From a bacterium (GTDB lineage: Bacteria > Patescibacteriota > 4484-211 > GCA-002791395), in assembly GCA_027002475.1 (NCBI GenBank), contig JALWZS010000018.1, forward strand, positions 1,093-56,634: DNA of 55,542 nucleotides, read 5' to 3'. Of this stretch, positions 1-55,542 are shown one piece after another (positions within the stretch are counted from its first letter, which is position 1; every line of letters begins with the position of its first letter). The translations under genes and the position numbers were made by a program. A model generated the notes under the pieces. That model did not search any database, was not told the DNA's origin, and worked only from the letters and a program-made list of their open reading frames with translations.

Positions 1-504
1 GACTCGCTGGGCAACTGGAAATATACAATTAGTGGATTTAAGCTGATGCCTGGTAGCTATACGGTTTTTGCGACGACGGTTGATAAAGAGACGGCAATAC
101 TAAGCGCTATGAGCAATATTTATCACTTTAGTGTTGACGCGAAGTCTATGCGTATTGGATTTTGGGTAATTCCTTGTTGGTGGGCTGCTGCGCTTTTAAT
201 TGGGTTAATAATCTTGCTCGTACTACTAATTATTTGGCTAATTGCTTGGTATAAACGAAGGAAACGCAAACAAGTTGAAGAACTTAAAGAACTTGAGCAA
301 CTTGTGCACAAGGAGTTTGATGATATTGAGGAAGAGGTTGAAGATGAGCTGGCTACTACTCTTCATGAACATGGTACTCATAAACGAGCAGAAATAGAGA
401 AAGGATTTGAGGAAGAGGTCGACAAACTGCTTGCCAAAGAAGAGAAAAAGATTATTCGTGAAATAGATAAGATAATTGCAGAAGACGAAGAAGATAAGAA
501 GTAG
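1..504 (+). CDS. 5'-truncated membrane-anchored protein (beta-rich/Ig-like end, one TM helix, charged cytoplasmic tail)
   Basis: Frame is open from base 1 (DSLGNWKYTISG...) through the 46..504 ORF; hydrophobic stretch WWAAALLIGLIILLVLLIIWLIAW followed by KRRKRK. Confidence 0.75.
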   Translation, partial: DSLGNWKYTISGFKLMPGSYTVFATTVDKETAILSAMSNIYHFSVDAKSMRIGFWVIPCWWAAALLIGLIILLVLLIIWLIAWYKRRKRKQVEELKELEQLVHKEFDDIEEEVEDELATTLHEHGTHKRAEIEKGFEEEVDKLLAKEEKKIIREIDKIIAEDEEDKK

Positions 505-668
505 ACAGTTTTAGCCGTTACATCAAGCCAATCCCCTATTTTACTGGGACTTTAACTGTGTATTTTTTAAGGTGTGTTTTTGCCTGTTCTGTAGCCATCT
601 TCGAGCAGCGCGTTTTTAGGGAAATCCTTTGTGTGGCGCGCTAAAAGTGCTATATTTGAATATAAGTA

Positions 669-3524
669 ATGTTATCTGCTCAAAAGTGCGTTAAAACTCT
701 GAAAAGGCTTACACGACAAGGTTTTCGAATTATACTTGTTTGGCTATTTGCTGCAATTTTGTTTGTCCCATCTAATTCGACTGCTGCAATCAATTATATT
801 TTTACTGTTCAAGGTAAGGTTGTAAATACAGATGGTACGAATGTAACCGATGGTCTTTATGATTTTGTGTTTACTTTTTATGACGGGGCAGGCTCAGGTG
901 CGAATACTTTAGCAACAGAATCATGGACGTCAGGTGCACTTTTTAGTTCAACAATGACTACAGCGCCAGCAAGCGGTGGAGAGTCCCTTGTTTACTCATC
1001 AGATACAAACGAGAGTACGCTGTCGGTTGGGCAAACGTTATGGAATATTACAAAAGCGGAGCCAGTGACAATTACATCTGTTGATACCGCCACAAACACT
1101 TTGGGAATATCCCCTACTCGGCAGGCTTGGGCTACTACCGATACGATTACAAACAGAATTTATGTAAAAGACGGAATTTTCCGTGTAAATGTTGGTACTT
1201 TGACCGATTTGTCTAGCATAGATTTCAACTCTGGTGCGGTTTATGTTGGGACAAACTTTAATAGTGATGGTGAGATGAAACCACGCGTGCAACTAGGTGC
1301 CGCCCCATACGCCTTAAACGCTGGAAAGGTCAATGGGCTTAACGTGACAGAAACGACTGGGACACTGACAATTCCTAATGGTCAAACAATTACGTTTTCA
1401 GGGGCAAATGACCTTACGTTAACTACAACTGCTGATACAAATGCGACTTTGCCTGCTGGGAATGTAACCTTAGTGGATACTGCTTCCTCTCAAACACTAA
1501 CAAACAAAACGGTTGGGAGTACGGGGCTGTCCTTTTCTGGCGCTTCAGTCGATATACAAGCAGCTAGTGGAGAAGGAATTGTAATTGTTGGAAACGCGGC
1601 TTCGTCGTTTGAAACTACCGCAGGTGGAATTAGTTTAAAGCCTGCTGGTAGTAGTACAACCGGTGTAGTGCAAATCGGTGATGGTGGGGCAGGTTCAACC
1701 ACGCCTGATATTTTAGCGCTTGATGTGAAAAGCGATGCGGGAGACCCAGCCGGTGCAAATGGATACATGTACTATAATGCCGCTTCAGGTACTTTTAGGT
1801 GTTATCAAGCAGGCGCTTGGGGTGATTGTGGAGTTGGCGGTGGTGGTGGGAGTGGATTATTTTCTGATGGTGGAACATTCATCTATCCAACTAATCAGAC
1901 CAACGACTTTGTGTTAGGTGCAAGCACTGTAGCCGACGCGTCATTGTATTTTGATGAAAGTGCAGGTACGTTGTATCTTGGAACAAACGAGGTGCTTGAT
2001 GGTGGGATAACATTTTACTCCTCCGGCACCGGCATCACAGACCCAACAATCTCAACTAATAGCTCTGGAGACTTGAACATCGATGCTGTAAATGGGCTTG
2101 TTAGTTTGAGTGGTTCAAGCATAGAAGATGTAACGGTTTACGTTGATGCAGACACAAAGTTGTCGATAGAAGCGACTGCAATTCCAACAGAAAACTTTGT
2201 TGATATAACTAATGCTGGATTTGGAGTAACGACCTCATCTGTTAATGGTTTGGCTGTTAACTATGCGCAATCAACTAATGCAGCGGCAATTAGTGGTGCA
2301 GGTATAGATGTAACAGTTTCTCCCTCTGGTGATGCTACAGATACGATAAGCGGGCTTAATGTCAACGCGATTACTGGGACGTCGTCTACTGAGTACGGAA
2401 TTAAAGTTGGGACAGGCTTTGACTATGGCTTGTATGTCCAAACTCTTTCTAACTACATTGCTGGACTTACCATGGGTGGGAACTTAGATTTAGACGGAAA
2501 CTCAATTCTTTTGGATTCTGATGGAAACAGCTCAATTTCAGCAAGTAATAACGATCAAATCGATTTTGCCATAAATGGTGCTAGCGAATTAACACTTACA
2601 GCAACGGCACTGTATCCATCGACTGACCTTGGGCTTGATCTTGGAACAACAAGCAACTACTGGAATGATTTATATCTAAATGGTGGCACAATTCACTTTA
2701 AGGATACTTCTCCTGCAACGTTTGGTTACGATTCAACAAACGATCAATTTGTCTTTGATGCTAATGGTGATTCTGTTACCGATGCAATTATTAGCTCTAA
2801 CGGTTTAACCTTAGGATCTAGTGTTAACACGACCACATTTGTAGATGTCTCTGCGGCAACGACTGCTAAGTCGCAACTACATTTGACGTCTTCGGCGGGC
2901 ACTGATGTTTCTTCTCCCGCGAATGGCGATCTTTGGTGGAATGGTACTAATTTATACTTTTACGACGGTACAAACAATATCGACTTACTTGGGTTTGAGG
3001 TAAAAGGGAATAAAACCACGGTTCTTAGTCCGCAATATCCTGGTGCAGTAACCTCACCAGATGGTTCCAGTAACAATGTCGATATTCTTTATGGTATGGA
3101 CGTAATAAGTAACTATTATGAAAACTATATGCATATCGAAGGGAACAGAAATAACCAAGATATGGATGTTTATATCAAGTGGAAGGTTCCAGATAACTTT
3201 ACTGGTTTTCAATCAGGCACAAATGAGGCGTTAGTTATTGACTTACTAACGTCAACTACAGATACAGCTCAGTCTAAGGTCGATGTGTATTTATACAAAG
3301 ATGGCACGACAACGAGTTCAAGTATGCTAGATAACGTTGGTACAGCAGCTGATACTTGGTACACCTACAAACAAGGTAATGCATTAATTGGTTTTGATGA
3401 AACGGACACTGTTTTATCAAGCTTATCTGCTGGGGATATCTTGGTTATTCGCTTGTATCACTTTGTTGATAACGGTGACTACACACGAACTGGCGATATC
3501 ACAATTCATTGGAAGAGTAATTAA
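669..3524 (+). CDS. large secreted S/T/G-rich surface fibre/adhesin-like protein (951 aa)
   Basis: Signal peptide-like N-terminus; PRVQLGAAPYALNA motif; fibre-like beta repeats such as NGYMYYNAASGTFRCY and NGDLWWNGTNLYFYDG. Confidence 0.75.
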   Translation: MLSAQKCVKTLKRLTRQGFRIILVWLFAAILFVPSNSTAAINYIFTVQGKVVNTDGTNVTDGLYDFVFTFYDGAGSGANTLATESWTSGALFSSTMTTAPASGGESLVYSSDTNESTLSVGQTLWNITKAEPVTITSVDTATNTLGISPTRQAWATTDTITNRIYVKDGIFRVNVGTLTDLSSIDFNSGAVYVGTNFNSDGEMKPRVQLGAAPYALNAGKVNGLNVTETTGTLTIPNGQTITFSGANDLTLTTTADTNATLPAGNVTLVDTASSQTLTNKTVGSTGLSFSGASVDIQAASGEGIVIVGNAASSFETTAGGISLKPAGSSTTGVVQIGDGGAGSTTPDILALDVKSDAGDPAGANGYMYYNAASGTFRCYQAGAWGDCGVGGGGGSGLFSDGGTFIYPTNQTNDFVLGASTVADASLYFDESAGTLYLGTNEVLDGGITFYSSGTGITDPTISTNSSGDLNIDAVNGLVSLSGSSIEDVTVYVDADTKLSIEATAIPTENFVDITNAGFGVTTSSVNGLAVNYAQSTNAAAISGAGIDVTVSPSGDATDTISGLNVNAITGTSSTEYGIKVGTGFDYGLYVQTLSNYIAGLTMGGNLDLDGNSILLDSDGNSSISASNNDQIDFAINGASELTLTATALYPSTDLGLDLGTTSNYWNDLYLNGGTIHFKDTSPATFGYDSTNDQFVFDANGDSVTDAIISSNGLTLGSSVNTTTFVDVSAATTAKSQLHLTSSAGTDVSSPANGDLWWNGTNLYFYDGTNNIDLLGFEVKGNKTTVLSPQYPGAVTSPDGSSNNVDILYGMDVISNYYENYMHIEGNRNNQDMDVYIKWKVPDNFTGFQSGTNEALVIDLLTSTTDTAQSKVDVYLYKDGTTTSSSMLDNVGTAADTWYTYKQGNALIGFDETDTVLSSLSAGDILVIRLYHFVDNGDYTRTGDITIHWKSN

Positions 3525-3527
3525 TCT

Positions 3528-6500
3528 ATGAGAGTTTTTATAGAAGATATACTAGCGAAACGATTATTTTTAGCGGCTCTATTTTTATTACTTGCTGGTT
3601 TAACAATTACCAGCTATGTTTTTGTACTTCCTTCGCCCACGAAAGAGGTTCCAGTATCCTTAAGACGTGAAACTCAGTTTCCTGTTCGATTGGTAAGGGT
3701 TGATTCTAGTGGTGAAAGTAGCGTTTTGGGTGCAAGTGAGGTTATTACAAGTTCTTTTGGCGATAAGGTGCTTGATAAGGTTGTTCCATTTATTATCTCC
3801 GTAAAAGATAACTTTAAATCTGTTGAGATGCCAACGTTTAGGGCTGAGGCTTATATGAAAAATGAAGAGCTGGCTAAAATCACTACTGTAAAGGATTCAT
3901 TTGGGGCAAAAAAGGACGCTAAGGTTAGTGTTGATAATGACGGGATATACAAAAAACTAACATTAAATTTTGACACATCGTTTAGACCTGGTCTTTATAC
4001 CCTTGATTTAGATTTGGGGGATGGAAAGCATATACAGCAAGATTTTACTTGGGGAGTTTTGGCTATTAACACCGACAAATCCAGTTATTCTATTGGCAAC
4101 GTAGCTAATCTATCGTTTGCTGTTTTAGACGACAAGGGTGAAATGGTTTGTGATGCAGTCCTAACTCTTAATGTGAGTTTTCCTAACGGTGAGAGCATAG
4201 AACTAACAACCGTTGACGGCTCAATAACGGTCAATCCGCAATGCAAAAGTTACAAAATGAGTTTAGAGCCTGACTATAGCGCGCGTCTTCCGCTAAAAGA
4301 ATCTGGAGAGTACAAACTAAAACTAACTGCCACTACTGCAAATGGAGTGCGTTTTATTGAAGATGGCTTTTTGGTAAGCGACGCTCCCCTATTAGTCTCT
4401 TTAACCCGTGAAGCACCAACAAGAATTTACCCGTACAACAGATATCCTGTTAGATTAAAGCTTAAATCAAATAGTAAGTTCGTTGGAAAAATAATAGATT
4501 TTGTACCAAACGGTTTTAAGGTTTTCCCGAGTGTTGATAGTAGTAGTGAATTTAGCGTTTCTAGCCTAGACTCAGAGCGCAAAAGTATAACGTGGCAAGT
4601 TAATCTTGATGCCAACAAAGAAGTAATTTTAAGCTACGAATTTGAAGCGCCTAAGATCTCGCCATACTTTTTCTTATTAGGAAAAGCTAGGGCTTTGAGC
4701 TTGAATAACGGAGAAAGTAAGCTAATGACAGAAGAAGGACGCTTTTGGCAGATAGCGGTTGATGCGTTGGGTGATATTGGGGTGTATCGTGAATCAACTG
4801 GTGGGCAAGCTCTAACGACTAGCGTTAGCAATCAAACTTGGGATACAACGGTTGCTCAAGGAGCGGCTTTTACAATAGATCCAGGTGGATCTGGTCGGCA
4901 TATTATCGATCTAGCAGACGCAGGGCACTACTTTGTAACTTACAGTATCGGTTGGCAAACGAGTGGCGGAACTTATCGAAGTGAACAACAAGGTGTTATT
5001 AACTTAGCTGGTACAAGTTTAGCTTATGGTCGCTCTAGCTGTTACATTCGAAGAACGGCTGGAGCTGATGAGTGTTGGACCTCAGGAAGCGCAATAATTG
5101 ATGCTGCATCCGGAGATGATCTTATTATTCAAGCATATAGAACGGATAGTAATACTGCTGCTGGTGTTTCCAGAATGAGCGATGAGAGCGGATTGATGCT
5201 TGTTAAGCTAGAAGACTCTTGGGACTTTGCTCGGGTTCAAGAGGCAGGTGGCGGACAAGCGTTTAATTCAACAACTTTTGCGGCTGTAACCTTTGACACA
5301 AACGACGAAACCAGCACCGGAATTACTCATAGTACAACCCTAAACACCGACAGAATTATTCTTGCAAACACGGGACATTACTTAGTTACTGCTAATGTGA
5401 TGTTTAGAAATGCATCTGGAAGTGCTCGGCGTAATGAGGAGATGCGCTTAACGCTTAACGGTACCGAGATACCTGGTACAAGGACATCAGCATATCTTCG
5501 TGGGAGTAATAGCACTCAAGATCATACTGCATCATTTACTGGGATTATTGAAACAACATCTGCTAATGCCATTCTTCGAGTTGAGGCTGCCTGTGAGGGG
5601 GAAGCTTGTGGAGGGGTAACAAATGTTGGTGGCCAAACCGGTATCACTGTTGCTAAACTTCCTGATGTTGCTGAGTATTTGCGGTTACATGAAGCTACAG
5701 GAGGGCAAGACATCGATGCAATACAAGATCCAATTACATGGGATACCGATGATGAGGTAGATTCCGCTAGTTTTTCACATAGTTCTAACGCTTCTTCGTT
5801 TTCAATAATTCGAGCGGGTAACTACATTTTCTTTGGTTCTTTTTACGCTGACAGAACATCAACAACAAATGGTACTCGAGCATATCCGCATTGGGATTGG
5901 CATAAAGGTGGATCAACAGTTATTCCATATGGTAGTTTTGGAAAATATAATCGTGGTGATCAGTCAACAACTGGAACATTTTCTTCTGGTGATTCGGGAG
6001 CGATTGTATTAGATGGTTTAAGCTCTGGGGATACGATTGAGTTGTTAAATACCGATGAAACTTCCGGAACAACTAACACAACTGGGCAATTTATAGGTGG
6101 TCGTTACGCTGTCCAAGGGGTGCGCATTGCTTCCCTATTCCCTATTCCTGAGACAACGCAGTTGCACTACAGATGGCGTGATGATTCGACTGCACTTAAT
6201 ACAAACGGTGGTTGGGTTGCGAGCGAGGATAATGATGAAACCACTGCTATAGATAGAAACACTACAAGAAGAGTTAGGCTAGAGATAGCTAACACTGGAA
6301 CAGCTGCGCAAACTGCGGCTAAGACATACGAGTTGCAGTGGGGGCGAATTCAAGGTAATGGCTCTTGCTCGACTATCGCTACTTGGACAGGCGTAGATGA
6401 TGCTAGCGACGATATTGATTTAGTTGATTCTACACAAATTACTGATGGAGCATCGACTTCTGCGTTATTATCTAACACCGAAGGTTACTCATTTGTGGCA

Positions 6501-9500
6501 GGTGAAGGTAAGGATACTTCCGATACAACATCGGCAATTGGTCCACTGGGTACTTCTTCATATACAGAGCTAGAGTACGCTATTCGTCCAACAAACAGTG
6601 CTGTCACTGGGGCAACTTATTGCTTTAGGGTGGTAGATACAACGTCGTCAACAACTCTTGATTTATATAGTGTTTACCCAACACTAACACTTTCAAGTCA
6701 AACTGTAGATGTTCCTGCGCTTGAGTGGGGTTCACAAAGTAACGTGTCTGATACTGCATGGACAACCATCAATTTTACAAACAGATTTGTTAATCCTGTC
6801 TTTGTTTGCTCGGTAAATTATGCCAATAATATTGGCAATGAGCCTGACGGAGATGCAGATGCAACGGTTTGTCGTGTGCAAAATGTGACTGCAACAAGTG
6901 CACAGGTTAGGCTTCAAGAGCCTGGTACTACTTCTAATTCTTTAGCCAACGCAGAAACGGTCTATTGGATGGTTGCTGGAGAAGGGGCTTACAATACGCC
7001 TGATATTAAGTTCGAAGCGTTTACTTACACCTCTACTGTCACTGATAGGTCTTCGTCTTGGGTTGGGCAAGCTCAAACCTATTCTCAAAGTTATACAAAT
7101 CCTGTTGTTTTTGGGCAGGTTATGAGTTACAACGACACGAATTGGTCTATTTTTTGGGCTCATGATGGTTCACGTAACCCGCCGTCTAGCACTTCTTTGT
7201 ACACAGGTAAACATGTTGGGCAAGATACAAACACAACTAGGGCAGACGAAACTATTGGCGTAATCGTTATTGAGAAAAAACACGGTACTCTTGGCAGCTA
7301 TACGTATGATGCGGGTGTAAGTCCAACCCAGGTTGATAGGATTGATGACACACCACCTGATAATGCTTCACTTGTGAGTGCGTTCTCAACGGCTCCTACA
7401 ATTGCGCTGGTTGCGGAGACCGGTGTTAACGGTGGCGATGGTCCATTTCCTGTTGTGTATGGGACTTCTCCATTTGCAACTAGTACTGTTGCTTTAGCGA
7501 TTGATGAGGATGAAATTGCTGATGGCGAGATGAGTGGAGCTAGAGAAGAAGTCGCTTTACTGGCTTTTGATAGTGCAGGTAGCTATAGCAGTACGAGAGC
7601 GTTAGATCAGCTTTCTTACCGAATTTACCAAAACACTGATTCTCTGCAGCCATCGACAGCACTAGCATCTGAAAATACACCTGCTAGTAATATCTCTAGA
7701 GATGACGTTATTCGCTTACGAATGTCTGTCCAAGTCGGAGAAAGGGCGTTAAAAGCCAATGAGAGTTCGTTTAGACTTCAATATGGTCAAGGTTCTACTT
7801 GTTCGAGTATAACTAGTTGGACGGATGTCGGTGGAGTATCAAGTGATTCTGTGTGGCGAGGATACGATAACTCAACACCTAACGATGGCGATACAATAAC
7901 ATCGTCACTTCTTGATGGGGGTAGTAACGTTTTAGAAAGTTATGAAGAAGAGAACTCTTCTTCGTATAACCCAAACGCAATAAATGTTGGGCAACAGGGC
8001 GAATGGGATTTTGTCGTGCAGCATAATGGAGCCGATGCAGGCAGAGATTATTGTTTTAGGATGGTTCAAGATAATGGTTCAACGTTTGCATACACTCGCT
8101 ACCCACAATTAACAACGACTTCTGGCATTACTATTTCTGGAACATGTACAGACTTTGATGAAGTAACTGCATGTCCTGATGGACAGACTGTTAGGTTTGC
8201 GATAAATGGTCACTTAGAGGCACAGACTGCAACTACTTCTTCTGGCACATGGACAATAAATTATGTAAATACACCAAGCAGTGGAGATGTGATAACTGTA
8301 TTTTTAGATGGTGTTGCAGATGCTAACGAGGCTAATGCAGTAACAAAATATGACGGTACTGGAGATATTACAGGAATTAAGTTAATTGAGGAGCATCTAA
8401 CAATTGGTAGTGACGATAATCAAGTTTTGTCTAATGTGTATTTAGGCTCATTTGATAACTCTGTTTCTTCTGATGAAGACATATTCTTTGACGTAGATGC
8501 AAATAACGATTTAGTAGTTGATTCGCTGTCCCAATCAACTCAAGAAGAACTTTATATATTAGCAAGTAATACGTATAGACCGGACTCTAGTAACTCAGGG
8601 AATATAACGACTTTTTCTATTGAGAACAACGGAACACTAACTCTTGATGGAAATACTTTAACAATTGAAGGGAGCGGAACACCATTCACTCAAAATGGAA
8701 CATTTAATTCCGATACATCAACGGTTTCTTATACAAACTCGAGCTTAGCAAACATTACAGCTTTGACTTATTATAATCTTGATTTCTCCCCTACTTCGGG
8801 CACCCCTTCATATACATTGCTTAGTGGGGCTTTTACAGTGAATAATTTGAGTATTGCAGGGACAGGCAACGCGTCCGTTGATGCTTCGGTAAATAATCCT
8901 GCTATTGATGTTAATGGGGACTTTAGTATTGGCGCAGGAGATACGTTTACTGCGTCGTCTAGCGCTAGCCTTACGATAGCTGGAAACTTTACTAACAATG
9001 GGACTTTTAGTGCTAATTCTGGGACTGTTACCTTCGATGATGCAAGCAAAACGAGCACGCTTCTTTATTCTGCTGCAACTAGCTTTTATAACTTTTCTAT
9101 GACCACAGCAGGTAAAACATTGCAGTTTGATAACGTTGACGAGACGGTAATTTTAGCTGGTGGCAGCTTTGTAATTCAAGGCACTAGTTGTGGAAGCATA
9201 GATGCTGTTATTACGAGTGACGACGGAACAAATCAGTTTGAGCTAAATATTGACTCAACGGCGACAACAAACATAGATTTTGCCGATATTTCGTTTATGA
9301 ACGCAACTGGTAGTGCCATTACAGCCGATCAGTCTAATGATTCTGGCAGTAACACCAACGTTACCTTTGCAAACTCTTGTTTACCTCAAAAGATTGTATT
9401 TACTAATGCTTCTAGAACGTTAACCGCTGGAGCATGCAATGGTAGCGCTAATGTCTTTGTAGCTCAGTTGCAAAATAACGAAGGAACTCCAAGAGCACCA

Positions 9501-11639
9501 AGCGCAAATACCGTTATTCGAATGAGTTCAAACTCTCCTGATTACACGGTGTATTCTGATGATACTTGTTCGACTACTGCTACTAATGGCGATTTTACGT
9601 ACACAAACGCAGACAGTACTAAAAATGTGTACATTATTGATAATAGAAAAAGTGTTCCTACTTGGACTTTAACTGCAAGTAAACAAAGTGGTCCAGAAAC
9701 AATAACAGACGGGACGCAAGATTACACGGTAGATCCAGGCAATGTCGCCTATCTTGTTATCACCTTACCTGGAGAGACGTTTACAGATGGGGTTGGTAAC
9801 TCAGGCACTCCTGATCTTAACGGTGCGAATTCAGGCAATAACGCAATTGCTGGGCTTAGCTTCGACTTAGTTTCTATTTCAGCTATTGATGTAAATTACA
9901 ATGTTGTTGATTCGTACTCTGGTACAAAAAACCTTAGTTGGCAGAGTGGGACTAATTACCCTGCTAACGCTCCGAATGGTGCTTCCCCTAGTTACCCACT
10001 AAGCGCATCTTTTGCAAATGGGCAAGCGACTCTTAACCTTTCTGTTACTCTTTATGATGCTACTTTAGGCGACGCGGATCCTACAATTGCGTTAGCTGTT
10101 GACGACTCTGATGATGCGGGCGATTTTACTCTTGACTCAACGGAGTTTAGCGTTGAGCCAGATGTTATAAATAGTTACTCTGTTTCTGTTACTACGCCAC
10201 AAACTGCAGGAACGTGCTTTACAGGGACAAATACAATAACTGCCCTTGATCAGTACGAGAATATTAGGACCTCTGATGCTTCAACGGTTAACATGACTAC
10301 AAATGGTCAAAGTATTAATTTTTATACTGACAACACTTGTACAACTACCACCACGCAATACACTTTAACCTCTGGGAGTAGCAATTTGTATGCAATGACA
10401 ACTAAAAAGCAGTCTGGTTTCACAATCACGGCAACAAGAGATGGTGGGACGGAGTCTGGGACGTCAGGTGCAATAACAGTTGACCCTGCAAGTGCTAATG
10501 CAATTCTTGTTGTTTTACCAGGGCAAACTTTTACCGATGGAACAGGCGTTAGTGGTGCAACAAACTTTAGTGGTCTTCGTTCTCCTGATGCAACTGCAGG
10601 AATCGCCTTTAGTGTGGATCTAAAAGCAGTTGATGCGTACAACAACCTTGTTGACTCAGGCACGAACAACTACACAGGTAGTAAAACTATTGATTTTTCT
10701 AACTCTACTGCTGGCAATGCGCCTGATACTACTTCCCCATCTTTTCCATCAAGTCCCATCTCTTTTACAAATGGGGAGGCAAATGGGCTAAGCATCACTT
10801 ACTATAACGCGGCTACTTCAAGAGATGTTAAGGCGGATGATACTGCAACGCCTGTTAGCGGAAGTATCTCAACTAGTTTTGATGTATTGGCTAATAGTGT
10901 TTCTCAGTACGGTGTCGTGCCGACCAGTTACACACAAACAGCAGGAGTTGCATTTAACATCGATGTTATTGCTTGGGATGATTGGGAGAATGAGCTTGGT
11001 TCACTTTATACTGCGCCTTCTGGAACCTATGGGTGGACAACAACTGCCTCCGATGCTCCAGACACGACATCTCCTGTAATTGGAACACTAGTTCAGTCAG
11101 ATTTTACTAATGGGACGGCGACTAAGTCGGTTACTCTTTATAAAGCAGAAACGGGTGTAACTTTTGCGGCAATGGATCCCTCAAGTAGTGTAACTGGTAC
11201 TTCAAGTGCAATTACGGTTAATCCTGGTGATGTATCGGCAGATACTAATGATTCGTATTTTGTGATAGCAAATAGTGCACGAGCAACTCAAGTGGTACCG
11301 CTTACAATCACTCTTAGGGATACATGGAGAAATCCTGTTTCTGGTGTGCCTTTTAGCGATATTACAATAAATGCGACGCCTACCGCTACGATAACTCAAC
11401 CTTCGAGTAATACAGACTCAAACGGGCAAACAACAGGATCTATTTCATGGAGCGATGAAGGAGTTAAGACGGTAACCATTGGAATTGGAGGTGGTACGAG
11501 CTTAGTTCAAGATAATGGCGTTAGCGCTGATGCGGATGGGCTTTTGGATGATACGCATGACGTAGATGTGAAGTTTAAGGTTCAGGTGCATATTGAAGGA
11601 GGCGTAAATCTTAATGATGGTGTTCAATTGGCGCCGTAA
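3528..11639 (+). CDS. giant multidomain surface protein (2703 aa) with C1q-like, lectin-like and Ig-like repeats
   Basis: N-terminal TM; repeated 'TW/FDT...AG/TGHY.VT' modules; a duplicated 'Y.W/I..D...E.....RLR....F.LQ(W/Y)G...CS.I..WT.V' module; C-terminal invasin-type Ig signatures (ITLRDTWRNPVSG, TDSNGQ). Confidence 0.8.
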   Translation: MRVFIEDILAKRLFLAALFLLLAGLTITSYVFVLPSPTKEVPVSLRRETQFPVRLVRVDSSGESSVLGASEVITSSFGDKVLDKVVPFIISVKDNFKSVEMPTFRAEAYMKNEELAKITTVKDSFGAKKDAKVSVDNDGIYKKLTLNFDTSFRPGLYTLDLDLGDGKHIQQDFTWGVLAINTDKSSYSIGNVANLSFAVLDDKGEMVCDAVLTLNVSFPNGESIELTTVDGSITVNPQCKSYKMSLEPDYSARLPLKESGEYKLKLTATTANGVRFIEDGFLVSDAPLLVSLTREAPTRIYPYNRYPVRLKLKSNSKFVGKIIDFVPNGFKVFPSVDSSSEFSVSSLDSERKSITWQVNLDANKEVILSYEFEAPKISPYFFLLGKARALSLNNGESKLMTEEGRFWQIAVDALGDIGVYRESTGGQALTTSVSNQTWDTTVAQGAAFTIDPGGSGRHIIDLADAGHYFVTYSIGWQTSGGTYRSEQQGVINLAGTSLAYGRSSCYIRRTAGADECWTSGSAIIDAASGDDLIIQAYRTDSNTAAGVSRMSDESGLMLVKLEDSWDFARVQEAGGGQAFNSTTFAAVTFDTNDETSTGITHSTTLNTDRIILANTGHYLVTANVMFRNASGSARRNEEMRLTLNGTEIPGTRTSAYLRGSNSTQDHTASFTGIIETTSANAILRVEAACEGEACGGVTNVGGQTGITVAKLPDVAEYLRLHEATGGQDIDAIQDPITWDTDDEVDSASFSHSSNASSFSIIRAGNYIFFGSFYADRTSTTNGTRAYPHWDWHKGGSTVIPYGSFGKYNRGDQSTTGTFSSGDSGAIVLDGLSSGDTIELLNTDETSGTTNTTGQFIGGRYAVQGVRIASLFPIPETTQLHYRWRDDSTALNTNGGWVASEDNDETTAIDRNTTRRVRLEIANTGTAAQTAAKTYELQWGRIQGNGSCSTIATWTGVDDASDDIDLVDSTQITDGASTSALLSNTEGYSFVAGEGKDTSDTTSAIGPLGTSSYTELEYAIRPTNSAVTGATYCFRVVDTTSSTTLDLYSVYPTLTLSSQTVDVPALEWGSQSNVSDTAWTTINFTNRFVNPVFVCSVNYANNIGNEPDGDADATVCRVQNVTATSAQVRLQEPGTTSNSLANAETVYWMVAGEGAYNTPDIKFEAFTYTSTVTDRSSSWVGQAQTYSQSYTNPVVFGQVMSYNDTNWSIFWAHDGSRNPPSSTSLYTGKHVGQDTNTTRADETIGVIVIEKKHGTLGSYTYDAGVSPTQVDRIDDTPPDNASLVSAFSTAPTIALVAETGVNGGDGPFPVVYGTSPFATSTVALAIDEDEIADGEMSGAREEVALLAFDSAGSYSSTRALDQLSYRIYQNTDSLQPSTALASENTPASNISRDDVIRLRMSVQVGERALKANESSFRLQYGQGSTCSSITSWTDVGGVSSDSVWRGYDNSTPNDGDTITSSLLDGGSNVLESYEEENSSSYNPNAINVGQQGEWDFVVQHNGADAGRDYCFRMVQDNGSTFAYTRYPQLTTTSGITISGTCTDFDEVTACPDGQTVRFAINGHLEAQTATTSSGTWTINYVNTPSSGDVITVFLDGVADANEANAVTKYDGTGDITGIKLIEEHLTIGSDDNQVLSNVYLGSFDNSVSSDEDIFFDVDANNDLVVDSLSQSTQEELYILASNTYRPDSSNSGNITTFSIENNGTLTLDGNTLTIEGSGTPFTQNGTFNSDTSTVSYTNSSLANITALTYYNLDFSPTSGTPSYTLLSGAFTVNNLSIAGTGNASVDASVNNPAIDVNGDFSIGAGDTFTASSSASLTIAGNFTNNGTFSANSGTVTFDDASKTSTLLYSAATSFYNFSMTTAGKTLQFDNVDETVILAGGSFVIQGTSCGSIDAVITSDDGTNQFELNIDSTATTNIDFADISFMNATGSAITADQSNDSGSNTNVTFANSCLPQKIVFTNASRTLTAGACNGSANVFVAQLQNNEGTPRAPSANTVIRMSSNSPDYTVYSDDTCSTTATNGDFTYTNADSTKNVYIIDNRKSVPTWTLTASKQSGPETITDGTQDYTVDPGNVAYLVITLPGETFTDGVGNSGTPDLNGANSGNNAIAGLSFDLVSISAIDVNYNVVDSYSGTKNLSWQSGTNYPANAPNGASPSYPLSASFANGQATLNLSVTLYDATLGDADPTIALAVDDSDDAGDFTLDSTEFSVEPDVINSYSVSVTTPQTAGTCFTGTNTITALDQYENIRTSDASTVNMTTNGQSINFYTDNTCTTTTTQYTLTSGSSNLYAMTTKKQSGFTITATRDGGTESGTSGAITVDPASANAILVVLPGQTFTDGTGVSGATNFSGLRSPDATAGIAFSVDLKAVDAYNNLVDSGTNNYTGSKTIDFSNSTAGNAPDTTSPSFPSSPISFTNGEANGLSITYYNAATSRDVKADDTATPVSGSISTSFDVLANSVSQYGVVPTSYTQTAGVAFNIDVIAWDDWENELGSLYTAPSGTYGWTTTASDAPDTTSPVIGTLVQSDFTNGTATKSVTLYKAETGVTFAAMDPSSSVTGTSSAITVNPGDVSADTNDSYFVIANSARATQVVPLTITLRDTWRNPVSGVPFSDITINATPTATITQPSSNTDSNGQTTGSISWSDEGVKTVTIGIGGGTSLVQDNGVSADADGLLDDTHDVDVKFKVQVHIEGGVNLNDGVQLAP

Positions 11640-11653
11640 TTGTGCTGTCTAAG

Positions 11654-11734
11654 CGTCATTACGAGGAGGAAAGCAGAGCTTTGCGACGAAGTAATCTCAG
11701 ACTGCCGCAGTCGCTTTGCTCCTTCGCAGTGACG
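11654..11734. repeat. REP/RPE-like palindromic repeat (GTCATTRCGAG...GYAATCT family)
   Basis: GTCATTACGAGGAG...CGACGAAGTAATCTC followed by an inverted AGACTGCCGC...TCGCAGTGAC unit, between convergent genes. Confidence 0.8.
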
Positions 11735-11791
11735 AGGAGTTAGTCACTGTATAAACTTGAAAACGGGCATTAGTAGTGATTTAGGCTTCTA

Positions 11792-12544
11792 CTAGTTCCC
11801 TACAATAATCAATATATCTCCGCTCCCCTGTTCCCCTTGAGGGAGTTCACCGACCTTCCCACCTAAGAATGTGGCAAAATCACTAGCAATAGAGGTTCCG
11901 TTGTCTGTGAGTGGGATTACTAAGATACCTTGATAATCATTCTTTTTGGCTACCTGCCTATCTACAATAGTCACAAAATCATATTGTTCAGTTAATTTGT
12001 TCATAATAGGTGTTGTTGCACCTGGCGTTTTAGAACCGTTAAGCAAGTAAACATCGACCTTCGTGGGCTTTTTAGCTTCTTCTTTTGTAGGCGCTGGACT
12101 GGGACGCGGAGTCTCGCTACTTACTGTTGGCGTTGGGGTTAGTTGTTGCTGTGTTTGCGGTGTTGGCGAGACTGTTTTTACAGGGACTACATCAACAATT
12201 TTGTGCAGCGATGGACGATACAAAATCGCTTTTCCTGATTTTGGGAAGATTAACACCTTGTCCTCGTTTTCAGCTGTTTTAAAAAAACCTTGTTTGATTA
12301 ATTGTTCTTTATCAATAACAGTTGCTAATGTTGGAGTTTCGTCTGGTAAAACCATTAGTTTGCTAACTTGTTTAGTAATTGATTCAACGTCGTCTTTGTT
12401 GTTCCCTACGTTTACTCCGGATAGTTTTAGTGCGATGAGTACACCAAATACAACGAATACGCCAAGTAGTGCAATGATTGAAAAAACTCTTAGACTACGA
12501 ACTAGATAACTAGGTTCTTCTTTGACCTTCTTCTTGGTGGGCAT
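11792..12544 (-). CDS. membrane protein with LytR C-terminal domain
   Basis: TM helix, P/T-rich linker, C-terminal VYLLNGSKTPGA...DILIIVG signature; start placed at ATG 12544, 6 nt after TATAAT. Confidence 0.8.
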   Translation of the reverse strand: MPTKKKVKEEPSYLVRSLRVFSIIALLGVFVVFGVLIALKLSGVNVGNNKDDVESITKQVSKLMVLPDETPTLATVIDKEQLIKQGFFKTAENEDKVLIFPKSGKAILYRPSLHKIVDVVPVKTVSPTPQTQQQLTPTPTVSSETPRPSPAPTKEEAKKPTKVDVYLLNGSKTPGATTPIMNKLTEQYDFVTIVDRQVAKKNDYQGILVIPLTDNGTSIASDFATFLGGKVGELPQGEQGSGDILIIVGN

Positions 12545-12560
12545 ATTTTTATTATACACA

Positions 12561-13223
12561 CTAGCGGAAAATGTTGATATGGTAATTAGCTTTGGCGGTA
12601 TTAAGCCAACTGGTGAAAGGCTGACCAGTAATTTGTTGCACCCTTTCTTTTTCTAGGTCGAAAATAATTGTTCTTAGATGTTCATCTTTAGTTGCTCCAT
12701 ACATCTCACTTACTTTTGATAAATACTCTTCCTCGCTCATCCCTTTTCTCACTCTGTTGTAATAGGCTTCAAGTTCGCTAGGAGTAATTGGTTGATCTTG
12801 TTTGACTAGAAAAACTTCTGTTAATGCTTGATTAACTAAATCGTTGATTATGTTATTTCTTAGAGCCTTTTCATCAGGCAAACTCATGTTTGAATACTTA
12901 TAAAATGACTTTTTTTGCGAGAGTCTTTGGTTAAAGATCTCATGTTTTACGCCGTAGCAGTCGATACTGATGATGTACTCATTAGGGTTATCTTCGCAAA
13001 TATTACTTGGTTTAAGGCGATTAATAATGCCTAGATTTTCCGTGCCTATTTGTTTTGAAAGTACTTCTTGCTGGGCGCTTTGTATTTGTTGTTTAGGGGT
13101 ACTTTCTTTCGGATTTGGTGTAAAGAACTGTTTATAAAAAAATGCACTTGCAAGTATGATTAAGACTAAGCTTGTTGGCACCAGGGCATATTGCACTAAG
13201 CGGTTGAACTTATTAAGACTCAT
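12561..13223 (-). CDS. SurA N-terminal-domain (chaperone-like) membrane protein
   Basis: N-terminal TM; IINDLVNQAL...ITPSELEAYY...EEEYLSKVSEMYG...WLNTAKANYHI pattern; start at 13223 behind TATAAT. Confidence 0.65.
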   Translation of the reverse strand: MSLNKFNRLVQYALVPTSLVLIILASAFFYKQFFTPNPKESTPKQQIQSAQQEVLSKQIGTENLGIINRLKPSNICEDNPNEYIISIDCYGVKHEIFNQRLSQKKSFYKYSNMSLPDEKALRNNIINDLVNQALTEVFLVKQDQPITPSELEAYYNRVRKGMSEEEYLSKVSEMYGATKDEHLRTIIFDLEKERVQQITGQPFTSWLNTAKANYHINIFR

Positions 13224-13273
13224 GTGTGTATTATATAGGAGAATTATAATGGGAGAGAGATATTTCACGATAT

Positions 13274-13520
13274 GTCATTGCGAGCGGTAGCGCGGCAATC
13301 TGTTACTAATAGACTGCCACGTCACTACGTTCCTCGCAGTGACGAGATTGCTCTGTTGCAAATCCTCAATTCCTATTCGTAATGACGCTTTTGGGGTGTC
13401 TTTGCGAAGGAGTGAAGCGACTGAAGCGTCTAAGCAGAGTAGATCGCCACGCCACTTTGTGGCTCGCGATGACGCTAAGCGGCAGACTGCCAGGGGCATT
13501 CAAACTTCCTCACAGTGACG
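13274..13520. repeat. cluster of REP/RPE-like palindromic units
   Basis: About six alternating units: GTCATTGCGAG...GCAATCT and AGAYYGCC...TCGCRRTGAC. Confidence 0.85.
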
Positions 13521-13548
13521 AGTGCCAATATAGTGTTAATATTAAAGT

Positions 13549-13953
13549 ATGTTAAAAAAGCTAATCGTTAAGCTAATTATTATTAGTGTTGCTGTATGGA
13601 CAATCTTTTATTTAATTCCAGGTATGATTTTTTTAGGTGGCGTTTTAGCGTTTGCCGAGATCGTTGGCATCTTTTTTGTTCTCGATTTATTTGTTAAACC
13701 ACTAGCTAAGTTGATTCCGCTACCTTTTAAACTTCTTGATTTGGGCATTGTTAATATTGTTATAGATGCATTTACTTTTTGGGCGTTATCTAATTGGCTT
13801 AATGTATTAAAAATAACACCATTTTGGTTTAGTGGGTTAGGGACTAGTAAATTTGTGATAGCACCGATTGAAATCCCCTATCTTGGAACGCTAATCATTG
13901 CAGCGGTTCTTATGGGTATGGTTAATACAACTCTTACCTGGCTTACAAAATAA
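13549..13953 (+). CDS. YvlD-like four-TM membrane protein (phage holin family annotation)
   Basis: LDLFVKPLAKLIPLPFKLLDLGIVNIVIDA matches the NxxVKPxLxxLxLPxxxLTLG pattern. Confidence 0.75.
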   Translation: MLKKLIVKLIIISVAVWTIFYLIPGMIFLGGVLAFAEIVGIFFVLDLFVKPLAKLIPLPFKLLDLGIVNIVIDAFTFWALSNWLNVLKITPFWFSGLGTSKFVIAPIEIPYLGTLIIAAVLMGMVNTTLTWLTK

Positions 13954-14001
13954 GGCTTTGTGGCACTATTAATGAGGTCGGTGCTCTCATCTGGTCTGCT
14001 A

Positions 14002-15522
14002 TTAAAGGAAATCAAAAAGTCTTGTTAGAAAGCGCCATAGTTTCTTCCACCAAGGAAGATGTCTATCATAATATCCATCAAGCCATAAATTAAGCTGGGT
14101 GTATTTGATTTTAGAGCTATCTGCCAACGTTATGTGTATGTCCTTGGAATTAAAATCTGAGCCTTTATAAACACCTGCAGGGTCGGGTCCTTGTGAGCTA
14201 ATTCCTTTTATTGCAAAGATTATGTGGTCATTATCAAATGAGTTAAAGTAGTCACGCCCAGTTGTGGCTCCCCAAGTCGGATCTATGTTTACCCAGCCTT
14301 TTTCTTGGTCATAGTACTGAACCCATGCATGCAGTACATCAGAGACAGTAGGTTTTTGTTTGCTGTTTTCATCGGTTACGTATGCGTACCCATCGACTTC
14401 TCGCGCTGGGATACGAATCGCACGAAGAAGTGTAACGGTTAGATCAGTAAACTCCATGCAGACTGCCTCATCTGGGTGCTCAAGTGCGCCTGCTCCGCCA
14501 TAGCGTTTTACATTACCATTGGAAAAACGTTGGTCTGAGTACTTAAGGGTTGAAGTAACGTAGTTATAAACTTCTTCGGCTGATGAAAATGAAGCTGCAA
14601 GCTCTTGGATTTTAGGGTCGTTAACATCCCAAAATTTATCTGGGATTAGATATGGTGTGTCTTCTTTTAAGCTAGCTTGCTTTCCTTCTTTTGAGTTTAA
14701 ATCAATTTTTATTTGCCCCGTTAACTTAATGTCGAGGCTTTGCCCCCCGCCTAGCTCGTAGTAACCAATTAAGTTACCATCTTCGTCGAATGCCATCTCT
14801 TTTGGTTCTGGTTCTATTGCATTGATATAGACTGTTTGTAGAGAGTAAAAATTAGGAGGAAACGCTACTTCAAACGTACCCTTTTTGGTGTCAGGATTAA
14901 CAAGGTGGTAGTTTAATTCGACATTATAAAGTTGATACTCGCCGATTGTTACCTTTAAGTCTGCCGCTTTTTCGTTTTTGAGTTCATAAATTCGCGATAT
15001 GGTACTAGCTGATTGTTCTTCATTGATTGCTGTAATCGATTCGGCTTGGACATGCCCCCACTCTGACGGGTAGTTTATGACAATTGTTTGTTTTTCCATT
15101 TGCATCTTTTCGGATTTGCCTATTAGTGGAATTGTTATTTCTCTCAGTAGCCCTTTTTTATTAAAGATGCCATCTAGTTTGTATCTTAGTGTAAAGGTGC
15201 GAGTTCTTGTAAACGTTTTGGGTTTAGGTAGGCTTATATTGATTGTTGTGTCTGTTACGGTTGTGTTTAAGTCTTTACCGTTTTCATCTTGTGCTTGCGC
15301 GTCAATTATTGCCTTTGCTCCAGTTTGAAGTTGGTAAGAGGTCAACACATATTCATCTTGTGTCGATTTGACCTTTATTTTATGGCTTGCCTGTGCAAAC
15401 GTGTATGGTCCAAATATGTAACTGCTTGTAATATCACTCACAAAGAGCGGTTCCTTTGCGTTTGCCTGAGTTGAGATAGCAAGGAGTAACAAAATCGCAA
15501 TTAGAAAAAACTTTTTAAGCAT
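14002..15522 (-). CDS. secreted transglutaminase-like protein
   Basis: Signal peptide; AVCMEF (Cys), HAWVQYY (His), WVNIDPTWG (Asp) triad. Confidence 0.9.
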   Translation of the reverse strand: MLKKFFLIAILLLLAISTQANAKEPLFVSDITSSYIFGPYTFAQASHKIKVKSTQDEYVLTSYQLQTGAKAIIDAQAQDENGKDLNTTVTDTTINISLPKPKTFTRTRTFTLRYKLDGIFNKKGLLREITIPLIGKSEKMQMEKQTIVINYPSEWGHVQAESITAINEEQSASTISRIYELKNEKAADLKVTIGEYQLYNVELNYHLVNPDTKKGTFEVAFPPNFYSLQTVYINAIEPEPKEMAFDEDGNLIGYYELGGGQSLDIKLTGQIKIDLNSKEGKQASLKEDTPYLIPDKFWDVNDPKIQELAASFSSAEEVYNYVTSTLKYSDQRFSNGNVKRYGGAGALEHPDEAVCMEFTDLTVTLLRAIRIPAREVDGYAYVTDENSKQKPTVSDVLHAWVQYYDQEKGWVNIDPTWGATTGRDYFNSFDNDHIIFAIKGISSQGPDPAGVYKGSDFNSKDIHITLADSSKIKYTQLNLWLDGYYDRHLPWWKKLWRFLTRLFDFL

Positions 15523-15544
15523 GAAAGTATTATACGGCAGGCTA

Positions 15545-15675
15545 TACAACAAATTACAAATCACAAATTCTAAACTATACAAACATGATTATTAAAATGT
15601 ATCCGTATATTGGTTTAGGTGATGTGCGTCTTGCTGTTCGTTTGTGCCGTTTCGTGCTTGTGATTTGGGGTTTGT
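15545..15675. repeat. 7-mer (ACAAAYY) degenerate array with complementary arm
   Basis: AACAAATTACAAATCACAAATT arm followed by GTTTCGTGCTTGTGATTTGGGGTTTGT arm. Confidence 0.7.
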
Positions 15676-18542
15676 TATATGCTCAGGTATTTCTTCAAAT
15701 ACTTCCCTGTATATGAGTTTTTATCTTTTAGTAAGCCTTTTACATTGCCGGTGTATATGACTCTTCCTCCAGCATCTCCGCCTTCAGGTCCTAAATCAAC
15801 TATCCAGTCTGCAGTTTTTATTACATCAAGGTTATGTTCGATTACAATAACTGTGTTCCCTTGATCAACTAGTGTGTGTAAGACTTTGAGTAAGTTTTCT
15901 ATATCAGCTGAGTGAAGACCGGTTGTTGGTTCGTCAAGTATATAAACAGTTTTACCGGTTGCTCTTTTTGATAGCTCTGTAGCGAGCTTTATCCTTTGTG
16001 CTTCTCCCCCACTTAAGGTTGGTGCGGGTTGACCTAGTTTCATGTAGCCAAGCCCAACATCCATTAGCGTCTTAAGTTTAGCTTTAATTGTTGGGATTGC
16101 GGCAAAAAAGTCGAGTGCGCTTTCTACGGTCATATCAAGAACCTGCGCAATGTCTTTACCTTTATATTTAATATCTAGCGTTTCTTTGTTGTATCTTGTC
16201 CCACCACATACCTCGCACGTTACATACACATCTGATAAAAATTGCATTTCTATTCTATTTTGTCCTTCACCTTGACAGCTTTCGCATCTACCACCTTTTA
16301 CATTAAAACTAAAGCGACCAGGTTTATACCCACGTGCTTTAGATTCGGGTAGGCTGGCAAACAATTCTCTAATTGGTGTAAATACTCCTGTGTATGTAGC
16401 AGGATTTGACCTTGGAGTTCTGCCTATTGGATTTTGGTTAATCTCGATTACCTTATCTACAAACTCTAGCCCTTTAATGCCTTTGTGTTTGCCTGGTTGC
16501 TGTTTGCTCCTATTTTTTTCTAATGCAAGTCGTTTATAAAGTGTTTCAAGAACCAAAGTTGACTTCCCAGAGCCAGATACTCCAGTTACACAGGTAAATG
16601 CACCAATAGGAAAAGAAACATCTATGTTTTTTAAGTTGTGTTCGCTTGCTCCAAGGATTGTGATACTCTTTTTTTCATCAATATCACGTTTGTGTTCAAA
16701 CGGGTGAACTTTTTTCTTGCCACTAAGATACGCTCCAGTTAAGGAGTTTTTGTCTTTCATTATTTGTTCGGGACTTCCTTGTGCAACTATTTGCCCGCCA
16801 TGCAAGCCTGCCCCAGGACCGAAATCGATTATCCAATCACTTTTCTTCATTGTGTCTAAATCGTGTTCAACGATTATTACAGTGTTCCCTAAATCCCTAA
16901 GATTAGTTAGCGTAGCTAAAAGCTTATTGTGATCGCGTGGGTGTAACCCAATTGATGGTTCGTCGAGGACATACAAGACGCCGCTAAGACCTGATCCGAT
17001 TTGGCTTGCTAGACGTATCCTTTGTGATTCTCCGCCCGATAATGTGCCTGATGTGCGATTTAATGTTAAGTAACTTAATCCGACATCGAGCAAGAACTTA
17101 ACTCTGCTTTTTAGTTCCTTTACGATTGGTTTCGCAATCTGTTTTTCTCTCTCTGTTAGCTCGCTATGAGAATACTGCGCATTTACTCTGTCACTCTTTA
17201 ACTCTTCAACCCTCAAACTTGTTAGCCACTCCATTAACTCATCAATACTTAGTGCCGTAACTTCTGCAATATTCATTCCTAAAACGGTTACAGAAAGCGC
17301 TTCGTCTTTAAGCCGTGTTCCTTTGCAAGCACTACACTCTTTTTCAATAAGAAATCGCTTGTAATAATTGCGTGTAGAGTCGCTGTTTGTCTCTTTAAAA
17401 CGCCTGAGTATTGTGGGGACTAGCCGTTCGTAGATAATTTCATCCATTGCAGGCTTTGGGATATCTTTTATTTTTGTGCTAAGTGAAAAGCCGTATTTTT
17501 CACCTAGATCAATTAAGTACCTGCGAATACTAGTGTCATAGCTAATTGCCTGTGCCCATGGGAAAATCCCACCTTCCTCAAGCGTTAATTCTTCGTTCAT
17601 TGTGCTTTCGATATCAACCTCTAGTTGTGTTCCAAGTCCGCCGCATACCGCACAAGCGCCATGTGGTGAGTTAAATGAAAAAGAGCGTGGTTCTAGTTCA
17701 GGAAGACTTATATTACACGTAGGACACGCAAATCTTTCACTAAACAAATGATCCTCAAACTCTTTTGGCTTTGCAGGAAAATTAAGTGATTTATCAAGAA
17801 CTTTACTTGCAATAACTGTGCCATTACTTAGTTTTAGAGCCTTTTCTACTGAGTTTGTAAGTCTTACCCTGTCGATGTCTTTAGTTAGCACTAATCTGTC
17901 AACTATTGCCTCGATTGTGTGGCGGTTCGTTTTGATGAGGGTAATTGACTCATCGTCTAAATCATAAACTCGCTTGTCAATTCTGACCTTTGAGTATCCT
18001 CGACGCGCTAAATCATCAAGAAGTGCAGAGTACTCCCCTTTCCTATCTTTAACTAGTGGCGCTAGAATTAAGAGTCGAGTTCCTTCCTTTGTGCCACCAA
18101 ATCGCTTAATTATGGAGTCAACAATTTGGGCAGGGGTTTGTGCACTAATCTCTTCGCCGCAGTTTGGACAATGTGGGTGACCGATTCGCGCAAAAAGTAA
18201 GCGCAAGTAGTCGTAAATTTCGGTTGTTGTTCCGACTGTTGAACGTGGATTATGAGAAACAGTCTTTTGATCAATTGAAATCGCTGGGTTTAAACCGTCT
18301 ATTTGGTCGACATCGGGCTTTTCCATCATGCCAAGGAACTGGCGAGCGTATGAGCTTAAAGATTCAACGTACCTACGTTGTCCTTCAGCATAAATTGTGT
18401 CAAACGCTAAAGAGCTTTTTCCGCTTCCAGAAACGCCTGTAAAGACGACAATTTTTTCTTTAGGTATTTTTAGGCTAATGTTTTTTAGGTTGTGAACTCT
18501 AGCCCCTTGGATTTCAATGTAACGTTGATTGCTTTTAGTCAT
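15675..18542 (-). CDS. uvrA: excinuclease ABC subunit A
   Basis: Two Walker A motifs (GVSGSGKS), two LSGGE signatures, zinc fingers, NPRSTVGT. Confidence 0.99.
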   Translation of the reverse strand: MTKSNQRYIEIQGARVHNLKNISLKIPKEKIVVFTGVSGSGKSSLAFDTIYAEGQRRYVESLSSYARQFLGMMEKPDVDQIDGLNPAISIDQKTVSHNPRSTVGTTTEIYDYLRLLFARIGHPHCPNCGEEISAQTPAQIVDSIIKRFGGTKEGTRLLILAPLVKDRKGEYSALLDDLARRGYSKVRIDKRVYDLDDESITLIKTNRHTIEAIVDRLVLTKDIDRVRLTNSVEKALKLSNGTVIASKVLDKSLNFPAKPKEFEDHLFSERFACPTCNISLPELEPRSFSFNSPHGACAVCGGLGTQLEVDIESTMNEELTLEEGGIFPWAQAISYDTSIRRYLIDLGEKYGFSLSTKIKDIPKPAMDEIIYERLVPTILRRFKETNSDSTRNYYKRFLIEKECSACKGTRLKDEALSVTVLGMNIAEVTALSIDELMEWLTSLRVEELKSDRVNAQYSHSELTEREKQIAKPIVKELKSRVKFLLDVGLSYLTLNRTSGTLSGGESQRIRLASQIGSGLSGVLYVLDEPSIGLHPRDHNKLLATLTNLRDLGNTVIIVEHDLDTMKKSDWIIDFGPGAGLHGGQIVAQGSPEQIMKDKNSLTGAYLSGKKKVHPFEHKRDIDEKKSITILGASEHNLKNIDVSFPIGAFTCVTGVSGSGKSTLVLETLYKRLALEKNRSKQQPGKHKGIKGLEFVDKVIEINQNPIGRTPRSNPATYTGVFTPIRELFASLPESKARGYKPGRFSFNVKGGRCESCQGEGQNRIEMQFLSDVYVTCEVCGGTRYNKETLDIKYKGKDIAQVLDMTVESALDFFAAIPTIKAKLKTLMDVGLGYMKLGQPAPTLSGGEAQRIKLATELSKRATGKTVYILDEPTTGLHSADIENLLKVLHTLVDQGNTVIVIEHNLDVIKTADWIVDLGPEGGDAGGRVIYTGNVKGLLKDKNSYTGKYLKKYLSI

Positions 18543-18609
18543 ATTTTGTAAACAGTTAATTATATAACGGATAGCGAGCTTGGCTCAATATTACGGTATA
18601 ATTGCGCGT

Positions 18610-19137
18610 ATGAGGTATCAACGTGCATTGATTAGTGGAAGACGTGCAACTGGAAAATCAACATTGCTTTGGGAGTTACAAAAGCGTTTAAATTGGCCAA
18701 TTTTCTCTATAAGTATGTTTCTTCGTGATTATATCAGGCAATATAACTTAACTCCTCAACAGGTGGACGAGCGGCGTGTTGAAATTGCAAAAGATATCGA
18801 TGGGCGGATTTTAAACTTATTGTCTAGCTCTAACAATGTACTAATAGAAGCAAAAGTATATGGTGGGATTAAAAAAAATCTCCCTGGTACTGCAAAAATA
18901 CTGTTAACTGCTTCTGACAATACGAGATACCAACGAAATGCGTTTAGGGAGGGAATATCGTTCGACAAGGCTAAGAAAAGGGTCATTAAGAAAGAGACTG
19001 AATGGGAACAAAAAATGGCAAAAATACTAGGGTTTAACGATTTCTTTGATCCTAAATATTATGATTTAGTTGTCGATACAACAAATCTTACTCGCGAGCA
19101 AGTTGCTGACAAGGTAGAGACATGGTTAAAAAGTTAA
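18610..19137 (+). CDS. cytidylate kinase-like P-loop NMP kinase
   Basis: ISGRRATGKST, KILLTAS, RNAFREG, YDLVVDTTNL; start at ATG 18610, 7 nt after TATAAT. Confidence 0.75.
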   Translation: MRYQRALISGRRATGKSTLLWELQKRLNWPIFSISMFLRDYIRQYNLTPQQVDERRVEIAKDIDGRILNLLSSSNNVLIEAKVYGGIKKNLPGTAKILLTASDNTRYQRNAFREGISFDKAKKRVIKKETEWEQKMAKILGFNDFFDPKYYDLVVDTTNLTREQVADKVETWLKS

Positions 19138-19139
19138 TA

Positions 19140-21599
19140 CTATCGTTTAGCTTCATCGTTATCTGCGGAATGCGCACTCTTAAGCTCTCGTATCCTATCT
19201 CTTATTTTGGCAGCGCGCTCAAAATCTAGCTCTTTCGCAGCCTTTTTCATTTGTTTGGTTAGTTCAGATATAAGTTTATCTGTTGTTGTGTCATATTCCG
19301 TTTGTTTGATGTGTTTGCGACTTGTGACTTGTGATTTGTTTGGAGTTTGTGATTTGTAATTTGTAGTTTTTTGTAAAAGCCCTTCGATATCTAATTGTTC
19401 GCTCCCGTAGTCCTTTACCTTTTTCGACCGTTCAATCAGTTGGCTTCTAATTGGCTTGTTTATACTTTTGGGTGTGATTTTGTGTTTCTTGTTGTATTCA
19501 AGTTGGATTTTGCGTCGTCTGTTTACTTCGTCGATTGCTCGTTGCATGCTGGCAGTAACTTTGTCTGCATACATGATTACCCTACCCTCTACATGCCTAG
19601 CGGCTCTTCCCATTGTTTGGATTAAAGACGTCTCTGAACGTAAGAATCCTTCCTTATCGGCATCTAAAATTGCAACTAAACTTACTTCTGGTAAGTCTAA
19701 GCCCTCTCTTAACAAATTTATCCCGACAACGACGTCATACTCCCCTTTTCGAAGAGCATTTAAGATGTCTACCCTATCTAGAGTATCTACATCTGAGTGT
19801 AAGTACTGAACAGATATGTCTTGTTCTCGAAGGTAGTCTGTTAAATCTTCTGCCATCCTTTTTGTAAGCGTTGTTACCAGTACTCGTTGCTTTTTCTTGA
19901 CGGTTTTTATTATCTCATCTATTAAATTTTCTATTTGGCTTTTGGTTCCCCTCACAACGATTTCTGGGTCGACAAGCCCGGTCGGGCGAATGAGTTGCTC
20001 CACAATGCCGGTTTGGGGGTAGTCGTTAAGTTGCAGCGTTTGAGAGTTGGAGGGTTGGAGAGTTGAGGACATAATCCTCTTATACTCCTTAATACTCCTT
20101 TCTATCTCCCAACTTGATGGGGTTGCGCTTGTGTAGACTATTTGATTAGCCTTTTGCAAAAACTCATCAAGGGTTAATGGGCGATTATCTAGTGCGCTTG
20201 GTAGTCTAAACCCAAAGTCAATTAGTGTTTCTTTCCTTGCCCTGTCGCCGTTATACATTCCCTTGATTTGAGGTACTGTGATGTGGGATTCGTCAATAAT
20301 AATTAAGTGATCTTCCGGAAAATAGTCTAGAAGTGAAAATGGTGGTTCTCCTGGCTTTCTGCCGTCAAAATATCTTGAGTAGTTTTCAATCCCCTTGCAG
20401 TAACCAATTTGTTCAAGCATCTCTAAGTCGTATTCTGTTTTTTGCTTAAGTCTGTAGGCTTCAACGCTTTTGTTTTGGCTTTCAAGCTCTTTTACTCGTT
20501 TTTCTAAATCTTTCTTGATTTGCTCTATCCCCTTTTTGATTCTTTGAGTATCGGCAACATAATGCTTGGCTGGATATAGGGTAAACTCGCCAAATTTTTC
20601 TAGTTTAGAAAGAAGCGATTGTACTAATGCATCGGTACTATTTGAGATTGCTTCGTGCACCTCTGCTGGATTGTCGGTTACCTCGGTGGTACGAGAGTTA
20701 TTTGCTTGGAGAAGCGCAGCTTCTCCCGTAAGCACGCCTTGCGTGCGTCCATCGCGAGGAGCAACGCGACGCGGCGATCCGTTGTCGCTCGAGATTACTT
20801 CGTCGGAAATCTTTGATTTTCTCCTCGTAATGACATTTGTATATTCCAGCTTGTCATTGCGAGCCTGATGAATATCAGGCGTGGCAATCTCATCATTTGC
20901 TTTTAATGCTTTTCCTGTAACTGGGTGGATTAGTTTTATCGATTCTAATTTGTCGCCAAAAATGACTAGTCTTATAGCACTATCCAAATAGGCTGGGAAT
21001 ATATCAATGGTTTCGCCTGTTACTCTAAACGTCCCCCTTTTAAATTCATAGTCCGAGCGCGTGTAATAAAGTTGTACTAATCTTACAAATAGGTCTTGTT
21101 GTCTAAGCGGCATACCTTCCTTTAAAGTGAGAGTAGTTTTTTTGTACTCAATTGCGCTACCCAAATTATAGATTGCACTGACACTTGCGACTACAATTAC
21201 ATCGCTCCTTGTCATTAGCGCAGTTGTAGCGGAAAGACGAAGTTTGTCGATATCTTCATTTATAGAAGCATCTTTTTCGATATATGTATCTGTTTGAGGA
21301 ATATAGGCTTCTGGTTGGTAATAGTCGTAATAGCTTACAAAGTATTCAACCGCGTTGTCTGGGAAAAATTCTTTATATTCTTGATATAACTGAGCTGCTA
21401 GAGTTTTGTTATGAGATATAACTAGTGTGGGTTTATTAACGTTTTGGATGAGATTGGCAACGGTAAAAGTTTTACCGCTTCCAGTAACACCCAAAAGTGT
21501 TTGATGCTTCATGCCTGCGTTAACACCGTTTGTTAAATGCTTTATTGCCTGCGGTTGATCCCCTGTTGGTTTGTATGGAGAGTGTAATTTAAAACTCAT
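19140..21599 (-). CDS. uvrB: excinuclease ABC subunit B with repeat-derived in-frame insertions
   Basis: [42 protein letters not shown]-terminal UVR domain; 819 aa is longer than typical UvrB. Confidence 0.99.
20644..20891. repeat. REP/RPE-like palindrome cluster inside uvrB
   Basis: 20791-20834 is the reverse complement of 11655-11698 at 39/44 nt; 20719-20751 matches 50135-50167 at 29/33 nt. Confidence 0.9.
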
Positions 21600-21716
21600 C
21601 AGACCTCCATTTTACCCTGCTTGGGCTATTTTTGATTTGCGAAATGGATTTTGAAGGTGTAATATATGGCTTATAGCACATCCACTCTGAAAAATCCCCA
21701 AACAAGGAGGTGGGAA

Positions 21717-21941
21717 ATGAGTGAGAACATCACTATCCGTTTCCAACAACTCTATGACGGTGCTGTGGTCATCGCCGGGGAACATTGGACATCACTGCGA
21801 TTGGGCAAAGTTCTGGAGGTTAGGGATAATGGGGCGGTCATTGCGCCTTTAGGGAAGAACGGCGAGTTATTACGAGGACGTAGTTTTTTTGTTAGAGCTG
21901 GTGGTTTGTTTTTGAATGCGGAGCCTAAGGGGGATGCGTAA
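21717..21941 (+). CDS. small hypothetical protein (74 aa)
   Basis: AAGGAGG before ATG 21717; upstream TTGCGA-N17-TAATAT; downstream terminator. Confidence 0.6.
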   Translation: MSENITIRFQQLYDGAVVIAGEHWTSLRLGKVLEVRDNGAVIAPLGKNGELLRGRSFFVRAGGLFLNAEPKGDA

Positions 21942-21963
21942 GATGAGAAGATGTGATTTGGGA

Positions 21964-22003
21964 GGGCGGCTGTAATAAAGCTTTCATACAGTCGCCCATT
22001 TTT
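21964..22003 (+). terminator. intrinsic terminator
   Basis: GGGCGGCTGTA...TACAGTCGCCC followed by ATTTTT. Confidence 0.65.
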
Positions 22004-22218
22004 TATGGGCAGCTCTCGAGTGTTGTGCATATACTTTAAATTATTTAATATCTTGAATGTCTTTGGGATACACGAGGTGGAACACGGCGAGCGTTCTTTA
22101 GTGAGTGTTGACAACTGATACATATCTCCACAGATGTACAAGGGTTAATAGCGCCGCAGTATGGACATACGCGCTCCCAGTTCGTATCAATATTTTCTCA
22201 AAAGAGGTTGTGCATTAT

Positions 22219-23133
22219 TCAGGTCTCTTTTGTAACAAGCTGCAAGTTGTATTGGATAAATTCTTCAGATTTTAAGTATTCAGGTCTGTTGACAAAATAA
22301 CTCTTGGGCACTTTTCTAAGTCTCCAGAATTCACGTAGTGAGCCGATCAGTCTAAAAAAACGATACGCATATAAAACGAGGAAAAATGTAACACCGTGAG
22401 ATAGTCTGTAATGTTCACCTTTTTTAAAGTACTGGGTAAGTATTTTTACTTTACTTGTCTTATTGATGTACATATCAGAAAATGCTAGGTATGACCGAAG
22501 TCTTCCGTACCTCATCCAAGTCTTATAAAGCTTTGGTACGTTGTCAGGTTGATGATACATAACTACATCGCTAGCACGTCTAACAGTTATGTTCGTGTTT
22601 TGGCGGAGTATTCGCTCGGACCACTCTGAGTCTTCACAACCGCTGAGTTCGGGGTCGTATAGTCCATAACGATAATAGATCGTTTTGCGTACTATTAAGT
22701 TCGGAGAATAAAGTCTTTTAGGAAATTCATACCATAAACTGCGAAGCACATTGTACTGTTGAGTTAATTTACTGTCATTGTTCTCAAATATTACTTTTCC
22801 CATTACGACGTCAGCATCATTTGTGTATTGCTTCGCTCGGTTTATGTAATCTTTAGGTATATGACAGTCTGAGTCTAACATCACGACATAATCAAATTTC
22901 GCGTGAAGTATGGCAACATTTCTTGCTAAAGATATGTTCTTTTCGTTGATGCAGAGGAATCGAATGTTTTTATGGTTCAAGTATGCCGCTGTTAATTTTT
23001 CCTGATAATCTTTTGGGCTTTGGTTTAGAACTACTATGCATTCACACTCATGTGACATTTCTGCTGCAATGAAAGAATCTAGTGCCGTGTATATTCGTGT
23101 GTCGTTGTATGTTGGGACGACAAAGCTATACAT
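22219..23133 (-). CDS. glycosyltransferase family 2
   Basis: SFVVPTYN, ARNVAI, MLDSDC (DxD), GCEDSEW. Confidence 0.9.
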   Translation of the reverse strand: MYSFVVPTYNDTRIYTALDSFIAAEMSHECECIVVLNQSPKDYQEKLTAAYLNHKNIRFLCINEKNISLARNVAILHAKFDYVVMLDSDCHIPKDYINRAKQYTNDADVVMGKVIFENNDSKLTQQYNVLRSLWYEFPKRLYSPNLIVRKTIYYRYGLYDPELSGCEDSEWSERILRQNTNITVRRASDVVMYHQPDNVPKLYKTWMRYGRLRSYLAFSDMYINKTSKVKILTQYFKKGEHYRLSHGVTFFLVLYAYRFFRLIGSLREFWRLRKVPKSYFVNRPEYLKSEEFIQYNLQLVTKET

Positions 23134-23932
23134 GATTACGTTTCTTGCTGGCTATTATAAGTAAACCGTGGGGTTCTTTGTGCCCCCAAGATGTAACAAA
23201 TTCAATCTTAAAAAATGGCAATAAAAGCGGCCAGAGAAGGCTGTGTAGGAATCTGCTCTTTCGTCGTACCACTTCTAGTATCTCATATAACAACTCTGAG
23301 AGTTTATAGTAGTGTTTTATGGAATTGGTAACGGTAAAGCCAGCATTCTCTAGGTAAGATTGCAGTGCATCTTCAGTAAACCCACTGTGTTCATGGTGGT
23401 CTTCTCCATATGAGAAATGCTCCTCTAATTTTATGTATTTTTTATCTTCCCCATACGGTACGCGTATGCAAATTCGTCCATCTTCTTTTAGGTGGTTATA
23501 AGCAACTTTAAGTACTTCTGAGATATTCGGTATGTGTTCTAACACGTCAAATATAATACAAGCATTAAAGCTCTTGTTACTCTTGTACCTTGTAGCATCG
23601 GCATTAAAGTACCTTATAGGAAGTTTAAGTGTTTTGGAGACTTGTATAGCTTGGTCTAGTCTATGCTGCATAAGATCTAACCCTACCCCAGTGATTCCAT
23701 AATCTATCGCTAGTTGGTTCAGTAGTGCCCCTTCGCCACATCCTAAGTCCAGTACACTACAATTTGTAGTGATGTTGCAGTATCGTCTAACGAGATAATA
23801 AGAGATATGATATGGCACGAATGGCATCCCAAATAATGCGTAGTGAATTTTCCAATATATATTTTTTTGTATTAGGGAGTACGCACTGGCAATCCTACCC
23901 TTGAATAGTTTTTTATATATTTTGTTCGTCAT
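23126..23932 (-). CDS. class I SAM-dependent methyltransferase
   Basis: VLDLGCGEG, FDVLEHI, LKEDGRI. Confidence 0.9.
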   Translation of the reverse strand: MTNKIYKKLFKGRIASAYSLIQKNIYWKIHYALFGMPFVPYHISYYLVRRYCNITTNCSVLDLGCGEGALLNQLAIDYGITGVGLDLMQHRLDQAIQVSKTLKLPIRYFNADATRYKSNKSFNACIIFDVLEHIPNISEVLKVAYNHLKEDGRICIRVPYGEDKKYIKLEEHFSYGEDHHEHSGFTEDALQSYLENAGFTVTNSIKHYYKLSELLYEILEVVRRKSRFLHSLLWPLLLPFFKIEFVTSWGHKEPHGLLIIASKKRNHV

Positions 23933-25014
23933 AACGTTGATGACTCTCGTGTGAAAACTGCATCTTTAGGCAAGAAAAAACGATTCTTTATTCCCAACCA
24001 ATAGAGTCGATACATAATGATTAGAAGGTAAAGTAATTTGGCAATAGTAGAATACTCTTTATTGCTAAGAAAATCAATAAATATCTTAGGATAACTTTTA
24101 GAACTGTTGTCATTTATGAGCATATTAATAAACCTGCTTTTTACTCTGGGCTTTTTATTCAGATAGCGCTTACACAGCTTCGGGTGCTTCCTTTTTAATT
24201 GTTTATATGCAGCGTCAAAACGGTCTATTTGCTTTAGGTAGTCATGCCAGGTCTCAGGTTTTTTGTAGCTGTATGATGTGTCCTCTACAATTATAAACCC
24301 TTTGCTTTTATCCTTTGAGTATAATTCTAACCAAAAGTCTTCTGCCATTGTTTCTTCTGGAAATCCTTCAGGTAGGAGTTTTTTTCTAAAGCTAAATGCT
24401 CTTCCTATGAGAGAGTGTTCATCGTTTTTGTAAAAATAGTCGTGATGTACTCTTTGTACTTGCATAAGGAGGGAATTATTGGAGAGGTTTGCCGGAAAAC
24501 CCACAGCTACTGCGGCTAGGTAATCTGGGTTATGTTGGAGTGCATAATATAGACTTGCTATAAGGTTAGGTTTTAGGCGGATATCGTCAACAATTTGTAC
24601 AATTATATCGGATTTACAATGTTGTAAGCCGATGTTTAATGCACGCGGTTTGCCTGGTTTGCTCTCCTTGATTACGTCAATTTGACGATTTGGTGCCTGG
24701 AATTTTTCTTTAACTTCTTGAGCATACTTAATGCTAGAGCTATGGCACGCGCTGCATACTATTACTACTTGTAAGTTCGTGTTTGTAGGCAATTCTTGGT
24801 TAGAGATATCCGACACTGTTAGTTCTAAGGTGGATGAGTTATGAAACGGTATTAATACAGAAATCAATTCTTGCTGGTCGTTTAGTTTTTGTAAACTAGG
24901 AAGATCCCTTATGGGAGTAGCGGGTATCGTAAAGCTTCCAGTAGATTTATGGTTAAGAGTACCATTGTATATAGAATAGTAGTTGTACTGCTCCTTTTCT
25001 TTAGTGGCCTCCAT
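23929..25014 (-). CDS. glycosyltransferase family 2
   Basis: ISVLIPFHN, GKPRALNIG, IVDD, MAEDFWL; start moved to ATG 25014 (AAGGA upstream), which removes the overlap with the divergent gene. Confidence 0.85.
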   Translation of the reverse strand: MEATKEKEQYNYYSIYNGTLNHKSTGSFTIPATPIRDLPSLQKLNDQQELISVLIPFHNSSTLELTVSDISNQELPTNTNLQVVIVCSACHSSSIKYAQEVKEKFQAPNRQIDVIKESKPGKPRALNIGLQHCKSDIIVQIVDDIRLKPNLIASLYYALQHNPDYLAAVAVGFPANLSNNSLLMQVQRVHHDYFYKNDEHSLIGRAFSFRKKLLPEGFPEETMAEDFWLELYSKDKSKGFIIVEDTSYSYKKPETWHDYLKQIDRFDAAYKQLKRKHPKLCKRYLNKKPRVKSRFINMLINDNSSKSYPKIFIDFLSNKEYSTIAKLLYLLIIMYRLYWLGIKNRFFLPKDAVFTRESSTL

Positions 25015-25086
25015 ATATTCCTTTGTAGTTCGTATTGTTAGCACTAGGATGATATCATATTGAGGAATTCTATAAACATATTTTCG

Positions 25087-26133
25087 ATGAAAGGTAACAT
25101 TATCAAACAAGGGATTGAAAGCATCATAGGCGAGTTGTTAGGAGATGTATATATTGAATCTGTTGGGGAAGAAGGCGAAAAGATGAACCAAATATATCTG
25201 GTTCATTCAGATGTAAAAAGTGTCGTGCTTAAACTGATAGGTACAGCAAATCCACTTCAGGGAGAGGAGAGTCTATTTGACATAATATACGATGCAAAAG
25301 TACACGAGTACGTTTGTAGGATCGCAGGTGCATTCTGTCCCCCTAGGCGAGTAATAGCTTACGACAATGGAAGTAGTAATCCGTTTAATAGTCCATATGT
25401 CGTGCAGGAATATATCAATGGAGAATTTGTTGTTGATGAGGACTTAAGTGACATGCGCAGTGTAAATAAGATGATTTCGTCTATACTTAAAATGTATGCC
25501 TCGATGTCTTCTAAAACTGAGTTTTCTAAAGTAACGGTTGAGGATTTGAGGACAGCAGGAATTGACGTAGAACCTGATTATATTGAATACGTCGATAATA
25601 GAGTCAAATCACAGAGTTTGCAGTCAGACAAAAATTTTGTGCGTAGATACATTAAGAATGACATATTAGCTTTTGCACCTGAAGATTATAAGGGGCGTTT
25701 ATTGGATTTCATTGACTCGAAATGTGATTACTTGAATATTAACGAATACCACTTAGTCCATGGGGACTTTAAGTTGGGAAATATAATAAAACAAAACAAC
25801 AATTATATATTAATTGATTGGAGTAGGGCCTATTTTGGGGATATTGCACATGACTTAGCATATTTGCTAGTGGCAGTGTTTTCTGCTAGTGATGTGGCGC
25901 ATACAGTAAATGTATACGACCAGTTGAAAAAACTTCGGTTCTTGAGTATGGAAAATGTTAGACGTAATTTGGATGACAGGATAATATTTTATATGTTCGT
26001 GCTATTTTTCTCGATGGGTAGAGTATTTTATCCAAATGATATCGCACAAATCTGTGAGGGGATCCTTAGTCCTGCGGCAACCGTATACGATTTTTTGGAA
26101 AATAACAAGTGGGTTATGGGACGGAAGTATTAA
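25087..26133 (+). CDS. APH/choline-kinase-family phosphotransferase
   Basis: LVHGDFKLGNII (Brenner-type motif), LIDWSRAYFGD...DLA. Confidence 0.85.
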   Translation: MKGNIIKQGIESIIGELLGDVYIESVGEEGEKMNQIYLVHSDVKSVVLKLIGTANPLQGEESLFDIIYDAKVHEYVCRIAGAFCPPRRVIAYDNGSSNPFNSPYVVQEYINGEFVVDEDLSDMRSVNKMISSILKMYASMSSKTEFSKVTVEDLRTAGIDVEPDYIEYVDNRVKSQSLQSDKNFVRRYIKNDILAFAPEDYKGRLLDFIDSKCDYLNINEYHLVHGDFKLGNIIKQNNNYILIDWSRAYFGDIAHDLAYLLVAVFSASDVAHTVNVYDQLKKLRFLSMENVRRNLDDRIIFYMFVLFFSMGRVFYPNDIAQICEGILSPAATVYDFLENNKWVMGRKY

Positions 26134-26135
26134 AT

Positions 26136-27047
26136 ATGACACAACGGTTGAAATTATCAATGACAATTCCTGTCGGAGAACATCATGCAGAATACCTAAA
26201 GGATAACATTGAATACCATAGCTTTTTGGGTGTGTCTAACTTTTTGGTGATGTTACATAACTTTCCTGATGGGTTGAAACGCAATGTCAAACGAGAACTT
26301 TCTGACTACCCTGTTACATTCATAGGTAATACAAACCCAATATTTGAAGATGGTGAAGTAAGAACCAGATTGGCAAAAAAAGCGTATGAACTTTTTTCTA
26401 GTGATTGGATTATTAACAACGACGTAGATGAGTACTGGGTTCCTAAGAGTGGCGAGAGTTTAAATGAGATATTTTATAAGTATACAGATGCTAACGTTGT
26501 TACTGTACAAAGATACAATATGTTAGCTTACACTACTTCTATAGATACTTATGTATCGCCGCCGCGAAGTTATATTTATAGAATTATCCGCCCGTTAACG
26601 TTGTCTAACTCCAGATTTGATGAGGTGTCTCCATTAGAGTTTATGCTCAAAAAGAAATCAGGAAAATCGGCTAGTCGAGGCAAGGGCATAATATCAGTTG
26701 GTCCAGGCAGTCATCTAATTCAGATAAAAGACAAGGTCAATATCCTTTCGGAGGATATTGTGATTTACCACTATCCTTATTCAACAAAAGAGCATTTTAT
26801 AAAAGAGCTAAGGAATAAGATTGGTTCTATGCTAGCAGATAAAAGTCTAACTCAAAGGCAAAATTGGCATATACGTTATCTTGAGTATTACTATAATTCT
26901 GGCAGAATAGAGGATGTTTTATCGGTACTGTTCCCTGATGCTGATTTGGTTGAGGAGTTAGAAGAAAAAGGAGTTGTAGAAAAAAGTACATTTGTTCATG
27001 ATTTTTTCATGAGTAGTCAAGAGATAGGTTCTATAAATAATATATAG
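26136..27047 (+). CDS. glycosyltransferase family 2-like protein
   Basis: IEYHSFLGV, DWIINNDVDEYW, IYHYPYST. Confidence 0.8.
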   Translation: MTQRLKLSMTIPVGEHHAEYLKDNIEYHSFLGVSNFLVMLHNFPDGLKRNVKRELSDYPVTFIGNTNPIFEDGEVRTRLAKKAYELFSSDWIINNDVDEYWVPKSGESLNEIFYKYTDANVVTVQRYNMLAYTTSIDTYVSPPRSYIYRIIRPLTLSNSRFDEVSPLEFMLKKKSGKSASRGKGIISVGPGSHLIQIKDKVNILSEDIVIYHYPYSTKEHFIKELRNKIGSMLADKSLTQRQNWHIRYLEYYYNSGRIEDVLSVLFPDADLVEELEEKGVVEKSTFVHDFFMSSQEIGSINNI

Positions 27048-27051
27048 CAAG

Positions 27052-27097
27052 AAAAAAGCCCGGAACCACACTATGTGTGGCCCCAGGCTTCGTTTTT
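27052..27097. terminator. bidirectional terminator at the island's left edge
   Basis: AAAAAAGCC...CCACAC TAT GTGTGG...GGCTT CGTTTTT between convergent genes. Confidence 0.6.
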
Positions 27098-27363
27098 TAG
27101 TCCGCCCCCCGCGCCTGCCGACGCATGCGCCAATCGCGCAGGTCGGCGATTTCTTCCTCGGTGACGTCGGACTCTGTCACCGAGAAGCGGAACAGTCCAT
27201 TTTCCAGATCTCTAATTGAGATGTTATGCTCTCTTCCGAGCTTTTCCATTGCCCGGGAAGCATCCGTGGTCTCAATCGAAGACCCAATCGGCCACCAGAA
27301 AAGGTGGTGGTTGAGAACTCGAACGCTCCGCAGGAGGACGACAGACTGACGCAGATTCGTCAT
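27097..27363 (-). CDS. hypothetical protein (88 aa)
   Basis: GGAGG RBS; ATGA overlap with the upstream gene. Confidence 0.7.
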   Translation of the reverse strand: MTNLRQSVVLLRSVRVLNHHLFWWPIGSSIETTDASRAMEKLGREHNISIRDLENGLFRFSVTESDVTEEEIADLRDWRMRRQARGAD

Positions 27364-27752
27364 GATTCCTCCAGAAGTGGTAGTGAGAGTTGGTGGACAA
27401 AGGTTCTCTGCTGCTGGGGTTGATTGGGCCTGGGTTCAGCGTAGGCCTCTTCAGGCGAGGCTGGAATATTTTTGGGCCTCGGGCCCGAGAGTTTCCAACC
27501 TTGGCGACCGGCTTTGCGCCCGTACTTCATCCGTGCGACAAACCCTGCAGACACCCCGCAGCAGGGGTTATTGTGCAGGATTCGTAGCGCGGTTCGAACG
27601 GACGCCTCACTGACGTGAACGCCAGCATCCAGCAGAATCTGCTGGTGCTCGCCAGCCGTCAACCAGTGAGATCGGTCACCAAACTTGAGGAGAGCCCGAA
27701 GGGCTTTCCAAGACTGCGGTCCCAACCCCGGAGGGACTTGCTGCTTACCCAT
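27360..27752 (-). CDS. putative winged-helix DNA-binding protein
   Basis: LTAGEHQQILLDAGVHVSEASVRTALRIL resembles a Fur/ArgR-type wHTH; GGGGAGG RBS before ATG 27752. Confidence 0.55.
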   Translation of the reverse strand: MGKQQVPPGLGPQSWKALRALLKFGDRSHWLTAGEHQQILLDAGVHVSEASVRTALRILHNNPCCGVSAGFVARMKYGRKAGRQGWKLSGPRPKNIPASPEEAYAEPRPNQPQQQRTFVHQLSLPLLEES

Positions 27753-28098
27753 TTCCGCCTCCCCGCTTTCGGTCAGGTCCGATATGGGCAAGCGTATCAT
27801 TCAGCTGGCTAATGGGCACTCGGAAGAACTGCGCCCGTTTTCCTTTTATCTCCGCGAACGGTGGAATATCCGCGTCAAAGGAAAAATGGGGCAGTTGTAA
27901 GTGCGTTAACGCGCGTTCACCATAGTGATCTAAGCTTCTGGAGGTTTGTCGTACCAGAAATATAATGGCCGAATCCATGGCTTCTGGTGCAACAATTTGG
28001 GAATGGTGAATTCCGCCAACTTGAACTGATACCTTCACCTTATTAGGGTTTTTCCTTGCGAAAGCGATAGAAAGATTAGCTGTTAATTGGGGTTGCAT
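27745..28098 (-). CDS. hypothetical protein
   Basis: AAGGAG RBS before ATG 28098; overlaps the start of the next gene. Confidence 0.7.
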   Translation of the reverse strand: MQPQLTANLSIAFARKNPNKVKVSVQVGGIHHSQIVAPEAMDSAIIFLVRQTSRSLDHYGERALTHLQLPHFSFDADIPPFAEIKGKRAQFFRVPISQLNDTLAHIGPDRKRGGGNG

Positions 28099-28168
28099 AT
28101 TCACTCCTTGTGTTGGTTCGAGTACGGAGAAAGGGGCGTATAACCGTCCCTTTCTCCGTGGTGGTAAC

Positions 28169-28795
28169 CTAGCCGAAGGTAGACTCAGTGATCTTGCGCC
28201 GTAGAAGTATTAACTTGGGGTGAATATCCATCCCTTCATCGAAGTGTCTCTCGTCTCCAATGAAGGTGATCAATCCAAGCACCACTGAACTGCGAAACGC
28301 GAGTCCTAGTACTTCTCGCTCTACTTCTTGCAGTCGTCGGAACACTGTCGGTGCAGTTTCTTTATATGTCCCGTTTTCATAGTGACCGACAACGCAAACT
28401 ACATCACGGTAGACGTGGGGTTGGTACCCCAATGACCTCGCGAAATGTAGTTTTCCTACTGCAGCGTCCTCTCCGATATGACTGATGCTAGTCACTATTT
28501 GCATATCTTTTTTGCAGTGTCTGCAAAATCTTTCAGAGGGGTTCTGCAGGAAGGTATCAGTTGGTAATGGGACTTCACAGATGGCGCACGCAGGCGGTCC
28601 GCCTCGTTGTTGGGCACGCTTAAGGGCGTCCCGTTCGATTCGGCGACGCCTAAGCTGTGCTACAAGGCGTGACTTTGTGTTGATTGCTTCAGCAACCTCC
28701 GCCATGTCTCCAGTTTTGGCTAAGGCAGAGATTTCTTTGAGTAATTGCTGGATATCTGAGTCTACTTCGTTAAGTTTTTGCTGAATAGCGTCCAT
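28169..28795 (-). CDS. DksA/TraR-like C4 zinc-finger protein with C-terminal extension
   Basis: Coiled coil with DMAEVA tip (cf. DxxDxA), then CAIC-x17-CRHC with the conserved Pro (NPSERFC). Confidence 0.65.
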   Translation of the reverse strand: MDAIQQKLNEVDSDIQQLLKEISALAKTGDMAEVAEAINTKSRLVAQLRRRRIERDALKRAQQRGGPPACAICEVPLPTDTFLQNPSERFCRHCKKDMQIVTSISHIGEDAAVGKLHFARSLGYQPHVYRDVVCVVGHYENGTYKETAPTVFRRLQEVEREVLGLAFRSSVVLGLITFIGDERHFDEGMDIHPKLILLRRKITESTFG

Positions 28796-29187
28796 TGTTC
28801 TGTAGGGGGAGTGTGGCAGGGTGGGTGGAAAAAATCAGTAGAACGCGTGCCTGCCCACGCGAACTACTGAAAGGGTTAAAGGTTAGTTCATAAGCACCTC
28901 CTTTTTTGAGTGAATGAGTGAATTAAAATGCCCTTTTATTGATTGGGGTCGCTGCCATTAAACGGTTTATTGAAAATATGTTTAATAGTAACGGCCCCAA
29001 TCAATAGCAACCCAATGGATATTGATATTAGCCTATTTGTTAAAGTCCTAGTGTGTATACATATTTATAACACATCAATCAAGATTTTTAGCTTATCCTA
29101 TCTTGCATCCAGATTTATATGAATACAAAGTAGAGTAATCTAAATAAACTATCCCCCCGAGCCTTGCGACCCGGGAGGATATAACTG

Positions 29188-29322
29188 CTATCGATGTCGC
29201 CTACCCTCCTTAAACCCTCTGCGGGTTTTTTTAAGTCCCCGCGTTAGGCGAGCGGTCTTTTTGGGGGGATGGCGGCGTTTTTTGCCCTGAGTAGGGTAGA
29301 ACAGCTTTCTGACTGGATTCAT
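29188..29322 (-). CDS. unannotated 44-aa Lys/Arg-rich peptide
   Basis: AAGGAGGT RBS; hand translation MNPVRKLFYPTQGKKRRHPPKKTARLTRGLKKTRRGFKEGRRHR*; followed by a hairpin. Confidence 0.6.
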   Translation of the reverse strand: MNPVRKLFYPTQGKKRRHPPKKTARLTRGLKKTRRGFKEGRRHR

Positions 29323-29364
29323 CGTACCTCCTTTTGGGAGTTGTAAGAAGATTGAGAAAGCGAA

Positions 29365-30648
29365 TTATGCCTCTTCGAATTCGTCGATAAGTTCTCCCTC
29401 GACGAATTCGGGAGCGGGTTCAGCTTCTTCGTAGAGGGCTGTGGGCCATTTGCCCGGGTCCTCTACGCTTTGCAGGTCGATGATCTCCCCGGTCTCCGTC
29501 AGATCTTGTATGATCTTAAGGAGTTGACGGACCTGATGGTCGTTTTCAGCCATCAGGATGCCAGCTCGGGCGTCACCTGCACTGGCTACAATTTCGGCAT
29601 AGGCTTTTGCCGCCTGTGCTTCCAGTGCGGCAATGGTTTTTTGCTGTGGGGATTGAGCTGCTCGTCGCGCTAGCTCGATGAGAGAACGCGCGATGTTGTG
29701 AGCGTTTTGAAGCCCAAACGCTCGATCTCGAGCCGTAGGTCCGTACCTAGAGGGAAGGTTAATGTCCCCTATCCCCCAGATCTTATTAAGCAGGCCGTCG
29801 ATGATGCGACCACTAAGAGTCGCATTCTCAAGTCCCACCTTCTCGCCGGGTGAAACCACTTGGATCTCCTTAAATTCGGTTAACGGGCCAAAGCTCATAT
29901 ACCGAGTCCAAGGGATTCGCACGCGTGATTTCCACGCACGGTAGGTGGTGACTACTAGGCGGTCGTGTTTACGATTCCATTCGGTAAAGGCTGTGATGAC
30001 AAGAATCATAAACACTAGAAAAGGGATAACGAAAATGGTGTATTCTGCAAGGTTCGGTAAGGGGAGCCCAAACAGTACCACCACACGCCAAATGAAAAAC
30101 ACAAGTGCGCTAACGCTTAAACCCGCGATAAGCGTTACCTGTGCTACTCTTGGGTAAGTGGTGACCCACGGACTTGCTGTCAATACCATTTCCACTTCTT
30201 CTCCATGAAGGAGCTTGACTCCCTGCTTGACATGAAAGATGGAATCAACGAGCTCCTCCATTTTTTCTACGAGTCCTAACTTGGGTTTATATCTGCCCGA
30301 CACTCGTAGGATTGTGGCTACGATGAGGTTAATGACCTCATACGAGAGCCAAGTCGTAACGAGAACCTGAGCGAATGAGAACACTACTTCGCTTGCAATC
30401 AGGTATTGGAGCTGTGAAAAAGCCTCGCTCGCTCCGGCTGTTCCCGCTGGTAGGACGATGGCCCAGAAGACCGTCTTTATCTTGCCTTCTGGCAAACTCT
30501 TCATCACTAGGATGACTACCAGTACGGCCATCATCTGGGTAAAGATTTGCCAATCCTGAGTGGTTGTACCATTGACCACACTAATTACCCACAGTGCGGT
30601 CAAGATGGTAGATACCAGACTCAGGATGAGTAGGACTGCTTTCCGCAT
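29365..30648 (-). CDS. multi-TM membrane protein with bacterial PH-like domain
   Basis: About six TM segments, then RLVVTTYR...IQV...IWGIGDINL pattern; AAGGAG RBS. Confidence 0.65.
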   Translation of the reverse strand: MRKAVLLILSLVSTILTALWVISVVNGTTTQDWQIFTQMMAVLVVILVMKSLPEGKIKTVFWAIVLPAGTAGASEAFSQLQYLIASEVVFSFAQVLVTTWLSYEVINLIVATILRVSGRYKPKLGLVEKMEELVDSIFHVKQGVKLLHGEEVEMVLTASPWVTTYPRVAQVTLIAGLSVSALVFFIWRVVVLFGLPLPNLAEYTIFVIPFLVFMILVITAFTEWNRKHDRLVVTTYRAWKSRVRIPWTRYMSFGPLTEFKEIQVVSPGEKVGLENATLSGRIIDGLLNKIWGIGDINLPSRYGPTARDRAFGLQNAHNIARSLIELARRAAQSPQQKTIAALEAQAAKAYAEIVASAGDARAGILMAENDHQVRQLLKIIQDLTETGEIIDLQSVEDPGKWPTALYEEAEPAPEFVEGELIDEFEEA

Positions 30649-30764
30649 ATTCTCTCCTTGAGAGTGGTTTTGGTATTAGTAGATAAAGATAATCTTTGGA
30701 ATAATGGCTGTAACCCTTCCATATGGCGCTGCTTGTAGCTTTGCCATAGGAAGGGTTTGTCTTT

Positions 30765-32117
30765 TTATCGTACCCGCAGTTTGACCCAGAAGGGTCTACC
30801 TACAGGTTTGCCACATTCATCATACAGCTGGAATGTGGCTTTTTGTGATCGCCCTTTCTTTTGGGGAACGATCACGGCAGTGACCTTAAAGGTCTTGCCA
30901 GGTTGAGCAGGCTCGACCGTAAAACTCACAAGTTTGAAGTTACCTTTTTCCAGTTTGAGCTGGAAGTCAGCGGTAACTTCATTATCGCCTGTAACCTTAA
31001 AGAGCCAAACTTTTTCAACTTTCTGGCCCTTCTTAACCTTACTCCCATCAGGGAGCGTGACGTCCTTCTGGAACTTCAAGGACGTGCCACACACCTTTGC
31101 AGGAGTGGGGGTAGTGGTTGGGGTCGGCGTGATGATTGGGGTTGAGGTCGCTTCGGGCGTGGGTGTTGCTGTGGGGGGGGGTGTGGGTATCTCCAACGCT
31201 GGCTGGTCGACCAGCCAGGTCGGCATTTGTCCCCCACCAAGCTTCGTTAACTTTTGAGAACTTGGTGAGATGTGCCACACTTGGCACCCTCCATAGCAGA
31301 AGAAACCGTAGTCCTCCACGGCTTCCTCCCCTGCCCGTGTAAATACAATGCCATTGGGTCCCCATTCAGGGTCAATAGCATCGCCCACCTCAGTCAGCCA
31401 CTCGCTTTGGCGCGTCACCAAGTTGAGGGTTTTCAAGTCCCACCCTTTGTCGCTTCTGGCGGCGAAGACAAGCTTCGTGCCATCAGGGGAGAAGCTGGGG
31501 AAAATACCCTCTACCTGTAGGTCTTCGCGAGTGATTTTTCCGTCAAGATTCGCGGTTGCGAGCCAAAGGTCCCACTCACCTTCGCGCTTGCCCTTTTGCG
31601 ACCAGGCGATTTGCCCCGCGGGGCCTAGGGCAGGGGTGATGGCTTGAGTGGCAAGGTTAAGCCGAATGTCATCGGGATAGATGACAATCGTGCTTTTCGG
31701 ATTCTCAAAATTAGAATAATCCGTTTGCACGAATACGGCTTTCCCACCGACTGAGGGGCCTAGAAATTCGCCACCCTCTGGTAGAGTGGCGAGGGGACTT
31801 TTTCCCCGAATATCCACCAAAAGCGTTCCTTGGGGATCTTCGGAGAAGGCAAAGTAAGAAGATGGCCAAGCGAGCCCCATGTCGCTCCATTTGGACTCGA
31901 ACGACTCTTTCTCGCCAGTATGAAGATCTTTTTGGACCAATTGACCGGAGTCGTTGACCCAAAGAACTTTACCGACCGGTTTTTCCTCTGCCACCTTGAC
32001 CGGTGTCGGAGGTGGCGTCGGGGTTAATGCTGGAGGGGGAGGCTGGCTGGCTTTCCAGCCTAGCCATATGGCGAATATGGCTAGCAGGACCAGCCCACCT
32101 ACTTTTGTGAATCTCAT
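30765..32117 (-). CDS. membrane-anchored TolB-like beta-propeller plus NBR1-type Ig-like domain protein
   Basis: PSFSPDGTKLVF (PD40 repeat), PT linkers, FQKDVTLPDG...KVW signature. Confidence 0.75.
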   Translation of the reverse strand: MRFTKVGGLVLLAIFAIWLGWKASQPPPPALTPTPPPTPVKVAEEKPVGKVLWVNDSGQLVQKDLHTGEKESFESKWSDMGLAWPSSYFAFSEDPQGTLLVDIRGKSPLATLPEGGEFLGPSVGGKAVFVQTDYSNFENPKSTIVIYPDDIRLNLATQAITPALGPAGQIAWSQKGKREGEWDLWLATANLDGKITREDLQVEGIFPSFSPDGTKLVFAARSDKGWDLKTLNLVTRQSEWLTEVGDAIDPEWGPNGIVFTRAGEEAVEDYGFFCYGGCQVWHISPSSQKLTKLGGGQMPTWLVDQPALEIPTPPPTATPTPEATSTPIITPTPTTTPTPAKVCGTSLKFQKDVTLPDGSKVKKGQKVEKVWLFKVTGDNEVTADFQLKLEKGNFKLVSFTVEPAQPGKTFKVTAVIVPQKKGRSQKATFQLYDECGKPVGRPFWVKLRVR

Positions 32118-32258
32118 AATTTTTCTCCTTGTGAGAGATGGTGGTTGATTGTTGGGTTGATGAGAATTTGAGTTGTGTTTTTACACATAAACTCATGACA
32201 AATGAAAACGATTTAGTCTTCATCTAGCATGAATTAAGGTGTCCGCGAGGACAGGGGG

Positions 32259-34010
32259 TTACCCCTGCCCTCGCTCGATGGTTAGCTCGTTAACTACATC
32301 GGCAACGCGTTTGCCGTTTACCGATGCTTGACTCAGTGCCTTACCAAGTTCGCTTAACTGGACTTGGGCCTCGAATAAACGAGTGACAAGGCCACTGTTT
32401 AGTTTCCGGATCGATGGATCATACTGCTGTAAAACCCGAAGGTATTGCTGCTTCGAGATTTCGCGATGTGATCCATTTGTCCTTTCCGCGGAAGGCTTGG
32501 ACTCCGCTGGGCGGCGTGTACCGTCACCCCGTCGTCTTTCGGCAAGTTCAGCCTCATCGATTAGAAGCTGTGCGACCCGCCGCATTGCTTTGGGCGTCTC
32601 TAATGCTTTCAGTACAGCGTTAAAGGCATACCCAACGACAAGATCTGTCCCTCGCAGAAGATGCATGAGCCGTCCAGCTTCCTCGGCCCATTGTTCCTCC
32701 TGCTCGCGCTCATGGGTTTTATCTTCTTGAGCCCAGAGCGCTTGCCAGGCCGCAACGGCTTCGTCCCAAGGAACACAAACATGCCCTTGTTCGCGGTTAC
32801 ACTCAGCAAGTTGATGAAGGTATTTTAAAGCCGCCTGGGGGTTTTTCTGCCGCGCGCAGCGCTCGCGGACCTGCTGATGTACCCATAATCGTTCAGGGTC
32901 GTTTTGGAACATCAAATCCGGGCGCCGCGTAGTGGTGTCATTACCCGTCATCGAAAGTGAAGGGTAGCTAACACCTGCGGTTTTGGGGCGATGCATCCAC
33001 ACGGTGGTGGAGTTGGGGCCCCCAACGGCGTCGAATATGTTACTGTTGCTCTTCGACCCCATTAAGGCCGCAAAAATGCCAGTGATGCTGGCGTCGTGGC
33101 CCTCGGGTCCCATGCCGACGGTTTGTACCATCGGTAACATCGCTTCGTTTAATGCCCGCGCAGGGATGCCGCCACTTGTAGCGGCAGACCCCTCGTAATG
33201 TGGGGCATAAACGAACTTTGCCAGCCCTGCAAGCGAATCCACGATAAAGATAACGTGATACCCACTCTCGTACAACCGAATAGCGAGCAACTTCGCTGCG
33301 TCAGCAACGATTCTTGCCGCTAAGTTACGGTTGTTTTGAGTTGGGTTAGCAAGTGATGGAGACTTCGAGTTGCTTAGTCCAACTAAAGCCTGGAAGTGGT
33401 ACAAAGGTACCCTCCCGGCGTATTGGGCAAGCAGCTTTTCGGTCTCTGTAACATCATGCGTTCGTTCTCCTGCTTGGAGGTGAACGAATGCCATCTTTTT
33501 CCAGTTTTGCCCTGCGAGCTCGAGGAGACTTTGTTCAACCTTGAGGATGGTCGTAGTCTTCCCTGAGCCAAAGTCTCCCGCGGACATTACTTGAGACCCA
33601 GGGCCAATTGGGGCAATTGCTCGCAGTGCGCGGGTTGTTGGATCTCGAGTAATATCGATGGGCCATTCCTCACGAGGATAGCCCAAGCGATTCCCCGATG
33701 TCTCGACATGGTCGGCAAACCATGGTCTGTTTTTGACCATTTCGTAGTCTACCAAGCCATTGACGGAGATGATTCCGGCAACCACTTTGCCATGTCGAGT
33801 AAAACTAATTTCATCCATTTCCCGCAGCCCCCACTGTTCTACAAGCTGGGGGGGGATCAATGGGCGTTTCCTCGCTGTTATCGCGAGGTTGGGATGCTCT
33901 TGTAGTGCCTTCTGAGGCACTACAAAGAAGTCGTACCCTTTCCCTTTAGTGGAAAGGATGGGGATTACAAATCCCCTTACGACTTTTTGGTCCTCAGTAG
34001 TTGTTGGCAC
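32259..34010 (-). CDS. divergent Rho-family (Rho/F1/V1-like RecA fold) ATPase with N-terminal OB-like domain and C-terminal extension
   Basis: APIGPGSQ, GDFGSGKTT, GERTHDVTE, GYHVIFIVDSL, SGG, SITGIFAAL, YPSL...TRRPDL are collinear with Rho motifs; GTG start with AAGGAGG. Confidence 0.8.
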   Translation of the reverse strand: MPTTTEDQKVVRGFVIPILSTKGKGYDFFVVPQKALQEHPNLAITARKRPLIPPQLVEQWGLREMDEISFTRHGKVVAGIISVNGLVDYEMVKNRPWFADHVETSGNRLGYPREEWPIDITRDPTTRALRAIAPIGPGSQVMSAGDFGSGKTTTILKVEQSLLELAGQNWKKMAFVHLQAGERTHDVTETEKLLAQYAGRVPLYHFQALVGLSNSKSPSLANPTQNNRNLAARIVADAAKLLAIRLYESGYHVIFIVDSLAGLAKFVYAPHYEGSAATSGGIPARALNEAMLPMVQTVGMGPEGHDASITGIFAALMGSKSNSNIFDAVGGPNSTTVWMHRPKTAGVSYPSLSMTGNDTTTRRPDLMFQNDPERLWVHQQVRERCARQKNPQAALKYLHQLAECNREQGHVCVPWDEAVAAWQALWAQEDKTHEREQEEQWAEEAGRLMHLLRGTDLVVGYAFNAVLKALETPKAMRRVAQLLIDEAELAERRRGDGTRRPAESKPSAERTNGSHREISKQQYLRVLQQYDPSIRKLNSGLVTRLFEAQVQLSELGKALSQASVNGKRVADVVNELTIERGQG

Positions 34011-34145
34011 TACAAATCCTCCTTGAGTGATTTTAACAATTAATAAATTTTTGGCCTTCTTATGGGCCGATTAATAAATTCATTGGTGCATGAATTTATT
34101 AATCGACCGGGAATGCCCATCCTCTATGAGAAGGACGGGCATTCC

Positions 34146-36197
34146 CTATTTAAAGTGGACTGAAACGGTTAAATACTGCCCGTTCCGAGACCACGTTATT
34201 ACTGCGGTCTTGTTTGTCCTGTTTTGCAGGATTATTGGGCTTCCTGGACACACTATCGCTGTATGGAGGTATTTCCTCCACGGCGTTGCATGGTGTCTGG
34301 GGGCTCGTAGCACTGCAATGCCAGGAGTCTTTCTGGCTAAGCTTACGAGCATGGAGGCGTTGTAACAAGTGCCTCCCCCAATATATCCCGCAGCGACTCG
34401 GTAGCCACGCCAACCATTCTTGACATCGCTCATTGTACAGAAGTTCCACTTCTGCCCCGGAGCAATTTGAATGGTTTGGTTGCGCCGCGCCCACAAAAAA
34501 ACGTTAAACTTCTCACCGTCATTTTGTGGCGCGACCCTCCAGCTTCCAAAGTTGTAAGTCACGGAGTAGGTTCCGTTAACATTACTCGTTGGAAGAGAAG
34601 GGGTGGTTGTGGACTGAGACGTTTTTGAGGGGATATTTGCAGGGTACACAATCCTCCCTTTCATAGGACCCTTGTAAGCGCCGGGAGGTACTGTGCAGAA
34701 CTTGCAGTATCTCATAGCGCTTCTTGGGAAGACTCTGCTTGGCGGAATCCTACCCCCATGGAAGATTTCCATATGGGTGTGGGGCCAGCTAGTAATGCCT
34801 GTCCTCCCAAGGTGCCCTACTGGCGTACTGGCTGTTACGCGTTGACCAGCACGCACGAGAACCCGTCCGTCTTTTCTAGGGACGTTCATTCGACGGACGA
34901 TTGTTCTATTGTTTTCATTCGCCAGATGACAAAGGTAGGCTTTATACCCGCCATCCAAACGAATGATTACCCAGCACCCGTACCCACCAGCGTTGTTGCA
35001 TCCTGCATACTGCACAACGCCATTGCCTGGAGAGTACACAACTGCTCCTATTGGAGCAGAGATGTCCCAGGCTAGTACACTACCTCTCCTTGGGTTTGTA
35101 TGATCTTTCTCGTCTGATGAAAGAACATTCGAGTAAAGAGGCAGATACAGGTACTGACCTATAAACAGGTTGTAGGAACGAACCCTACCTGTCGTCGGAC
35201 CAGCAGGTGGTTGGCTGGGATTGGTGTTGTAGATTTCTTCGGCTTGCCGGTAGAACTCGGCATCATCAATTTCTGGAGCAAGTCCGAGGATCTTTAGGAA
35301 TCCGTAGGCTAGGTTTTTCCACCAGCTATTATTGATCTGTTCAGACCATGTAACAGCTCCCAAACTACTGATCCCATCGGCATCACCAAGGTATTGTCGG
35401 TACTCGTTCGCCGACTCTACCATTCGGGTGATCCAAGGCTTATGGTGATTCCATCTCCATAAAGCCTTGATTTGTTGGTCGGGGCGCGCTGTCTTATCCC
35501 ATCCGATTCTGGCCAGCTCAGCAGCCATAAGGTGCATGGCTGTATCTGGATTCCAGAGATCGAAAGGTGGTTCAACCACGTCCCTGTTCATCCATGCCGT
35601 GTACGGCATGAATTGCGAACAGCCGAGGGCTCCCGCCCCCCGAGATCCTTTTACCGAATTAAGTGAATAATCCGGTCCGATGTATTTGGATGAAAATGAA
35701 TTAGGATCACTCCTAATGTCATACTTCTTCCACATCGGCAGGAAGAAATCTCGGAGTTTAGCAAGGTCGTTATTGAAACCTCGCTTCCGGAGCTCCTCAG
35801 CGGCAGAAGCCGTTCCTGCATTCGAGCAGTTCCCGGACTCACTTCGAGTAAGCCGGATGTAAATCGCTCGGTCGCAGGATTTTAGCTTTTTAGGGTCATC
35901 ACGGAATTGCTCTTTACACCAGACCTCCGTGGCGGTTGCCCGCTGTAGGAGATCAGGGGGGATATTGAGCTTTTCCACAATTTGTTCTTCCCTACTGCTT
36001 AAGTCGTAGCTCGCTGTAATAGCGAGCGGAGAGGTCTGGAGATCAAGGAAATCAATGACTCCCTCGTTCCAGACGCTCTCCGATACCATGTCCCGCATGT
36101 TGTAGAGTACAGCGGCACTGGCACCAAGAGAAACTACCACTATAGCTACGATTAAGGCTAGGAGGATTAATGTGTATTTAGTGACCTGTCCTAACAC
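34146..36197 (-). CDS. cell-wall hydrolase: lytic transglycosylase + M23 peptidase + VanW-like domain
   Basis: N-terminal TM; ESG...GALGCSQFMPYT; WDISAPIGAVVYSPGNG...YLCHL...WPHTHME; GGGTCYNASML. Confidence 0.8.
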   Translation of the reverse strand: MLGQVTKYTLILLALIVAIVVVSLGASAAVLYNMRDMVSESVWNEGVIDFLDLQTSPLAITASYDLSSREEQIVEKLNIPPDLLQRATATEVWCKEQFRDDPKKLKSCDRAIYIRLTRSESGNCSNAGTASAAEELRKRGFNNDLAKLRDFFLPMWKKYDIRSDPNSFSSKYIGPDYSLNSVKGSRGAGALGCSQFMPYTAWMNRDVVEPPFDLWNPDTAMHLMAAELARIGWDKTARPDQQIKALWRWNHHKPWITRMVESANEYRQYLGDADGISSLGAVTWSEQINNSWWKNLAYGFLKILGLAPEIDDAEFYRQAEEIYNTNPSQPPAGPTTGRVRSYNLFIGQYLYLPLYSNVLSSDEKDHTNPRRGSVLAWDISAPIGAVVYSPGNGVVQYAGCNNAGGYGCWVIIRLDGGYKAYLCHLANENNRTIVRRMNVPRKDGRVLVRAGQRVTASTPVGHLGRTGITSWPHTHMEIFHGGRIPPSRVFPRSAMRYCKFCTVPPGAYKGPMKGRIVYPANIPSKTSQSTTTPSLPTSNVNGTYSVTYNFGSWRVAPQNDGEKFNVFLWARRNQTIQIAPGQKWNFCTMSDVKNGWRGYRVAAGYIGGGTCYNASMLVSLARKTPGIAVLRAPRHHATPWRKYLHTAIVCPGSPIILQNRTNKTAVITWSRNGQYLTVSVHFK

Positions 36198-36208
36198 ATT
36201 ATCCTCCT

Positions 36209-38176
36209 TTATCGTTTGATAAGAGAGCTACTCGTGCCGAAGAGTTCGACAATTTTTTCTGGGATATCCGGGGAAAACTCAAACTCCCCTCGAGTAGCGA
36301 ACGGGACTCCAGGGCGTGCAGTGGGGATAAACCCAATCGCTTTTTTGAACCCCGACCCGAGTTCCAGGCGGATACCAAAAGCGATGGAATCCCATGAACC
36401 ACTGGGCCAAGAGTTGAAACTTTCGGCCGAGTGCTCGATGACAATCGTCATCAGCCCCAGTTTGCGACCTGAGACGATCTGAACCTTGATCTGATTTCTC
36501 AGATCGGTACCGACCCGCTCGGACAATTGTCCGTACTGAGTTGTGGGTACGGCAGGTGCAGCTGAGACATCATCGTGGATGATGCTCAGTGGCTGTCCTT
36601 TGAACAGTTCATCCCATGCCGCGAGTAGCTGCTTGAGCCACTCGTTGGCATACGCGGCGAACCGCGTCGGACAACTGCCTTGCGACGCTTGTAACACCGC
36701 AGGCAGTCCAATTGGACGACCATATTTACGCCACTCTTTCTTGAGATTGGCCCAATAGATAGCAATTTCCCGTTTGTCTTGAGCGATTAGGCGCTCAAGT
36801 TCGTGGGCGTTCGAGGCGCCAGGGAGATCGAATCTTATGGGTTGCCCCGTCGATGTGGCTTTTACGTAGTCGTGAATTCTCTCAGGGTTCTGAGAGTAAA
36901 TCACCGTTACTACGTGTTCGGCTGCGTGCTGAGCTGCAAGCGTTTGGGCCATTGTAGACTTGCCGGTGCCCGACTCACCAACGAGTACGACTGATGTCAT
37001 CTCGTCTTGGCGAACAAGGACAGGCCAGCCTGACTTGTGGCCCAAGCACATGTTTCCACTTAGATCTGAAGGATCACGCGGAAGGGCGGTGAATAGGTCT
37101 AGGACTTCTATTCCCTCGATAGGGGCCGTATTCCACGGAAGTGGAGCAGGTCCACCAGGGACAAATGTCTGGAGGGCTTCACGGAGTCCAAACCCGTCCT
37201 CTTCCCAGACGCGAATTTGCTTGGTCTTAGCGACCTTTGCGAGTTCTGCGCCTATATTGTCCAGTGCTTTGGGATCAGTGCTCCCAAAGCGGACTAGTAT
37301 GGTTGCCCATGAGCGGGATGATGTATCTCTCTCAACATGGACCAAGAGATCCACCGGGAGTGCGTCGATGGCATTTGCAAACGCCTCTACACTACGAGGC
37401 AACACTCGCCAGATGGCAAAGTGTTTTTCTCCCAACGTATAGAAATTATGGGAGAAGCTAATTGCCTCAGGAGCTCCTGCGAACAAGACGAAATCTGGAT
37501 TTGGCTGTGTACCGTTGAGGTTTCGACCAAGCATGGTATCCCAAACAAGGGAGGGAAGCCTGGCGAAATCAACTGTGCGAGTGTCCCCAACAGCATCCTG
37601 ACCGCTTTCAGGGATACCGAACCCAGCTGGAGCCCATATTACGAGCTCCTTGCTGGTGAATGGGCGGATGCCTTCCCGCAGAGCGGGTGGAACGGTCCAT
37701 TCACTAAGGGCTTGTAGGACCTGAGCTGTGAGTTGTTCATTGGTTCGCGCTGGGCTCAGTTGCTCTAGAATCGGTCCCAGGGGGACCGGAACCGAGCGGA
37801 TAAACATCGTAAACCATGGCACTCCAGCCAAAAAGAAACTCTCGACGGAGTGTGGCTTACGATACACGGCAGCAGCTCGCCAGCCGCCGCTAAATCGCCC
37901 TGTGGGCTTGATGAGGGCTGTGTTACCGCCCTCGACCCGTGCTGTTTCAATCCCTAGGGTACTTTGGATAGCATGTACCCTTGCTCGAAACGCACGCTCT
38001 TTATCATACAAAGCTAATGCTGAGGGACTAAAATGCTCCTCAACAGCGGGCAGCTTATCGCCCGCTTTGCTCTGTACGATGGCATAGCCCTTGGCTACCT
38101 TTTCGGTTTTGGGCAGGCAGCTTAAAACCGCCTCTACCGCCTTTCGAATAGGCGGTCCCAAGCCTGGTGATGTCAA
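36209..38176 (-). CDS. VirB4/HerA-like P-loop ATPase
   Basis: C-terminal-half Walker A (VGESGTGKS), Walker B (IIHDD), GRKLGL..IVIEH; TTG start with GGAGG. The family call relies partly on gene context. Confidence 0.6.
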   Translation of the reverse strand: MTSPGLGPPIRKAVEAVLSCLPKTEKVAKGYAIVQSKAGDKLPAVEEHFSPSALALYDKERAFRARVHAIQSTLGIETARVEGGNTALIKPTGRFSGGWRAAAVYRKPHSVESFFLAGVPWFTMFIRSVPVPLGPILEQLSPARTNEQLTAQVLQALSEWTVPPALREGIRPFTSKELVIWAPAGFGIPESGQDAVGDTRTVDFARLPSLVWDTMLGRNLNGTQPNPDFVLFAGAPEAISFSHNFYTLGEKHFAIWRVLPRSVEAFANAIDALPVDLLVHVERDTSSRSWATILVRFGSTDPKALDNIGAELAKVAKTKQIRVWEEDGFGLREALQTFVPGGPAPLPWNTAPIEGIEVLDLFTALPRDPSDLSGNMCLGHKSGWPVLVRQDEMTSVVLVGESGTGKSTMAQTLAAQHAAEHVVTVIYSQNPERIHDYVKATSTGQPIRFDLPGASNAHELERLIAQDKREIAIYWANLKKEWRKYGRPIGLPAVLQASQGSCPTRFAAYANEWLKQLLAAWDELFKGQPLSIIHDDVSAAPAVPTTQYGQLSERVGTDLRNQIKVQIVSGRKLGLMTIVIEHSAESFNSWPSGSWDSIAFGIRLELGSGFKKAIGFIPTARPGVPFATRGEFEFSPDIPEKIVELFGTSSSLIKR

Positions 38177-38304
38177 AGGAATCCTCCGTTTGAGTGGTTG
38201 TTGATTGATTGTGTGTTATTGAGATGTTAATCTCATATCTACTTATAACTTAATTTAGTTCTAAATAGATATGAAACAGGGACGACGGATCGCCGTCCCT
38301 GTTG

Positions 38305-38745
38305 TTATTCGGTTGTAGAATCTTCCGCATCACTTCGAGTGATGCTCGTGGAAGAATCTTTTTTTGTTTTTGGTAGCCTAGCCCAGAACCATGACAGGGT
38401 GGGTTGCAGTCTAGCCCAGAGCCACGACAGAGCCTTGCGCCAGTTAGGCGCTTCTGCTCTGTCGAAATGCACTCCAGTCCAGCCTCTTTTGTAGGCAAAT
38501 CTCGCCCAGAGGTTCATGACCTCACCATACGCCAAGTACACGGCGTAGAAGGTCAGAAAGAACCCTACGGCGTACATTACCGCCGTGAAGAGCCGGGTGC
38601 TGAGCATAAACGTGCTCAGAGCAACTACAAACCCCACCATAGCAACATACAGCCACTTGACGTGGATGTATGTGTCCTCGCTACCAATTTGAACGACTTT
38701 TGTGGGGTCGTGCCAAAAGCGCACTAACTGTTTCCAGGGGTTCAT
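38305..38745 (-). CDS. two-TM protein, VirB3/PrgI/TcpE-like by position
   Basis: Two adjacent TM helices; lies directly upstream of the ATPase; ATGA-coupled to the previous gene. Confidence 0.5.
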   Translation of the reverse strand: MNPWKQLVRFWHDPTKVVQIGSEDTYIHVKWLYVAMVGFVVALSTFMLSTRLFTAVMYAVGFFLTFYAVYLAYGEVMNLWARFAYKRGWTGVHFDRAEAPNWRKALSWLWARLQPTLSWFWARLPKTKKDSSTSITRSDAEDSTTE

Positions 38746-40145
38746 GCGTCACCCCCTTTAATGTCCGGCGCATTGGTGGGAGGAGGGAAGACTATTTGCC
38801 CTTCGTGGGCAATGGTTCCCCCATTGTCGTCCACGATCTTCTTTGACGCCCTCTTAATCTCGGGGTCGTCAGGGGATACGTAGACGATAGTTCCGTCGTC
38901 GCGTCGCTCCCGTACAAGCTGTACCGCGTCGTCGACCGCCGCTTTCACCACTGGTGCGGCTTCAGGCGCGCCAGCAGCAGTAGTTGCCACAGCGGCAACG
39001 TTGCCTGCTTGTTTAAGAGCGCCTTCTCCAACCGCCTTAACCTTTGATGGTTTATCTTTACCTGTGTTGGGCGCTTGGGGTGGTGGAGTAGCTTGAGCGA
39101 CGTCTCCGTTTGGGTCAGTGGGACCAGGTAGCCGCTTTTTAGTTGGCGCTGGGGTAACCACCACTGGTCCTCCTCCTGGCGGAGGCGGTGGGACTGGGCG
39201 CCATGTTGCGTCCACCCAGCCGTCGTCGCTCTCTCCGCCGCCGTTGCCCGAGCTTTGTGGCGCTCCAGTGGTTTGAGAGCTCTCAGTGCTAGTGTCTGGC
39301 TCACTCCGGAACTTATTAATTAGCCATGCAGCGGTGAGCTCGTCACCGATGCCCGCATCTCCGAAGAAACCGGAGATTTTCCCCTTGATATCTACGTTTT
39401 GGCCGATCATACCTAAGCCAAAGTAGATGATCAAAGGGCTTAGCATCGTGACTCCCGCTAAGAACCCAATCACCATGAGGTAAATCGAGTTCATGTTGGC
39501 GAGCGTTGAGCCCACCACGCCTTCTGGTTTAAACCCTGCCATCATGTCGACCGCTACTTTGTACAGGCGACCGAACATGGCAAAGGTAAAATACCCGCCC
39601 ATCCAGGCAACAAACGGGCGAGCGGAACCAGAGAAGACAACCCACCACATGACAATTGGGAAAGATAGGATGATTACAATTTCCCACCCGTAGTGCCATG
39701 CGATGAGTGTTTTGGTGGCGGCTACAAAGGCAAAAGCCGTTGCTGGATTTGCGTCGGCTGTGAAATTGCCAATAACAAACCCTAACGATTTTCGCACATA
39801 GTTGAAAGTCAGGTCATCAGGCCAGAGTTGCAGACCCATTTTATGAAATTCAACTATAATCATGGAGCCGAACGCGACAGCTGAGTCTAGCCAGACCCAC
39901 TTTATAACCTCAGCCCATTTTCCGTTCGGTAGGGCTTTGGCTATAAAGATCAGGCTGAAAACGATTACGGGAATGGCTAGAACTGTTAAGTGCTCGATAA
40001 GCGATCCCTTAAGCGGGACGAATGCCGCGCTTTTAAACGGAACTGCTTTTTCAAGCAATTTGCCGACCTGGTCGTCGGCGCTGCAGCTTGACAAGATCAC
40101 TGGCAGCAGTCCGACGACCAGAAGTCGCAGGCGTTGTACTCTCAT
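38742..40145 (-). CDS. polytopic membrane protein with G/P-rich tail, VirB6/TrbL-like by architecture
   Basis: Lipobox-like ILSSC; about 6 TM segments; long low-complexity C-terminus. Confidence 0.55.
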   Translation of the reverse strand: MRVQRLRLLVVGLLPVILSSCSADDQVGKLLEKAVPFKSAAFVPLKGSLIEHLTVLAIPVIVFSLIFIAKALPNGKWAEVIKWVWLDSAVAFGSMIIVEFHKMGLQLWPDDLTFNYVRKSLGFVIGNFTADANPATAFAFVAATKTLIAWHYGWEIVIILSFPIVMWWVVFSGSARPFVAWMGGYFTFAMFGRLYKVAVDMMAGFKPEGVVGSTLANMNSIYLMVIGFLAGVTMLSPLIIYFGLGMIGQNVDIKGKISGFFGDAGIGDELTAAWLINKFRSEPDTSTESSQTTGAPQSSGNGGGESDDGWVDATWRPVPPPPPGGGPVVVTPAPTKKRLPGPTDPNGDVAQATPPPQAPNTGKDKPSKVKAVGEGALKQAGNVAAVATTAAGAPEAAPVVKAAVDDAVQLVRERRDDGTIVYVSPDDPEIKRASKKIVDDNGGTIAHEGQIVFPPPTNAPDIKGGDA

Positions 40146-40384
40146 AGGGCTTTAATTACCTGATTAGCCTTCTGAAAGAGACTCTGCCAAATCTTGCCCA
40201 TGTAGGGTGCAAGCCAGCCAGATTTGGGATGGCCCAGCAGTTCGGGAACTGCGATGACCAGGAGCGAAACGAAGAAGAGCCCGATGATCAAATTTTGCCA
40301 ATCCATCTTGAGTCCTCTTTTGATGAGGACAATAAGTAAGATGATGGCAATGATCAGTAGTGCAACGTTAGTCAAAACGCTCAT
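40142..40384 (-). CDS. small two-TM pilin (VirB2)-like protein (80 aa)
   Basis: AAGGAG RBS before ATG 40384; two hydrophobic helices separated by KRGLKMD. Confidence 0.5.
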   Translation of the reverse strand: MSVLTNVALLIIAIILLIVLIKRGLKMDWQNLIIGLFFVSLLVIAVPELLGHPKSGWLAPYMGKIWQSLFQKANQVIKAL

Positions 40385-40706
40385 TGTTTTTCTCCTTTTT
40401 AAGAGAGAGTGAGGGTGAAAAGAAAAGAGTTTTGGCCCGATTGATTGTCGGGTTGTCTTACCCGGTGACTGTTTCGTCATCAGGTAAGGCAACCCTCCCA
40501 GAACGTGTCTGAGAAAGGCTGCTTGGGCTTTTTAGGTAAAAGCCTACACCCTAACAATCAACCACTCAAGGATTTTGGTTATCTTGATTGATTGTTAACG
40601 TGCTCATTGCTAAGCTCGATAACAATGAAAACCTCCGCTATGGGCGGTTTTGTTTTGTCATCGAGAGCTGTTGTGAGGACGGCGGTTGCCCGTCGCCCTC
40701 ACTAGC

Positions 40707-41423
40707 TTACTTCTTATTCTTTTTTTTGCCTTTTTTGCCCTTGCCTTTACGGGCTCGGGCGAAGGCGTGGGCGAAGGCTGTGCCGTTGCGCTCGTTGGGG
40801 ACGATTTGCCGAATCGCTCGGAGGCGACCGGGTCCAATCCCCTTGATTCTCAGGAGCTGGTAGTCGGTGGCGTTGAGAATCCACCCGACAGTTTTTCCTG
40901 CGGAATCGAGGACTTTGCCAATCTCACCTTCGATAAGGGTGCTGGCGGGGAGTTCGGCGGCCTTTTTGGATTCTTCCCAAGCCTGGGCAACCGCCCTGTT
41001 GAGTAATTGAGCTTGGGTGAGGTCGGGTGTGGTGAGGGGCAGAATCTCTGCCAAAAGACCTTCGGCCTTTGAGAAGGCTTTGGCGAAGGCAGGGACGGCA
41101 GCAATGACTGCGGCATGGTGCGGCCTGTCCTGCAAGTCGAGGAGATTCTTAAAGGCCTTATTGACCAGGTTGTCAATGTAGGCCTTTTCTGCTTGTGCAA
41201 GCGTAGACTTGAGGACTGCGTTCTTGGCTTGCAGCGCCTCTGCAATCTTCATTGCGTTGGCGCTGTCGGCCTTGCGCAGGTTGCCGGCTGTTGCTCGGGC
41301 ATCGTGCAAGGCCCTCTTCAGTTGTGGGTTCTCCTGCACCTTGCGCGGGAGATTGGCGACCTTTTTTTGGAGAGCCTTGAAGGCTCTCAAGGTCGCGATG
41401 GGTGAAAGGTTAGAAGACGTCAT
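40707..41423 (-). CDS. helical protein with C-terminal helix-hairpin-helix (RNAP alphaCTD/ComEA-like) and basic tail
   Basis: AGKTVGWILNATDYQLLRIKGIGPGRLRAI; AAGGAG RBS before ATG 41423. Confidence 0.7.
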   Translation of the reverse strand: MTSSNLSPIATLRAFKALQKKVANLPRKVQENPQLKRALHDARATAGNLRKADSANAMKIAEALQAKNAVLKSTLAQAEKAYIDNLVNKAFKNLLDLQDRPHHAAVIAAVPAFAKAFSKAEGLLAEILPLTTPDLTQAQLLNRAVAQAWEESKKAAELPASTLIEGEIGKVLDSAGKTVGWILNATDYQLLRIKGIGPGRLRAIRQIVPNERNGTAFAHAFARARKGKGKKGKKKNKK

Positions 41424-41604
41424 GGTCTTACTCCTTGAGTGTTTTGAAAAGATGGATGGTTGATATGCCCTTTCATTTTTTAAGGGGTAGAGGAGAAACA
41501 AGACTACATGGCTGCCCTGCACTTTAGTAAAGTCATGCCCCTTCTCTACCCCTTACTATTGTGAGGTGCTACACATCTTATAGCAGATGTGTTGTTGTGC
41601 GTTA

Positions 41605-41633
41605 CATATAGCATGTGTAACACGATTTGTCAA
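41605..41633 (-). promoter_or_regulatory. sigma70-type promoter driving the island, overlapped by palindromes
   Basis: TTGACA (41633-41628), 17-nt spacer ending TGC, TATATG (41610-41605). Confidence 0.6.
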
Positions 41634-41756
41634 TTGTTAGACTAATTAAAAGTGGGTATTTTGTGAGTTGTGAAAATGTGTTACCTACTTATTCGTTATA
41701 TATAATCGCAAAAACAGCATAAGGCAGTAGGGTTATATTCTATGGGGTACTTCCTG

Positions 41757-41868
41757 GCAAAAAAGACCGGGAACTGCTGTGTTCTCGTTCCGTTACTCCC
41801 CCTGAAACGGATGTAGAACTATGCAGCTCCCGGTTTCCCCAATACTGCTCCCCTAAGCAAGGAGGTAC
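41757..41868 (-). ncRNA. candidate small structured RNA
   Basis: TG-n-TATAAT at 41875-41880; long interrupted stem 41766-41834; ends in a U-tract. Confidence 0.45.
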
Positions 41869-41950
41869 GAACGAATTATAACATGGAATTAGTTGATGCT
41901 AATAAAAATACATCACCGTAATGAATAAATCTTAATAATGTTAAGTAAAT

Positions 41951-41985
41951 AAAAAAGGCGAAAGGAAGTGGGACTCCCTTTCGCC
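41951..41985 (-). terminator. intrinsic terminator
   Basis: GGCGAAAGGGAGT CCC ACTTCCTTTCGCC TTTTTT directly after the 77-aa gene. Confidence 0.8.
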
Positions 41986-41991
41986 AGATGG

Positions 41992-42225
41992 TCATTGGGC
42001 AAATAGAAAGATGACACTAACTACTGCCCAGGAGAATACAGCTACAGCTATCAATCCGAGAAAGATTAATATTCCTCGGACTAGCCCTCTGGCTGAGGGG
42101 CAACGAAGCTTCCACTCGGGGTGATTTGTTTTCCATTCTTGCCAGCTGTCCTTGACCAGCCAGCCCAGTCCAACAAGAATGAAAAAGAACAGTACAAAAT
42201 TTATCAGATTATCAGGATTAATCAT
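41992..42225 (-). CDS. small two-TM membrane protein (77 aa)
   Basis: AAGGAG RBS; two hydrophobic helices; own terminator. Confidence 0.7.
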   Translation of the reverse strand: MINPDNLINFVLFFFILVGLGWLVKDSWQEWKTNHPEWKLRCPSARGLVRGILIFLGLIAVAVFSWAVVSVIFLFAQ

Positions 42226-42315
42226 AATGTCTCCTTATTGAGTGGTATTTGAAAAGAACTGTTGCCTTTGTTGGCGTTGGTGGAATTGTAGCATTATTAC
42301 GCAACGGGTGTGTAG

Positions 42316-42570
42316 GAGGGGGTGGAGAGTTGAAGAGTTGAAGAGCGTCGTTGCGAGCGATAGCGCGGCAATCTCGAATGGGTAGATTGCCACGGAATTT
42401 ACATAATAAATTCCTCGCAGTGACAAGAAAACGGCAATGGTTCCGTCATTGCGAGAAGCGGAAGCGACGAAGCAATCTTCTGTCATGTTCGAGACTGCCG
42501 CGTTGGTTAGCACCAACTCGCAGTGACGAAAATGTTGCTTCGCCCCGATATCTATCGAGATTGCAATGAT
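42316..42570. repeat. short 8-mer array plus REP/RPE-like palindrome cluster at the island's right edge
   Basis: GAGAGTTG AAGAGTTG followed by GTCGTTGCGAG...GCAATCTC, GTCATTGCGAG...GAAGCAATCT and further units. Confidence 0.85.
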
Positions 42571-42665
42571 GCATGTTTCATGTGCTTAAGAAAACGATAG
42601 ACTCTTGCGTGATGATGAGTTAGTAGTAAAATATTTAATGCAAGTGAAGTGGCATTTAATTAATC

Positions 42666-43892
42666 ATGCAAGAAGCAGAAGGGCAACAAAATCACAATCA
42701 AGCCAGTGCAAAAACAAAATACCCTAGTCCCCTATTTATATTTTTAATGGCTTTAATCTTTGGATTTGTGGGTGGAATTGGTGGGACTTATACCGCTTTT
42801 AAATACCTTGGCACGCCTGTAAAGCAAATGGTTAAAGAGGAGGTTAAAACCCAAGTTGTTGATGAAAGCTCGGCAATTATTGACACTGTTGAAAAAACTA
42901 AGGATGCGGTTGTTAGTATCGTTATCAGTAAAGATGTTCCTGTTTTTGAAAATTATCGCTTTGATCCGTTTGGCGATGGGTTCTTCTTCCCGTTTTATCA
43001 AAGAAAACAGGTAGGTACAGAAAAGCAGCAAGTTGGGGCTGGAACTGGTTTTTTTGTGTCGGATGATGGAACAATTGTTACGAACAAGCATGTGGTTAGT
43101 GATCCAGATGCGGAGTATACAGTGATACTAAATAACGGGGAAAAGTACGATGCAAAGGTCTTAGACCGCGATCCTTACATCGACATTGCAGTAATTAAAG
43201 TTGCCTACAAACCAAAAACCTATATTTCTCTTGGCGATTCATCGAAGATAAAGGTTGGTCAACGAGTTATTGCAATCGGGAATTCGCTTGGGCAATTTTC
43301 TAATACCGTTAGCGAAGGAATTATCTCCGGACTTTCCCGCTCAATTGTTGCTGGCTCTGGAACTGGTAATTATGAGCAGTTAAATGATGTTATTCAAACC
43401 GATGCTGCAATTAACCCTGGTAACTCTGGTGGTCCGCTTTTGGATCTTAACGGAAATGCGATTGGTGTAAATGTTGCTGTAGCCCAAAACGCGGAAAATA
43501 TTGGTTTTGCTATTCCAATTAATACTGTAAAGTCGATACTGCAGTCAATTAAGGAGCATGGAAAGATTGTTCATCCATATCTTGGGGTCCGTTATGTCCA
43601 GATAAATAAGGATATACAAAAGAAAAATAACTTGAGCGTTGACTATGGCGCTTTGATTGTGCGAGGCGAAACCCGAACTGATTTAGCAGTTATTCCAGGA
43701 AGCCCAGCTGATAAAGCAGGACTTAGGGAGAATGACATAATTCTTGAGGTTAATGGTGTAAAACTTGATGAAAAGACGAGTCTGCAACGCGAGATTCTAA
43801 AATATAACGTTGGTGATGAGATTACTCTAAAGGTTCTTAGCAAGGGTAAAGAAAAAGAAGTAAAGGTAACCCTTGAGGCAAGGGAGGGGTGA
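42666..43892 (+). CDS. htrA: HtrA/DegP-family serine protease with PDZ domain
   Basis: TNKHVV, DIAV, QTDAAINPGNSGGPL, SPADKAGLRENDII. Confidence 0.95.
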   Translation: MQEAEGQQNHNQASAKTKYPSPLFIFLMALIFGFVGGIGGTYTAFKYLGTPVKQMVKEEVKTQVVDESSAIIDTVEKTKDAVVSIVISKDVPVFENYRFDPFGDGFFFPFYQRKQVGTEKQQVGAGTGFFVSDDGTIVTNKHVVSDPDAEYTVILNNGEKYDAKVLDRDPYIDIAVIKVAYKPKTYISLGDSSKIKVGQRVIAIGNSLGQFSNTVSEGIISGLSRSIVAGSGTGNYEQLNDVIQTDAAINPGNSGGPLLDLNGNAIGVNVAVAQNAENIGFAIPINTVKSILQSIKEHGKIVHPYLGVRYVQINKDIQKKNNLSVDYGALIVRGETRTDLAVIPGSPADKAGLRENDIILEVNGVKLDEKTSLQREILKYNVGDEITLKVLSKGKEKEVKVTLEAREG

Positions 43893-44188
43893 GTTTGAGA
43901 GTTAAAGGGTTGCAGAGTTGGAGGGTGGGAGTGTTTAAGCTTTGGAGTATTTCAGTACATTTTGAACGTTGGGCGCATACTTTTGTACTCTAGTGGATGA
44001 GAGTGTTTATCGGGGATTCTGAGATGATTAGAGAATTACAGGGTTTGAGAGTTGTAGGGTTTAAGAATTTCAGTGTTAAAGGTTAATAGCTTTGAGTCTT
44101 AAGCATTTACTCCAGTACTCCAGTGTACGGGAGTGCTTATGAGCGTGGGAGAGTTGTAGAGTTGAAGGGTTGTAGAGTTAGAGAGTTA
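43893..44188. repeat. 8-mer (NAGRGTTR) tandem arrays flanking an ~80-bp core
   Basis: GAGAGTTG TAGAGTTG AAGGGTTG TAGAGTTA GAGAGTTA; core 43951-44030 recurs inverted at 50330-50405. Confidence 0.85.
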
Positions 44189-44692
44189 TCGCGCTATTTC
44201 GCGGTATTTTTTTATTAAGCCGGTGACTCGTTTTCTACTTTCTAAAGTTAAATCAAGCAGTTTGTCAAAATCCTCTTGTTTATCAGCAAACATTGATAGA
44301 TCTCGTGCGGTTAGTAATATGTCTTGATATACAAACGTTGCATCACGACTTGCTTCGTAAAACTCTAACTTCTTTTTGGGGTCTTTGCGGTTGTAACCTT
44401 GCACTAATGTCTTGCTAACTTCATGAGCTGCGTCAACTAACCTATCACGCATATCTCCAGTATTTGGGTCGAAAATGCTGGTTAATCGATGTGTAGTTAC
44501 AACTAACTCATGAGCTGATTGCCATACACCAAAGTCCTCAAACCGCTTAGAAGATGAACGACGTTGCTCTTTTTGCCTTTGGTTATTGCCATCGTCAGAT
44601 ACTTGTTGTTGCGGTTGTGCCTGCTCTTCAGAAGTCTCGTCTTTAATGGTTACTTCTTGAGATTCTTCTTGTGGTTGAACGTCGTCTTGCAT
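44186..44692 (-). CDS. four-helix-bundle protein (23S rRNA IVP/Avd-like family), divergent
   Basis: RFEDFGVWQSAHELV...LT..F...GYNRK...FYEASR; the usual NIAEG motif is replaced by TLVQG; acidic/Gln-rich N-terminal extension. Confidence 0.8.
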   Translation of the reverse strand: MQDDVQPQEESQEVTIKDETSEEQAQPQQQVSDDGNNQRQKEQRRSSSKRFEDFGVWQSAHELVVTTHRLTSIFDPNTGDMRDRLVDAAHEVSKTLVQGYNRKDPKKKLEFYEASRDATFVYQDILLTARDLSMFADKQEDFDKLLDLTLESRKRVTGLIKKYREIAR

Positions 44693-44728
44693 AGTGTAAT
44701 TATACGGATGATAGCAAAAAACTCAAGA

Positions 44729-45982
44729 TTAGATTTCAAATCTTTCTGCTAGCTTGAGGAATCGGTTGTATTTAGAAACCCGCTCACCTCTTGCCAAGTT
44801 CCCAGCATTTAAAAACCTTGATTGGGTTGCAATTGCTAGGTCTACAATAAAGGTGTCTTCAGTTTCAGCCGCTCTGTCTGCAACAAAGAGTTCAATCATG
44901 GCGTCTTTGGCTACCTTCATAAACCTAAGCGTTTCTGTAACTGTTCCGATTTGGTTTGGTTTCACTACAACACTGTCAATTGCATTATGGCTAATTGCTG
45001 TATAAAGGCGCTCAATGTTGGTGGAGGTAATATCATCACCAGCAACAAAAATTCGTGGGTAAGCCTTATTTAATGTTGCAAAGTCTTCCCAATCTTCTTC
45101 GTCAAATGCGTCTGTTATTAAAAGAATGGGGTATTTCCTAAGTACGTTGTCTAAAAAGTCATCAGGCAGGGCGTTTTCGATGTGGGAGCCGGCGACGTCA
45201 AAGCCATATAAAATCTTATTGTGTACTTGATAATTAGTTTTTCCTACTGCCTCTATCATTGCCTCAAGTGGCTGATATGGATTATCGAATGTTGTTACAT
45301 ACCCTCCTCTTTCCCCTGTGTTAACGATTAGACCTTTTGATTTAAGGACCTTACGCAATTCAAAGCTAATTTCTGCTGCTGCCCTTATTTGGTCTTTAGA
45401 AGTTGTTAATCCAACAGGAAAAATAAAGAAGTCTTCAATTCCAATCGACGTATCCCCTACCATTCCCCCATTTATTACTGAAAACGCAGGTATTGGTAAT
45501 TTAGGCTTCATTCTATCGTCTGCAATGTTGACTGGTTCTTCGTGAAAGTTAAACGCCTCGATGCGTAAAAACAGATGATTTAGGTGCTCGTATAGTTCTT
45601 TTCTTTGAATCTTGGCTGCGGCTCGGGCGGCTGCTATTGAAACAGGAAGGGTTGCATTGCTGCCCAAATGAGACATGTTAGGAGTTCCGTCTAGTTCTAT
45701 AAGAATTTGGTCGATTTTAAATTGCTCCATTGGATCAAGTTTTTTCATGCGGGGTGCAATTATCTTGTTAACGTTTTCTAATGCATGCTCGATCCCTTTA
45801 CCAAAATAAACACTAAAATCTTTATCAAAAAGTTCTACGGCTTCGTGGGATGATTTGGATAAACCGCTTGGTGCAGATGCAGTAACCGTTGATTTATCGG
45901 TTAAATGGAGTGTCACCTCGACTGCAGGTGCTCCAGATGAGTTGATTATTTGTCGTCCTTCTAGTGATTCTATTAATACCAT
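44729..45982 (-). CDS. eno: enolase homolog with degenerate active site
   Basis: Full-length collinearity with enolase (LGSNA, INGG, GDD, KPNQIGTVTE, ETED, ERVSKYN); several catalytic residues substituted. Confidence 0.85.
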   Translation of the reverse strand: MVLIESLEGRQIINSSGAPAVEVTLHLTDKSTVTASAPSGLSKSSHEAVELFDKDFSVYFGKGIEHALENVNKIIAPRMKKLDPMEQFKIDQILIELDGTPNMSHLGSNATLPVSIAAARAAAKIQRKELYEHLNHLFLRIEAFNFHEEPVNIADDRMKPKLPIPAFSVINGGMVGDTSIGIEDFFIFPVGLTTSKDQIRAAAEISFELRKVLKSKGLIVNTGERGGYVTTFDNPYQPLEAMIEAVGKTNYQVHNKILYGFDVAGSHIENALPDDFLDNVLRKYPILLITDAFDEEDWEDFATLNKAYPRIFVAGDDITSTNIERLYTAISHNAIDSVVVKPNQIGTVTETLRFMKVAKDAMIELFVADRAAETEDTFIVDLAIATQSRFLNAGNLARGERVSKYNRFLKLAERFEI

Positions 45983-46082
45983 CTTTTGATTATAAATCGT
46001 TTTGGGAAGGCTTTTAAATAGAATTTCACGCTCTCCCCTAAAACTGCTATTATGTTATATAAAAGCGACTTAAATAGCAACT

Positions 46083-47204
46083 ATGTTTGGATTAAGCAAG
46101 AACAAAACTAAAGGCTCAAAGCAAGATAACGCACAAATAGACAAGCAAAAGCTGGAGAAGCTAACGTACGCATTATCTCAACTGCGAGAAATTGTAAACT
46201 CTTTAGCTAACCCGATCTTTGCGTTCGAATTTGACGGATCAATCTATTACTTTAGCCAAGGTGCTTCAAAAATACTTAAAAAACCATTACCTGCCGTGTT
46301 GGGAAGAAAGTGGTTTGTTGTTTTGCCCCTAGAGCCAAAGGACAAAATGCGCGAGATGTATTCTAACTTTGTTGATAAAAAGCAAAAAATCAGCGGTGAG
46401 TTTACAGGACCAGATAATAGACCAATTGAGTTAGTTATAAGTCCAATTCATTTTGGGCAAGGCGGTGTTGTTAGTGGTGGAGTTGTTGAGATAATTGACC
46501 TGACGCAAAAAAAACAGTTCCAGCAACGTCAAATTGATTTTATATCTTTCATTAGTCATGAGCTTCGGACCCCAATATCAAGTGCTAAAGGGTATTTGGA
46601 CGTAGTACTGCATGAGGCTGATTATCTAAAACCTGAGCATAAAAAGTTCTTAGAACGTGCAATGGCTAGTACGCAAAGACAAGCCGATACAGTCGAAAAG
46701 TTAATAGATTTAAGTAACCTTGAACGTGGTCAAATGATAGTAACACTGGAGGAGATAGACATTATTGCCGAGATTCAGGATGTGATTGCTTATTGGCGAG
46801 ATGTTGCCTCGAAAAAATCGCTAAGCCTCAACTTTTTGTATCCGAAATTTAATATTCCTCACGTTAAGGCTGATGTGACGTTGCTTAGAACTATTCTAAA
46901 TAACTTGTTAGACAATGCAACCAAATACACGAAAGAAGGCTCCATAGAAGTAAGCTTGTACCAAAAAGAGTCATTCGTTTACGTTGCCATAAAAGATACT
47001 GGTCCTGGTATTGCTGAGGATATACAAAAAGAGATTTTTGAAAAATTTGTCCGAGGCGAACATAGTATGACGGAAACTACTCAAGGCAGTGGTTTGGGAC
47101 TATACCTTGCTAAACGGTTTACAGAGCAAATGGGTGGGAAGCTAACACTTGAAACTAAACTAGGAGAAGGATCTACGTTTACTTTCTCGTTGCCTGTTTT
47201 CTAA
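46083..47204 (+). CDS. cytoplasmic PAS-domain sensor histidine kinase
   Basis: SHELRTP, NLLDNATKYT, DTGPGI, GSGLGL. Confidence 0.95.
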   Translation: MFGLSKNKTKGSKQDNAQIDKQKLEKLTYALSQLREIVNSLANPIFAFEFDGSIYYFSQGASKILKKPLPAVLGRKWFVVLPLEPKDKMREMYSNFVDKKQKISGEFTGPDNRPIELVISPIHFGQGGVVSGGVVEIIDLTQKKQFQQRQIDFISFISHELRTPISSAKGYLDVVLHEADYLKPEHKKFLERAMASTQRQADTVEKLIDLSNLERGQMIVTLEEIDIIAEIQDVIAYWRDVASKKSLSLNFLYPKFNIPHVKADVTLLRTILNNLLDNATKYTKEGSIEVSLYQKESFVYVAIKDTGPGIAEDIQKEIFEKFVRGEHSMTETTQGSGLGLYLAKRFTEQMGGKLTLETKLGEGSTFTFSLPVF

Positions 47205-47581
47205 CCTTCTCGTTGAGCTAAGAAATTTTTAACTTCTTGTATTATTTGTGATGGTGTGTAGGCAGACTTAATAAGATAACTTTCTGCTCCATTCTCAAAT
47301 CCTTCTTTAATGACGCTTTCTTGCCCTAAGTTAGTAAGTAAAATCACAGGAATATCTTTCGCTTCTTCTTGTCCTTTTAGTGTTTTAAGTAAACCAAGCA
47401 CGTTTAGCTTGGGAAGCATGATATCAAGTAGTATCAAATCAGGCTTTTCTTGAGTTGCTTTTAAGAGACCATCTGGTCCGTCTTCTGCAGTTACAATTGT
47501 GTAACCTTCTTTTACAAATTGTCTTTGGTATAACTCGCGAATGAAAAAGTCGTCTTCAACTATTAAAATCTTTTCTGCCAT
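47201..47581 (-). CDS. single-domain response regulator
   Basis: ILIVEDD, LLDIMLP, VILLTN, YLIK. Confidence 0.95.
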   Translation of the reverse strand: MAEKILIVEDDFFIRELYQRQFVKEGYTIVTAEDGPDGLLKATQEKPDLILLDIMLPKLNVLGLLKTLKGQEEAKDIPVILLTNLGQESVIKEGFENGAESYLIKSAYTPSQIIQEVKNFLAQREG

Positions 47582-47635
47582 GATTCTATTCTGCTTTCTT
47601 TTTTGAATTATGTCAAATATTTTTTAGACTAAAGT

Positions 47636-49990
47636 CTATCCAGGGAGTAATCTACTAAGCTTTTCGTATTCAGCTTGCTTGACAAGTAAGCGCGTGTCGT
47701 CAATAACATCGGGTGAGACACTAATTGAGGTCGCTCCCCAGTCTACCAATTTGTGGATTAGTTCGGGATATTCACTTGGTGCTTGCCCACAAATTCCGCT
47801 CATAATTCCATGCTCTTGGCAGGTTTTAATTGTGTGTTCAATTGCCCAAAGCACTGCAGGGTTTCGTTCGTCAAAGATATGGGCAATTTTTCCATTGTCC
47901 CGGTCAACACCCAAAATTAATTGAGTTAAGTCGTTACTGCCAATTGAAACTCCATCGATTCCAACTCCAATAAACTCTTCAAGCATAATCACTGTCGATG
48001 GAACCTCAACCATGATAAGAAGCTTAAATGTCCCTGATTGGTAAAGACCAACCGATGCTAAAATCTTTTTAACCGCCTTTAGTTCATCAGGAGTCCTTAC
48101 AAATGGAAGCAATAGCCAAAGGTTCTGGTGGTATCGCCGAACTCTTTTTATGGCTTCTAGCTCCATTAGGAATACTTCTGGATCTGCGATGTATCTTGAC
48201 ACTCCCCTAAATCCAATCATTGGGTTTTCCTCATCTTTTTCGTATTTTTCTCCACCCTTTAGCCCTTTGTACTCATTTGTTCTAAAGTCTGTTGCTCGGT
48301 AAATGACTGGTCGTGGATCAAACGCCTTAGCAAACTTCATAATTCCCTCGTATAGCTCGTTAACGAAGTGCTCACGCTTACCTGTTTCAAGCATATATCG
48401 TGGATGCTCACCAATATTTGCAATCATAAATTCAGCGCGAAGTAAGCCAACTCCATCTACATCTCTTTTTGCCATCTCTTCTGCCAACTGCGGTTCACCT
48501 AAGTTGCAGTAAACTTTGGTTGCTGTCTTTTCTGGTAGTTTTATGTTCGATGTTGCTGTTAAATTCTGTGGCATTGCTGCTATTTTGTGCTCCTCTGGAA
48601 TATCTACTTCACCCTTGTAAACTTTTCCGTGTTTACCATCGACTGTGACGATCTCGCCTGTTTTTAGTGTTTTCGTAGCTATTTCTGTTCCAACAACTGC
48701 AGGAATGCCAAGTTCACGGCTAACTATTGCCGCATGCGATGTGCGTCCGCCAAGATTTGTAACAACCGCCACGGCTCGCCTCATTGCAGGAACATAATCA
48801 GGTGTTGTCATGTCTGTAACAAGTACGTCACCATCTTTGACCTTGTTGATCTCTTTAGGGCTCTTAATGATTTTTACAGGTCCAGTTGCATGACCAGGAC
48901 TTGCGCCTAGACCTTCAATTAATGCATCTGGAAGTGGTTTAGCGGGTGCTTCTTCAACTATTTGATTAGCATCGGTAGGACTTTCGGGCGAGTCAATAGT
49001 TGTGATTGGGCGAGCTTGAACTATGTAAACGTTGCCTCTTTCAATTGCCCATTCAATATCTTGCGGATGTTTGTAATGCAGTTCTAGATTTTTACCAATT
49101 TCTGCAAGTTGAACTATTTGTTCATCTGTAACCTTTTGTTCTTTTTGGTATGCTTCTGGGACCTTTACCCAAAATAGCTCGCTTCCTTCTCTAAAAGGCT
49201 CCGCATTCTTTGGAGCTTTATCAGACCTTGCTAACATTCTTAGCTGCTTAACAATGTGCTTGCTTATGATTGTTAGACTTCTTTTGTCGACTTGGTATTG
49301 GTCTGGTGTGATTGAGCCGCTAACAACGGCGTCGCCGAACCCAAATGCTCCTTCTATTGAGATTGTGTTGTAATCATTGCTAATTGGATCAACTGTAAAC
49401 ATCACTCCTGACGCCTCACTGTGAACCATTAGTTGAACTGGGATTGCTATACCAACCTTGAAGTGGTCAAATCCTTGCTGAACTCGGTAAAAAATTGCTC
49501 TGTCTTCAAAGAGTGATGCCCATGCCGCTTGTATTGTTTTAATGACATTCTTTTTCCCTTTAATGTTCATGTAGCTTTCCTGTTGGCCGGCAAAGCTAGC
49601 ATTAGGCAGGTCTTCTGCAGTTGCGGATGAACGAATTGCGACAAGTGCGTCCTTGCCACCAGAGAGTTTTTGATATGCAGAGACGATTTCGTTTTCCATC
49701 TCTTTGGAAAGTTTTGAGCTCATTATTAGTTTGCGCGCGAGTTCACCGCGTTTTTGGAGCTCTTTGGAATCGTTAACGTCAAGTCCTGCAAGAAGTTTTT
49801 CGAGTTTCTTTTTAATGCCTGTGGTTTCTACAAATTCAAAATAAGTTTGGGCGGTAACTACAAAACCATTAGGAACTGGAAAACCTGCTTGAACCATTTC
49901 GCCCAAGTTGGCACCTTTGCCGCCAGCGATTGCGACATCATCCTTGCCAATCTCTTCAAACCATTTTATGTACTTTGCTTTCTTTGGCAT
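47636..49990 (-). CDS. ppsA: phosphoenolpyruvate synthase
   Basis: GGKGANLGEM, RSSATAED, SFAGQQ, GGRTSHAAIVSRELG, SIGSNDLTQ, GICGQAPS. Confidence 0.97.
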   Translation of the reverse strand: MPKKAKYIKWFEEIGKDDVAIAGGKGANLGEMVQAGFPVPNGFVVTAQTYFEFVETTGIKKKLEKLLAGLDVNDSKELQKRGELARKLIMSSKLSKEMENEIVSAYQKLSGGKDALVAIRSSATAEDLPNASFAGQQESYMNIKGKKNVIKTIQAAWASLFEDRAIFYRVQQGFDHFKVGIAIPVQLMVHSEASGVMFTVDPISNDYNTISIEGAFGFGDAVVSGSITPDQYQVDKRSLTIISKHIVKQLRMLARSDKAPKNAEPFREGSELFWVKVPEAYQKEQKVTDEQIVQLAEIGKNLELHYKHPQDIEWAIERGNVYIVQARPITTIDSPESPTDANQIVEEAPAKPLPDALIEGLGASPGHATGPVKIIKSPKEINKVKDGDVLVTDMTTPDYVPAMRRAVAVVTNLGGRTSHAAIVSRELGIPAVVGTEIATKTLKTGEIVTVDGKHGKVYKGEVDIPEEHKIAAMPQNLTATSNIKLPEKTATKVYCNLGEPQLAEEMAKRDVDGVGLLRAEFMIANIGEHPRYMLETGKREHFVNELYEGIMKFAKAFDPRPVIYRATDFRTNEYKGLKGGEKYEKDEENPMIGFRGVSRYIADPEVFLMELEAIKRVRRYHQNLWLLLPFVRTPDELKAVKKILASVGLYQSGTFKLLIMVEVPSTVIMLEEFIGVGIDGVSIGSNDLTQLILGVDRDNGKIAHIFDERNPAVLWAIEHTIKTCQEHGIMSGICGQAPSEYPELIHKLVDWGATSISVSPDVIDDTRLLVKQAEYEKLSRLLPG

Positions 49991-50041
49991 TGGGCAGATT
50001 AACTAACATAAAAAGATTAGCACGTTTACCAGGAAGTTGTA

Positions 50042-50478
50042 AAGGGTTAGAGAGTTGAAGAGTTGTAGGGTTGTAGAGTTAGGGAGTTACGAGTTGGACG
50101 CCCCGCCATCGGCACGGCTTACAGAAGAAGCTTTGCTTCTCCCGTAAGTACGCATGGCGTACGTCCAACTCGAGCGTAGCGTGGCGATCTACTGTTAGCA
50201 GATAGCTTCAGTCGTTTCACTCCTTCTCAATGACATTAAAGGTCACATTGCTGTAGTTGCTTTGCTCTTGAACCCTCAAACGCGCCAACTCTTTAACTCT
50301 ACAACACTTTAACCCGTTGACTCTCTAACTAATCCCAGAACTCCTGATAAACACTTTCGTCCACTAGAGTACGAAAGTATCAACCAACGTTCAAAACGCG
50401 CTGAAACTCTCTAACCCTATAACTCTTCAACTCGTAACTCTCTAACTCTACAACCCTGTAATTCTATAACTCCTCCTC
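50042..50478. repeat. composite repeat: G-rich 8-mer arm, REP-like palindromes, C-rich 8-mer arm containing the ~80-bp core
   Basis: AAGGGTTA GAGAGTTG AAGAGTTG... at left; AACTCTCT AACCCTAT AACTCTTC... at right. Confidence 0.85.
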
Positions 50479-50479
50479 C

Positions 50480-51052
50480 CTATATCGCTTTTAGTATCTC
50501 TTTAATCTTTTGCTCGGTGGTTAGTTCGGGGTTGATATTACTTAGTTTTGGTTCAATTTCTTTTCTTTTATACCCAAGTTTCATAAGTGCACTGATTACA
50601 TCATCGGCATCTTTGTGTTTTGCTTGTAGTTTGGCTGGGTTAATACTTTTGTCGCTTGTAAATTTAGTTTTTAACTCGATAATAATTCTGCTTGCATTTT
50701 TTCTGCCAATCCCAGATACAGATGTGAATAGCTCGACAGAGTCGTTTATAACTGCCTGTTTTATTTGCTCAGGTGTTGCAATATCAAGAACCCCTAATGC
50801 ACTTTTGGGGCCAATGCCAGAAACCGAATTTAAGAGTTTAAAGATGGTGCGCTCGTCGATTGATTTAAATCCAAATAGTCTTAAATCGCGCTCTCCTACT
50901 ACCATTTCTAACCAAAGACTAATTGTGTCATTTAGTTTAATTGAGGATAGAAGTCCTTGAGTTGCATAAATCTCGTAGCCGATATTATTGGTTGCGACAA
51001 TAAGAGTGCTTTCGGAGACATTAATCACTTGCCCCTTAATAAAAGAAATCAT
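50480..51052 (-). CDS. ruvA: Holliday junction branch migration protein RuvA
   Basis: MISFIKG, IGYEI, LFGF, VSGIGPKSAL, SGIGRKNASRIIIELK, ALMKLGY. Confidence 0.97.
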   Translation of the reverse strand: MISFIKGQVINVSESTLIVATNNIGYEIYATQGLLSSIKLNDTISLWLEMVVGERDLRLFGFKSIDERTIFKLLNSVSGIGPKSALGVLDIATPEQIKQAVINDSVELFTSVSGIGRKNASRIIIELKTKFTSDKSINPAKLQAKHKDADDVISALMKLGYKRKEIEPKLSNINPELTTEQKIKEILKAI

Positions 51053-51074
51053 GGAACTATTATATTGAGGTTAC

Positions 51075-51362
51075 TAGTAAATTACAAAGGCACGTAGACA
51101 AGCGCAAATACCGAAATCCAACATTGTAAACAGACTCTAAACTACAAACACCACAAATCCTAAACACGACAAACAAATCACAAATTTCAAACATAACAAA
51201 CGTTTAAGTTTTTGGTTTGTAGTTGGGCCTTCCCTTATTACTTAATACCTGAAGTCTGTTTGGGACATTTGTTATTTGTAACTTGGAATTTGTTTGATCT
51301 GTTTGGAACTTGGGGTTTGTGATTTGTTTGTAGTTTGCTATTTGTAACGTTTGGGATTTGAT
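51075..51362. repeat. 7-mer array with complementary arm
   Basis: ACAAA-rich arm (to ~51200) followed by TTTGT-rich arm; 51173-51193 is identical to 53039-53059. Confidence 0.75.
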
Positions 51363-51365
51363 ACT

Positions 51366-51869
51366 TTATCCTTTCAGCTTGCTATTCGTTACCGCTTTTG
51401 TTATGGCGATTGCCAAAGCGTCTGCTGCGTCGTCTGGTTTAGGGATAGATTTTAGTTTGAGCATATTAGTTACCATTATTTGAATTTGCTTTTTTGTGGC
51501 GTTGCCGTATCCGGTTAGTGCAACTTTTATCTCTGCAGGCTTAAATTCTGCGGGCGTTAAGCCTTTTTGTGCTAGTAGTAACATTGCCACTCCTCTAGCT
51601 TGCCCTACAGTCATTGCTGTTTTTGCATTTTTACCAAAAAAGAGCTCTTCAATTGCTACTTCACTTGGTTTATATTCATCAATTATGCCCTCGAGCTCTT
51701 TATAAATTTGCATAAGGCGGGTTGGAATTTTTTCTTTGGCAGAAGTTCTCACCGAACCATAGTCCAGCATTGTGATTTTTGATTTTTCTACTTGGATTAT
51801 CCCCCACCCCATATCAGCAATACCGGGATCGATTCCAAGAATTATGCGCGTTTGAGTGGTTTTTATCAT
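51366..51869 (-). CDS. ruvC: crossover junction endodeoxyribonuclease RuvC
   Basis: ILGIDPG, AIEELFF, GQARGV, GYGNATKKQ, PDDAADALAIA. Confidence 0.98.
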   Translation of the reverse strand: MIKTTQTRIILGIDPGIADMGWGIIQVEKSKITMLDYGSVRTSAKEKIPTRLMQIYKELEGIIDEYKPSEVAIEELFFGKNAKTAMTVGQARGVAMLLLAQKGLTPAEFKPAEIKVALTGYGNATKKQIQIMVTNMLKLKSIPKPDDAADALAIAITKAVTNSKLKG

Positions 51870-51883
51870 GCTTTTTAACTGAT

Positions 51884-52627
51884 ATGATTATAGCAGTGGT
51901 TAAGAAAACATCTATAGAGTACAGTGGCAAAACTGTTGAAGTTAAGGCTCCTTCCGACTACTTAAAAGACTATTTTCAAAAAGCCGCTCAAGTTAAGCGC
52001 TACGAAGATCCGCGCTATCCTGCAGGTTTTATTGAAGATGATTTGTTAAGTCATATACAAAGGGTTATTAACATGGTAGATCAACTCGATTTAGATGGCA
52101 CGCAAAACGAAGAAATCAAGAGAATGGCATGGGTTCACGATTTGCCAGAGGTTGTGCTTGGTGATTTACCAAACGTTGCCCGAGATGAGGGACTTCTTGA
52201 AGAGCACGATGAAGCTACTGTTGCAAGAGAAATGCTAAATGACTCAGATTTAGATTTATATGAACAGGTCGAGACTGCGTCGGATTATCTTAAAGGTAAA
52301 TCTAACGAGATCCCAACTGGGAATGCATTAATACTTAAAGTTCTTGATTCAATTGATGGGAACTTATTTTTTCATCGGCATGTATATGACTGGATTAAGG
52401 CGGGAAGGACTTTTGACGAGGATATGAATTCAGCACTTACTTATACATTTAAGCAATTCCAGAATTATAAGGATAGGCTTTCTGCAATAGATGCTAATGA
52501 AGTTCCTGAAGTGTTGTTGGCGATTGATTTATTGGATTTTGAAATCGAGTACATAAGAGGCTTGTGGGACAGCGATGAAGACTTAATCCCTGAGTCTATC
52601 GCTTTTTATTTAAGCTCTGATTTATAA
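51884..52627 (+). CDS. HD-domain phosphohydrolase (YfbR-like)
   Basis: KRY...SH...VHDLPEVVLGD...LKVLD; start at ATG 51884 or GTG 51896. Confidence 0.8.
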   Translation: MIIAVVKKTSIEYSGKTVEVKAPSDYLKDYFQKAAQVKRYEDPRYPAGFIEDDLLSHIQRVINMVDQLDLDGTQNEEIKRMAWVHDLPEVVLGDLPNVARDEGLLEEHDEATVAREMLNDSDLDLYEQVETASDYLKGKSNEIPTGNALILKVLDSIDGNLFFHRHVYDWIKAGRTFDEDMNSALTYTFKQFQNYKDRLSAIDANEVPEVLLAIDLLDFEIEYIRGLWDSDEDLIPESIAFYLSSDL

Positions 52628-52730
52628 ACCTGAAAGATGCTGTGTAATCTATCTTGATACCTAATATCTTAGGCTTGACATATGATGTTATTTTATTGTA
52701 ACAAGTACCAATGAGGGGTGGTGATTTTTA

Positions 52731-52925
52731 ATGGTAAAAAAATATTTACTAGATTCACTAGATGATGTCTTGGATGATGGCGGCAGTGATGTTGCAGAAG
52801 AGTTGGATGAACTGGAAGAAGAACTAGATGATTTAATTGGTGACGATGATTGGGATGATGATGAAGACGATGAGTTAGAACTAGTCTTTGATCCCGATTT
52901 AATTGGTGATGATTTTGAAGAGTAA
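52731..52925 (+). CDS. 64-aa hyper-acidic protein
   Basis: 32 of 64 residues are D/E; purine-rich upstream sequence; hairpin downstream. Confidence 0.6.
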   Translation: MVKKYLLDSLDDVLDDGGSDVAEELDELEEELDDLIGDDDWDDDEDDELELVFDPDLIGDDFEE

Positions 52926-52939
52926 TACCTATTGGGCGG

Positions 52940-52967
52940 CTTGGTGCTTGTCGCGCTTTCGGCGAGC
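52940..52967 (+). terminator. GC-rich hairpin after the acidic ORF
   Basis: GGTGCTTGTCG CGCTTT CGGCGAGCACC; no U-tract. Confidence 0.4.
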
Positions 52968-52984
52968 ACCGGTCGCGATGCAAG

Positions 52985-53245
52985 CTTCAAACCTTTCAAG
53001 TTACAAACTCCGAACATGACAAACGTTGTAAACAAATTACAAATCACAAATTTCAAACACTACAAACAAAGTACAAGCAACAAGCTCTAAACAAAACAAA
53101 CTTTTTTGAATCTTTACCTTACGATTAAACATCTCTTTACCGATAAAACCTGTTTGTAATGTTTGATTATTTGTAATTTGAAGTTAGTTTGTGTTGTTTG
53201 GTGATTGTTGCGTTTGTGAATTAGTACTTGTAATTTATAAACGTT
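52985..53245. repeat. 7-mer array with complementary arm
   Basis: 53031-53052 is identical to 15548-15569; TTTGT arm from ~53150. Confidence 0.75.
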
Positions 53246-53270
53246 TGATAGGTTTATTATTTGAGGTCTA

Positions 53271-54266
53271 TCAGTTTGATTTTGTGACCTTATTTACTCC
53301 TTCTTCTGTTGCTACGCGACCTCTTGGGGTCTTCTTAATAAGACCTTTTTGTAGTAGGAATGGCTCAATTACGTCTTCAATGCTTCCTTTATCTTCTGAA
53401 ATTGTTGCAGCAATAGTTTCAATTCCAACAGGTCCACCTCCGAATTTGTTTACGAGTACATGAAGGTATTGGTAATCTAGTTTTGACAGACCGTCTACGT
53501 CAATTCCTAGAAGATTACATGTTTTTGCAATAATTTCTGGCGTTATCTCTCCGTTGTTGTGTACATCGGCGTAATCTCGTACTCGTTTTAGTATGCGGTT
53601 GGCGATTCTTGGGGTTCCTCTGGAGCGTGACGCAATGATTATTGCAGACTCAGGGTCTAGATCTGTGTTTAGTAACTTAGCAGATTGCATAACAATTCGG
53701 CTAAGCTCTTCATCTGAGTAGTATTCAAGTCTAAGAATTGTGCCAAATCTATCCCTAATAGGTGCACTCATCAGCCCTATTCGAGTGGTTGCTCCAATTA
53801 CTGTGAACTTGGGTAACTCAAGCCGCAAAGTCCTTGCAGATGGACCTTGCCCTACTACGATGTCTAAAACATGATCTTCCATTGCGGGATATAAGGTTTC
53901 TTCAACTACTTTGTGAAGTCTGTGAATTTCGTCAATAAACAAAATATCGCCATCATTTAGGTTAGTCAGAATTGATGCTAAGTCCCCTGCCCGCTCGATT
54001 GCCGGTCCTGATGTGATTCTAACGTCAACTTCCATCTCGTTGCCAATAATTCGGGCAAGTGTGGTTTTGCCAAGTCCCGGCGGACCGTATAAAAGTATGT
54101 GGTCGATAACGTCGCTTCTTTTTTGTGATGCGCGAATTAAAATGTCGATATTTTTTTTGACATCTTCTTGCCCATGATAGTGGGCTAACCTTTGCGGGCG
54201 GAGGGAACTATCTAGTAGTGGATCTTCTGTAGGGTCGGATTCAGGTTTTATTATGTCATCATCCAT
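53271..54266 (-). CDS. ruvB: Holliday junction branch migration ATPase RuvB
   Basis: LRPQ, GPPGLGKTT, FIDEIHRL, GATTR, RGTPRIANR, TPRGR; start at 54266 behind TATAAT. Confidence 0.98.
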   Translation of the reverse strand: MDDDIIKPESDPTEDPLLDSSLRPQRLAHYHGQEDVKKNIDILIRASQKRSDVIDHILLYGPPGLGKTTLARIIGNEMEVDVRITSGPAIERAGDLASILTNLNDGDILFIDEIHRLHKVVEETLYPAMEDHVLDIVVGQGPSARTLRLELPKFTVIGATTRIGLMSAPIRDRFGTILRLEYYSDEELSRIVMQSAKLLNTDLDPESAIIIASRSRGTPRIANRILKRVRDYADVHNNGEITPEIIAKTCNLLGIDVDGLSKLDYQYLHVLVNKFGGGPVGIETIAATISEDKGSIEDVIEPFLLQKGLIKKTPRGRVATEEGVNKVTKSN

Positions 54267-54316
54267 AGAACGATTATAGTACAAGAAAGTTTTATAAACG
54301 ACTGAAAGCCGTTTTC

Positions 54317-54530
54317 AAGCTACAAATCACAAGCACGAAACAATCTAAACAAGTTACAAACAAAACAAGCAACAAATTACAAACAAAGTAAACTCTTGGA
54401 TTTCTTTGGCTTACCGTTGAACGTTTATTTGTGGCTTGATATTTGGGGGTTGTTTGTAATGTTTGACTATTGTGGTTTGAGATTTGTTTGTACCGTTTGG
54501 AGTTTGTAACGTTTGTACTGTTTGTGCTTT
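54317..54530. repeat. 7-mer array with complementary arm
   Basis: 54323-54341 is the exact reverse complement of 15649-15667. Confidence 0.75.
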
Positions 54531-54570
54531 GAGTCCTACGGCTTCATTTTTGTGTTATAATCCACTGTGT

Positions 54571-55347
54571 ATGGCAGATAAAGCAAAGACGAAAGAGACC
54601 GCCAAGCCTGCTGCGGAAGTGAAAAAAACGTTTAGTATTCTTACTCTTTTCCCGAAAATGTTTAAAGGACCTTTTAGTGAGTCCATACTAAAAAAAGCAC
54701 AAAACGACGGGATTATTGAGATTAACATTTACAATATCCGAGATTGGGCTAAAGACAAAAATGCAGTAACGGACGACGAGCCCTATGGCGGCGGTGTCGG
54801 AATGGTCCTAAAGCCTGAACCAATTTTCGCAGCGGTAAAGGATATTAAGGAAGAGTACGCAAAGACGCATACGGATAAAGATATAACTCACACAATTCTC
54901 CTTACGCCAAAGGGGCGCAAATATAATTACAGGATTACTAAAAAACTTTCAGAGTTAAGCCACATAATCTTAATTTGTGGGCACTATGAAGGTGTTGATC
55001 ACCGAGTATTTGAGCACTTGGTTGATGAGCGTCTTTCTATTGGTGATTACATACTAACTGGTGGAGAGATTGCTGCTATGGTTGTTGTAGATAGTGTCAG
55101 TAGGTATGTTGATGGAGTTTTAGGTAATGCAAAATCAAAAGAGGAAGAGTCGTTCATGGTTGGACAAAAGGGAATTCTAAAGGCTCCTGTTTATACTCGT
55201 CCCGAAGAGTTTGAAGGACTAAGAGTTCCTGAAGTTTTGCTTTCTGGTAACCACCGTGAAATCGAACGCTGGAGAGAGCAAGCGGCAGAAGAATTAACCA
55301 AAGAATACCGCCCAGATCTACTTGAAAAGAAGAGTGGGTATATTTAG
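54571..55347 (+). CDS. trmD: tRNA (guanine-N1)-methyltransferase
   Basis: LTLFP, DDEPYGGGVGM, CGHYEGVDHR, SIGDYILTGGE, YTRP, LLSGNH; start at ATG 54571. Confidence 0.97.
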   Translation: MADKAKTKETAKPAAEVKKTFSILTLFPKMFKGPFSESILKKAQNDGIIEINIYNIRDWAKDKNAVTDDEPYGGGVGMVLKPEPIFAAVKDIKEEYAKTHTDKDITHTILLTPKGRKYNYRITKKLSELSHIILICGHYEGVDHRVFEHLVDERLSIGDYILTGGEIAAMVVVDSVSRYVDGVLGNAKSKEEESFMVGQKGILKAPVYTRPEEFEGLRVPEVLLSGNHREIERWREQAAEELTKEYRPDLLEKKSGYI

Positions 55348-55500
55348 GGTTACCTAGTTACATAGTTGCTAGTTGGCTGGTTACTAGTTGTTAGTTAGGT
55401 AAAAGGAGTACGCATCCGATGATATCTAAATCAAATAACAAATTACAAAGTTTAAATCACAAACAAACTACAAAATACAAACATAAAAAATCAAGCGATT
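55345..55500. repeat. short (C/T)TAGTT tandem array followed by a 7-mer ACAAA array
   Basis: CTAGTTA CATAGTTG CTAGTTG GCTGGTTA CTAGTTG TTAGTTA; then ACAAATTACAAA... Confidence 0.55.
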
Positions 55501-55542
55501 TTGATTTGGTAAAGAGAACACTTTATTTTGCACGTTTTATAA

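What the first reader, a model, noticed from the sequence alone, without database searches (positions are those of the whole stretch)
20590..20915. ~100-aa in-frame insertion in UvrB domain 2 built from the genome's intergenic palindromic repeats
109 residues separate HPVTG from [10 protein letters not shown], where typical UvrB has about 8. The DNA (20644-20891) is a stack of GTCATTRCGAG...GYAATCT units also found at 11654, 13274, 42347 and ~50100. Matches show compensatory stem changes: AAAT-CAAAG-ATTT versus AAAG-CAGAG-CTTT, and GCACGC..GCGTGC versus GTACGC..GCGTAC. Coding insertion of palindromes is known from Rickettsia palindromic elements; a multi-unit cluster in the UvrA-contacting domain in this lineage would be unusual. 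Inference: it is either tolerated as a loop or removed at the RNA level.
Basis: partly seen in the sequence, partly recalled or inferred. Interest (0 to 1): 0.75.

Follow-up and report, generated by a model that had tools for sequence, protein, structure and literature searches.

The report
Mobile palindromes translated inside UvrB
A DNA-repair gene (uvrB) of a tiny-genome bacterium carries an extra stretch of about 80-100 amino acids made of small mobile hairpin repeats that also sit inside other housekeeping genes, a new example of a phenomenon already known from Rickettsia and other bacteria.

Summary
uvrB (window 19140-21599, minus strand, 819 aa) has about 100 residues more than solved UvrB proteins between domain 2 and domain 1b. 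The DNA at 20644-20892 is a stack of at least four units of a dispersed palindromic repeat ((C/T)GTCATTRCGAG - variable hairpin - GYAATC). The strict pattern finds 75 copies in this 1.09 Mb genome. Independent contigs from two studies cross both junctions, so it is not a misassembly.

Only the reading frame in use is free of stops. AlphaFold gives the insert pLDDT below 50 between well-modelled flanks. A closely related UvrB lacks two single units here but carries a roughly 95-aa stack of the same repeats at a second site. The best reading is a translated, tolerated surface loop made by mobile repeats. Nothing supports removal at the RNA level.

Two further extras in the same gene come from two other repeat families. 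The same palindromes lie inside TsaD, RecD2, RecJ, YchF, UvrC and a glycosyltransferase.

The units fit the CGTC-tagged REP superfamily (Di Nocera 2013), which includes Rickettsia RPE-4/6 and was reported inside R. conorii uvrB. This is a new member of a known kind, in a CPR-like phylum.

The parts
19140..21599 (-). uvrB coding sequence, 819 aa (P0001), intact and in frame throughout
20583..20906 (-). Insert 1: residues 232-339, about 100 residues more than in solved UvrB. It lies at the boundary of domain 2 and domain 1b. Residues 239-321 (20637-20885) are modelled with pLDDT below 50.
20853..20891 (+). REP unit D: GTCATTGCGAG, a CCTGAT..ATCAGG hairpin, then GGCAATCTC. It runs antisense to the gene and encodes [13 protein letters not shown]. 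The close relative P0002 has it too.
20791..20834 (-). REP unit C: GTCATTACGAG..GTAATC, in the sense direction of the gene, encoding [14 protein letters not shown]. It is 88-91% identical to copies on contigs C37, C23, C21, C47 and at window 11655. P0002 lacks it (a 17-aa gap).
   Evidence: (I3)
20747..20779 (+). REP unit B2, a variant with GTCCATCGCGAG..GGCGATC termini. A 30-nt core is 97% identical to copies inside the TsaD and GT4 genes. P0002 lacks it at this site (a 15-aa gap).
20708..20746 (.). Two small hairpins, GGAGAAGC-GCA-GCTTCTCC and GCACGC-CTT-GCGTGC. Together with B2 they form a composite module also found at window 50126-50174 and at C32:19628-19680. The compensatory change to GTACGC..GCGTAC is seen at 50148.
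   Evidence: (D9)
20644..20707 (-). Degenerate remainder. It ends (in the gene's direction) with the unit terminus ..CGAAGCAATCTC, which pairs with the terminus of unit D in the predicted fold of the whole insert. It has no strong match elsewhere.
20010..20093 (-). Insert 2: residues 503-530, 28 residues more than in solved UvrB. It is built from an 8-nt-period array (RGRGTTRN)n that occurs in 26 pattern matches in this genome and in none of 40 relatives.
   Evidence: (D1, D2)
19299..19374 (-). Repeat-derived part of insert 3, in the linker before the C-terminal UVR domain. It is one arm of the TTTGT/ACAAA-rich long palindromes found between genes at window 15.5, 51.2, 53.1 and 54.4 kb, and is 85% identical over 59 nt to 51289-51347.
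   Evidence: (D6, D7, I8, I19, I21)
15744..18518 (-). uvrA, an intact 969-codon open frame and the partner of UvrB. No large insert is seen in the match to the uvrA family profile.
11655..11698 (+). Intergenic copy of the unit C type, lying behind a 2704-codon ORF
13274..13386 (.). Intergenic cluster of three units in alternating orientation
42347..42527 (.). Intergenic cluster of four units preceded by an octamer array
50035..50481 (.). Intergenic mosaic: octamer arrays on both sides of the composite module and of unit remnants

Best explanation
The extra segment of UvrB is a stack of at least four small palindromic mobile repeats of the REP kind, with a (C/T)GTC tag. They landed, or were reshuffled, inside a surface loop at the end of domain 2 that this lineage had already enlarged. 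Only insertions that kept the frame and had no stop could survive in a gene that is needed. The stack is therefore translated into a hydrophilic peptide of about 80 residues without predicted structure, and the enzyme tolerates it. The same process wrote repeat-derived peptides into other housekeeping genes of this genome.

Shown: the repeat origin, the open frame, the correctness of the assembly, the gain or loss of single units between close relatives, and the lack of a confident fold.

Inferred: that the peptide is made and is harmless, and that the units move as single-stranded hairpins. The enzyme that moves them is unknown.
For: Repeat origin:
- 32 matches elsewhere in the genome against 1-5 for controls.
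- 75 units under the strict pattern and 107 under the loose one in 1.09 Mb.
- The reversed-pattern control gives 0.

Hairpin under selection:
- The outer stem co-varies. Of 75 units, 55 have G with C, 17 have A with T, and 3 are mismatched (Fisher p 1e-13). This is across 68 different interiors, most of which fold as hairpins.
- The insert folds better than all 200 shuffles as DNA or RNA (z -4.5 and -4.4).

Not an assembly error:
- Contigs of run X1 (20508-20766 and 20745-20978) and of run X2 (20621-20836 and 20839-21700), from two studies, match without a difference.
- A 97%-identical strain in run X4 spans 20750-21011.
- No joint skips the insert.

Translated:
- 0 stops in the used frame against 2-4 in each of the other five.
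- All 12 of 45 repeat clusters that lie inside ORFs of 250 or more codons keep the frame, and no split gene was found.

Gene in use:
- Strain differences outside the insert are 10 synonymous to 2 non-synonymous.
- uvrA and uvrC are present.

Loop:
- pLDDT is below 50 for residues 239-321, with flanks near 90.
- The peptide has no W, F, C or M.
- No Pfam domain matches the insert.

Mobility:
- Of 26 full-length UvrB proteins from 41 genomes of the phylum, only this one has the stack. Four relatives of the same family or order have a loop of about 25 aa there.
- P0002, the only other protein found with the insert, lacks 17 aa and 15 aa (units C and B2). It carries about 95 aa of the same repeats at the insert-2 site, including the same composite peptide (E 1e-10).

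Generality:
- Units lie between Pfam-matched parts of TsaD, RecD2, RecJ, YchF, UvrC and GT4.
- For TsaD and RecD2 they fall in segments absent from solved homologues.
Against: - No RNA or protein data exist for this organism, so translation of the insert is inferred from the open frame and from selection.
- The best DNA holder may be the sample the window was assembled from, and contigs are not raw reads.
- Only one close relative (P0002) is known, and only as protein, so insertion cannot be told from deletion and no empty-site DNA could be compared.
- The model's low confidence may partly reflect the thin alignment (26 rows, none covering the insert).
- No mobilising enzyme was found. PF01797 (Y1 transposase) gives no match in this 93%-complete genome, and its presence in relatives does not follow the repeats.
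- The left 60 nt of the insert has no clear repeat match.
Confidence: 0.85

Rival explanations
1. The palindromic stack is cut out of the mRNA, or bypassed by the ribosome, so that a normal-length UvrB is made.
For: The insert is predicted to fold into a closed structure whose two ends pair, GAGATTGC with GCAATCTC. That would bring the flanks together. No data on RNA exist to exclude it.
Against: If the stack were removed there would be no need for an open frame. Yet the used frame alone has no stop, and every cluster found inside a long ORF keeps the frame (12 clusters in 11 ORFs). No Rfam family, intron or ribozyme matches the region. The relative P0002 keeps different unit sets, also in frame.
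Confidence: 0.04
2. The insert is an assembly artefact: repeat-induced mis-joining placed intergenic repeats inside uvrB.
For: The units are short repeats with many copies, which is the usual cause of mis-joins. The genome is a 48-contig draft.
Against: Contigs assembled independently from runs of two studies cross both junctions at 100% identity, and a 97% strain variant crosses the right junction. The frame continues through 107 codons. An independently deposited protein, P0002, has the same flanks and part of the same insert.
Confidence: 0.03
3. The insert has been taken into service as a working module, for example one that alters the contact with UvrA or recruits another partner, rather than being a neutral passenger.
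For: It sits right after the UvrA-interaction domain (Pfam UvrB_inter 157-238). Repeat insertions recur in repair and tRNA-modification genes, both here and in other phyla (PMC3733652, section 15).
Against: The peptide is not conserved. P0002 lacks 32 of its residues, and the rest is about 55% identical against about 93% in the flanks. Two of the three strain differences inside it change the residue. There is no confident structure. Other repeat-rich genomes of the phylum have plain UvrB.
Confidence: 0.07

Closest known systems
CGTC-tagged REPs (Di Nocera, De Gregorio and Rocco 2013, PMC3733652), a superfamily that includes Rickettsia conorii RPE-4 and RPE-6 and Neisseria dRS3
   Same: - Small palindromic units with an unpaired (C/T)GTC tag: 72 of 75 units here.
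- The stem starts with A-T and T-A.
- Units are often in inverted pairs.
- No linked transposase.
- Found inside genes, notably uvrA, uvrB, recBCD and truB, with clusters encoding up to 82 aa (paper sections 6, 15 and 17 read).
- The 11-nt and 6-nt termini are identical to those of an abundant Bradyrhizobium family, where 145 of 156 copies carry CGTC and CCA.
   Different: - The paper gives stems of 8-9 bp and loops of 4-5 nt. Here a 5-bp outer stem encloses an internal loop and a second hairpin of very variable sequence and length (26-42 nt units).
- The CCA tail is rare here: 3 of 41 units have the full CGTC..CCA form.
- Clusters are common here (45 clusters for 107 units) but called rare in the paper.
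- The host is a CPR-like phylum that the paper did not cover.
- I could not see the consensus figure or the supplementary tables.
Rickettsia palindromic elements inserted in frame in protein-coding genes (Ogata and colleagues 2000-2002; recalled, and cited in PMC3733652 Background)
   Same: Dispersed palindromic repeats translated as extra peptide segments inside otherwise conserved housekeeping proteins. The proteins are thought to stay functional because the insertions lie in permissive surface sites.
   Different: RPE-1 units are longer single elements. Here several short units of different subtypes are stacked. Two further unrelated repeat families (an octamer array and ACAAA-rich palindrome arms) also contribute coding sequence to the same gene. 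No Rickettsia sequence was compared here.
GTAG-tagged REPs, REPINs and BIMEs moved by RAYT transposases
   Same: Short hairpin repeats, arranged as mosaics of units in alternating orientation, mostly between genes.
   Different: The tag is (C/T)GTC, not GTAG. No Y1 or RAYT transposase was found in this genome, and its presence in relatives does not follow the repeats.

Membership tests
UvrB (excinuclease ABC subunit B) | Full-length similarity to solved UvrB, with helicase domains, the UvrA-interaction domain and the C-terminal UVR motif | tested here: met
   phmmer against the PDB gives E 1e-241. Pfam matches UvrB_inter, Helicase_C, UvrB, UVR and ResIII. There are 100+ invariant columns among 26 UvrB proteins of the phylum.
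CGTC-tagged REP superfamily (PMC3733652) | Unpaired terminal tag CGTC, or its variants TGTC and CCTC | tested here: met
   The base before GTC is C in 42 and T in 30 of 75 units. Units C and D in uvrB have TGTC.
CGTC-tagged REP superfamily (PMC3733652) | Stem begins with complementary A-T residues in the first and second positions | tested here: met
   All units read ATT..AAT. This is partly by construction, because the search pattern required it. The fifth pair co-varies: G-C in 55, A-T in 17, mismatched in 3.
CGTC-tagged REP superfamily (PMC3733652) | Stem of 8-9 bp and loop of 4-5 nt (Table 1 of the paper) | tested here: not met
   The units have a 5-bp outer stem, an internal loop and a variable inner hairpin, and are 26-42 nt long with 68 distinct interiors. 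The paper does note odd loops in the Bradyrhizobium CGTC-1 family.
CGTC-tagged REP superfamily (PMC3733652) | Three-base tail, mostly CCA | tested here: inconclusive
   After AATC come TCA in 18, TCT in 9 and CCA in 7 of 75 units. The full CGTC..GCAATCCA form is found in 3 of 41 units here, against 145 of 156 in a Bradyrhizobium genome.
CGTC-tagged REP superfamily (PMC3733652) | Mostly inverted dimers, clusters rare | tested here: inconclusive
   21 of 30 neighbouring pairs within 120 nt are inverted. Clusters of 3-5 units are common.
CGTC-tagged REP superfamily (PMC3733652) | No associated transposase gene | tested here: met
   No PF01797 match in G000, which is 93% complete. Genes between the densest clusters encode surface proteins and a transporter, not transposases. 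Other transposase families were not searched.
CGTC-tagged REP superfamily (PMC3733652) | Match to the published consensus of families CGTC-1 to CGTC-4 (Figure 2 of the paper) | not testable with these tools
RAYT-mobilised GTAG REPs | GTAG tag and a RAYT (Y1 transposase) gene in the genome | tested here: not met
   The tag is (C/T)GTC. There is no PF01797 match in G000.
Rickettsia palindromic elements (in-frame coding palindromes) | Dispersed palindromic repeat inserted in frame in conserved genes and absent from orthologues | tested here: met
Rickettsia palindromic elements (in-frame coding palindromes) | Sequence similarity to RPE-1 to RPE-8 | not tested
   No Rickettsia sequence was fetched. 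The link rests on the paper's statement that RPE-4 and RPE-6 are CGTC REPs.
Intein, intron or other spliced element | A recognisable splicing domain or RNA family, and removal from the product | tested here: not met
   No Pfam domain in residues 239-338. No Rfam family reached its gathering threshold, and only one chance-level hit (E 3.3) appeared. Removal itself could not be tested because no RNA run was listed.

The most novel reading that the evidence does not exclude
An active CGTC-type REP system is working in a CPR-like bacterium that has no Y1 or RAYT transposase. Single units come and go between near-identical strains, and the same composite module sits at two different sites of uvrB in two close relatives. 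The element's termini are letter-for-letter the same as in Bradyrhizobium and many other phyla. This would point to a widely conserved, still unknown trans-acting factor, possibly a housekeeping enzyme acting on DNA hairpins. It would also point to a non-random link with repair and tRNA-modification genes, since UvrB, UvrC, RecJ, RecD2, TruB and TsaD are hit here, echoing uvrA, uvrB, recB and truB in other phyla. A 1-Mb genome with unit-level polymorphism would make it directly testable how CGTC REPs move, a question left open in 2013.
Probability: 0.25. Interest if true: 0.75.

Novelty: new member of a known kind. Interest (0 to 1): 0.5.

Why it matters
It shows that small hairpin repeats can write sizeable new peptide segments into essential enzymes even in a very reduced genome. 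They did so three times, from three repeat families, in one gene.

The case extends in-frame REP/RPE insertion to a CPR-like phylum, for which my literature searches found no report of REPs.

The pair of close relatives with different unit sets is a natural before-and-after comparison for studying how transposase-less CGTC REPs move and how proteins tolerate them.

For annotation, it warns that many 'hypothetical' peptides and odd insertions in metagenomic proteins (VIAS..KQS, SLRGAKRR, ..APRND) are translated repeats.

Tried and rejected
I could not check whether this unit type or this UvrB site is listed there.
- RNA evidence: no RNA holder was listed among 7 runs, so expression and RNA-level removal could not be examined.
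- Parts of uvrB without contig cover in single runs (for example 20376-20507) are not evidence of anything.
- Rfam: 0 families at gathering thresholds in the whole window, and one chance-level hit (snoPyro_CD, 14 bits, E 3.3) in 20500-21000.
- RAYT/IS200 transposase as the mover: no match in G000. It is present in 22 of 41 genomes without following the repeat counts. G020, G034 and G040 have repeats but no match, and G004 and G005 have matches but no repeats.
- Transposases among the genes of the densest cluster (C23:13450-19623): the genes are WxLIP/CARDB-like surface proteins and an FtsX/MacB permease.
- Split genes at repeat clusters: the one candidate (C37) is a solute-binding protein followed by a permease, so two separate genes.
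- JGI metagenome scan for more variants of the insert: only two distant UvrB fragments, matching the first 32 query residues.
- Paper searches: the 11-letter terminus gave only chance primer matches, 12 papers. The combined search for REP and CPR terms returned 695 papers holding at least two of the terms, and none of the 12 listed held the REP term. Searches gave no report of such insertions in CPR.
- I did not send a complex prediction of UvrA with UvrB, because the report makes no claim about binding.
Full report
**What is there**

The ORF at window 19140-21599 on the minus strand encodes an 819-aa UvrB. It matches solved UvrB structures over its whole length (best E 1e-241). It also matches the Pfam families UvrB_inter (residues 157-238), Helicase_C, UvrB and UVR.

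The alignment to chain 9gy7_E breaks at three places:
- Query residues 232-339 face chain residues 235-241. This is insert 1, about 100 extra residues.
- Query residues 503-530 face a single position. This is insert 2, 28 residues.
- The linker at 727-774 is about 25 residues longer than in the chain. This is insert 3.

**Insert 1 is made of dispersed palindromes**

On the plus strand the stack reads as follows:
- a degenerate remainder starting with the unit terminus GAGATTGCTTCG (20644-20707);
- two small hairpins (20708-20746);
- a variant unit with GTCCATCGCGAG..GGCGATC termini (20747-20779);
- unit C in reverse (20791-20834);
- unit D forward (20853-20891).

Unit C is 88-91% identical to copies on five other contigs and at window 11655. 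The core of the variant unit is 97% identical to copies inside the TsaD and glycosyltransferase genes. The hairpins plus the variant unit form a module that recurs at window 50126 and at C32:19628.

In all, the insert has 32 matches elsewhere in the genome at E<=1, against 1-5 for each of five equal-length control pieces of uvrB. GC reaches 0.57-0.60 in the insert, in a gene of about 0.37-0.42.

**The repeat family**

The unit is (C/T)GTCATTRCGAG, then a variable hairpin, then GYAATC.
- A strict pattern finds 75 copies in the 1.09-Mb, 48-contig genome. A looser pattern finds 107 copies in 45 clusters.
- The exact-termini pattern gives 41 hits, and its reversed control gives 0.
- The outer stem co-varies: G with C in 55 units, A with T in 17, mismatched in 3 (Fisher p 1e-13).
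- The A-T form occurs with several unrelated interiors. The 68 distinct interiors mostly fold as hairpins of quite different sequence.
- The insert as a whole folds better than all 200 shuffles, as DNA and as RNA.
- Copies are related by descent, so the Fisher figure overstates independence.

**Not an artefact**

Logan contigs of two studies cover both junctions without a single difference: run X1 at 20508-20766 and 20745-20978, and run X2 at 20621-20836 and 20839-21700. A strain 97% identical, in run X4, spans 20750-21011. No contig skips the insert.

One of these runs may be the source of the window, and contigs are not reads. Still, two studies and an independently deposited protein (described under "The insert is young and changeable") agree.

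**Translated and tolerated**

- The used frame has no stop across the 246 nt tested (20637-20882, codons 240-321). Each of the other five frames has 2-4 stops.
- The peptide is rich in T, R, S, A, N, D and E, and has no W, F, C or M.
- With an alignment of 26 UvrB proteins of the phylum, AlphaFold2 gives pLDDT below 50 for residues 239-321 and for 717-769. Domain 2 before the insert and domain 1b after it score about 90. Insert 2 scores 69-92.
- Differences in contigs of other strains are 10 synonymous to 2 non-synonymous outside the insert, and 1 to 2 inside it. The gene is therefore under purifying selection and the insert much less so. The numbers are small.
- uvrA lies 600 nt away and is intact, and uvrC is present.

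**The insert is young and changeable**

I searched 41 genomes of the phylum and compared 26 full-length UvrB proteins. None but this one has the stack. Four relatives of the same family or order have a conserved loop of about 25 residues at the same place, and more distant ones have none. The repeats therefore entered a loop that was already enlarged.

A search of 5.8 billion proteins with the insert region found one other holder, P0002 (866 aa). It is 87% identical to the window's UvrB over residues 1-511, gaps included, and 93% identical over residues 517-808.
- It keeps unit D.
- It lacks 17 residues (unit C) and 15 residues (the variant unit).
- At the insert-2 site it carries about 95 residues made of the same kind of units (VIAKRETKERS, VIASAPKADE, VIANHKMVKQS).
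- That stack includes the same composite peptide, SPRR.APR.GRTQ.VLTGEA.LL, that the window has in insert 1 (34% identity over 125 residues, E 1e-10).

Differences by whole units, and the same module at two sites of one gene in two close relatives, are what mobile units would give. Without the DNA of P0002, gain cannot be told from loss.

**Against removal at the RNA level**

If the stack were removed, frame and stops would not matter. Yet of the 45 clusters, the 12 that lie inside open frames of 250 or more codons (11 ORFs) all keep the frame. The one pair of ORFs that could have been a split gene is two different genes. No Rfam family fits the region. No RNA run was listed, so this remains an argument and not a measurement.

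**The phenomenon is genome-wide**

Units lie between Pfam-matched parts of TsaD (3 units), RecD2 (2), RecJ, YchF, UvrC and a GT4 glycosyltransferase (2). They also lie in open frames of TruB, a TrmA-like methyltransferase, a nucleotidyl transferase and, near the N-terminus, PGK. In these last four the placement is less certain.

For TsaD and RecD2, alignment to solved homologues shows the units falling in segments the homologues lack: TsaD 252-312 and 367-437, and RecD2 within 272-419. The other genes were not checked in this way.

Ten of 20 intragenic units are read in the frame that gives VIA..(K)QS.

**Two more repeat families in the same gene**

Insert 2 is an array with a period of 8 nt, (RGRGTTRN)n.
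- Such arrays are the only short-period arrays enriched in the genome: 15 with period 8, against 0-1 for each of seven other periods.
- They give 26 pattern matches here and none in 40 relatives.
- They often lie next to palindrome clusters.

The repeat-derived part of insert 3 is one arm of long TTTGT/ACAAA-rich palindromes found between genes.

Inserts 2 and 3 have 29 and 20 matches elsewhere in the genome, against 0-4 for each of 16 control pieces.

**Who else has the palindromes**

In the phylum the distribution is patchy. Counts of the exact-termini pattern are G000 41, G030 53, G040 29, G039 25, G020 19 and G034 7. The five other genomes of the same family have 1 in all, and the seven of the same order have 0.

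It had matches in Alpha-, Gamma- and Deltaproteobacteria, Chloroflexota, Nitrospirota, Zixibacteria, Bacteroidota, Cyanobacteria, Oscillospiraceae and Patescibacteria.

In Bradyrhizobium ganzhouense, 156 units share the termini, and 145 of them read CGTC...GCAATCCA.

**Comparison with what is known**

Di Nocera and colleagues (PMC3733652; I read the abstract, sections 6, 8 and 15, and passages of sections 3 and 17) defined CGTC-tagged REPs. Their description:
- a tag of CGTC, TGTC or CCTC;
- a stem starting with A-T pairs;
- a CCA tail;
- mostly inverted dimers;
- no dedicated transposase;
- a distribution mostly in Alphaproteobacteria.

The superfamily includes Rickettsia RPE-4 and RPE-6 and Neisseria dRS3. 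They report REPs inside genes, many of them in replication and repair genes, and name R. conorii uvrB (two single REPs), uvrA, recBCD and truB. They also report clusters encoding 43-82 residues.

The units here carry the tag (72 of 75), the A-T start and the lack of a Y1 transposase. They differ in stem and loop architecture, in the tail, and in being often clustered. I file them as related to that superfamily, not as a proven member. The consensus figure and the supplementary lists could not be seen.

**The organism**

The genome is 1.09 Mb at 93% completeness. Its phylum-level relatives are 0.5-2.0 Mb. Ribosomal protein L30 was not found in 40 of the 41 genomes, though 13 of 14 control genomes have it. 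From recall, this is a hallmark of the Candidate Phyla Radiation. The DNA is held by runs labelled hydrothermal vent metagenome. The name of the lineage was not determined.

**Verdict**

The kind of event is already described in other bacteria, uvrB included.

What is new:
- the host phylum;
- the size and mosaic nature of the stack;
- three repeat families feeding one gene;
- unit-level differences between two close relatives.

The moving enzyme remains unknown.

Noticed in passing
window 20010-20093, 42314-42345, 43882-44204, 50035-50097, 50263-50481; genome-wide, e.g. C30:110802-110887 and C32:19570-19634: Arrays of an 8-nt unit (RGRGTTRN)n give 26 pattern matches in this genome and none in 40 relatives. 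Period 8 is the only enriched short period. The arrays often abut clusters of the palindromic units and are translated in uvrB and in a TrmA-like gene. Their origin and role are unexplained.
   Followed up: partly
window 15544-15680, 51138-51360, 53005-53201, 54314-54517, 55429-55491: Long imperfect palindromes with ACAAA-rich and TTTGT-rich arms of about 60 nt lie between genes, possibly as terminators. One arm is translated in the UvrB linker (19299-19374).
   Followed up: partly
G000:C23:13450-19623 (locus L183): 28 palindromic units in six clusters alternate with genes for WxLIP/CARDB-like surface proteins and an FtsX/MacB permease. This is the densest repeat region of the genome.
   Followed up: partly
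P0002 residues 480-574: The close relative's UvrB has a stack of about 95 residues of translated palindromes at the insert-2 site, where the window has only the octamer array. UvrB therefore has two sites open to these repeats.
   Followed up: yes
window 20819-20820: T>C variants occur in contigs: both positions in run X4, and 20820 alone in runs X1, X2 and X3. Together they turn the inner stem of unit C from GAAAATC/GATTTCC into a perfect GGAAATC/GATTTCC. One change is synonymous and the other changes K to E.
   Followed up: partly
window 3525-11636 (C18:4617-12728): An open frame of 2704 codons ends just before the palindrome pair at 11655. It was not examined.
   Followed up: no
G030 (relative, 2.0 Mb): This is the only one of the 41 genomes with ribosomal protein L30. 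It is also the largest and has the most palindromic units (53). It may be atypical or mixed.
   Followed up: no
G004, G005, G012 (relatives): These genomes hold full-length IS200-type Y1 transposase genes (E 1e-27 to 1e-35), yet none of them has the palindromic units.
   Followed up: partly
window 18580-19137 (+): A 185-aa ORF lies between uvrA and uvrB on the opposite strand. It has a P-loop-like motif (GRRATGKST). It was not examined.
   Followed up: no

Follow-up and report, generated by a model that had tools for sequence, protein, structure and literature searches.

A GC-rich island in Patescibacteria pairs a diverged VirB4-type ATPase with a Rho paralog: a candidate accessory T4SS-like module

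Gene content and borders of the island

The window, a 55,542-nucleotide stretch of contig JALWZS010000018.1, comes from a Patescibacteria-type host genome of 1.09 Mb (~40% GC, 93% complete). Nine co-oriented minus-strand genes lie at 29365-41522, within an island of 48-57% GC. In the order of transcription they encode a 271-aa protein (40707-41522), a small protein of 116 aa with two hydrophobic segments (40142-40492), a polytopic lipoprotein-type protein of 467 aa (38742-40145), a small 2-TM protein of 146 aa in the VirB3 position (38305-38745), a VirB4-like ATPase of 655 aa with the Walker A motif GESGTGKST (36209-38176), a cell-wall hydrolase of 683 aa with a Peptidase_M23 domain (34146-36197), a Rho paralog of 583 aa with a Rho-type RecA domain (32259-34010), a PD40/Ig protein of 450 aa (30765-32117), and a multi-TM protein of 427 aa (29365-30648), the TM segments being counted with a hydropathy script. 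ORF calling returned all nine at the positions given by an initial annotation, whose description of the gene anatomy was borne out, with ATGA overlaps at two junctions (40142-40145 and 38742-38745). Position 41423 is an internal ATG of the first ORF, which measures 238 aa when counted from there.

A promoter-like site on the minus strand (41875-41902; a pattern match only, with 10 of 12 consensus positions and an extended TG) lies upstream of the first island gene. The host gene before it ends in a 13-bp terminator-like hairpin (41957-41985), and the site follows shortly downstream of this hairpin. The nine-gene unit is itself closed by a minus-strand terminator-like hairpin at 29150-29181 (14-bp stem, 8 GC pairs), likewise a pattern match only. 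Beyond it are four small minus-strand island genes (27097-28795; 208, 119, 146, and 88 aa by ORF call; GC 0.47-0.55), ended at the left GC border by a 17-bp terminator-like pattern match (27055-27091). None of the four has a Pfam match or, by BLAST, a relative in the other loci. The 208-aa product combines a coiled coil with a C4 zinc finger and has a weak DksA/TraR-like match (NCBIfam DksA_like, 3.8e-4, far below cut-off).

In 400-nt bins, GC is 0.45-0.60 from about 27.2 to 41.6 kb, except for a dip to 0.40 at 28.8-29.2 kb, against 0.34-0.43 in the flanks. The cluster stands above its flanks in all seven loci profiled. Because of this compositional contrast and a patchy distribution, our best explanation, tentative as a whole, holds the island, which extends over about 14.8 kb (about 27.06-41.9 kb), to have been acquired horizontally.

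Two ATPases inherited together

No VirB4 Pfam model matched the 655-aa ATPase, for which only generic P-loop matches were obtained, all under cut-off. When its AlphaFold model (AF2, 77 sequences; pLDDT 87.7, pTM 0.84) was compared with the PDB by Foldseek, TrwK/VirB4 of the R388 T4SS took all the listed ranks, 1 to 14, with alignments of about 750-850 columns; the best match, 7o41_B, is full-length TrwK/VirB4 (E 5.5e-13, TMq 0.52, TMt 0.50). The next fold was HerA (E 1.7e-6, TMq 0.25), and the E values for HerA, FtsK, and TcpA were at least a million times weaker than for TrwK/VirB4. Alignment by hhalign to three canonical Patescibacterial VirB4 proteins gave 96.4% (E 1.1e-9). The family is small: only 91 cluster representatives matched at E<=0.001 among 1.84 billion proteins. 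Judged by its predicted fold, the protein is a structural homologue of VirB4 from a small and very diverged family, and it is for this reason that the label "T4SS-like," applied to the locus in the initial annotation, is right.

The Rho homologue proposed there is also genuine. Rho accounts for 9 of 13 PDB sequence matches at E<=1 (best, 7.5e-7), and the NCBIfam Rho models matched at 3.2e-10 and 6.3e-10, with 38-40 bits against equivalog cut-offs of 315-628. When the Rho-like family was aligned by hhalign to eight bona fide Patescibacterial Rho proteins, the result was 99.9% with an E value of 3.1e-34 over 296 columns. The homologous portion of Rho spans ~300 residues, the second half of the OB fold (the only half that aligns) and the whole RecA-type ATPase domain, at about 22-25% identity. 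Common to both are the P-loop and the catalytic ER, DS, GG, and TR motifs, with GKT, GER..D, DS, GG, and T.TR of the paralog aligned to the Rho motifs (Walker A, catalytic ER, Walker B). The Rho_N and Rho_RNA_bind Pfam models did not match, the sole Pfam match being to ATP-synt_ab (4.5e-4, under cut-off), and the hydropathy script found no TM anchor.

The paralog differs from Rho in carrying lineage-specific N- or C-terminal extensions. In the window, the part of the OB fold and the Rho-type RecA ATPase are followed by a C-terminal extension of about 180 aa, which lies outside the conserved core. It differs also as a second copy, adjoining secretion genes in all five genomes that bear the module, beside an ordinary Rho that each of them keeps (in the window's genome, G000:C30:41978-42925). 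In a tree, a branch with 100/99 support separates the Rho-like family from Rho, and branch lengths indicate that the paralog evolves far faster. Sequence comparison thus identifies the 583-aa protein as a true Rho paralog with intact ATPase motifs.

The two ATPase families travel together. Among 401 sampled genomes of the phylum, the VirB4-like profile found full-length matches (404-586 bits) in five, all others scoring 31.6 bits or less; the Rho-like profile scored 555-716 bits in the same five, its next best match, at 138 bits, being an ordinary Rho. Both families are therefore present in 5/5 module genomes and either one in 0/396 others: in the linkage test set by the initial annotation, the Rho-like family was never found without its VirB4-like partner. 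They are encoded close to each other, at a distance of 2-5 kb, and their order is conserved. Six genes recur together (those for the polytopic lipoprotein, the 146-aa 2-TM protein, the VirB4-like ATPase, the hydrolase, the multi-TM protein, and the Rho paralog) in four deep lineages at <30% identity, and this recurrence makes the locus more than a product of chance. Two further metagenome loci with the same order belong to the G059 lineage (74-88% identity), and the linkage rests on only four independent lineages. Across these, the VirB4-like and Rho-like ATPases are strictly co-inherited.

The Rho family has, to our knowledge, no established function other than transcription termination, and the paralog could be a terminator or regulator dedicated to the island, controlling for instance how its foreign, GC-rich operon is expressed, and take no part in transport by a T4SS-like machine. 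It retains the ATPase motifs of Rho and part of the OB fold, and the block around it is atypical in composition and of horizontal origin. Nevertheless, we consider this unlikely: every host already has an ordinary Rho, and the paralog has no detectable Rho_N or Rho_RNA_bind domain, evolves far faster, is placed among membrane-protein genes rather than at the operon head, and is co-inherited with structural genes across lineages of <30% identity.

Membrane, cell-wall, and surface proteins

The labels pilin, VirB6, VirB3, PH, and HhH attached to the remaining genes in the initial annotation are putative; Pfam returned nothing for these proteins. The polytopic protein has a long Pro/Gly/Ser-rich tail and orthologues in 5/5 genomes, with an invariant lipobox Cys21 and no Pfam match in any of the five; its profile scores 443-695 bits in the metagenome loci. 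The top three Atlas clusters for it are named TrbL/VirB6, which at scores of 0.81-0.83 is a lead only, and its AF2 model (pLDDT 43) was set aside. We regard it as a candidate VirB6/TrbL-like channel. Directly upstream of the VirB4-like gene, every lineage has a 2-TM ORF of 86-146 aa. Since hhalign gave this family (38305-38745) a probability of 0.3% against the genome's own PrgI, we call the protein VirB3-like by position, not by homology. The 40142-40492 product, about 80 aa long from an internal ATG, had no family match over cut-off in Pfam, NCBIfam, or PHROGs and is pilin-like by position only.

The multi-TM protein (29365-30648) has orthologues in all lineages, which score 310-566 bits in the metagenome loci. 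Two of its motifs are conserved, EW.R after the final TM segment and one of the EDPG..YD type at the C-terminus. For its PH assignment, the Atlas offered bPH_2 only at rank 10 (score 0.83), in 10% of the cluster's members. The 271-aa protein is soluble; its tail is rich in Lys, and it contains a GIG hairpin-like motif. It matched neither HhH nor any other Pfam family at E<=0.01, and a BLAST comparison with the four other loci showed no relative. It is a candidate nucleic-acid binder specific to this lineage.

The hydrolase is better defined. Peptidase_M23 matched over its curated cut-off (9.4e-13), SLT_2 (0.0055, in the conserved N-domain) and VanW (0.0084) matched under theirs, and there is one N-terminal TM segment. 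Orthologues adjoin the VirB4-like gene in every locus. This protein is a membrane-anchored cell-wall enzyme, an analogue of VirB1. The lineage-specific PD40/Ig protein matched PD40 (1e-5) and N_BRCA1_IG (9.6e-11), both over cut-off, and begins with a hydrophobic segment; BLAST found no relatives in the other loci, where ORFs with an N-terminal hydrophobic segment encode lineage-specific surface or secreted proteins of their own. It is an anchored or secreted beta-propeller and Ig-like surface protein, possibly an adhesin or a cargo.

Genome context, known systems, and possible function

Neither VirD4, nor a relaxase, nor an integrase was found within the island or on its contig. Elsewhere, the genome encodes two coupling proteins that resemble VirD4 and, on contig C38, a canonical VirB4/PrgI cluster, in which the gene for VirB4 (P-loop_TraG, 4.6e-29) is accompanied by TrsD-like and PrgI genes. 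Of the VirD4 and relaxase that the initial annotation did not recognise at the locus, only the relaxase (four Pfam families) was also not found in the rest of the genome. Canonical VirB4 and VirD4-like proteins likewise occur elsewhere in the four other module-bearing genomes (5/5 in all), which makes the module an accessory second system; a coupling protein may act for it in trans. As each genome keeps its ordinary Rho and canonical VirB4, those of the module are not replacements for the housekeeping copies.

An ordinary ICE remnant or transfer module, with its VirD4 elsewhere, an unrecognised relaxase, and the Rho-like protein as a passenger or accessory helicase, would also account for a GC island of patchy distribution with the VirB4 and hydrolase core typical of monoderm conjugation. 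One of the two VirD4-like genes even lies about 2.6 kb from a tyrosine integrase (contig C2). Yet relaxases (PF03432, PF01076, PF03389, and PF02486) and serine recombinases were not found in the 93%-complete genome, the island has no flanking direct repeats, and no contigs are joined across an empty site. A passenger, moreover, would not be kept in fixed order in four lineages. According to PMC12102498, VirD4-like genes are near-ubiquitous in the phylum and mostly unlinked to virB4. We think this reading quite improbable.

Monoderm conjugative T4SS of the MPF-FATA type (pCF10, pCW3, and ICEBs1; PMC12102498) depend on a relaxase and on VirD4/TcpA as coupling ATPase. The island resembles them in gene order, in which a small membrane protein is followed by a polytopic protein of VirB6 type, a VirB3-type protein, VirB4, and a bifunctional cell-wall hydrolase, and like them it has no outer-membrane core components. 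The island differs in that VirD4 is unlinked, a relaxase was found neither at the locus nor in the genome, and it carries a Rho paralog instead; nor was any VirB8-like protein recognised in it.

Closer at hand are the T4SS of the Patescibacteria clade (Wang et al. 2023, PMC10633639; Quinonero-Coronel et al. 2025, PMC12102498), which belong to the same phylum and have a monoderm-type layout. Like the island, they center on VirB4, and downstream of virB4 come genes for a small membrane protein, a polytopic protein, and a peptidase or lysozyme. In neither system is there a relaxase or a coupling protein encoded nearby, and a non-conjugative function is suspected for both. T4SS of this kind, having already been published (PMC10633639; PMC12102498), remove part of the novelty originally claimed for the composition. 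What stands as new is the distinct VirB4 family, without a Pfam VirB4 match, and the Rho paralog that co-occurs with it in all five genomes. The island is further set apart by its conserved multi-TM protein and by the canonical system placed separately on C38 of the same genome. The word "Rho" has no occurrence in the main texts of PMC10633639 and PMC12102498, and our literature search found no paper linking Rho to T4SS.

The likenesses to export-gate ATPases and to VirD4 are functional analogies. FliI and InvC, of flagellar and type III secretion, are ring ATPases docked under export gates, FliI belonging to the F1/Rho branch, and VirD4 feeds an ssDNA-protein substrate to VirB4/VirB6; in each case, as here, a hexameric RecA-type ATPase is encoded with a membrane translocon. 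The Rho paralog is unlike VirD4, with which it shares homology only at the P-loop, in having no TM anchor, and it is closer to Rho than to F1/FliI. The archaeal DNA importer Ced resembles the island in arrangement: its ATPase, of the VirB4/HerA type, is minimal and is accompanied by two small membrane proteins and a polytopic one. Ced imports nucleic acid, unlike conjugative export systems, and we know of no Rho-type ATPase or cell-wall hydrolase in it.

The kinship with type III ATPases would suit a protein export machine in which the paralog unfolds or releases protein. The family profile does match F1 alpha/beta (1e-14 to 1e-9), the lone Pfam match is ATP-synt_ab, and lineage-specific surface or secreted proteins lie beside the paralog. 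However, the family matches Rho far more strongly (about 1e-38 to 1e-41) and keeps the OB-fold segment of Rho, and the N-terminal hydrophobic segments of the neighboring surface proteins suggest Sec export; we therefore find this distinctly unlikely. A virus-like or prophage element, with an FtsK/HerA-superfamily ATPase packaging the genome and the M23 protein as lysin, is scarcely credible: the best BFVD fold match is Bacillus phage G Gp155 (E 2.6e-14, TMq 0.46) and PHROGs M23 matches are annotated as tail or endolysin, but the island proteins that were scanned include no recognisable capsid, portal, terminase, or integrase, a tblastn search of 50,697 phage records with the ATPase was negative, in the PDB its fold matched full-length VirB4 rather than a packaging ATPase, and among phage and plasmid records the Rho-like protein matched nothing but ordinary rho genes.

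Our best explanation, to which we give a little less than even credence, is that the island encodes an accessory, very diverged VirB4-based T4SS-like envelope machine of Patescibacteria. Very probably it forms a T4SS-like module of its own, to which the Rho paralog integrally belongs; that the paralog is its nucleic-acid substrate motor is possible but somewhat doubtful. The conserved core consists of the polytopic VirB6-type candidate, the VirB3-position protein, the VirB4 homologue, the hydrolase, the multi-TM protein with its conserved cytoplasmic tail, and the Rho paralog. A Rho-type ring of the latter might sit at the cytoplasmic face of the VirB4/channel complex and thread a nucleic acid as a single strand, whether RNA or ssDNA, into the channel or out of it, filling the slot of the VirD4 coupling ATPase in conjugative systems, although the VirD4-like proteins available in trans in all five genomes mean that a substitute is not required. 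If true, this would be a nucleic-acid-handling secretion machine not yet described. The lineage-specific surface proteins could mediate contact with a partner cell. A 2026 preprint (10.64898/2026.06.21.733656) describes a cultivated member of the phylum that takes up host RNA and suggests T4SS pili at the interface.

A recurrent module with VirB4-like and Rho-like ATPases

Nine ORFs in one orientation fill positions 29365-41522 on the minus strand of the window (G000:C18:1093-56634, from a 1.09-Mb genome of 48 contigs that has ~40% GC and is 93.2% complete). The initial annotation had described nine co-oriented, partly ATGA-coupled genes; the ORFs were found at the places described, and ATGA overlaps were seen at two junctions. 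With a profile of the 655-aa VirB4-like ATPase encoded here, full-length matches (404-586 bits) were obtained in 5 of 401 genomes of the phylum (G000, which carries the window, G351, G126, G059, and G005), and all other matches reached at most 31.6 bits; G154 belongs to the other 396 genomes, none of which matched strongly. With the profile of the 583-aa Rho-like protein, these five genomes and no others scored 555-716 bits; an ordinary Rho came next, at 138 bits. The linkage of the Rho-like and ATPase genes, which the initial annotation had singled out for checking, is thus borne out, as both occur in the same 5 of 401 genomes as linked genes in a conserved module.

Gene order is conserved in all five genomes, running from a polytopic lipoprotein (460-500 aa, with an invariant lipobox Cys) through a small 2-TM ORF, the VirB4-like ATPase, and a hydrolase to a pair formed by a multi-TM protein and the Rho paralog. 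The multi-TM protein precedes the Rho paralog in three lineages, and the Rho paralog comes first in the window and in G005. These loci fall into four deep lineages with <30% identity, and the VirB4-like and Rho-like genes are linked in every one. Two metagenome loci (L082 and L084) have the same gene order and are 74-88% identical to the G059 type, and they therefore add no new lineage. A search of genome contigs with family alignment A6 matched two WWE3-titled records only, the related loci being titled "candidate division WWE3," and a search of metagenomes with alignment A7 found no related locus. In the seven loci profiled, the GC content of the cluster exceeds that of its flanks. What recurs, then, is a rare and diverged module that is built on VirB4 and moves horizontally; a Rho paralog that retains its ATPase motifs belongs to the conserved core.

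Two minor features of these loci may be recorded. In three lineages (L012:13738-14088, L014:14699-15184, and L013:3138-3506), the module comes with an additional small membrane protein of 116-161 aa that has a conserved FPD..GP.DD motif; no relative of it was found in the window's island. In one WWE3 locus, a gene for a serine recombinase occurs 4.5 kb away from the cluster; it was set aside as unrelated to the module, as BLAST of a related WWE3 locus, with a scan ending at hisS, found no similar serine recombinase.

The VirB4-like ATPase and its neighbors

The identity of the 655-aa protein emerges from its predicted structure. The AlphaFold2 model (pLDDT 87.7, pTM 0.84; alignment of 77 family representatives) was compared with the PDB by Foldseek, and TrwK/VirB4 of the R388 T4SS held all listed ranks from 1 to 14 (~750-850 columns), led by 7o41_B (E 5.5e-13, TMq 0.52, TMt 0.50, ~750 columns). 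HerA followed (E 1.7e-6, TMq 0.25), and then FtsK and TcpA (2.6e-5). Both the N-terminal and the C-terminal P-loop domain of the VirB4 family are present. Profile-profile comparison by hhalign ranked three canonical Patescibacterial VirB4 proteins (96.4%, E 1.1e-9, 138 columns) ahead of FtsK (95.6%, E 1.2e-8, 183 columns) and VirD4-like proteins (87.8%, E 3.3e-6, 63 columns). Model and sequence comparisons together point to a VirB4, albeit a very diverged one.

The extent of this divergence is evident from standard searches. The Pfam VirB4 models PF19044, PF12846, and PF03135 had no match at E<=0.01, and Pfam returned only generic P-loop families, all sub-threshold. A five-orthologue profile run against 1.84 billion proteins matched just 91 cluster representatives (E<=0.001), mostly 590-780 aa long, and canonical VirB4s lay beyond its reach. 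None of the 10 representatives checked bore a functional name, and one other cluster member was labeled "hypothetical protein." A word-indexed homologue search found only the protein itself. Of 25 loci examined among the weak genome matches of the VirB4-like profile, 17 were FtsK (12), VirD4-like (3), or VirB4 (2). A VirB4 family that is missed by standard HMMs matters for surveys of T4SS.

The hydrolase gene adjoins the VirB4-like gene in every locus. Its 683-aa product in the window matches Pfam Peptidase_M23 (9.4e-13), with weak SLT_2 and VanW matches below cut-off, and provides the dedicated peptidoglycan hydrolase of the VirB1 role. In every lineage, the small 2-TM ORF (86-146 aa) immediately precedes the VirB4-like gene; it has no Pfam PrgI match, and hhalign of its family against the genome's own PrgI gave 0.3% probability. 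By position and topology, the polytopic protein fits the VirB6/TrbL type, and its top three Atlas clusters are named TrbL/VirB6 at low scores (0.81-0.83); Pfam found nothing in five of five orthologues, and the AF2 model was unusable (pLDDT 43). Nor did Pfam match the 271-aa "HhH" protein, the two small 2-TM proteins, or the 427-aa "PH" protein, so that VirB6, VirB3, pilin, PH, and HhH are putative labels. The 450-aa protein carries PD40 and an Ig-like domain (Pfam). NCBIfam, PHROGs, and PADLOC added nothing decisive on the island proteins.

A separate observation concerns viruses. Among the viral folds in BFVD, the VirB4-like model matched Gp155 of Bacillus phage G best (G3MBM1, 549 aa; E 2.6e-14, TMq 0.46), and the neighboring Gp156 matched more weakly. 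On these fold matches, ATPases of the VirB4/VirD4 kind may occur in a giant phage.

A Rho paralog within the core

The initial annotation's recognition of a Rho-like ATPase was well founded. Rho accounted for 9 of the 13 PDB sequence matches of the 583-aa protein (best 7.5e-7), and its GKT, GER..D, DS, GG, and T.TR motifs line up with those of Rho, giving a Rho-type RecA ATPase domain with catalytic motifs. The six-member family profile aligned with eight bona fide Patescibacterial Rho proteins over 296 columns (hhalign 99.9%, E 3.1e-34), from within the OB fold, in its second half, to the end of the ATPase domain. The features of a Rho orthologue are lacking: neither PF07497 nor PF07498 matched, so that Pfam found no Rho_N or Rho_RNA_bind; NCBIfam Rho models scored 38-40 bits against cut-offs of 315-628; and the protein is not the sole copy, as the housekeeping Rho of the same genome lies on contig C30. 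In the tree, a branch with 100/99 support separates the family from Rho, a result to be read with caution given the long branches. Sequence comparison thus identifies the protein as a Rho paralog, not as the orthologue of the termination factor. It could, with lower probability than a motor at the channel, be a regulatory Rho, a reading to be set beside both the Rho homology and the constant company of the VirB4-like gene.

A word-indexed search with the Rho-like protein returned one relative (P0002, 34% identity), and profile A2 added only ordinary Rho. The C-terminal extension that had been pointed out in the initial annotation is present in the window protein and is confined, within the family, to the window, G005, and P0002 proteins. 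Complex prediction for Rho-like residues 1-440 with residues 225-427 of the multi-TM protein gave a median score of 0.05 (mark 0.32), which speaks neither for nor against binding.

Canonical secretion genes, possible roles, and the borders of the island

Two papers (PMC12102498 and PMC10633639) relate the T4SS of Patescibacteria to monoderm conjugation machinery and describe these systems as being without a relaxase and with coupling proteins absent or encoded far away. In the only species in which this was probed by genetics, the T4SS proved essential to epibiotic growth (PMC10633639). A 2026 preprint (10.64898/2026.06.21.733656) describes a cultivated member of the phylum that takes up RNA of its host, with T4SS pili suggested to lie at the interface. 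As outlined in PMC12102498, the Patescibacteria-clade T4SS has a VirB4 that VirB4 HMMs recognize, close to TrsD and PrgI genes. The island differs in having no VirB4, TraC, or PrgI match, as judged with Pfam models as proxies for the HMMs of the paper. The trio of VirB4, TraC/TrsD, and PrgI is found instead in a canonical Patescibacteria-type cluster at the start of contig C38 (G000:C38:719-5263, L025), which encodes a PrgI-like protein (212 aa), a CarboxypepD_reg protein (421 aa), a TrsD/TraC-like protein (252 aa), and VirB4 (665 aa, P-loop_TraG 4.6e-29). The island module is an extra system beside this canonical T4SS.

The initial annotation had seen no VirD4 or relaxase. This held for the island, in which Pfam found no VirD4-type coupling ATPase, and, for relaxases, across the 93.2%-complete genome in the four Pfam families searched (PF03432, PF01076, PF03389, and PF02486); it did not hold for coupling proteins genome-wide. 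Two VirD4-like proteins (847 and 943 aa) are encoded on C2 (G000:C2:2839-9117, L028) and C30 (G000:C30:101489-104320, L027), and FtsK is also present, so the coupling ATPase is absent in cis and present in trans. The other four module-bearing genomes likewise have two or three unlinked VirD4-like genes each and a canonical VirB4 elsewhere. Tyrosine integrases are confined to C30, C1, and C2, and PF00239 (serine recombinase) had no match in the genome. An ordinary ICE remnant with a Rho-like passenger gene would be in keeping with the components present in trans; in the island itself, no relaxase of the four families and no recombinase of a conjugative T4SS/ICE was detected, and the supposed passenger is present in every lineage. 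On C2, ~2.6 kb separates the VirD4-like gene from a gene for a 389-aa tyrosine integrase, and the two may mark a separate integrative element.

The established activity of the Rho family is translocation along RNA. The paralog may act at the channel as a ring motor for single-stranded nucleic acid, and it might be a functional stand-in for the coupling ATPase. In its full form, the proposal is that a Rho-derived ring translocase was co-opted to serve a T4SS-derived channel as its dedicated substrate motor, giving an RNA (or ssDNA) secretion or uptake machine in episymbiotic Patescibacteria, with which the epibiont might, for example, draw RNA out of its host or inject RNA into it; we consider this unlikely. 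The protein might also be a protein-export ATPase, a reading to be placed between its sole Pfam family, ATP-synt_ab, which is sub-threshold, and its far stronger likeness to Rho. A virus-like element seems very unlikely, and tblastn of the 655-aa ATPase against plasmids and phages gave no match. Membership in a defense system found no backing either, as PADLOC models gave just two P-loop-level matches (mads_8, E about 3e-4).

Were the Rho-motor proposal true, the module would be the first known case of transport driven by a Rho-family ATPase and a present-day counterpart of the "RNA helicase plus membrane channel" stage that Mulkidjanian and colleagues reportedly hypothesized in 2007 for the origin of rotary ATPases; a motor role would also widen the known repertoire of secretion ATPases. 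Because it combines a VirB4 machine and a motor of the Rho family, the module is a concrete candidate, open to experiment, for the movement of nucleic acid, possibly RNA, between epibiont and host. The word "Rho" does not occur in the main texts of PMC12102498, PMC10633639, and the 2025 review PMC12857230 (supplementary neighbor lists might differ), and full-text searching for Rho-like terms in combination with T4SS or VirB4 brought up no relevant paper. The T4SS frame is already known, and the VirB4 family with its seemingly obligatory Rho partner appears to be absent from the searchable literature.

The island also stands out in composition. The nine-gene block and four small genes (27097-28795) have a GC content of 0.45-0.60 per 400-nt bin, against 0.34-0.43 in the flanks, with one internal dip (0.40 at 28.8-29.2 kb). 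Pattern matches on the minus strand, namely, a promoter-like site (41902-41875) and terminator-like hairpins (29181-29150 and 27091-27055), suggest that the hairpins probably split the island into two transcription units. Housekeeping genes (UvrA, UvrB, glycosyltransferases, an HtrA-like protease, enolase, and PPDK) flank it. The only scaffold gap in C18 lies outside the window. Among contigs over 25000-44000, island and flank depths are alike in public run X1 (~9-12), one X1 contig (39840-42042) crosses the right GC border, none of the listed records bridges the left one, and none joins across the island as an empty site. No direct repeats flank the island, Rfam had no match in 26000-44000 (E<=0.01), and ARAGORN detected no tRNA anywhere in the window; an RNA gene that might have served as the integration site was thus not identified.

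Several minor observations concern the flanks. A 2703-aa ORF (3528-11639) is preceded by a 951-aa ORF (669-3524) with no Pfam match at E<=1e-5. UvrA and UvrB lie at 15675-21599, ~6 kb from the island, and a UvrB gene also adjoins the module in G005 (L013:15615-17711), a proximity that may be coincidence. Just beyond the right border, at 42118-42751, summed contig depth rises to 50-86 in each of the four public runs, compared with ~10 on either side, and the loose ends of many different contigs cluster at 42442-42477. The segment looks like a short repeat common to many organisms. Neither Rfam nor ARAGORN has a match there, and the 93-aa ORF (42235-42516) is unlikely to be a real gene.

Follow-up and report, generated by a model that had tools for sequence, protein, structure and literature searches.

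Rho is among the most conserved of bacterial proteins and, to our knowledge, is known for a single job, the termination of transcription. The stretch of Patescibacteria DNA analysed here (the window, 55,542 nucleotides in full) encodes a 583-residue Rho-like protein that shares about 20% identity with canonical Rho. Unlike canonical Rho, it is encoded on an island, within an operon for an apparent membrane apparatus, while the host's own rho lies elsewhere. A literature search found no description of a Rho-like protein of this kind.

A protein of the Rho fold with conserved motor residues

The open reading frame begins with GTG, 7 nt downstream of a strong ribosome-binding site (AAGGAGGA), and its translation contains every motif quoted in the initial annotation (KGYDFF, IPPQLVEQWGLREMDEI, APIG, GDFGSGKT, GERTHDVTE, GYHV and TRRPDL). 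No transmembrane segment is predicted, pointing to a soluble protein. The gene and the parts of its product are arranged as follows:

32259..34010, minus strand: Rho-like ring-ATPase gene, 583 aa, GTG start, stop codon at 32259-32261 (open reading frame and translation)
33711..34010, minus strand: N-terminal domain rich in beta structure (residues 1-100) that superposes on the Rho OB domain in the predicted model
32742..33710, minus strand: RecA-type ATPase core, residues 101-423 (matches the Rho motor domain in structure)
33555..33578, minus strand: Walker A motif GDFGSGKT, residues 145-152, with G150 and K151 invariant in a 28-member alignment
33462..33467, minus strand: E182-R183, equivalent to Rho Glu211/Arg212 in the alignment to E. 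coli Rho; R183 invariant and E182 nearly so (n=28)
33237..33239, minus strand: Walker B aspartate D258, equivalent to Rho D265 (alignments)
32925..32927, minus strand: R362, equivalent to the Rho arginine finger R366, invariant in 28 family members
32262..32741, minus strand: C-terminal helical extension, residues 424-583, with a conserved small module at its end

The likeness to Rho proposed in the initial annotation was found to exceed chance. In a PDB sequence search, the best 9 of the 13 matches at E≤1 were Rho (top E-value 7.5e-7), and at E≤0.01 the NCBIfam collection returned three Rho models and no other family, with scores of 26.0 bits against a curated cut-off of 509.45 (TIGR00767), 38.4 against 315 (NF006886) and 39.8 against 628 (NF041509). 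The RecA-type core also matched Pfam ATP-synt_ab at 20.4 bits, under the 29.5 cut-off. An AlphaFold model computed from an alignment of 84 sequences (pLDDT 88.4, pTM 0.79) superposed on Rho with a Z-score of 38.7 and an rmsd of 2.3 Å over 352 residues, whereas non-Rho chains reached Z-scores of at most 25.8 (F1 about 25; the V/A-type chains listed, 24.8-24.9; the one type III ATPase entry listed, 5zt1_A, 24.8).

As in canonical Rho (E. coli Rho; PDB 5jjl, 3ice and 1pv4), an OB-like N-terminal domain is followed by a RecA-type motor, and both proteins share their Walker A and B motifs, catalytic Glu-Arg pair and arginine finger. In E. coli Rho numbering, read off the aligned E. coli sequence, the equivalents of the Walker A Lys and Thr, Glu211-Arg212, Asp265 and Arg366 are kept by the window protein and across the 28 aligned family members; we take Glu211-Arg212 to be catalytic, Asp265 to be the Walker B residue and Arg366 to be the arginine finger of Rho. 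Judged by these conserved residues, the protein, though very divergent, is an intact and presumably catalytically competent ATPase of the Rho fold that probably works as a ring. The gene appears to be under purifying selection, since 15 of the 21 listed differences between a variant strain and the window gene fall on wobble positions, and dN within one genus is 0.26-0.32 with saturated dS. Such saturation, which affects most within-genus comparisons, precludes a dN/dS ratio.

Residues 9-423 of the model correspond to residues 49-416 of Rho, from which it follows that the protein lacks Rho's helical domain at the N-terminus and that residues 424-583 are added; both features set the protein apart from canonical Rho. 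The absence of the helical domain, already noticed in the initial annotation, agrees with the lack of any Pfam match to Rho_N in the protein and with a model that begins at the OB domain. It is nevertheless not a special trait: the host's canonical Rho (397 aa) starts with a short leader that does not look helical, and the alignment revealed no helical domain separate from the rest of it. Because short-form Rho proteins likewise lack Rho_N, the missing domain is not strictly defining. Within the N-terminal domain, a W60-G-L-R-x-x-D66 motif stands out, W60 and D66 being nearly invariant among 28 family members, and a MazE/AbrB-like Pfam match is weak (E 0.088). The modelled superposition of this domain on the Rho OB domain may hint at a nucleic-acid substrate.

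The C-terminal addition amounts to about 160 residues, close to the 150 or so first estimated, with helices predicted in or near it at residues 415-452, 459-495 and 520-579 of the AlphaFold model. It is confined to a long-form subclade; members of the short-form subclade lack it, yet they occur with the same cassette. The extension had no credible Pfam match (best E 0.0094, 16 bits) and no Atlas match, and nothing retrieved in structure searches with the model covered it. A relocated Rho_N domain was ruled out as the identity of the terminal module (hhalign probability 0.15%).

A rare clade apart from the host Rho

A search of the host genome for a canonical rho gene located one on another contig, with a score of 574.8 bits against a cut-off of 509.45. 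In a careful tree, from which three long-branch rows (G088, G152 and P0040) were left out, 39 family rows formed one clade apart from canonical Rho (bootstrap/SH-aLRT 100/99), and a quick tree likewise united 40 family rows (support 99). Canonical Rho formed one group with support of only 81/84, recovered in 78% of bootstrap trees, and the clade may be either sister to all Rho or derived from within Rho. With F1 subunits as the outgroup, and A/V and FliI sequences absent from both trees, the family groups with Rho. On this phylogenetic evidence, the Rho-like gene is an extra gene of a rare, separate clade and not the host Rho in a drifted form.

All named members of the clade are Patescibacteria, and its occurrence is patchy. 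Of 401 genomes sampled from the phylum, 4 have the gene; the host's class has it in 1 of 13 genomes, and a different class in 10 of 134. Among the best 44 database matches, 35 scored only 27.7-115.3 bits with Rho models, under the 315-bit cut-off. A profile search (alignment A1) of genome, viral and metagenome contigs retrieved no related loci, and single-protein queries returned one locus each. Phage and plasmid collections contained only canonical rho, at 21-25% identity, and the BFVD viral fold library only generic RecA folds (TMq ≤0.27).

The glycine that opens the Walker A motif, in place of the alanine of canonical Rho, is shared with subunit A of A/V-type ATPases (GPFGSGKT), which belong to the same ring-ATPase superfamily, and the GER..D motif is superficially similar as well. 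From these resemblances the initial annotation had judged the ATPase motifs nearer to A/V subunit A, which would make the protein a Rho/A-V-ATPase intermediate and a relic of rotary ATPase history. We regard this as highly improbable. No V-type model matched at E≤0.01, the V/A-type and F1 chains lie far under Rho in structural score, the family joins Rho when F1 is the outgroup, and Walker A motifs within the family form a graded series from GxxGxGKT to the Rho-like APPxxGKT. The proposed affinity to subunit A therefore lacks support.

The clade departs from Rho in the residues for RNA. Phe62/Phe64/Arg66 (GFGF) and Glu108-Arg109-Tyr110 presumably constitute the primary RNA-binding site of Rho, and Thr286 of the Q-loop and Lys326 of the R-loop its secondary site. 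In the alignment, the primary-site residues are found in neither the window protein nor the clade, the clade members shown have another residue, mostly Gly, in place of Lys326, and an equivalent of Thr286 is retained in the window's subclade only. Because the RNA-binding residues and Lys326 are not conserved, and a canonical rho is encoded elsewhere in the host, a changed function is likely. To this extent the earlier picture of a drifted Rho with a new function was correct, whereas the drift itself gave way to an additional, island-borne gene of a separate clade.

A conserved operon on a foreign island

The Rho-like gene lies within an island of distinct composition, whose further features are listed below:

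27055..41985: GC-rich island, GC about 0.45-0.53 against about 0.36-0.44 in the flanks (composition)
27055-27091 and 41957-41985: terminator-like hairpins bounding the island (promoter/terminator scan)
41875-41902: promoter-like site (promoter/terminator scan)
40707..41522, minus strand: first operon gene, helical protein with an HhH-like motif (LLRIKGIGPGRLRAI) and a Lys-rich tail; likely start at about 41422
40142..40492, minus strand: small protein with two transmembrane segments, open reading frame of 116 aa, true start probably internal (transmembrane prediction)
38742..40145, minus strand: polytopic membrane protein, its N-terminus of lipoprotein type (Cys21) and its tail Pro-rich (transmembrane prediction)
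38305..38745, minus strand: small protein with two transmembrane segments, 146 aa (open reading frame, transmembrane prediction)
36209..38176, minus strand: partner, soluble P-loop NTPase, 655 aa, Walker A near residue 400, with orthologues in 10 of 13 loci
34146..36197, minus strand: partner, membrane-anchored cell-wall hydrolase, 683 aa (Peptidase_M23, 48.6 bits against a cut-off of 28.7)
30765..32117, minus strand: exported protein with a PD40 beta-propeller repeat (25.7 bits) and an Ig-like domain (N_BRCA1_IG, 42.6 bits)
29365..30648, minus strand: partner, membrane protein with five predicted transmembrane segments and a cytoplasmic C-terminal region with a conserved DLxxxEDPGLWDR motif (transmembrane prediction, alignment)
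29150-29181: internal terminator (promoter/terminator scan)
28169..28795, minus strand: DksA/TraR-like C4 zinc-finger protein (NCBIfam DksA_like, E 3.8e-4; CxxC...CxxC motif)

The window and three further loci (L027, L057 and L060) show a GC content elevated by about 0.1, and this rise in four loci, together with the patchy occurrence of the gene, indicates that the island is foreign. No integrase, relaxase or replication gene was recognized among the island open reading frames scanned (Pfam, NCBIfam, PHROG), no long direct repeats flank the island, and the contigs of three sequencing runs contained no joint from which it had been removed; mobility and DNA transfer are accordingly properties that we infer. 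The window also had no Rfam match and no tRNA genes.

In all 13 clade loci examined (six genera and one metagenome contig), the Rho-like gene stands beside at least one of the three partners. The P-loop ATPase and the M23 hydrolase are each present in 10 of the 13 loci and the multi-pass membrane protein in 11, in 9 of which it is immediately upstream of the Rho-like gene; the misses include loci that end at a contig or locus edge. The Rho-like protein is a constant part of this operon, which was acquired horizontally. A complex prediction for the Rho-like protein with residues 226-427 of the membrane protein scored 0.02 against a mark of 0.32, which is evidence neither way.

The companions proved difficult to assign. 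For the P-loop NTPase, Pfam, NCBIfam and PDB profile comparisons (4 and 9 orthologues) and a Pfam scan of 9 orthologues yielded a generic P-loop only, its scores against FtsK_SpoIIIE (15-18 bits) and T4SS-DNA_transf (16.9 bits) were both under threshold, and a homologue search returned the protein itself alone. Its language-model features were nearest to FtsK/SpoIIIE clusters (0.93), which we treat as a lead only. The cell-wall hydrolase has an N-terminal transmembrane segment and weak SLT (SLT_2) and VanW matches, and the exported protein carries a transmembrane or signal segment at its N-terminus. In the polytopic lipoprotein-type protein, Cys21 is invariant among the aligned positional orthologues; it had no Pfam match, and a homologue search recovered itself and one unannotated orthologue. 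The HhH-like motif of the first operon gene was picked up with a regular expression, and a Pfam scan of this gene gave no match; the motif and the basic tail may be a further hint, at the sequence level, of a nucleic-acid substrate.

Two NTPases on a foreign island could also belong to an anti-phage defence or other cytoplasmic NTPase system without a role in transport, and both indeed match the PADLOC model mad8 at about 18 bits. These matches cover the P-loop region only, however, and 0 of 16 proteins had any other PADLOC match at E≤0.001. The products of six operon genes, moreover, are membrane or exported proteins, one of them a cell-wall hydrolase, and we consider a defence system very unlikely.

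A proposed motor for transport across the envelope

The Rho-like protein probably powers transport across the cell envelope rather than transcription termination. More specifically, we give about an even chance to the proposal that it is the ring motor of an envelope-spanning transfer apparatus, in the role of the coupling ATPase of type IV secretion. Six subunits would assemble into a ring at the cytoplasmic face of the apparatus, a hexamer proposed from the conserved arginine finger and homology. The ring would be driven by ATP hydrolysis, to which the arginine finger of one subunit would contribute across the interface with the next, and a linear polymer, most likely a single-stranded nucleic acid, would be threaded through the central pore toward the channel. 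In this scheme we also infer that the ring docks to the membrane proteins, what its substrate is and which way transport runs.

Type IV coupling proteins are members of the FtsK/HerA group and have their own membrane anchor. As with those of the VirD4/TraG and TcpA kinds, and with the monoderm conjugation machinery described for Patescibacteria (PMC12102498), the proposed motor would be a hexamer seated where a channel through the envelope opens to the cytoplasm. Its gene is accompanied on the foreign island by those for a second ATPase, a wall hydrolase, and both polytopic and small membrane proteins. It would differ from coupling proteins in being soluble and in having the Rho fold. No FtsK/HerA-type coupling protein was found among the island open reading frames scanned (Pfam, NCBIfam, PHROG), although a very divergent form is possible. 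A cell-wall hydrolase encoded with the apparatus, as in type IV secretion, is present (M23). The word 'Rho' is absent from the main text of PMC12102498. Against a transfer apparatus, no operon component could be assigned to any type IV secretion family, with no VirD4, VirB6 or relaxase family detected in the operon (Pfam, NCBIfam, PHROG) and, for VirB4, generic P-loop and sub-threshold matches only. The residues with which Rho holds nucleic acid are not kept, so that nucleic-acid binding by this protein is putative.

Should the ring instead act on RNA, it would be an element-encoded transcription factor that acts, perhaps together with the DksA/TraR-like protein, to terminate or remodel island or host transcription, and it would then sit in the operon for regulatory rather than mechanical reasons. 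Rho is by far its nearest fold and family, the Thr286 equivalent persists in the window's subclade, and zinc-finger/DksA-like genes accompany long-form genes (the window, L046 and L047) and occur in the L030 island as well. However, such genes were not seen in short-form loci, the primary RNA-binding residues and Lys326 are lost throughout the clade, the host already possesses a canonical Rho, and a membrane protein directly adjacent in 9 loci is hard to explain by a regulatory role. We therefore consider a transcription factor unlikely.

A second, similarly doubtful possibility is that the ring unfolds proteins and feeds them into an apparatus that secretes effectors, in the manner of FliI/SctN. 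These homo-oligomeric ATPases of the F1/Rho superfamily dock at a membrane export apparatus, which is the kind of role proposed here, and they were the second-best families for several clade members, at 25-47 bits against cut-offs of 380-750. PMC12102498 reports most type IV secretion clusters of Patescibacteria without a relaxase, a family that was not detected here either, and suggests that such relaxase-less clusters may have roles beyond conjugation. The window protein itself, on the other hand, had no FliI/SctN match at E≤0.01, its N-terminal domain superposes in the model on the OB domain of Rho, and the type III ATPase chain fell well short of Rho in structural score. Type III and flagellar families were not matched by any of the 11 other operon open reading frames scanned, and the lack of a VirB4-type Pfam or NCBIfam match suggests that the apparatus differs from the VirB4-type system of PMC12102498.

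Within the preferred reading, that of a motor for an envelope-spanning transfer apparatus, a bolder version can be formulated. A soluble Rho-family hexamer would have replaced the usual FtsK/HerA-type coupling ATPase, would dock via the adjacent membrane protein onto an envelope-spanning channel of these ultra-small bacteria and would pump single-stranded nucleic acid through the membrane, representing a living example of the membrane-bound stage between helicase and translocase that has been proposed as the forerunner of rotary ATPases. We hold this version to be improbable as a whole. The original helicase-to-translocase proposal was reportedly made in a 2007 review by Mulkidjanian and colleagues. 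A link between the Rho-like protein, whose constant neighbour is a membrane protein, and a membrane-bound Rho-like translocase is possible. PMC5706428 cites such a membrane-bound helicase-to-translocase scenario for the origin of rotary ATPases.

Significance

A whole clade with the Rho fold has kept the motor and discarded the known RNA-gripping residues, and its long-form subclade has acquired a new C-terminus. If the protein does drive the apparatus, it would be the first known case of a Rho-type engine behind envelope transport, and the operon would define a novel class of transfer or secretion machinery among ultra-small bacteria that rely on other cells. The old idea that rotary ATPases originated from a membrane-docked helicase would, in addition, become accessible to experiment.

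Sequence and predicted structure of the Rho-like protein

The Rho-like protein, consisting of 583 aa, is encoded by an ORF whose GTG start codon is preceded, 7 nt ahead, by a strong Shine-Dalgarno sequence (AAGGAGGA):

32259–34010, minus strand, Rho-like ORF

All motifs quoted for this ORF in the initial annotation were found in the translation. The sequence resembles, as far as profile and pairwise searches indicate, only Rho, and weakly. Rho chains were the best 9 of 13 matches in a PDB sequence search at E≤1 (top E 7.5e-7), and the only NCBIfam families matched at E≤0.01 were three Rho models, at 26.0–39.8 bits against curated cut-offs of 315–628. The single Pfam match was ATP-synt_ab (20.4 bits, below the cut-off of 29.5), and nothing but canonical rho genes, at 21–25% identity, matched the protein in phage and plasmid collections.

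A structure model built from two sequences (pLDDT 37.6) was set aside, and the one built from 84 aligned sequences was confident (pLDDT 88.4, pTM 0.79). Foldseek placed Rho chains on top (3ice_D, E 8.1e-18), and VIA-align superposed the model on Rho 5jjl_F with a Z of 38.7 and an rmsd of 2.3 Å over 352 residues, residues 9–423 matching Rho residues 49–416. On account of this superposition, the protein is predicted to comprise the OB-like domain and motor of Rho without the Rho N-terminal helical domain. Residues 424–583 form an added helical C-terminus in the model, and no search covered this extension; the architecture described in the initial annotation was therefore right. The affinity to A/V-ATPase subunit A, which had been proposed alongside a changed function, was contradicted by Z values of about 25 for F1 and V/A-type chains versus 38.7 for Rho (top non-Rho chain, the archaeal ATP synthase subunit 5bn3_B, 25.8), and only the changed function is retained.

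The protein was aligned with E. coli Rho and the host's own Rho. The Walker A Lys/Thr and the equivalents of the Glu211-Arg212 pair, Walker B Asp265 and arginine finger Arg366 are kept in it and across 28 family members, which argues for an active, oligomeric ATPase. Missing are the primary RNA-binding site positions GFGF/Arg66 and Glu108-Arg109-Tyr110; R-loop Lys326 is substituted across the whole clade, and Q-loop Thr286 is kept only in the protein's own subclade. The roles of all these residues we take to be those assigned in the Rho literature. The protein is not a Rho in the curated sense, because it keeps neither the primary-site residues nor Lys326 and scores below the family cut-offs. 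Its Walker A motif reads GxxGxGKT in its own subclade and grades to Rho's APPxxGKT in the other; the glycine-first form is thus within-family drift and no mark of V-type ancestry.

Canonical Rho of the host

The initial annotation had asked whether the host carries a canonical rho, and the genome (1.09 Mb, 48 contigs, 93% complete) does, at 574.8 bits versus a cut-off of 509.45:

L001 1417–2610, another contig of the host genome, canonical Rho, 397-aa short form

This Rho shows no evident N-terminal helical domain. No paralogue of the Rho-like protein was found in the host genome beyond its weak relation to canonical rho. Across the phylum, only 86 of 401 sampled genomes gave a Rho-type match at E≤1e-15. 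The host genome also holds two separate F1-type alpha/beta-like ATPase subunit pairs on two contigs (L002–L005).

A distinct clade of Rho-like proteins

When 5.8 billion proteins were searched by word index, one relative came up (34% identity); profile searching, run exhaustively over 1.84 billion representative proteins, gave 585 matches at E≤1e-3, 15 of them at E≤1e-30. Among the best 44 matches after the query, 35 had Rho as top family at just 27.7–115.3 bits, 8 were true Rho (367–548 bits on NF006886) and 1 had no family match. The phylogeny suggested in the initial annotation was run in IQ-TREE (63 rows, 389 columns) with F1 alpha and beta subunits, out of the wider set of ATPases named there, as outgroup; it bore out a clade of 39 family rows (bootstrap/SH-aLRT 100/99) apart from canonical Rho on the other side (81/84). 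A quick tree of all 66 rows likewise grouped 40 family rows with a support of 99. The clade divides in two: the long-form subclade (24 rows, median 572 aa) contains the Rho-like protein of the window and carries the C-terminal extension, and the short-form subclade comprises 16 rows (median 445 aa).

Clade members with a name come from Patescibacteria only. Clade-level matches occurred in 4/401 genomes sampled across the phylum, 1/13 in the host's class and 10/134 in another class, including 5/7 in one genus. Judged from these trees and searches, the clade is both distinct and rare. Two still more divergent Rho-like ORFs from the host's taxonomic family, L030 9871–11454 (527 aa) and L031 2155–4452 (765 aa), are not part of the clade and have no cassette around them; the former lies in an 8-kb island of 0.54–0.61 GC with a DksA/TraR-like zinc-finger gene.

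Genomic island and operon

The Rho-like gene lies in a GC-rich stretch from ~27055 to ~41985 (0.45–0.53 versus about 0.36–0.44 in the flanks), with terminator-like hairpins at both limits, and a promoter-like site at the upstream end; every gene in it is read from the minus strand. Listed in the direction of transcription, the genes are:

1, helical protein, HhH-like motif, basic tail
2, small membrane protein
3, 38742–40145, polytopic protein, N-terminus of lipoprotein type
4, second small membrane protein
5, soluble P-loop ATPase, 655 aa
6, membrane-anchored M23 hydrolase
7, Rho-like gene
8, exported PD40/Ig protein
9, 29365–30648, membrane protein, five TM segments predicted
10, past a terminator, DksA/TraR-like zinc-finger protein and three small ORFs

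A rival explanation takes the Rho-like protein for an element-encoded transcription factor acting with this DksA/TraR-like protein. The gap separating the hydrolase stop codon from the start of the Rho-like gene contains two hairpins (34065–34146), which may be an internal attenuator or an operator ahead of that gene:

34109–34146, GC-rich hairpin
34065–34108, AT-rich near-perfect palindrome

The island sits between housekeeping genes, with uvrA, uvrB and glycosyltransferases to one side of it and HtrA, enolase, PPDK and ruvAB to the other. In four genomes, nucleotide-excision-repair genes adjoin an island or cassette that carries a Rho-like gene, long-form or other:

Window 15675–21599 and 27055–41985, uvrA, uvrB, glycosyltransferases, island, HtrA, enolase
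L027/L033, uvrA, island, uvrB
L047, LexA, uvrB, cassette, uvrA, uvrC
L030, enolase, VTT, island, uvrB

Short-form loci have no such neighbours. This proximity could reflect a preferred insertion site or a functional tie to DNA damage.

Elsewhere in the window, adjacent giant ORFs at 669–3524 (951 aa) and 3528–11639 (2703 aa) gave no Pfam match at E≤1e-4. Over 42428–43755, across the HtrA-type protease gene, all-organism contig depth rises several-fold in all three runs, with many loose contig ends at 43390–43435; this is probably a conserved segment common to other community members. Between HtrA and enolase, ORF 44186–44692 carries a 23S rRNA-intervening-sequence-protein domain at 32.8 bits, below the cut-off of 33.8.

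The window, L027, L057 and L060 all show raised GC over the region, as does the unrelated L030 island; the clade is patchily distributed among the sampled genomes. Searches for an integrase, a relaxase, repeats at the flanks or an excised form of the island found none, and we therefore infer its mobility from composition and distribution only. The Rho-like gene is under constraint: 15 of the 21 differences listed within 32741–32832 for a variant strain from another study are at wobble positions, dN within one genus is 0.26–0.32 with dS saturated, and same-genus identity is higher for the Rho-like protein (60–66%) than for the ATPase (42–56%) or the membrane protein (40–50%).

Conservation of the cassette

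Thirteen loci with a clade member were examined: the window, ten from five other genera (L027–L029, L051, L052, L057–L061), L047 from a sixth genus (counted with L056, of the same layout) and the metagenome contig L046; L046, L051 and L052 end early at contig or locus ends. The P-loop ATPase and the M23 hydrolase each occur in 10/13 loci and the multi-pass membrane protein in 11/13, directly upstream of the Rho-like gene in nine; each of the 13 loci has at least one of these partners. In L061, homology labels the whole order polytopic protein, small TM protein, ATPase, hydrolase, membrane protein and Rho-like protein, and its upstream genes are common to L028 and L029. A polytopic-protein homologue is present in L057, and unlabelled ORFs of like size occupy that position in L058 and L059.

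The membrane-protein partner (29365–30648) carries near its C-terminus a short conserved motif, DLxxxEDPGLWDR, with variable acidic flanks, which looks like a docking peptide. In the polytopic protein (38742–40145), a lipobox-like Cys (LxxC near residue 21), invariant in the window and positional counterparts from eight other loci, suggests a lipid-anchored N-terminus.

Proposed role of the Rho-like ATPase

With its polytopic protein, small membrane proteins, large ATPase and wall hydrolase, the operon recalls, by architecture only, monoderm minimal conjugation/type IV secretion machinery. For the P-loop ATPase (up to 9 orthologues), Pfam, NCBIfam and PDB profile searches matched the P-loop only, with FtsK_SpoIIIE and T4SS-DNA_transf at just 15–18 bits; language-model features gave an FtsK/SpoIIIE label (0.93). 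PADLOC likewise returned P-loop matches and nothing more for the island proteins. A survey of Patescibacteria type IV secretion describes VirB4-based clusters (PMC12102498), and the main text of that survey makes no mention of Rho; the profile matches of the ATPase in this operon did not suffice to assign it to a family or the operon to such clusters. We found no description of the Rho-like protein in the literature, though the survey's supplements could list such neighbours.

In the best-supported reading, the foreign island encodes an envelope-spanning apparatus, and the Rho-like protein serves it as cytoplasmic motor or as the ATPase that feeds in substrate. The protein combines an intact Rho-type ring-ATPase motor with no membrane segment of its own, constantly adjoins a membrane protein whose cytoplasmic tail carries a conserved motif, and has a second ATPase and a wall hydrolase alongside. 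Complex prediction with the cytoplasmic part of the membrane protein gave no answer and weighs neither way. As a rival, the Rho-like protein could be a FliI-like protein-export ATPase; for the motor or substrate-feeding ATPase, single-stranded nucleic acid would be the likeliest substrate because the protein has an OB-like domain of Rho type and the operon encodes an HhH-type protein, and we keep this conditional since the residues that Rho itself binds with are missing. The Rho-like protein is a Rho variant whose architecture and conserved surroundings are both new.
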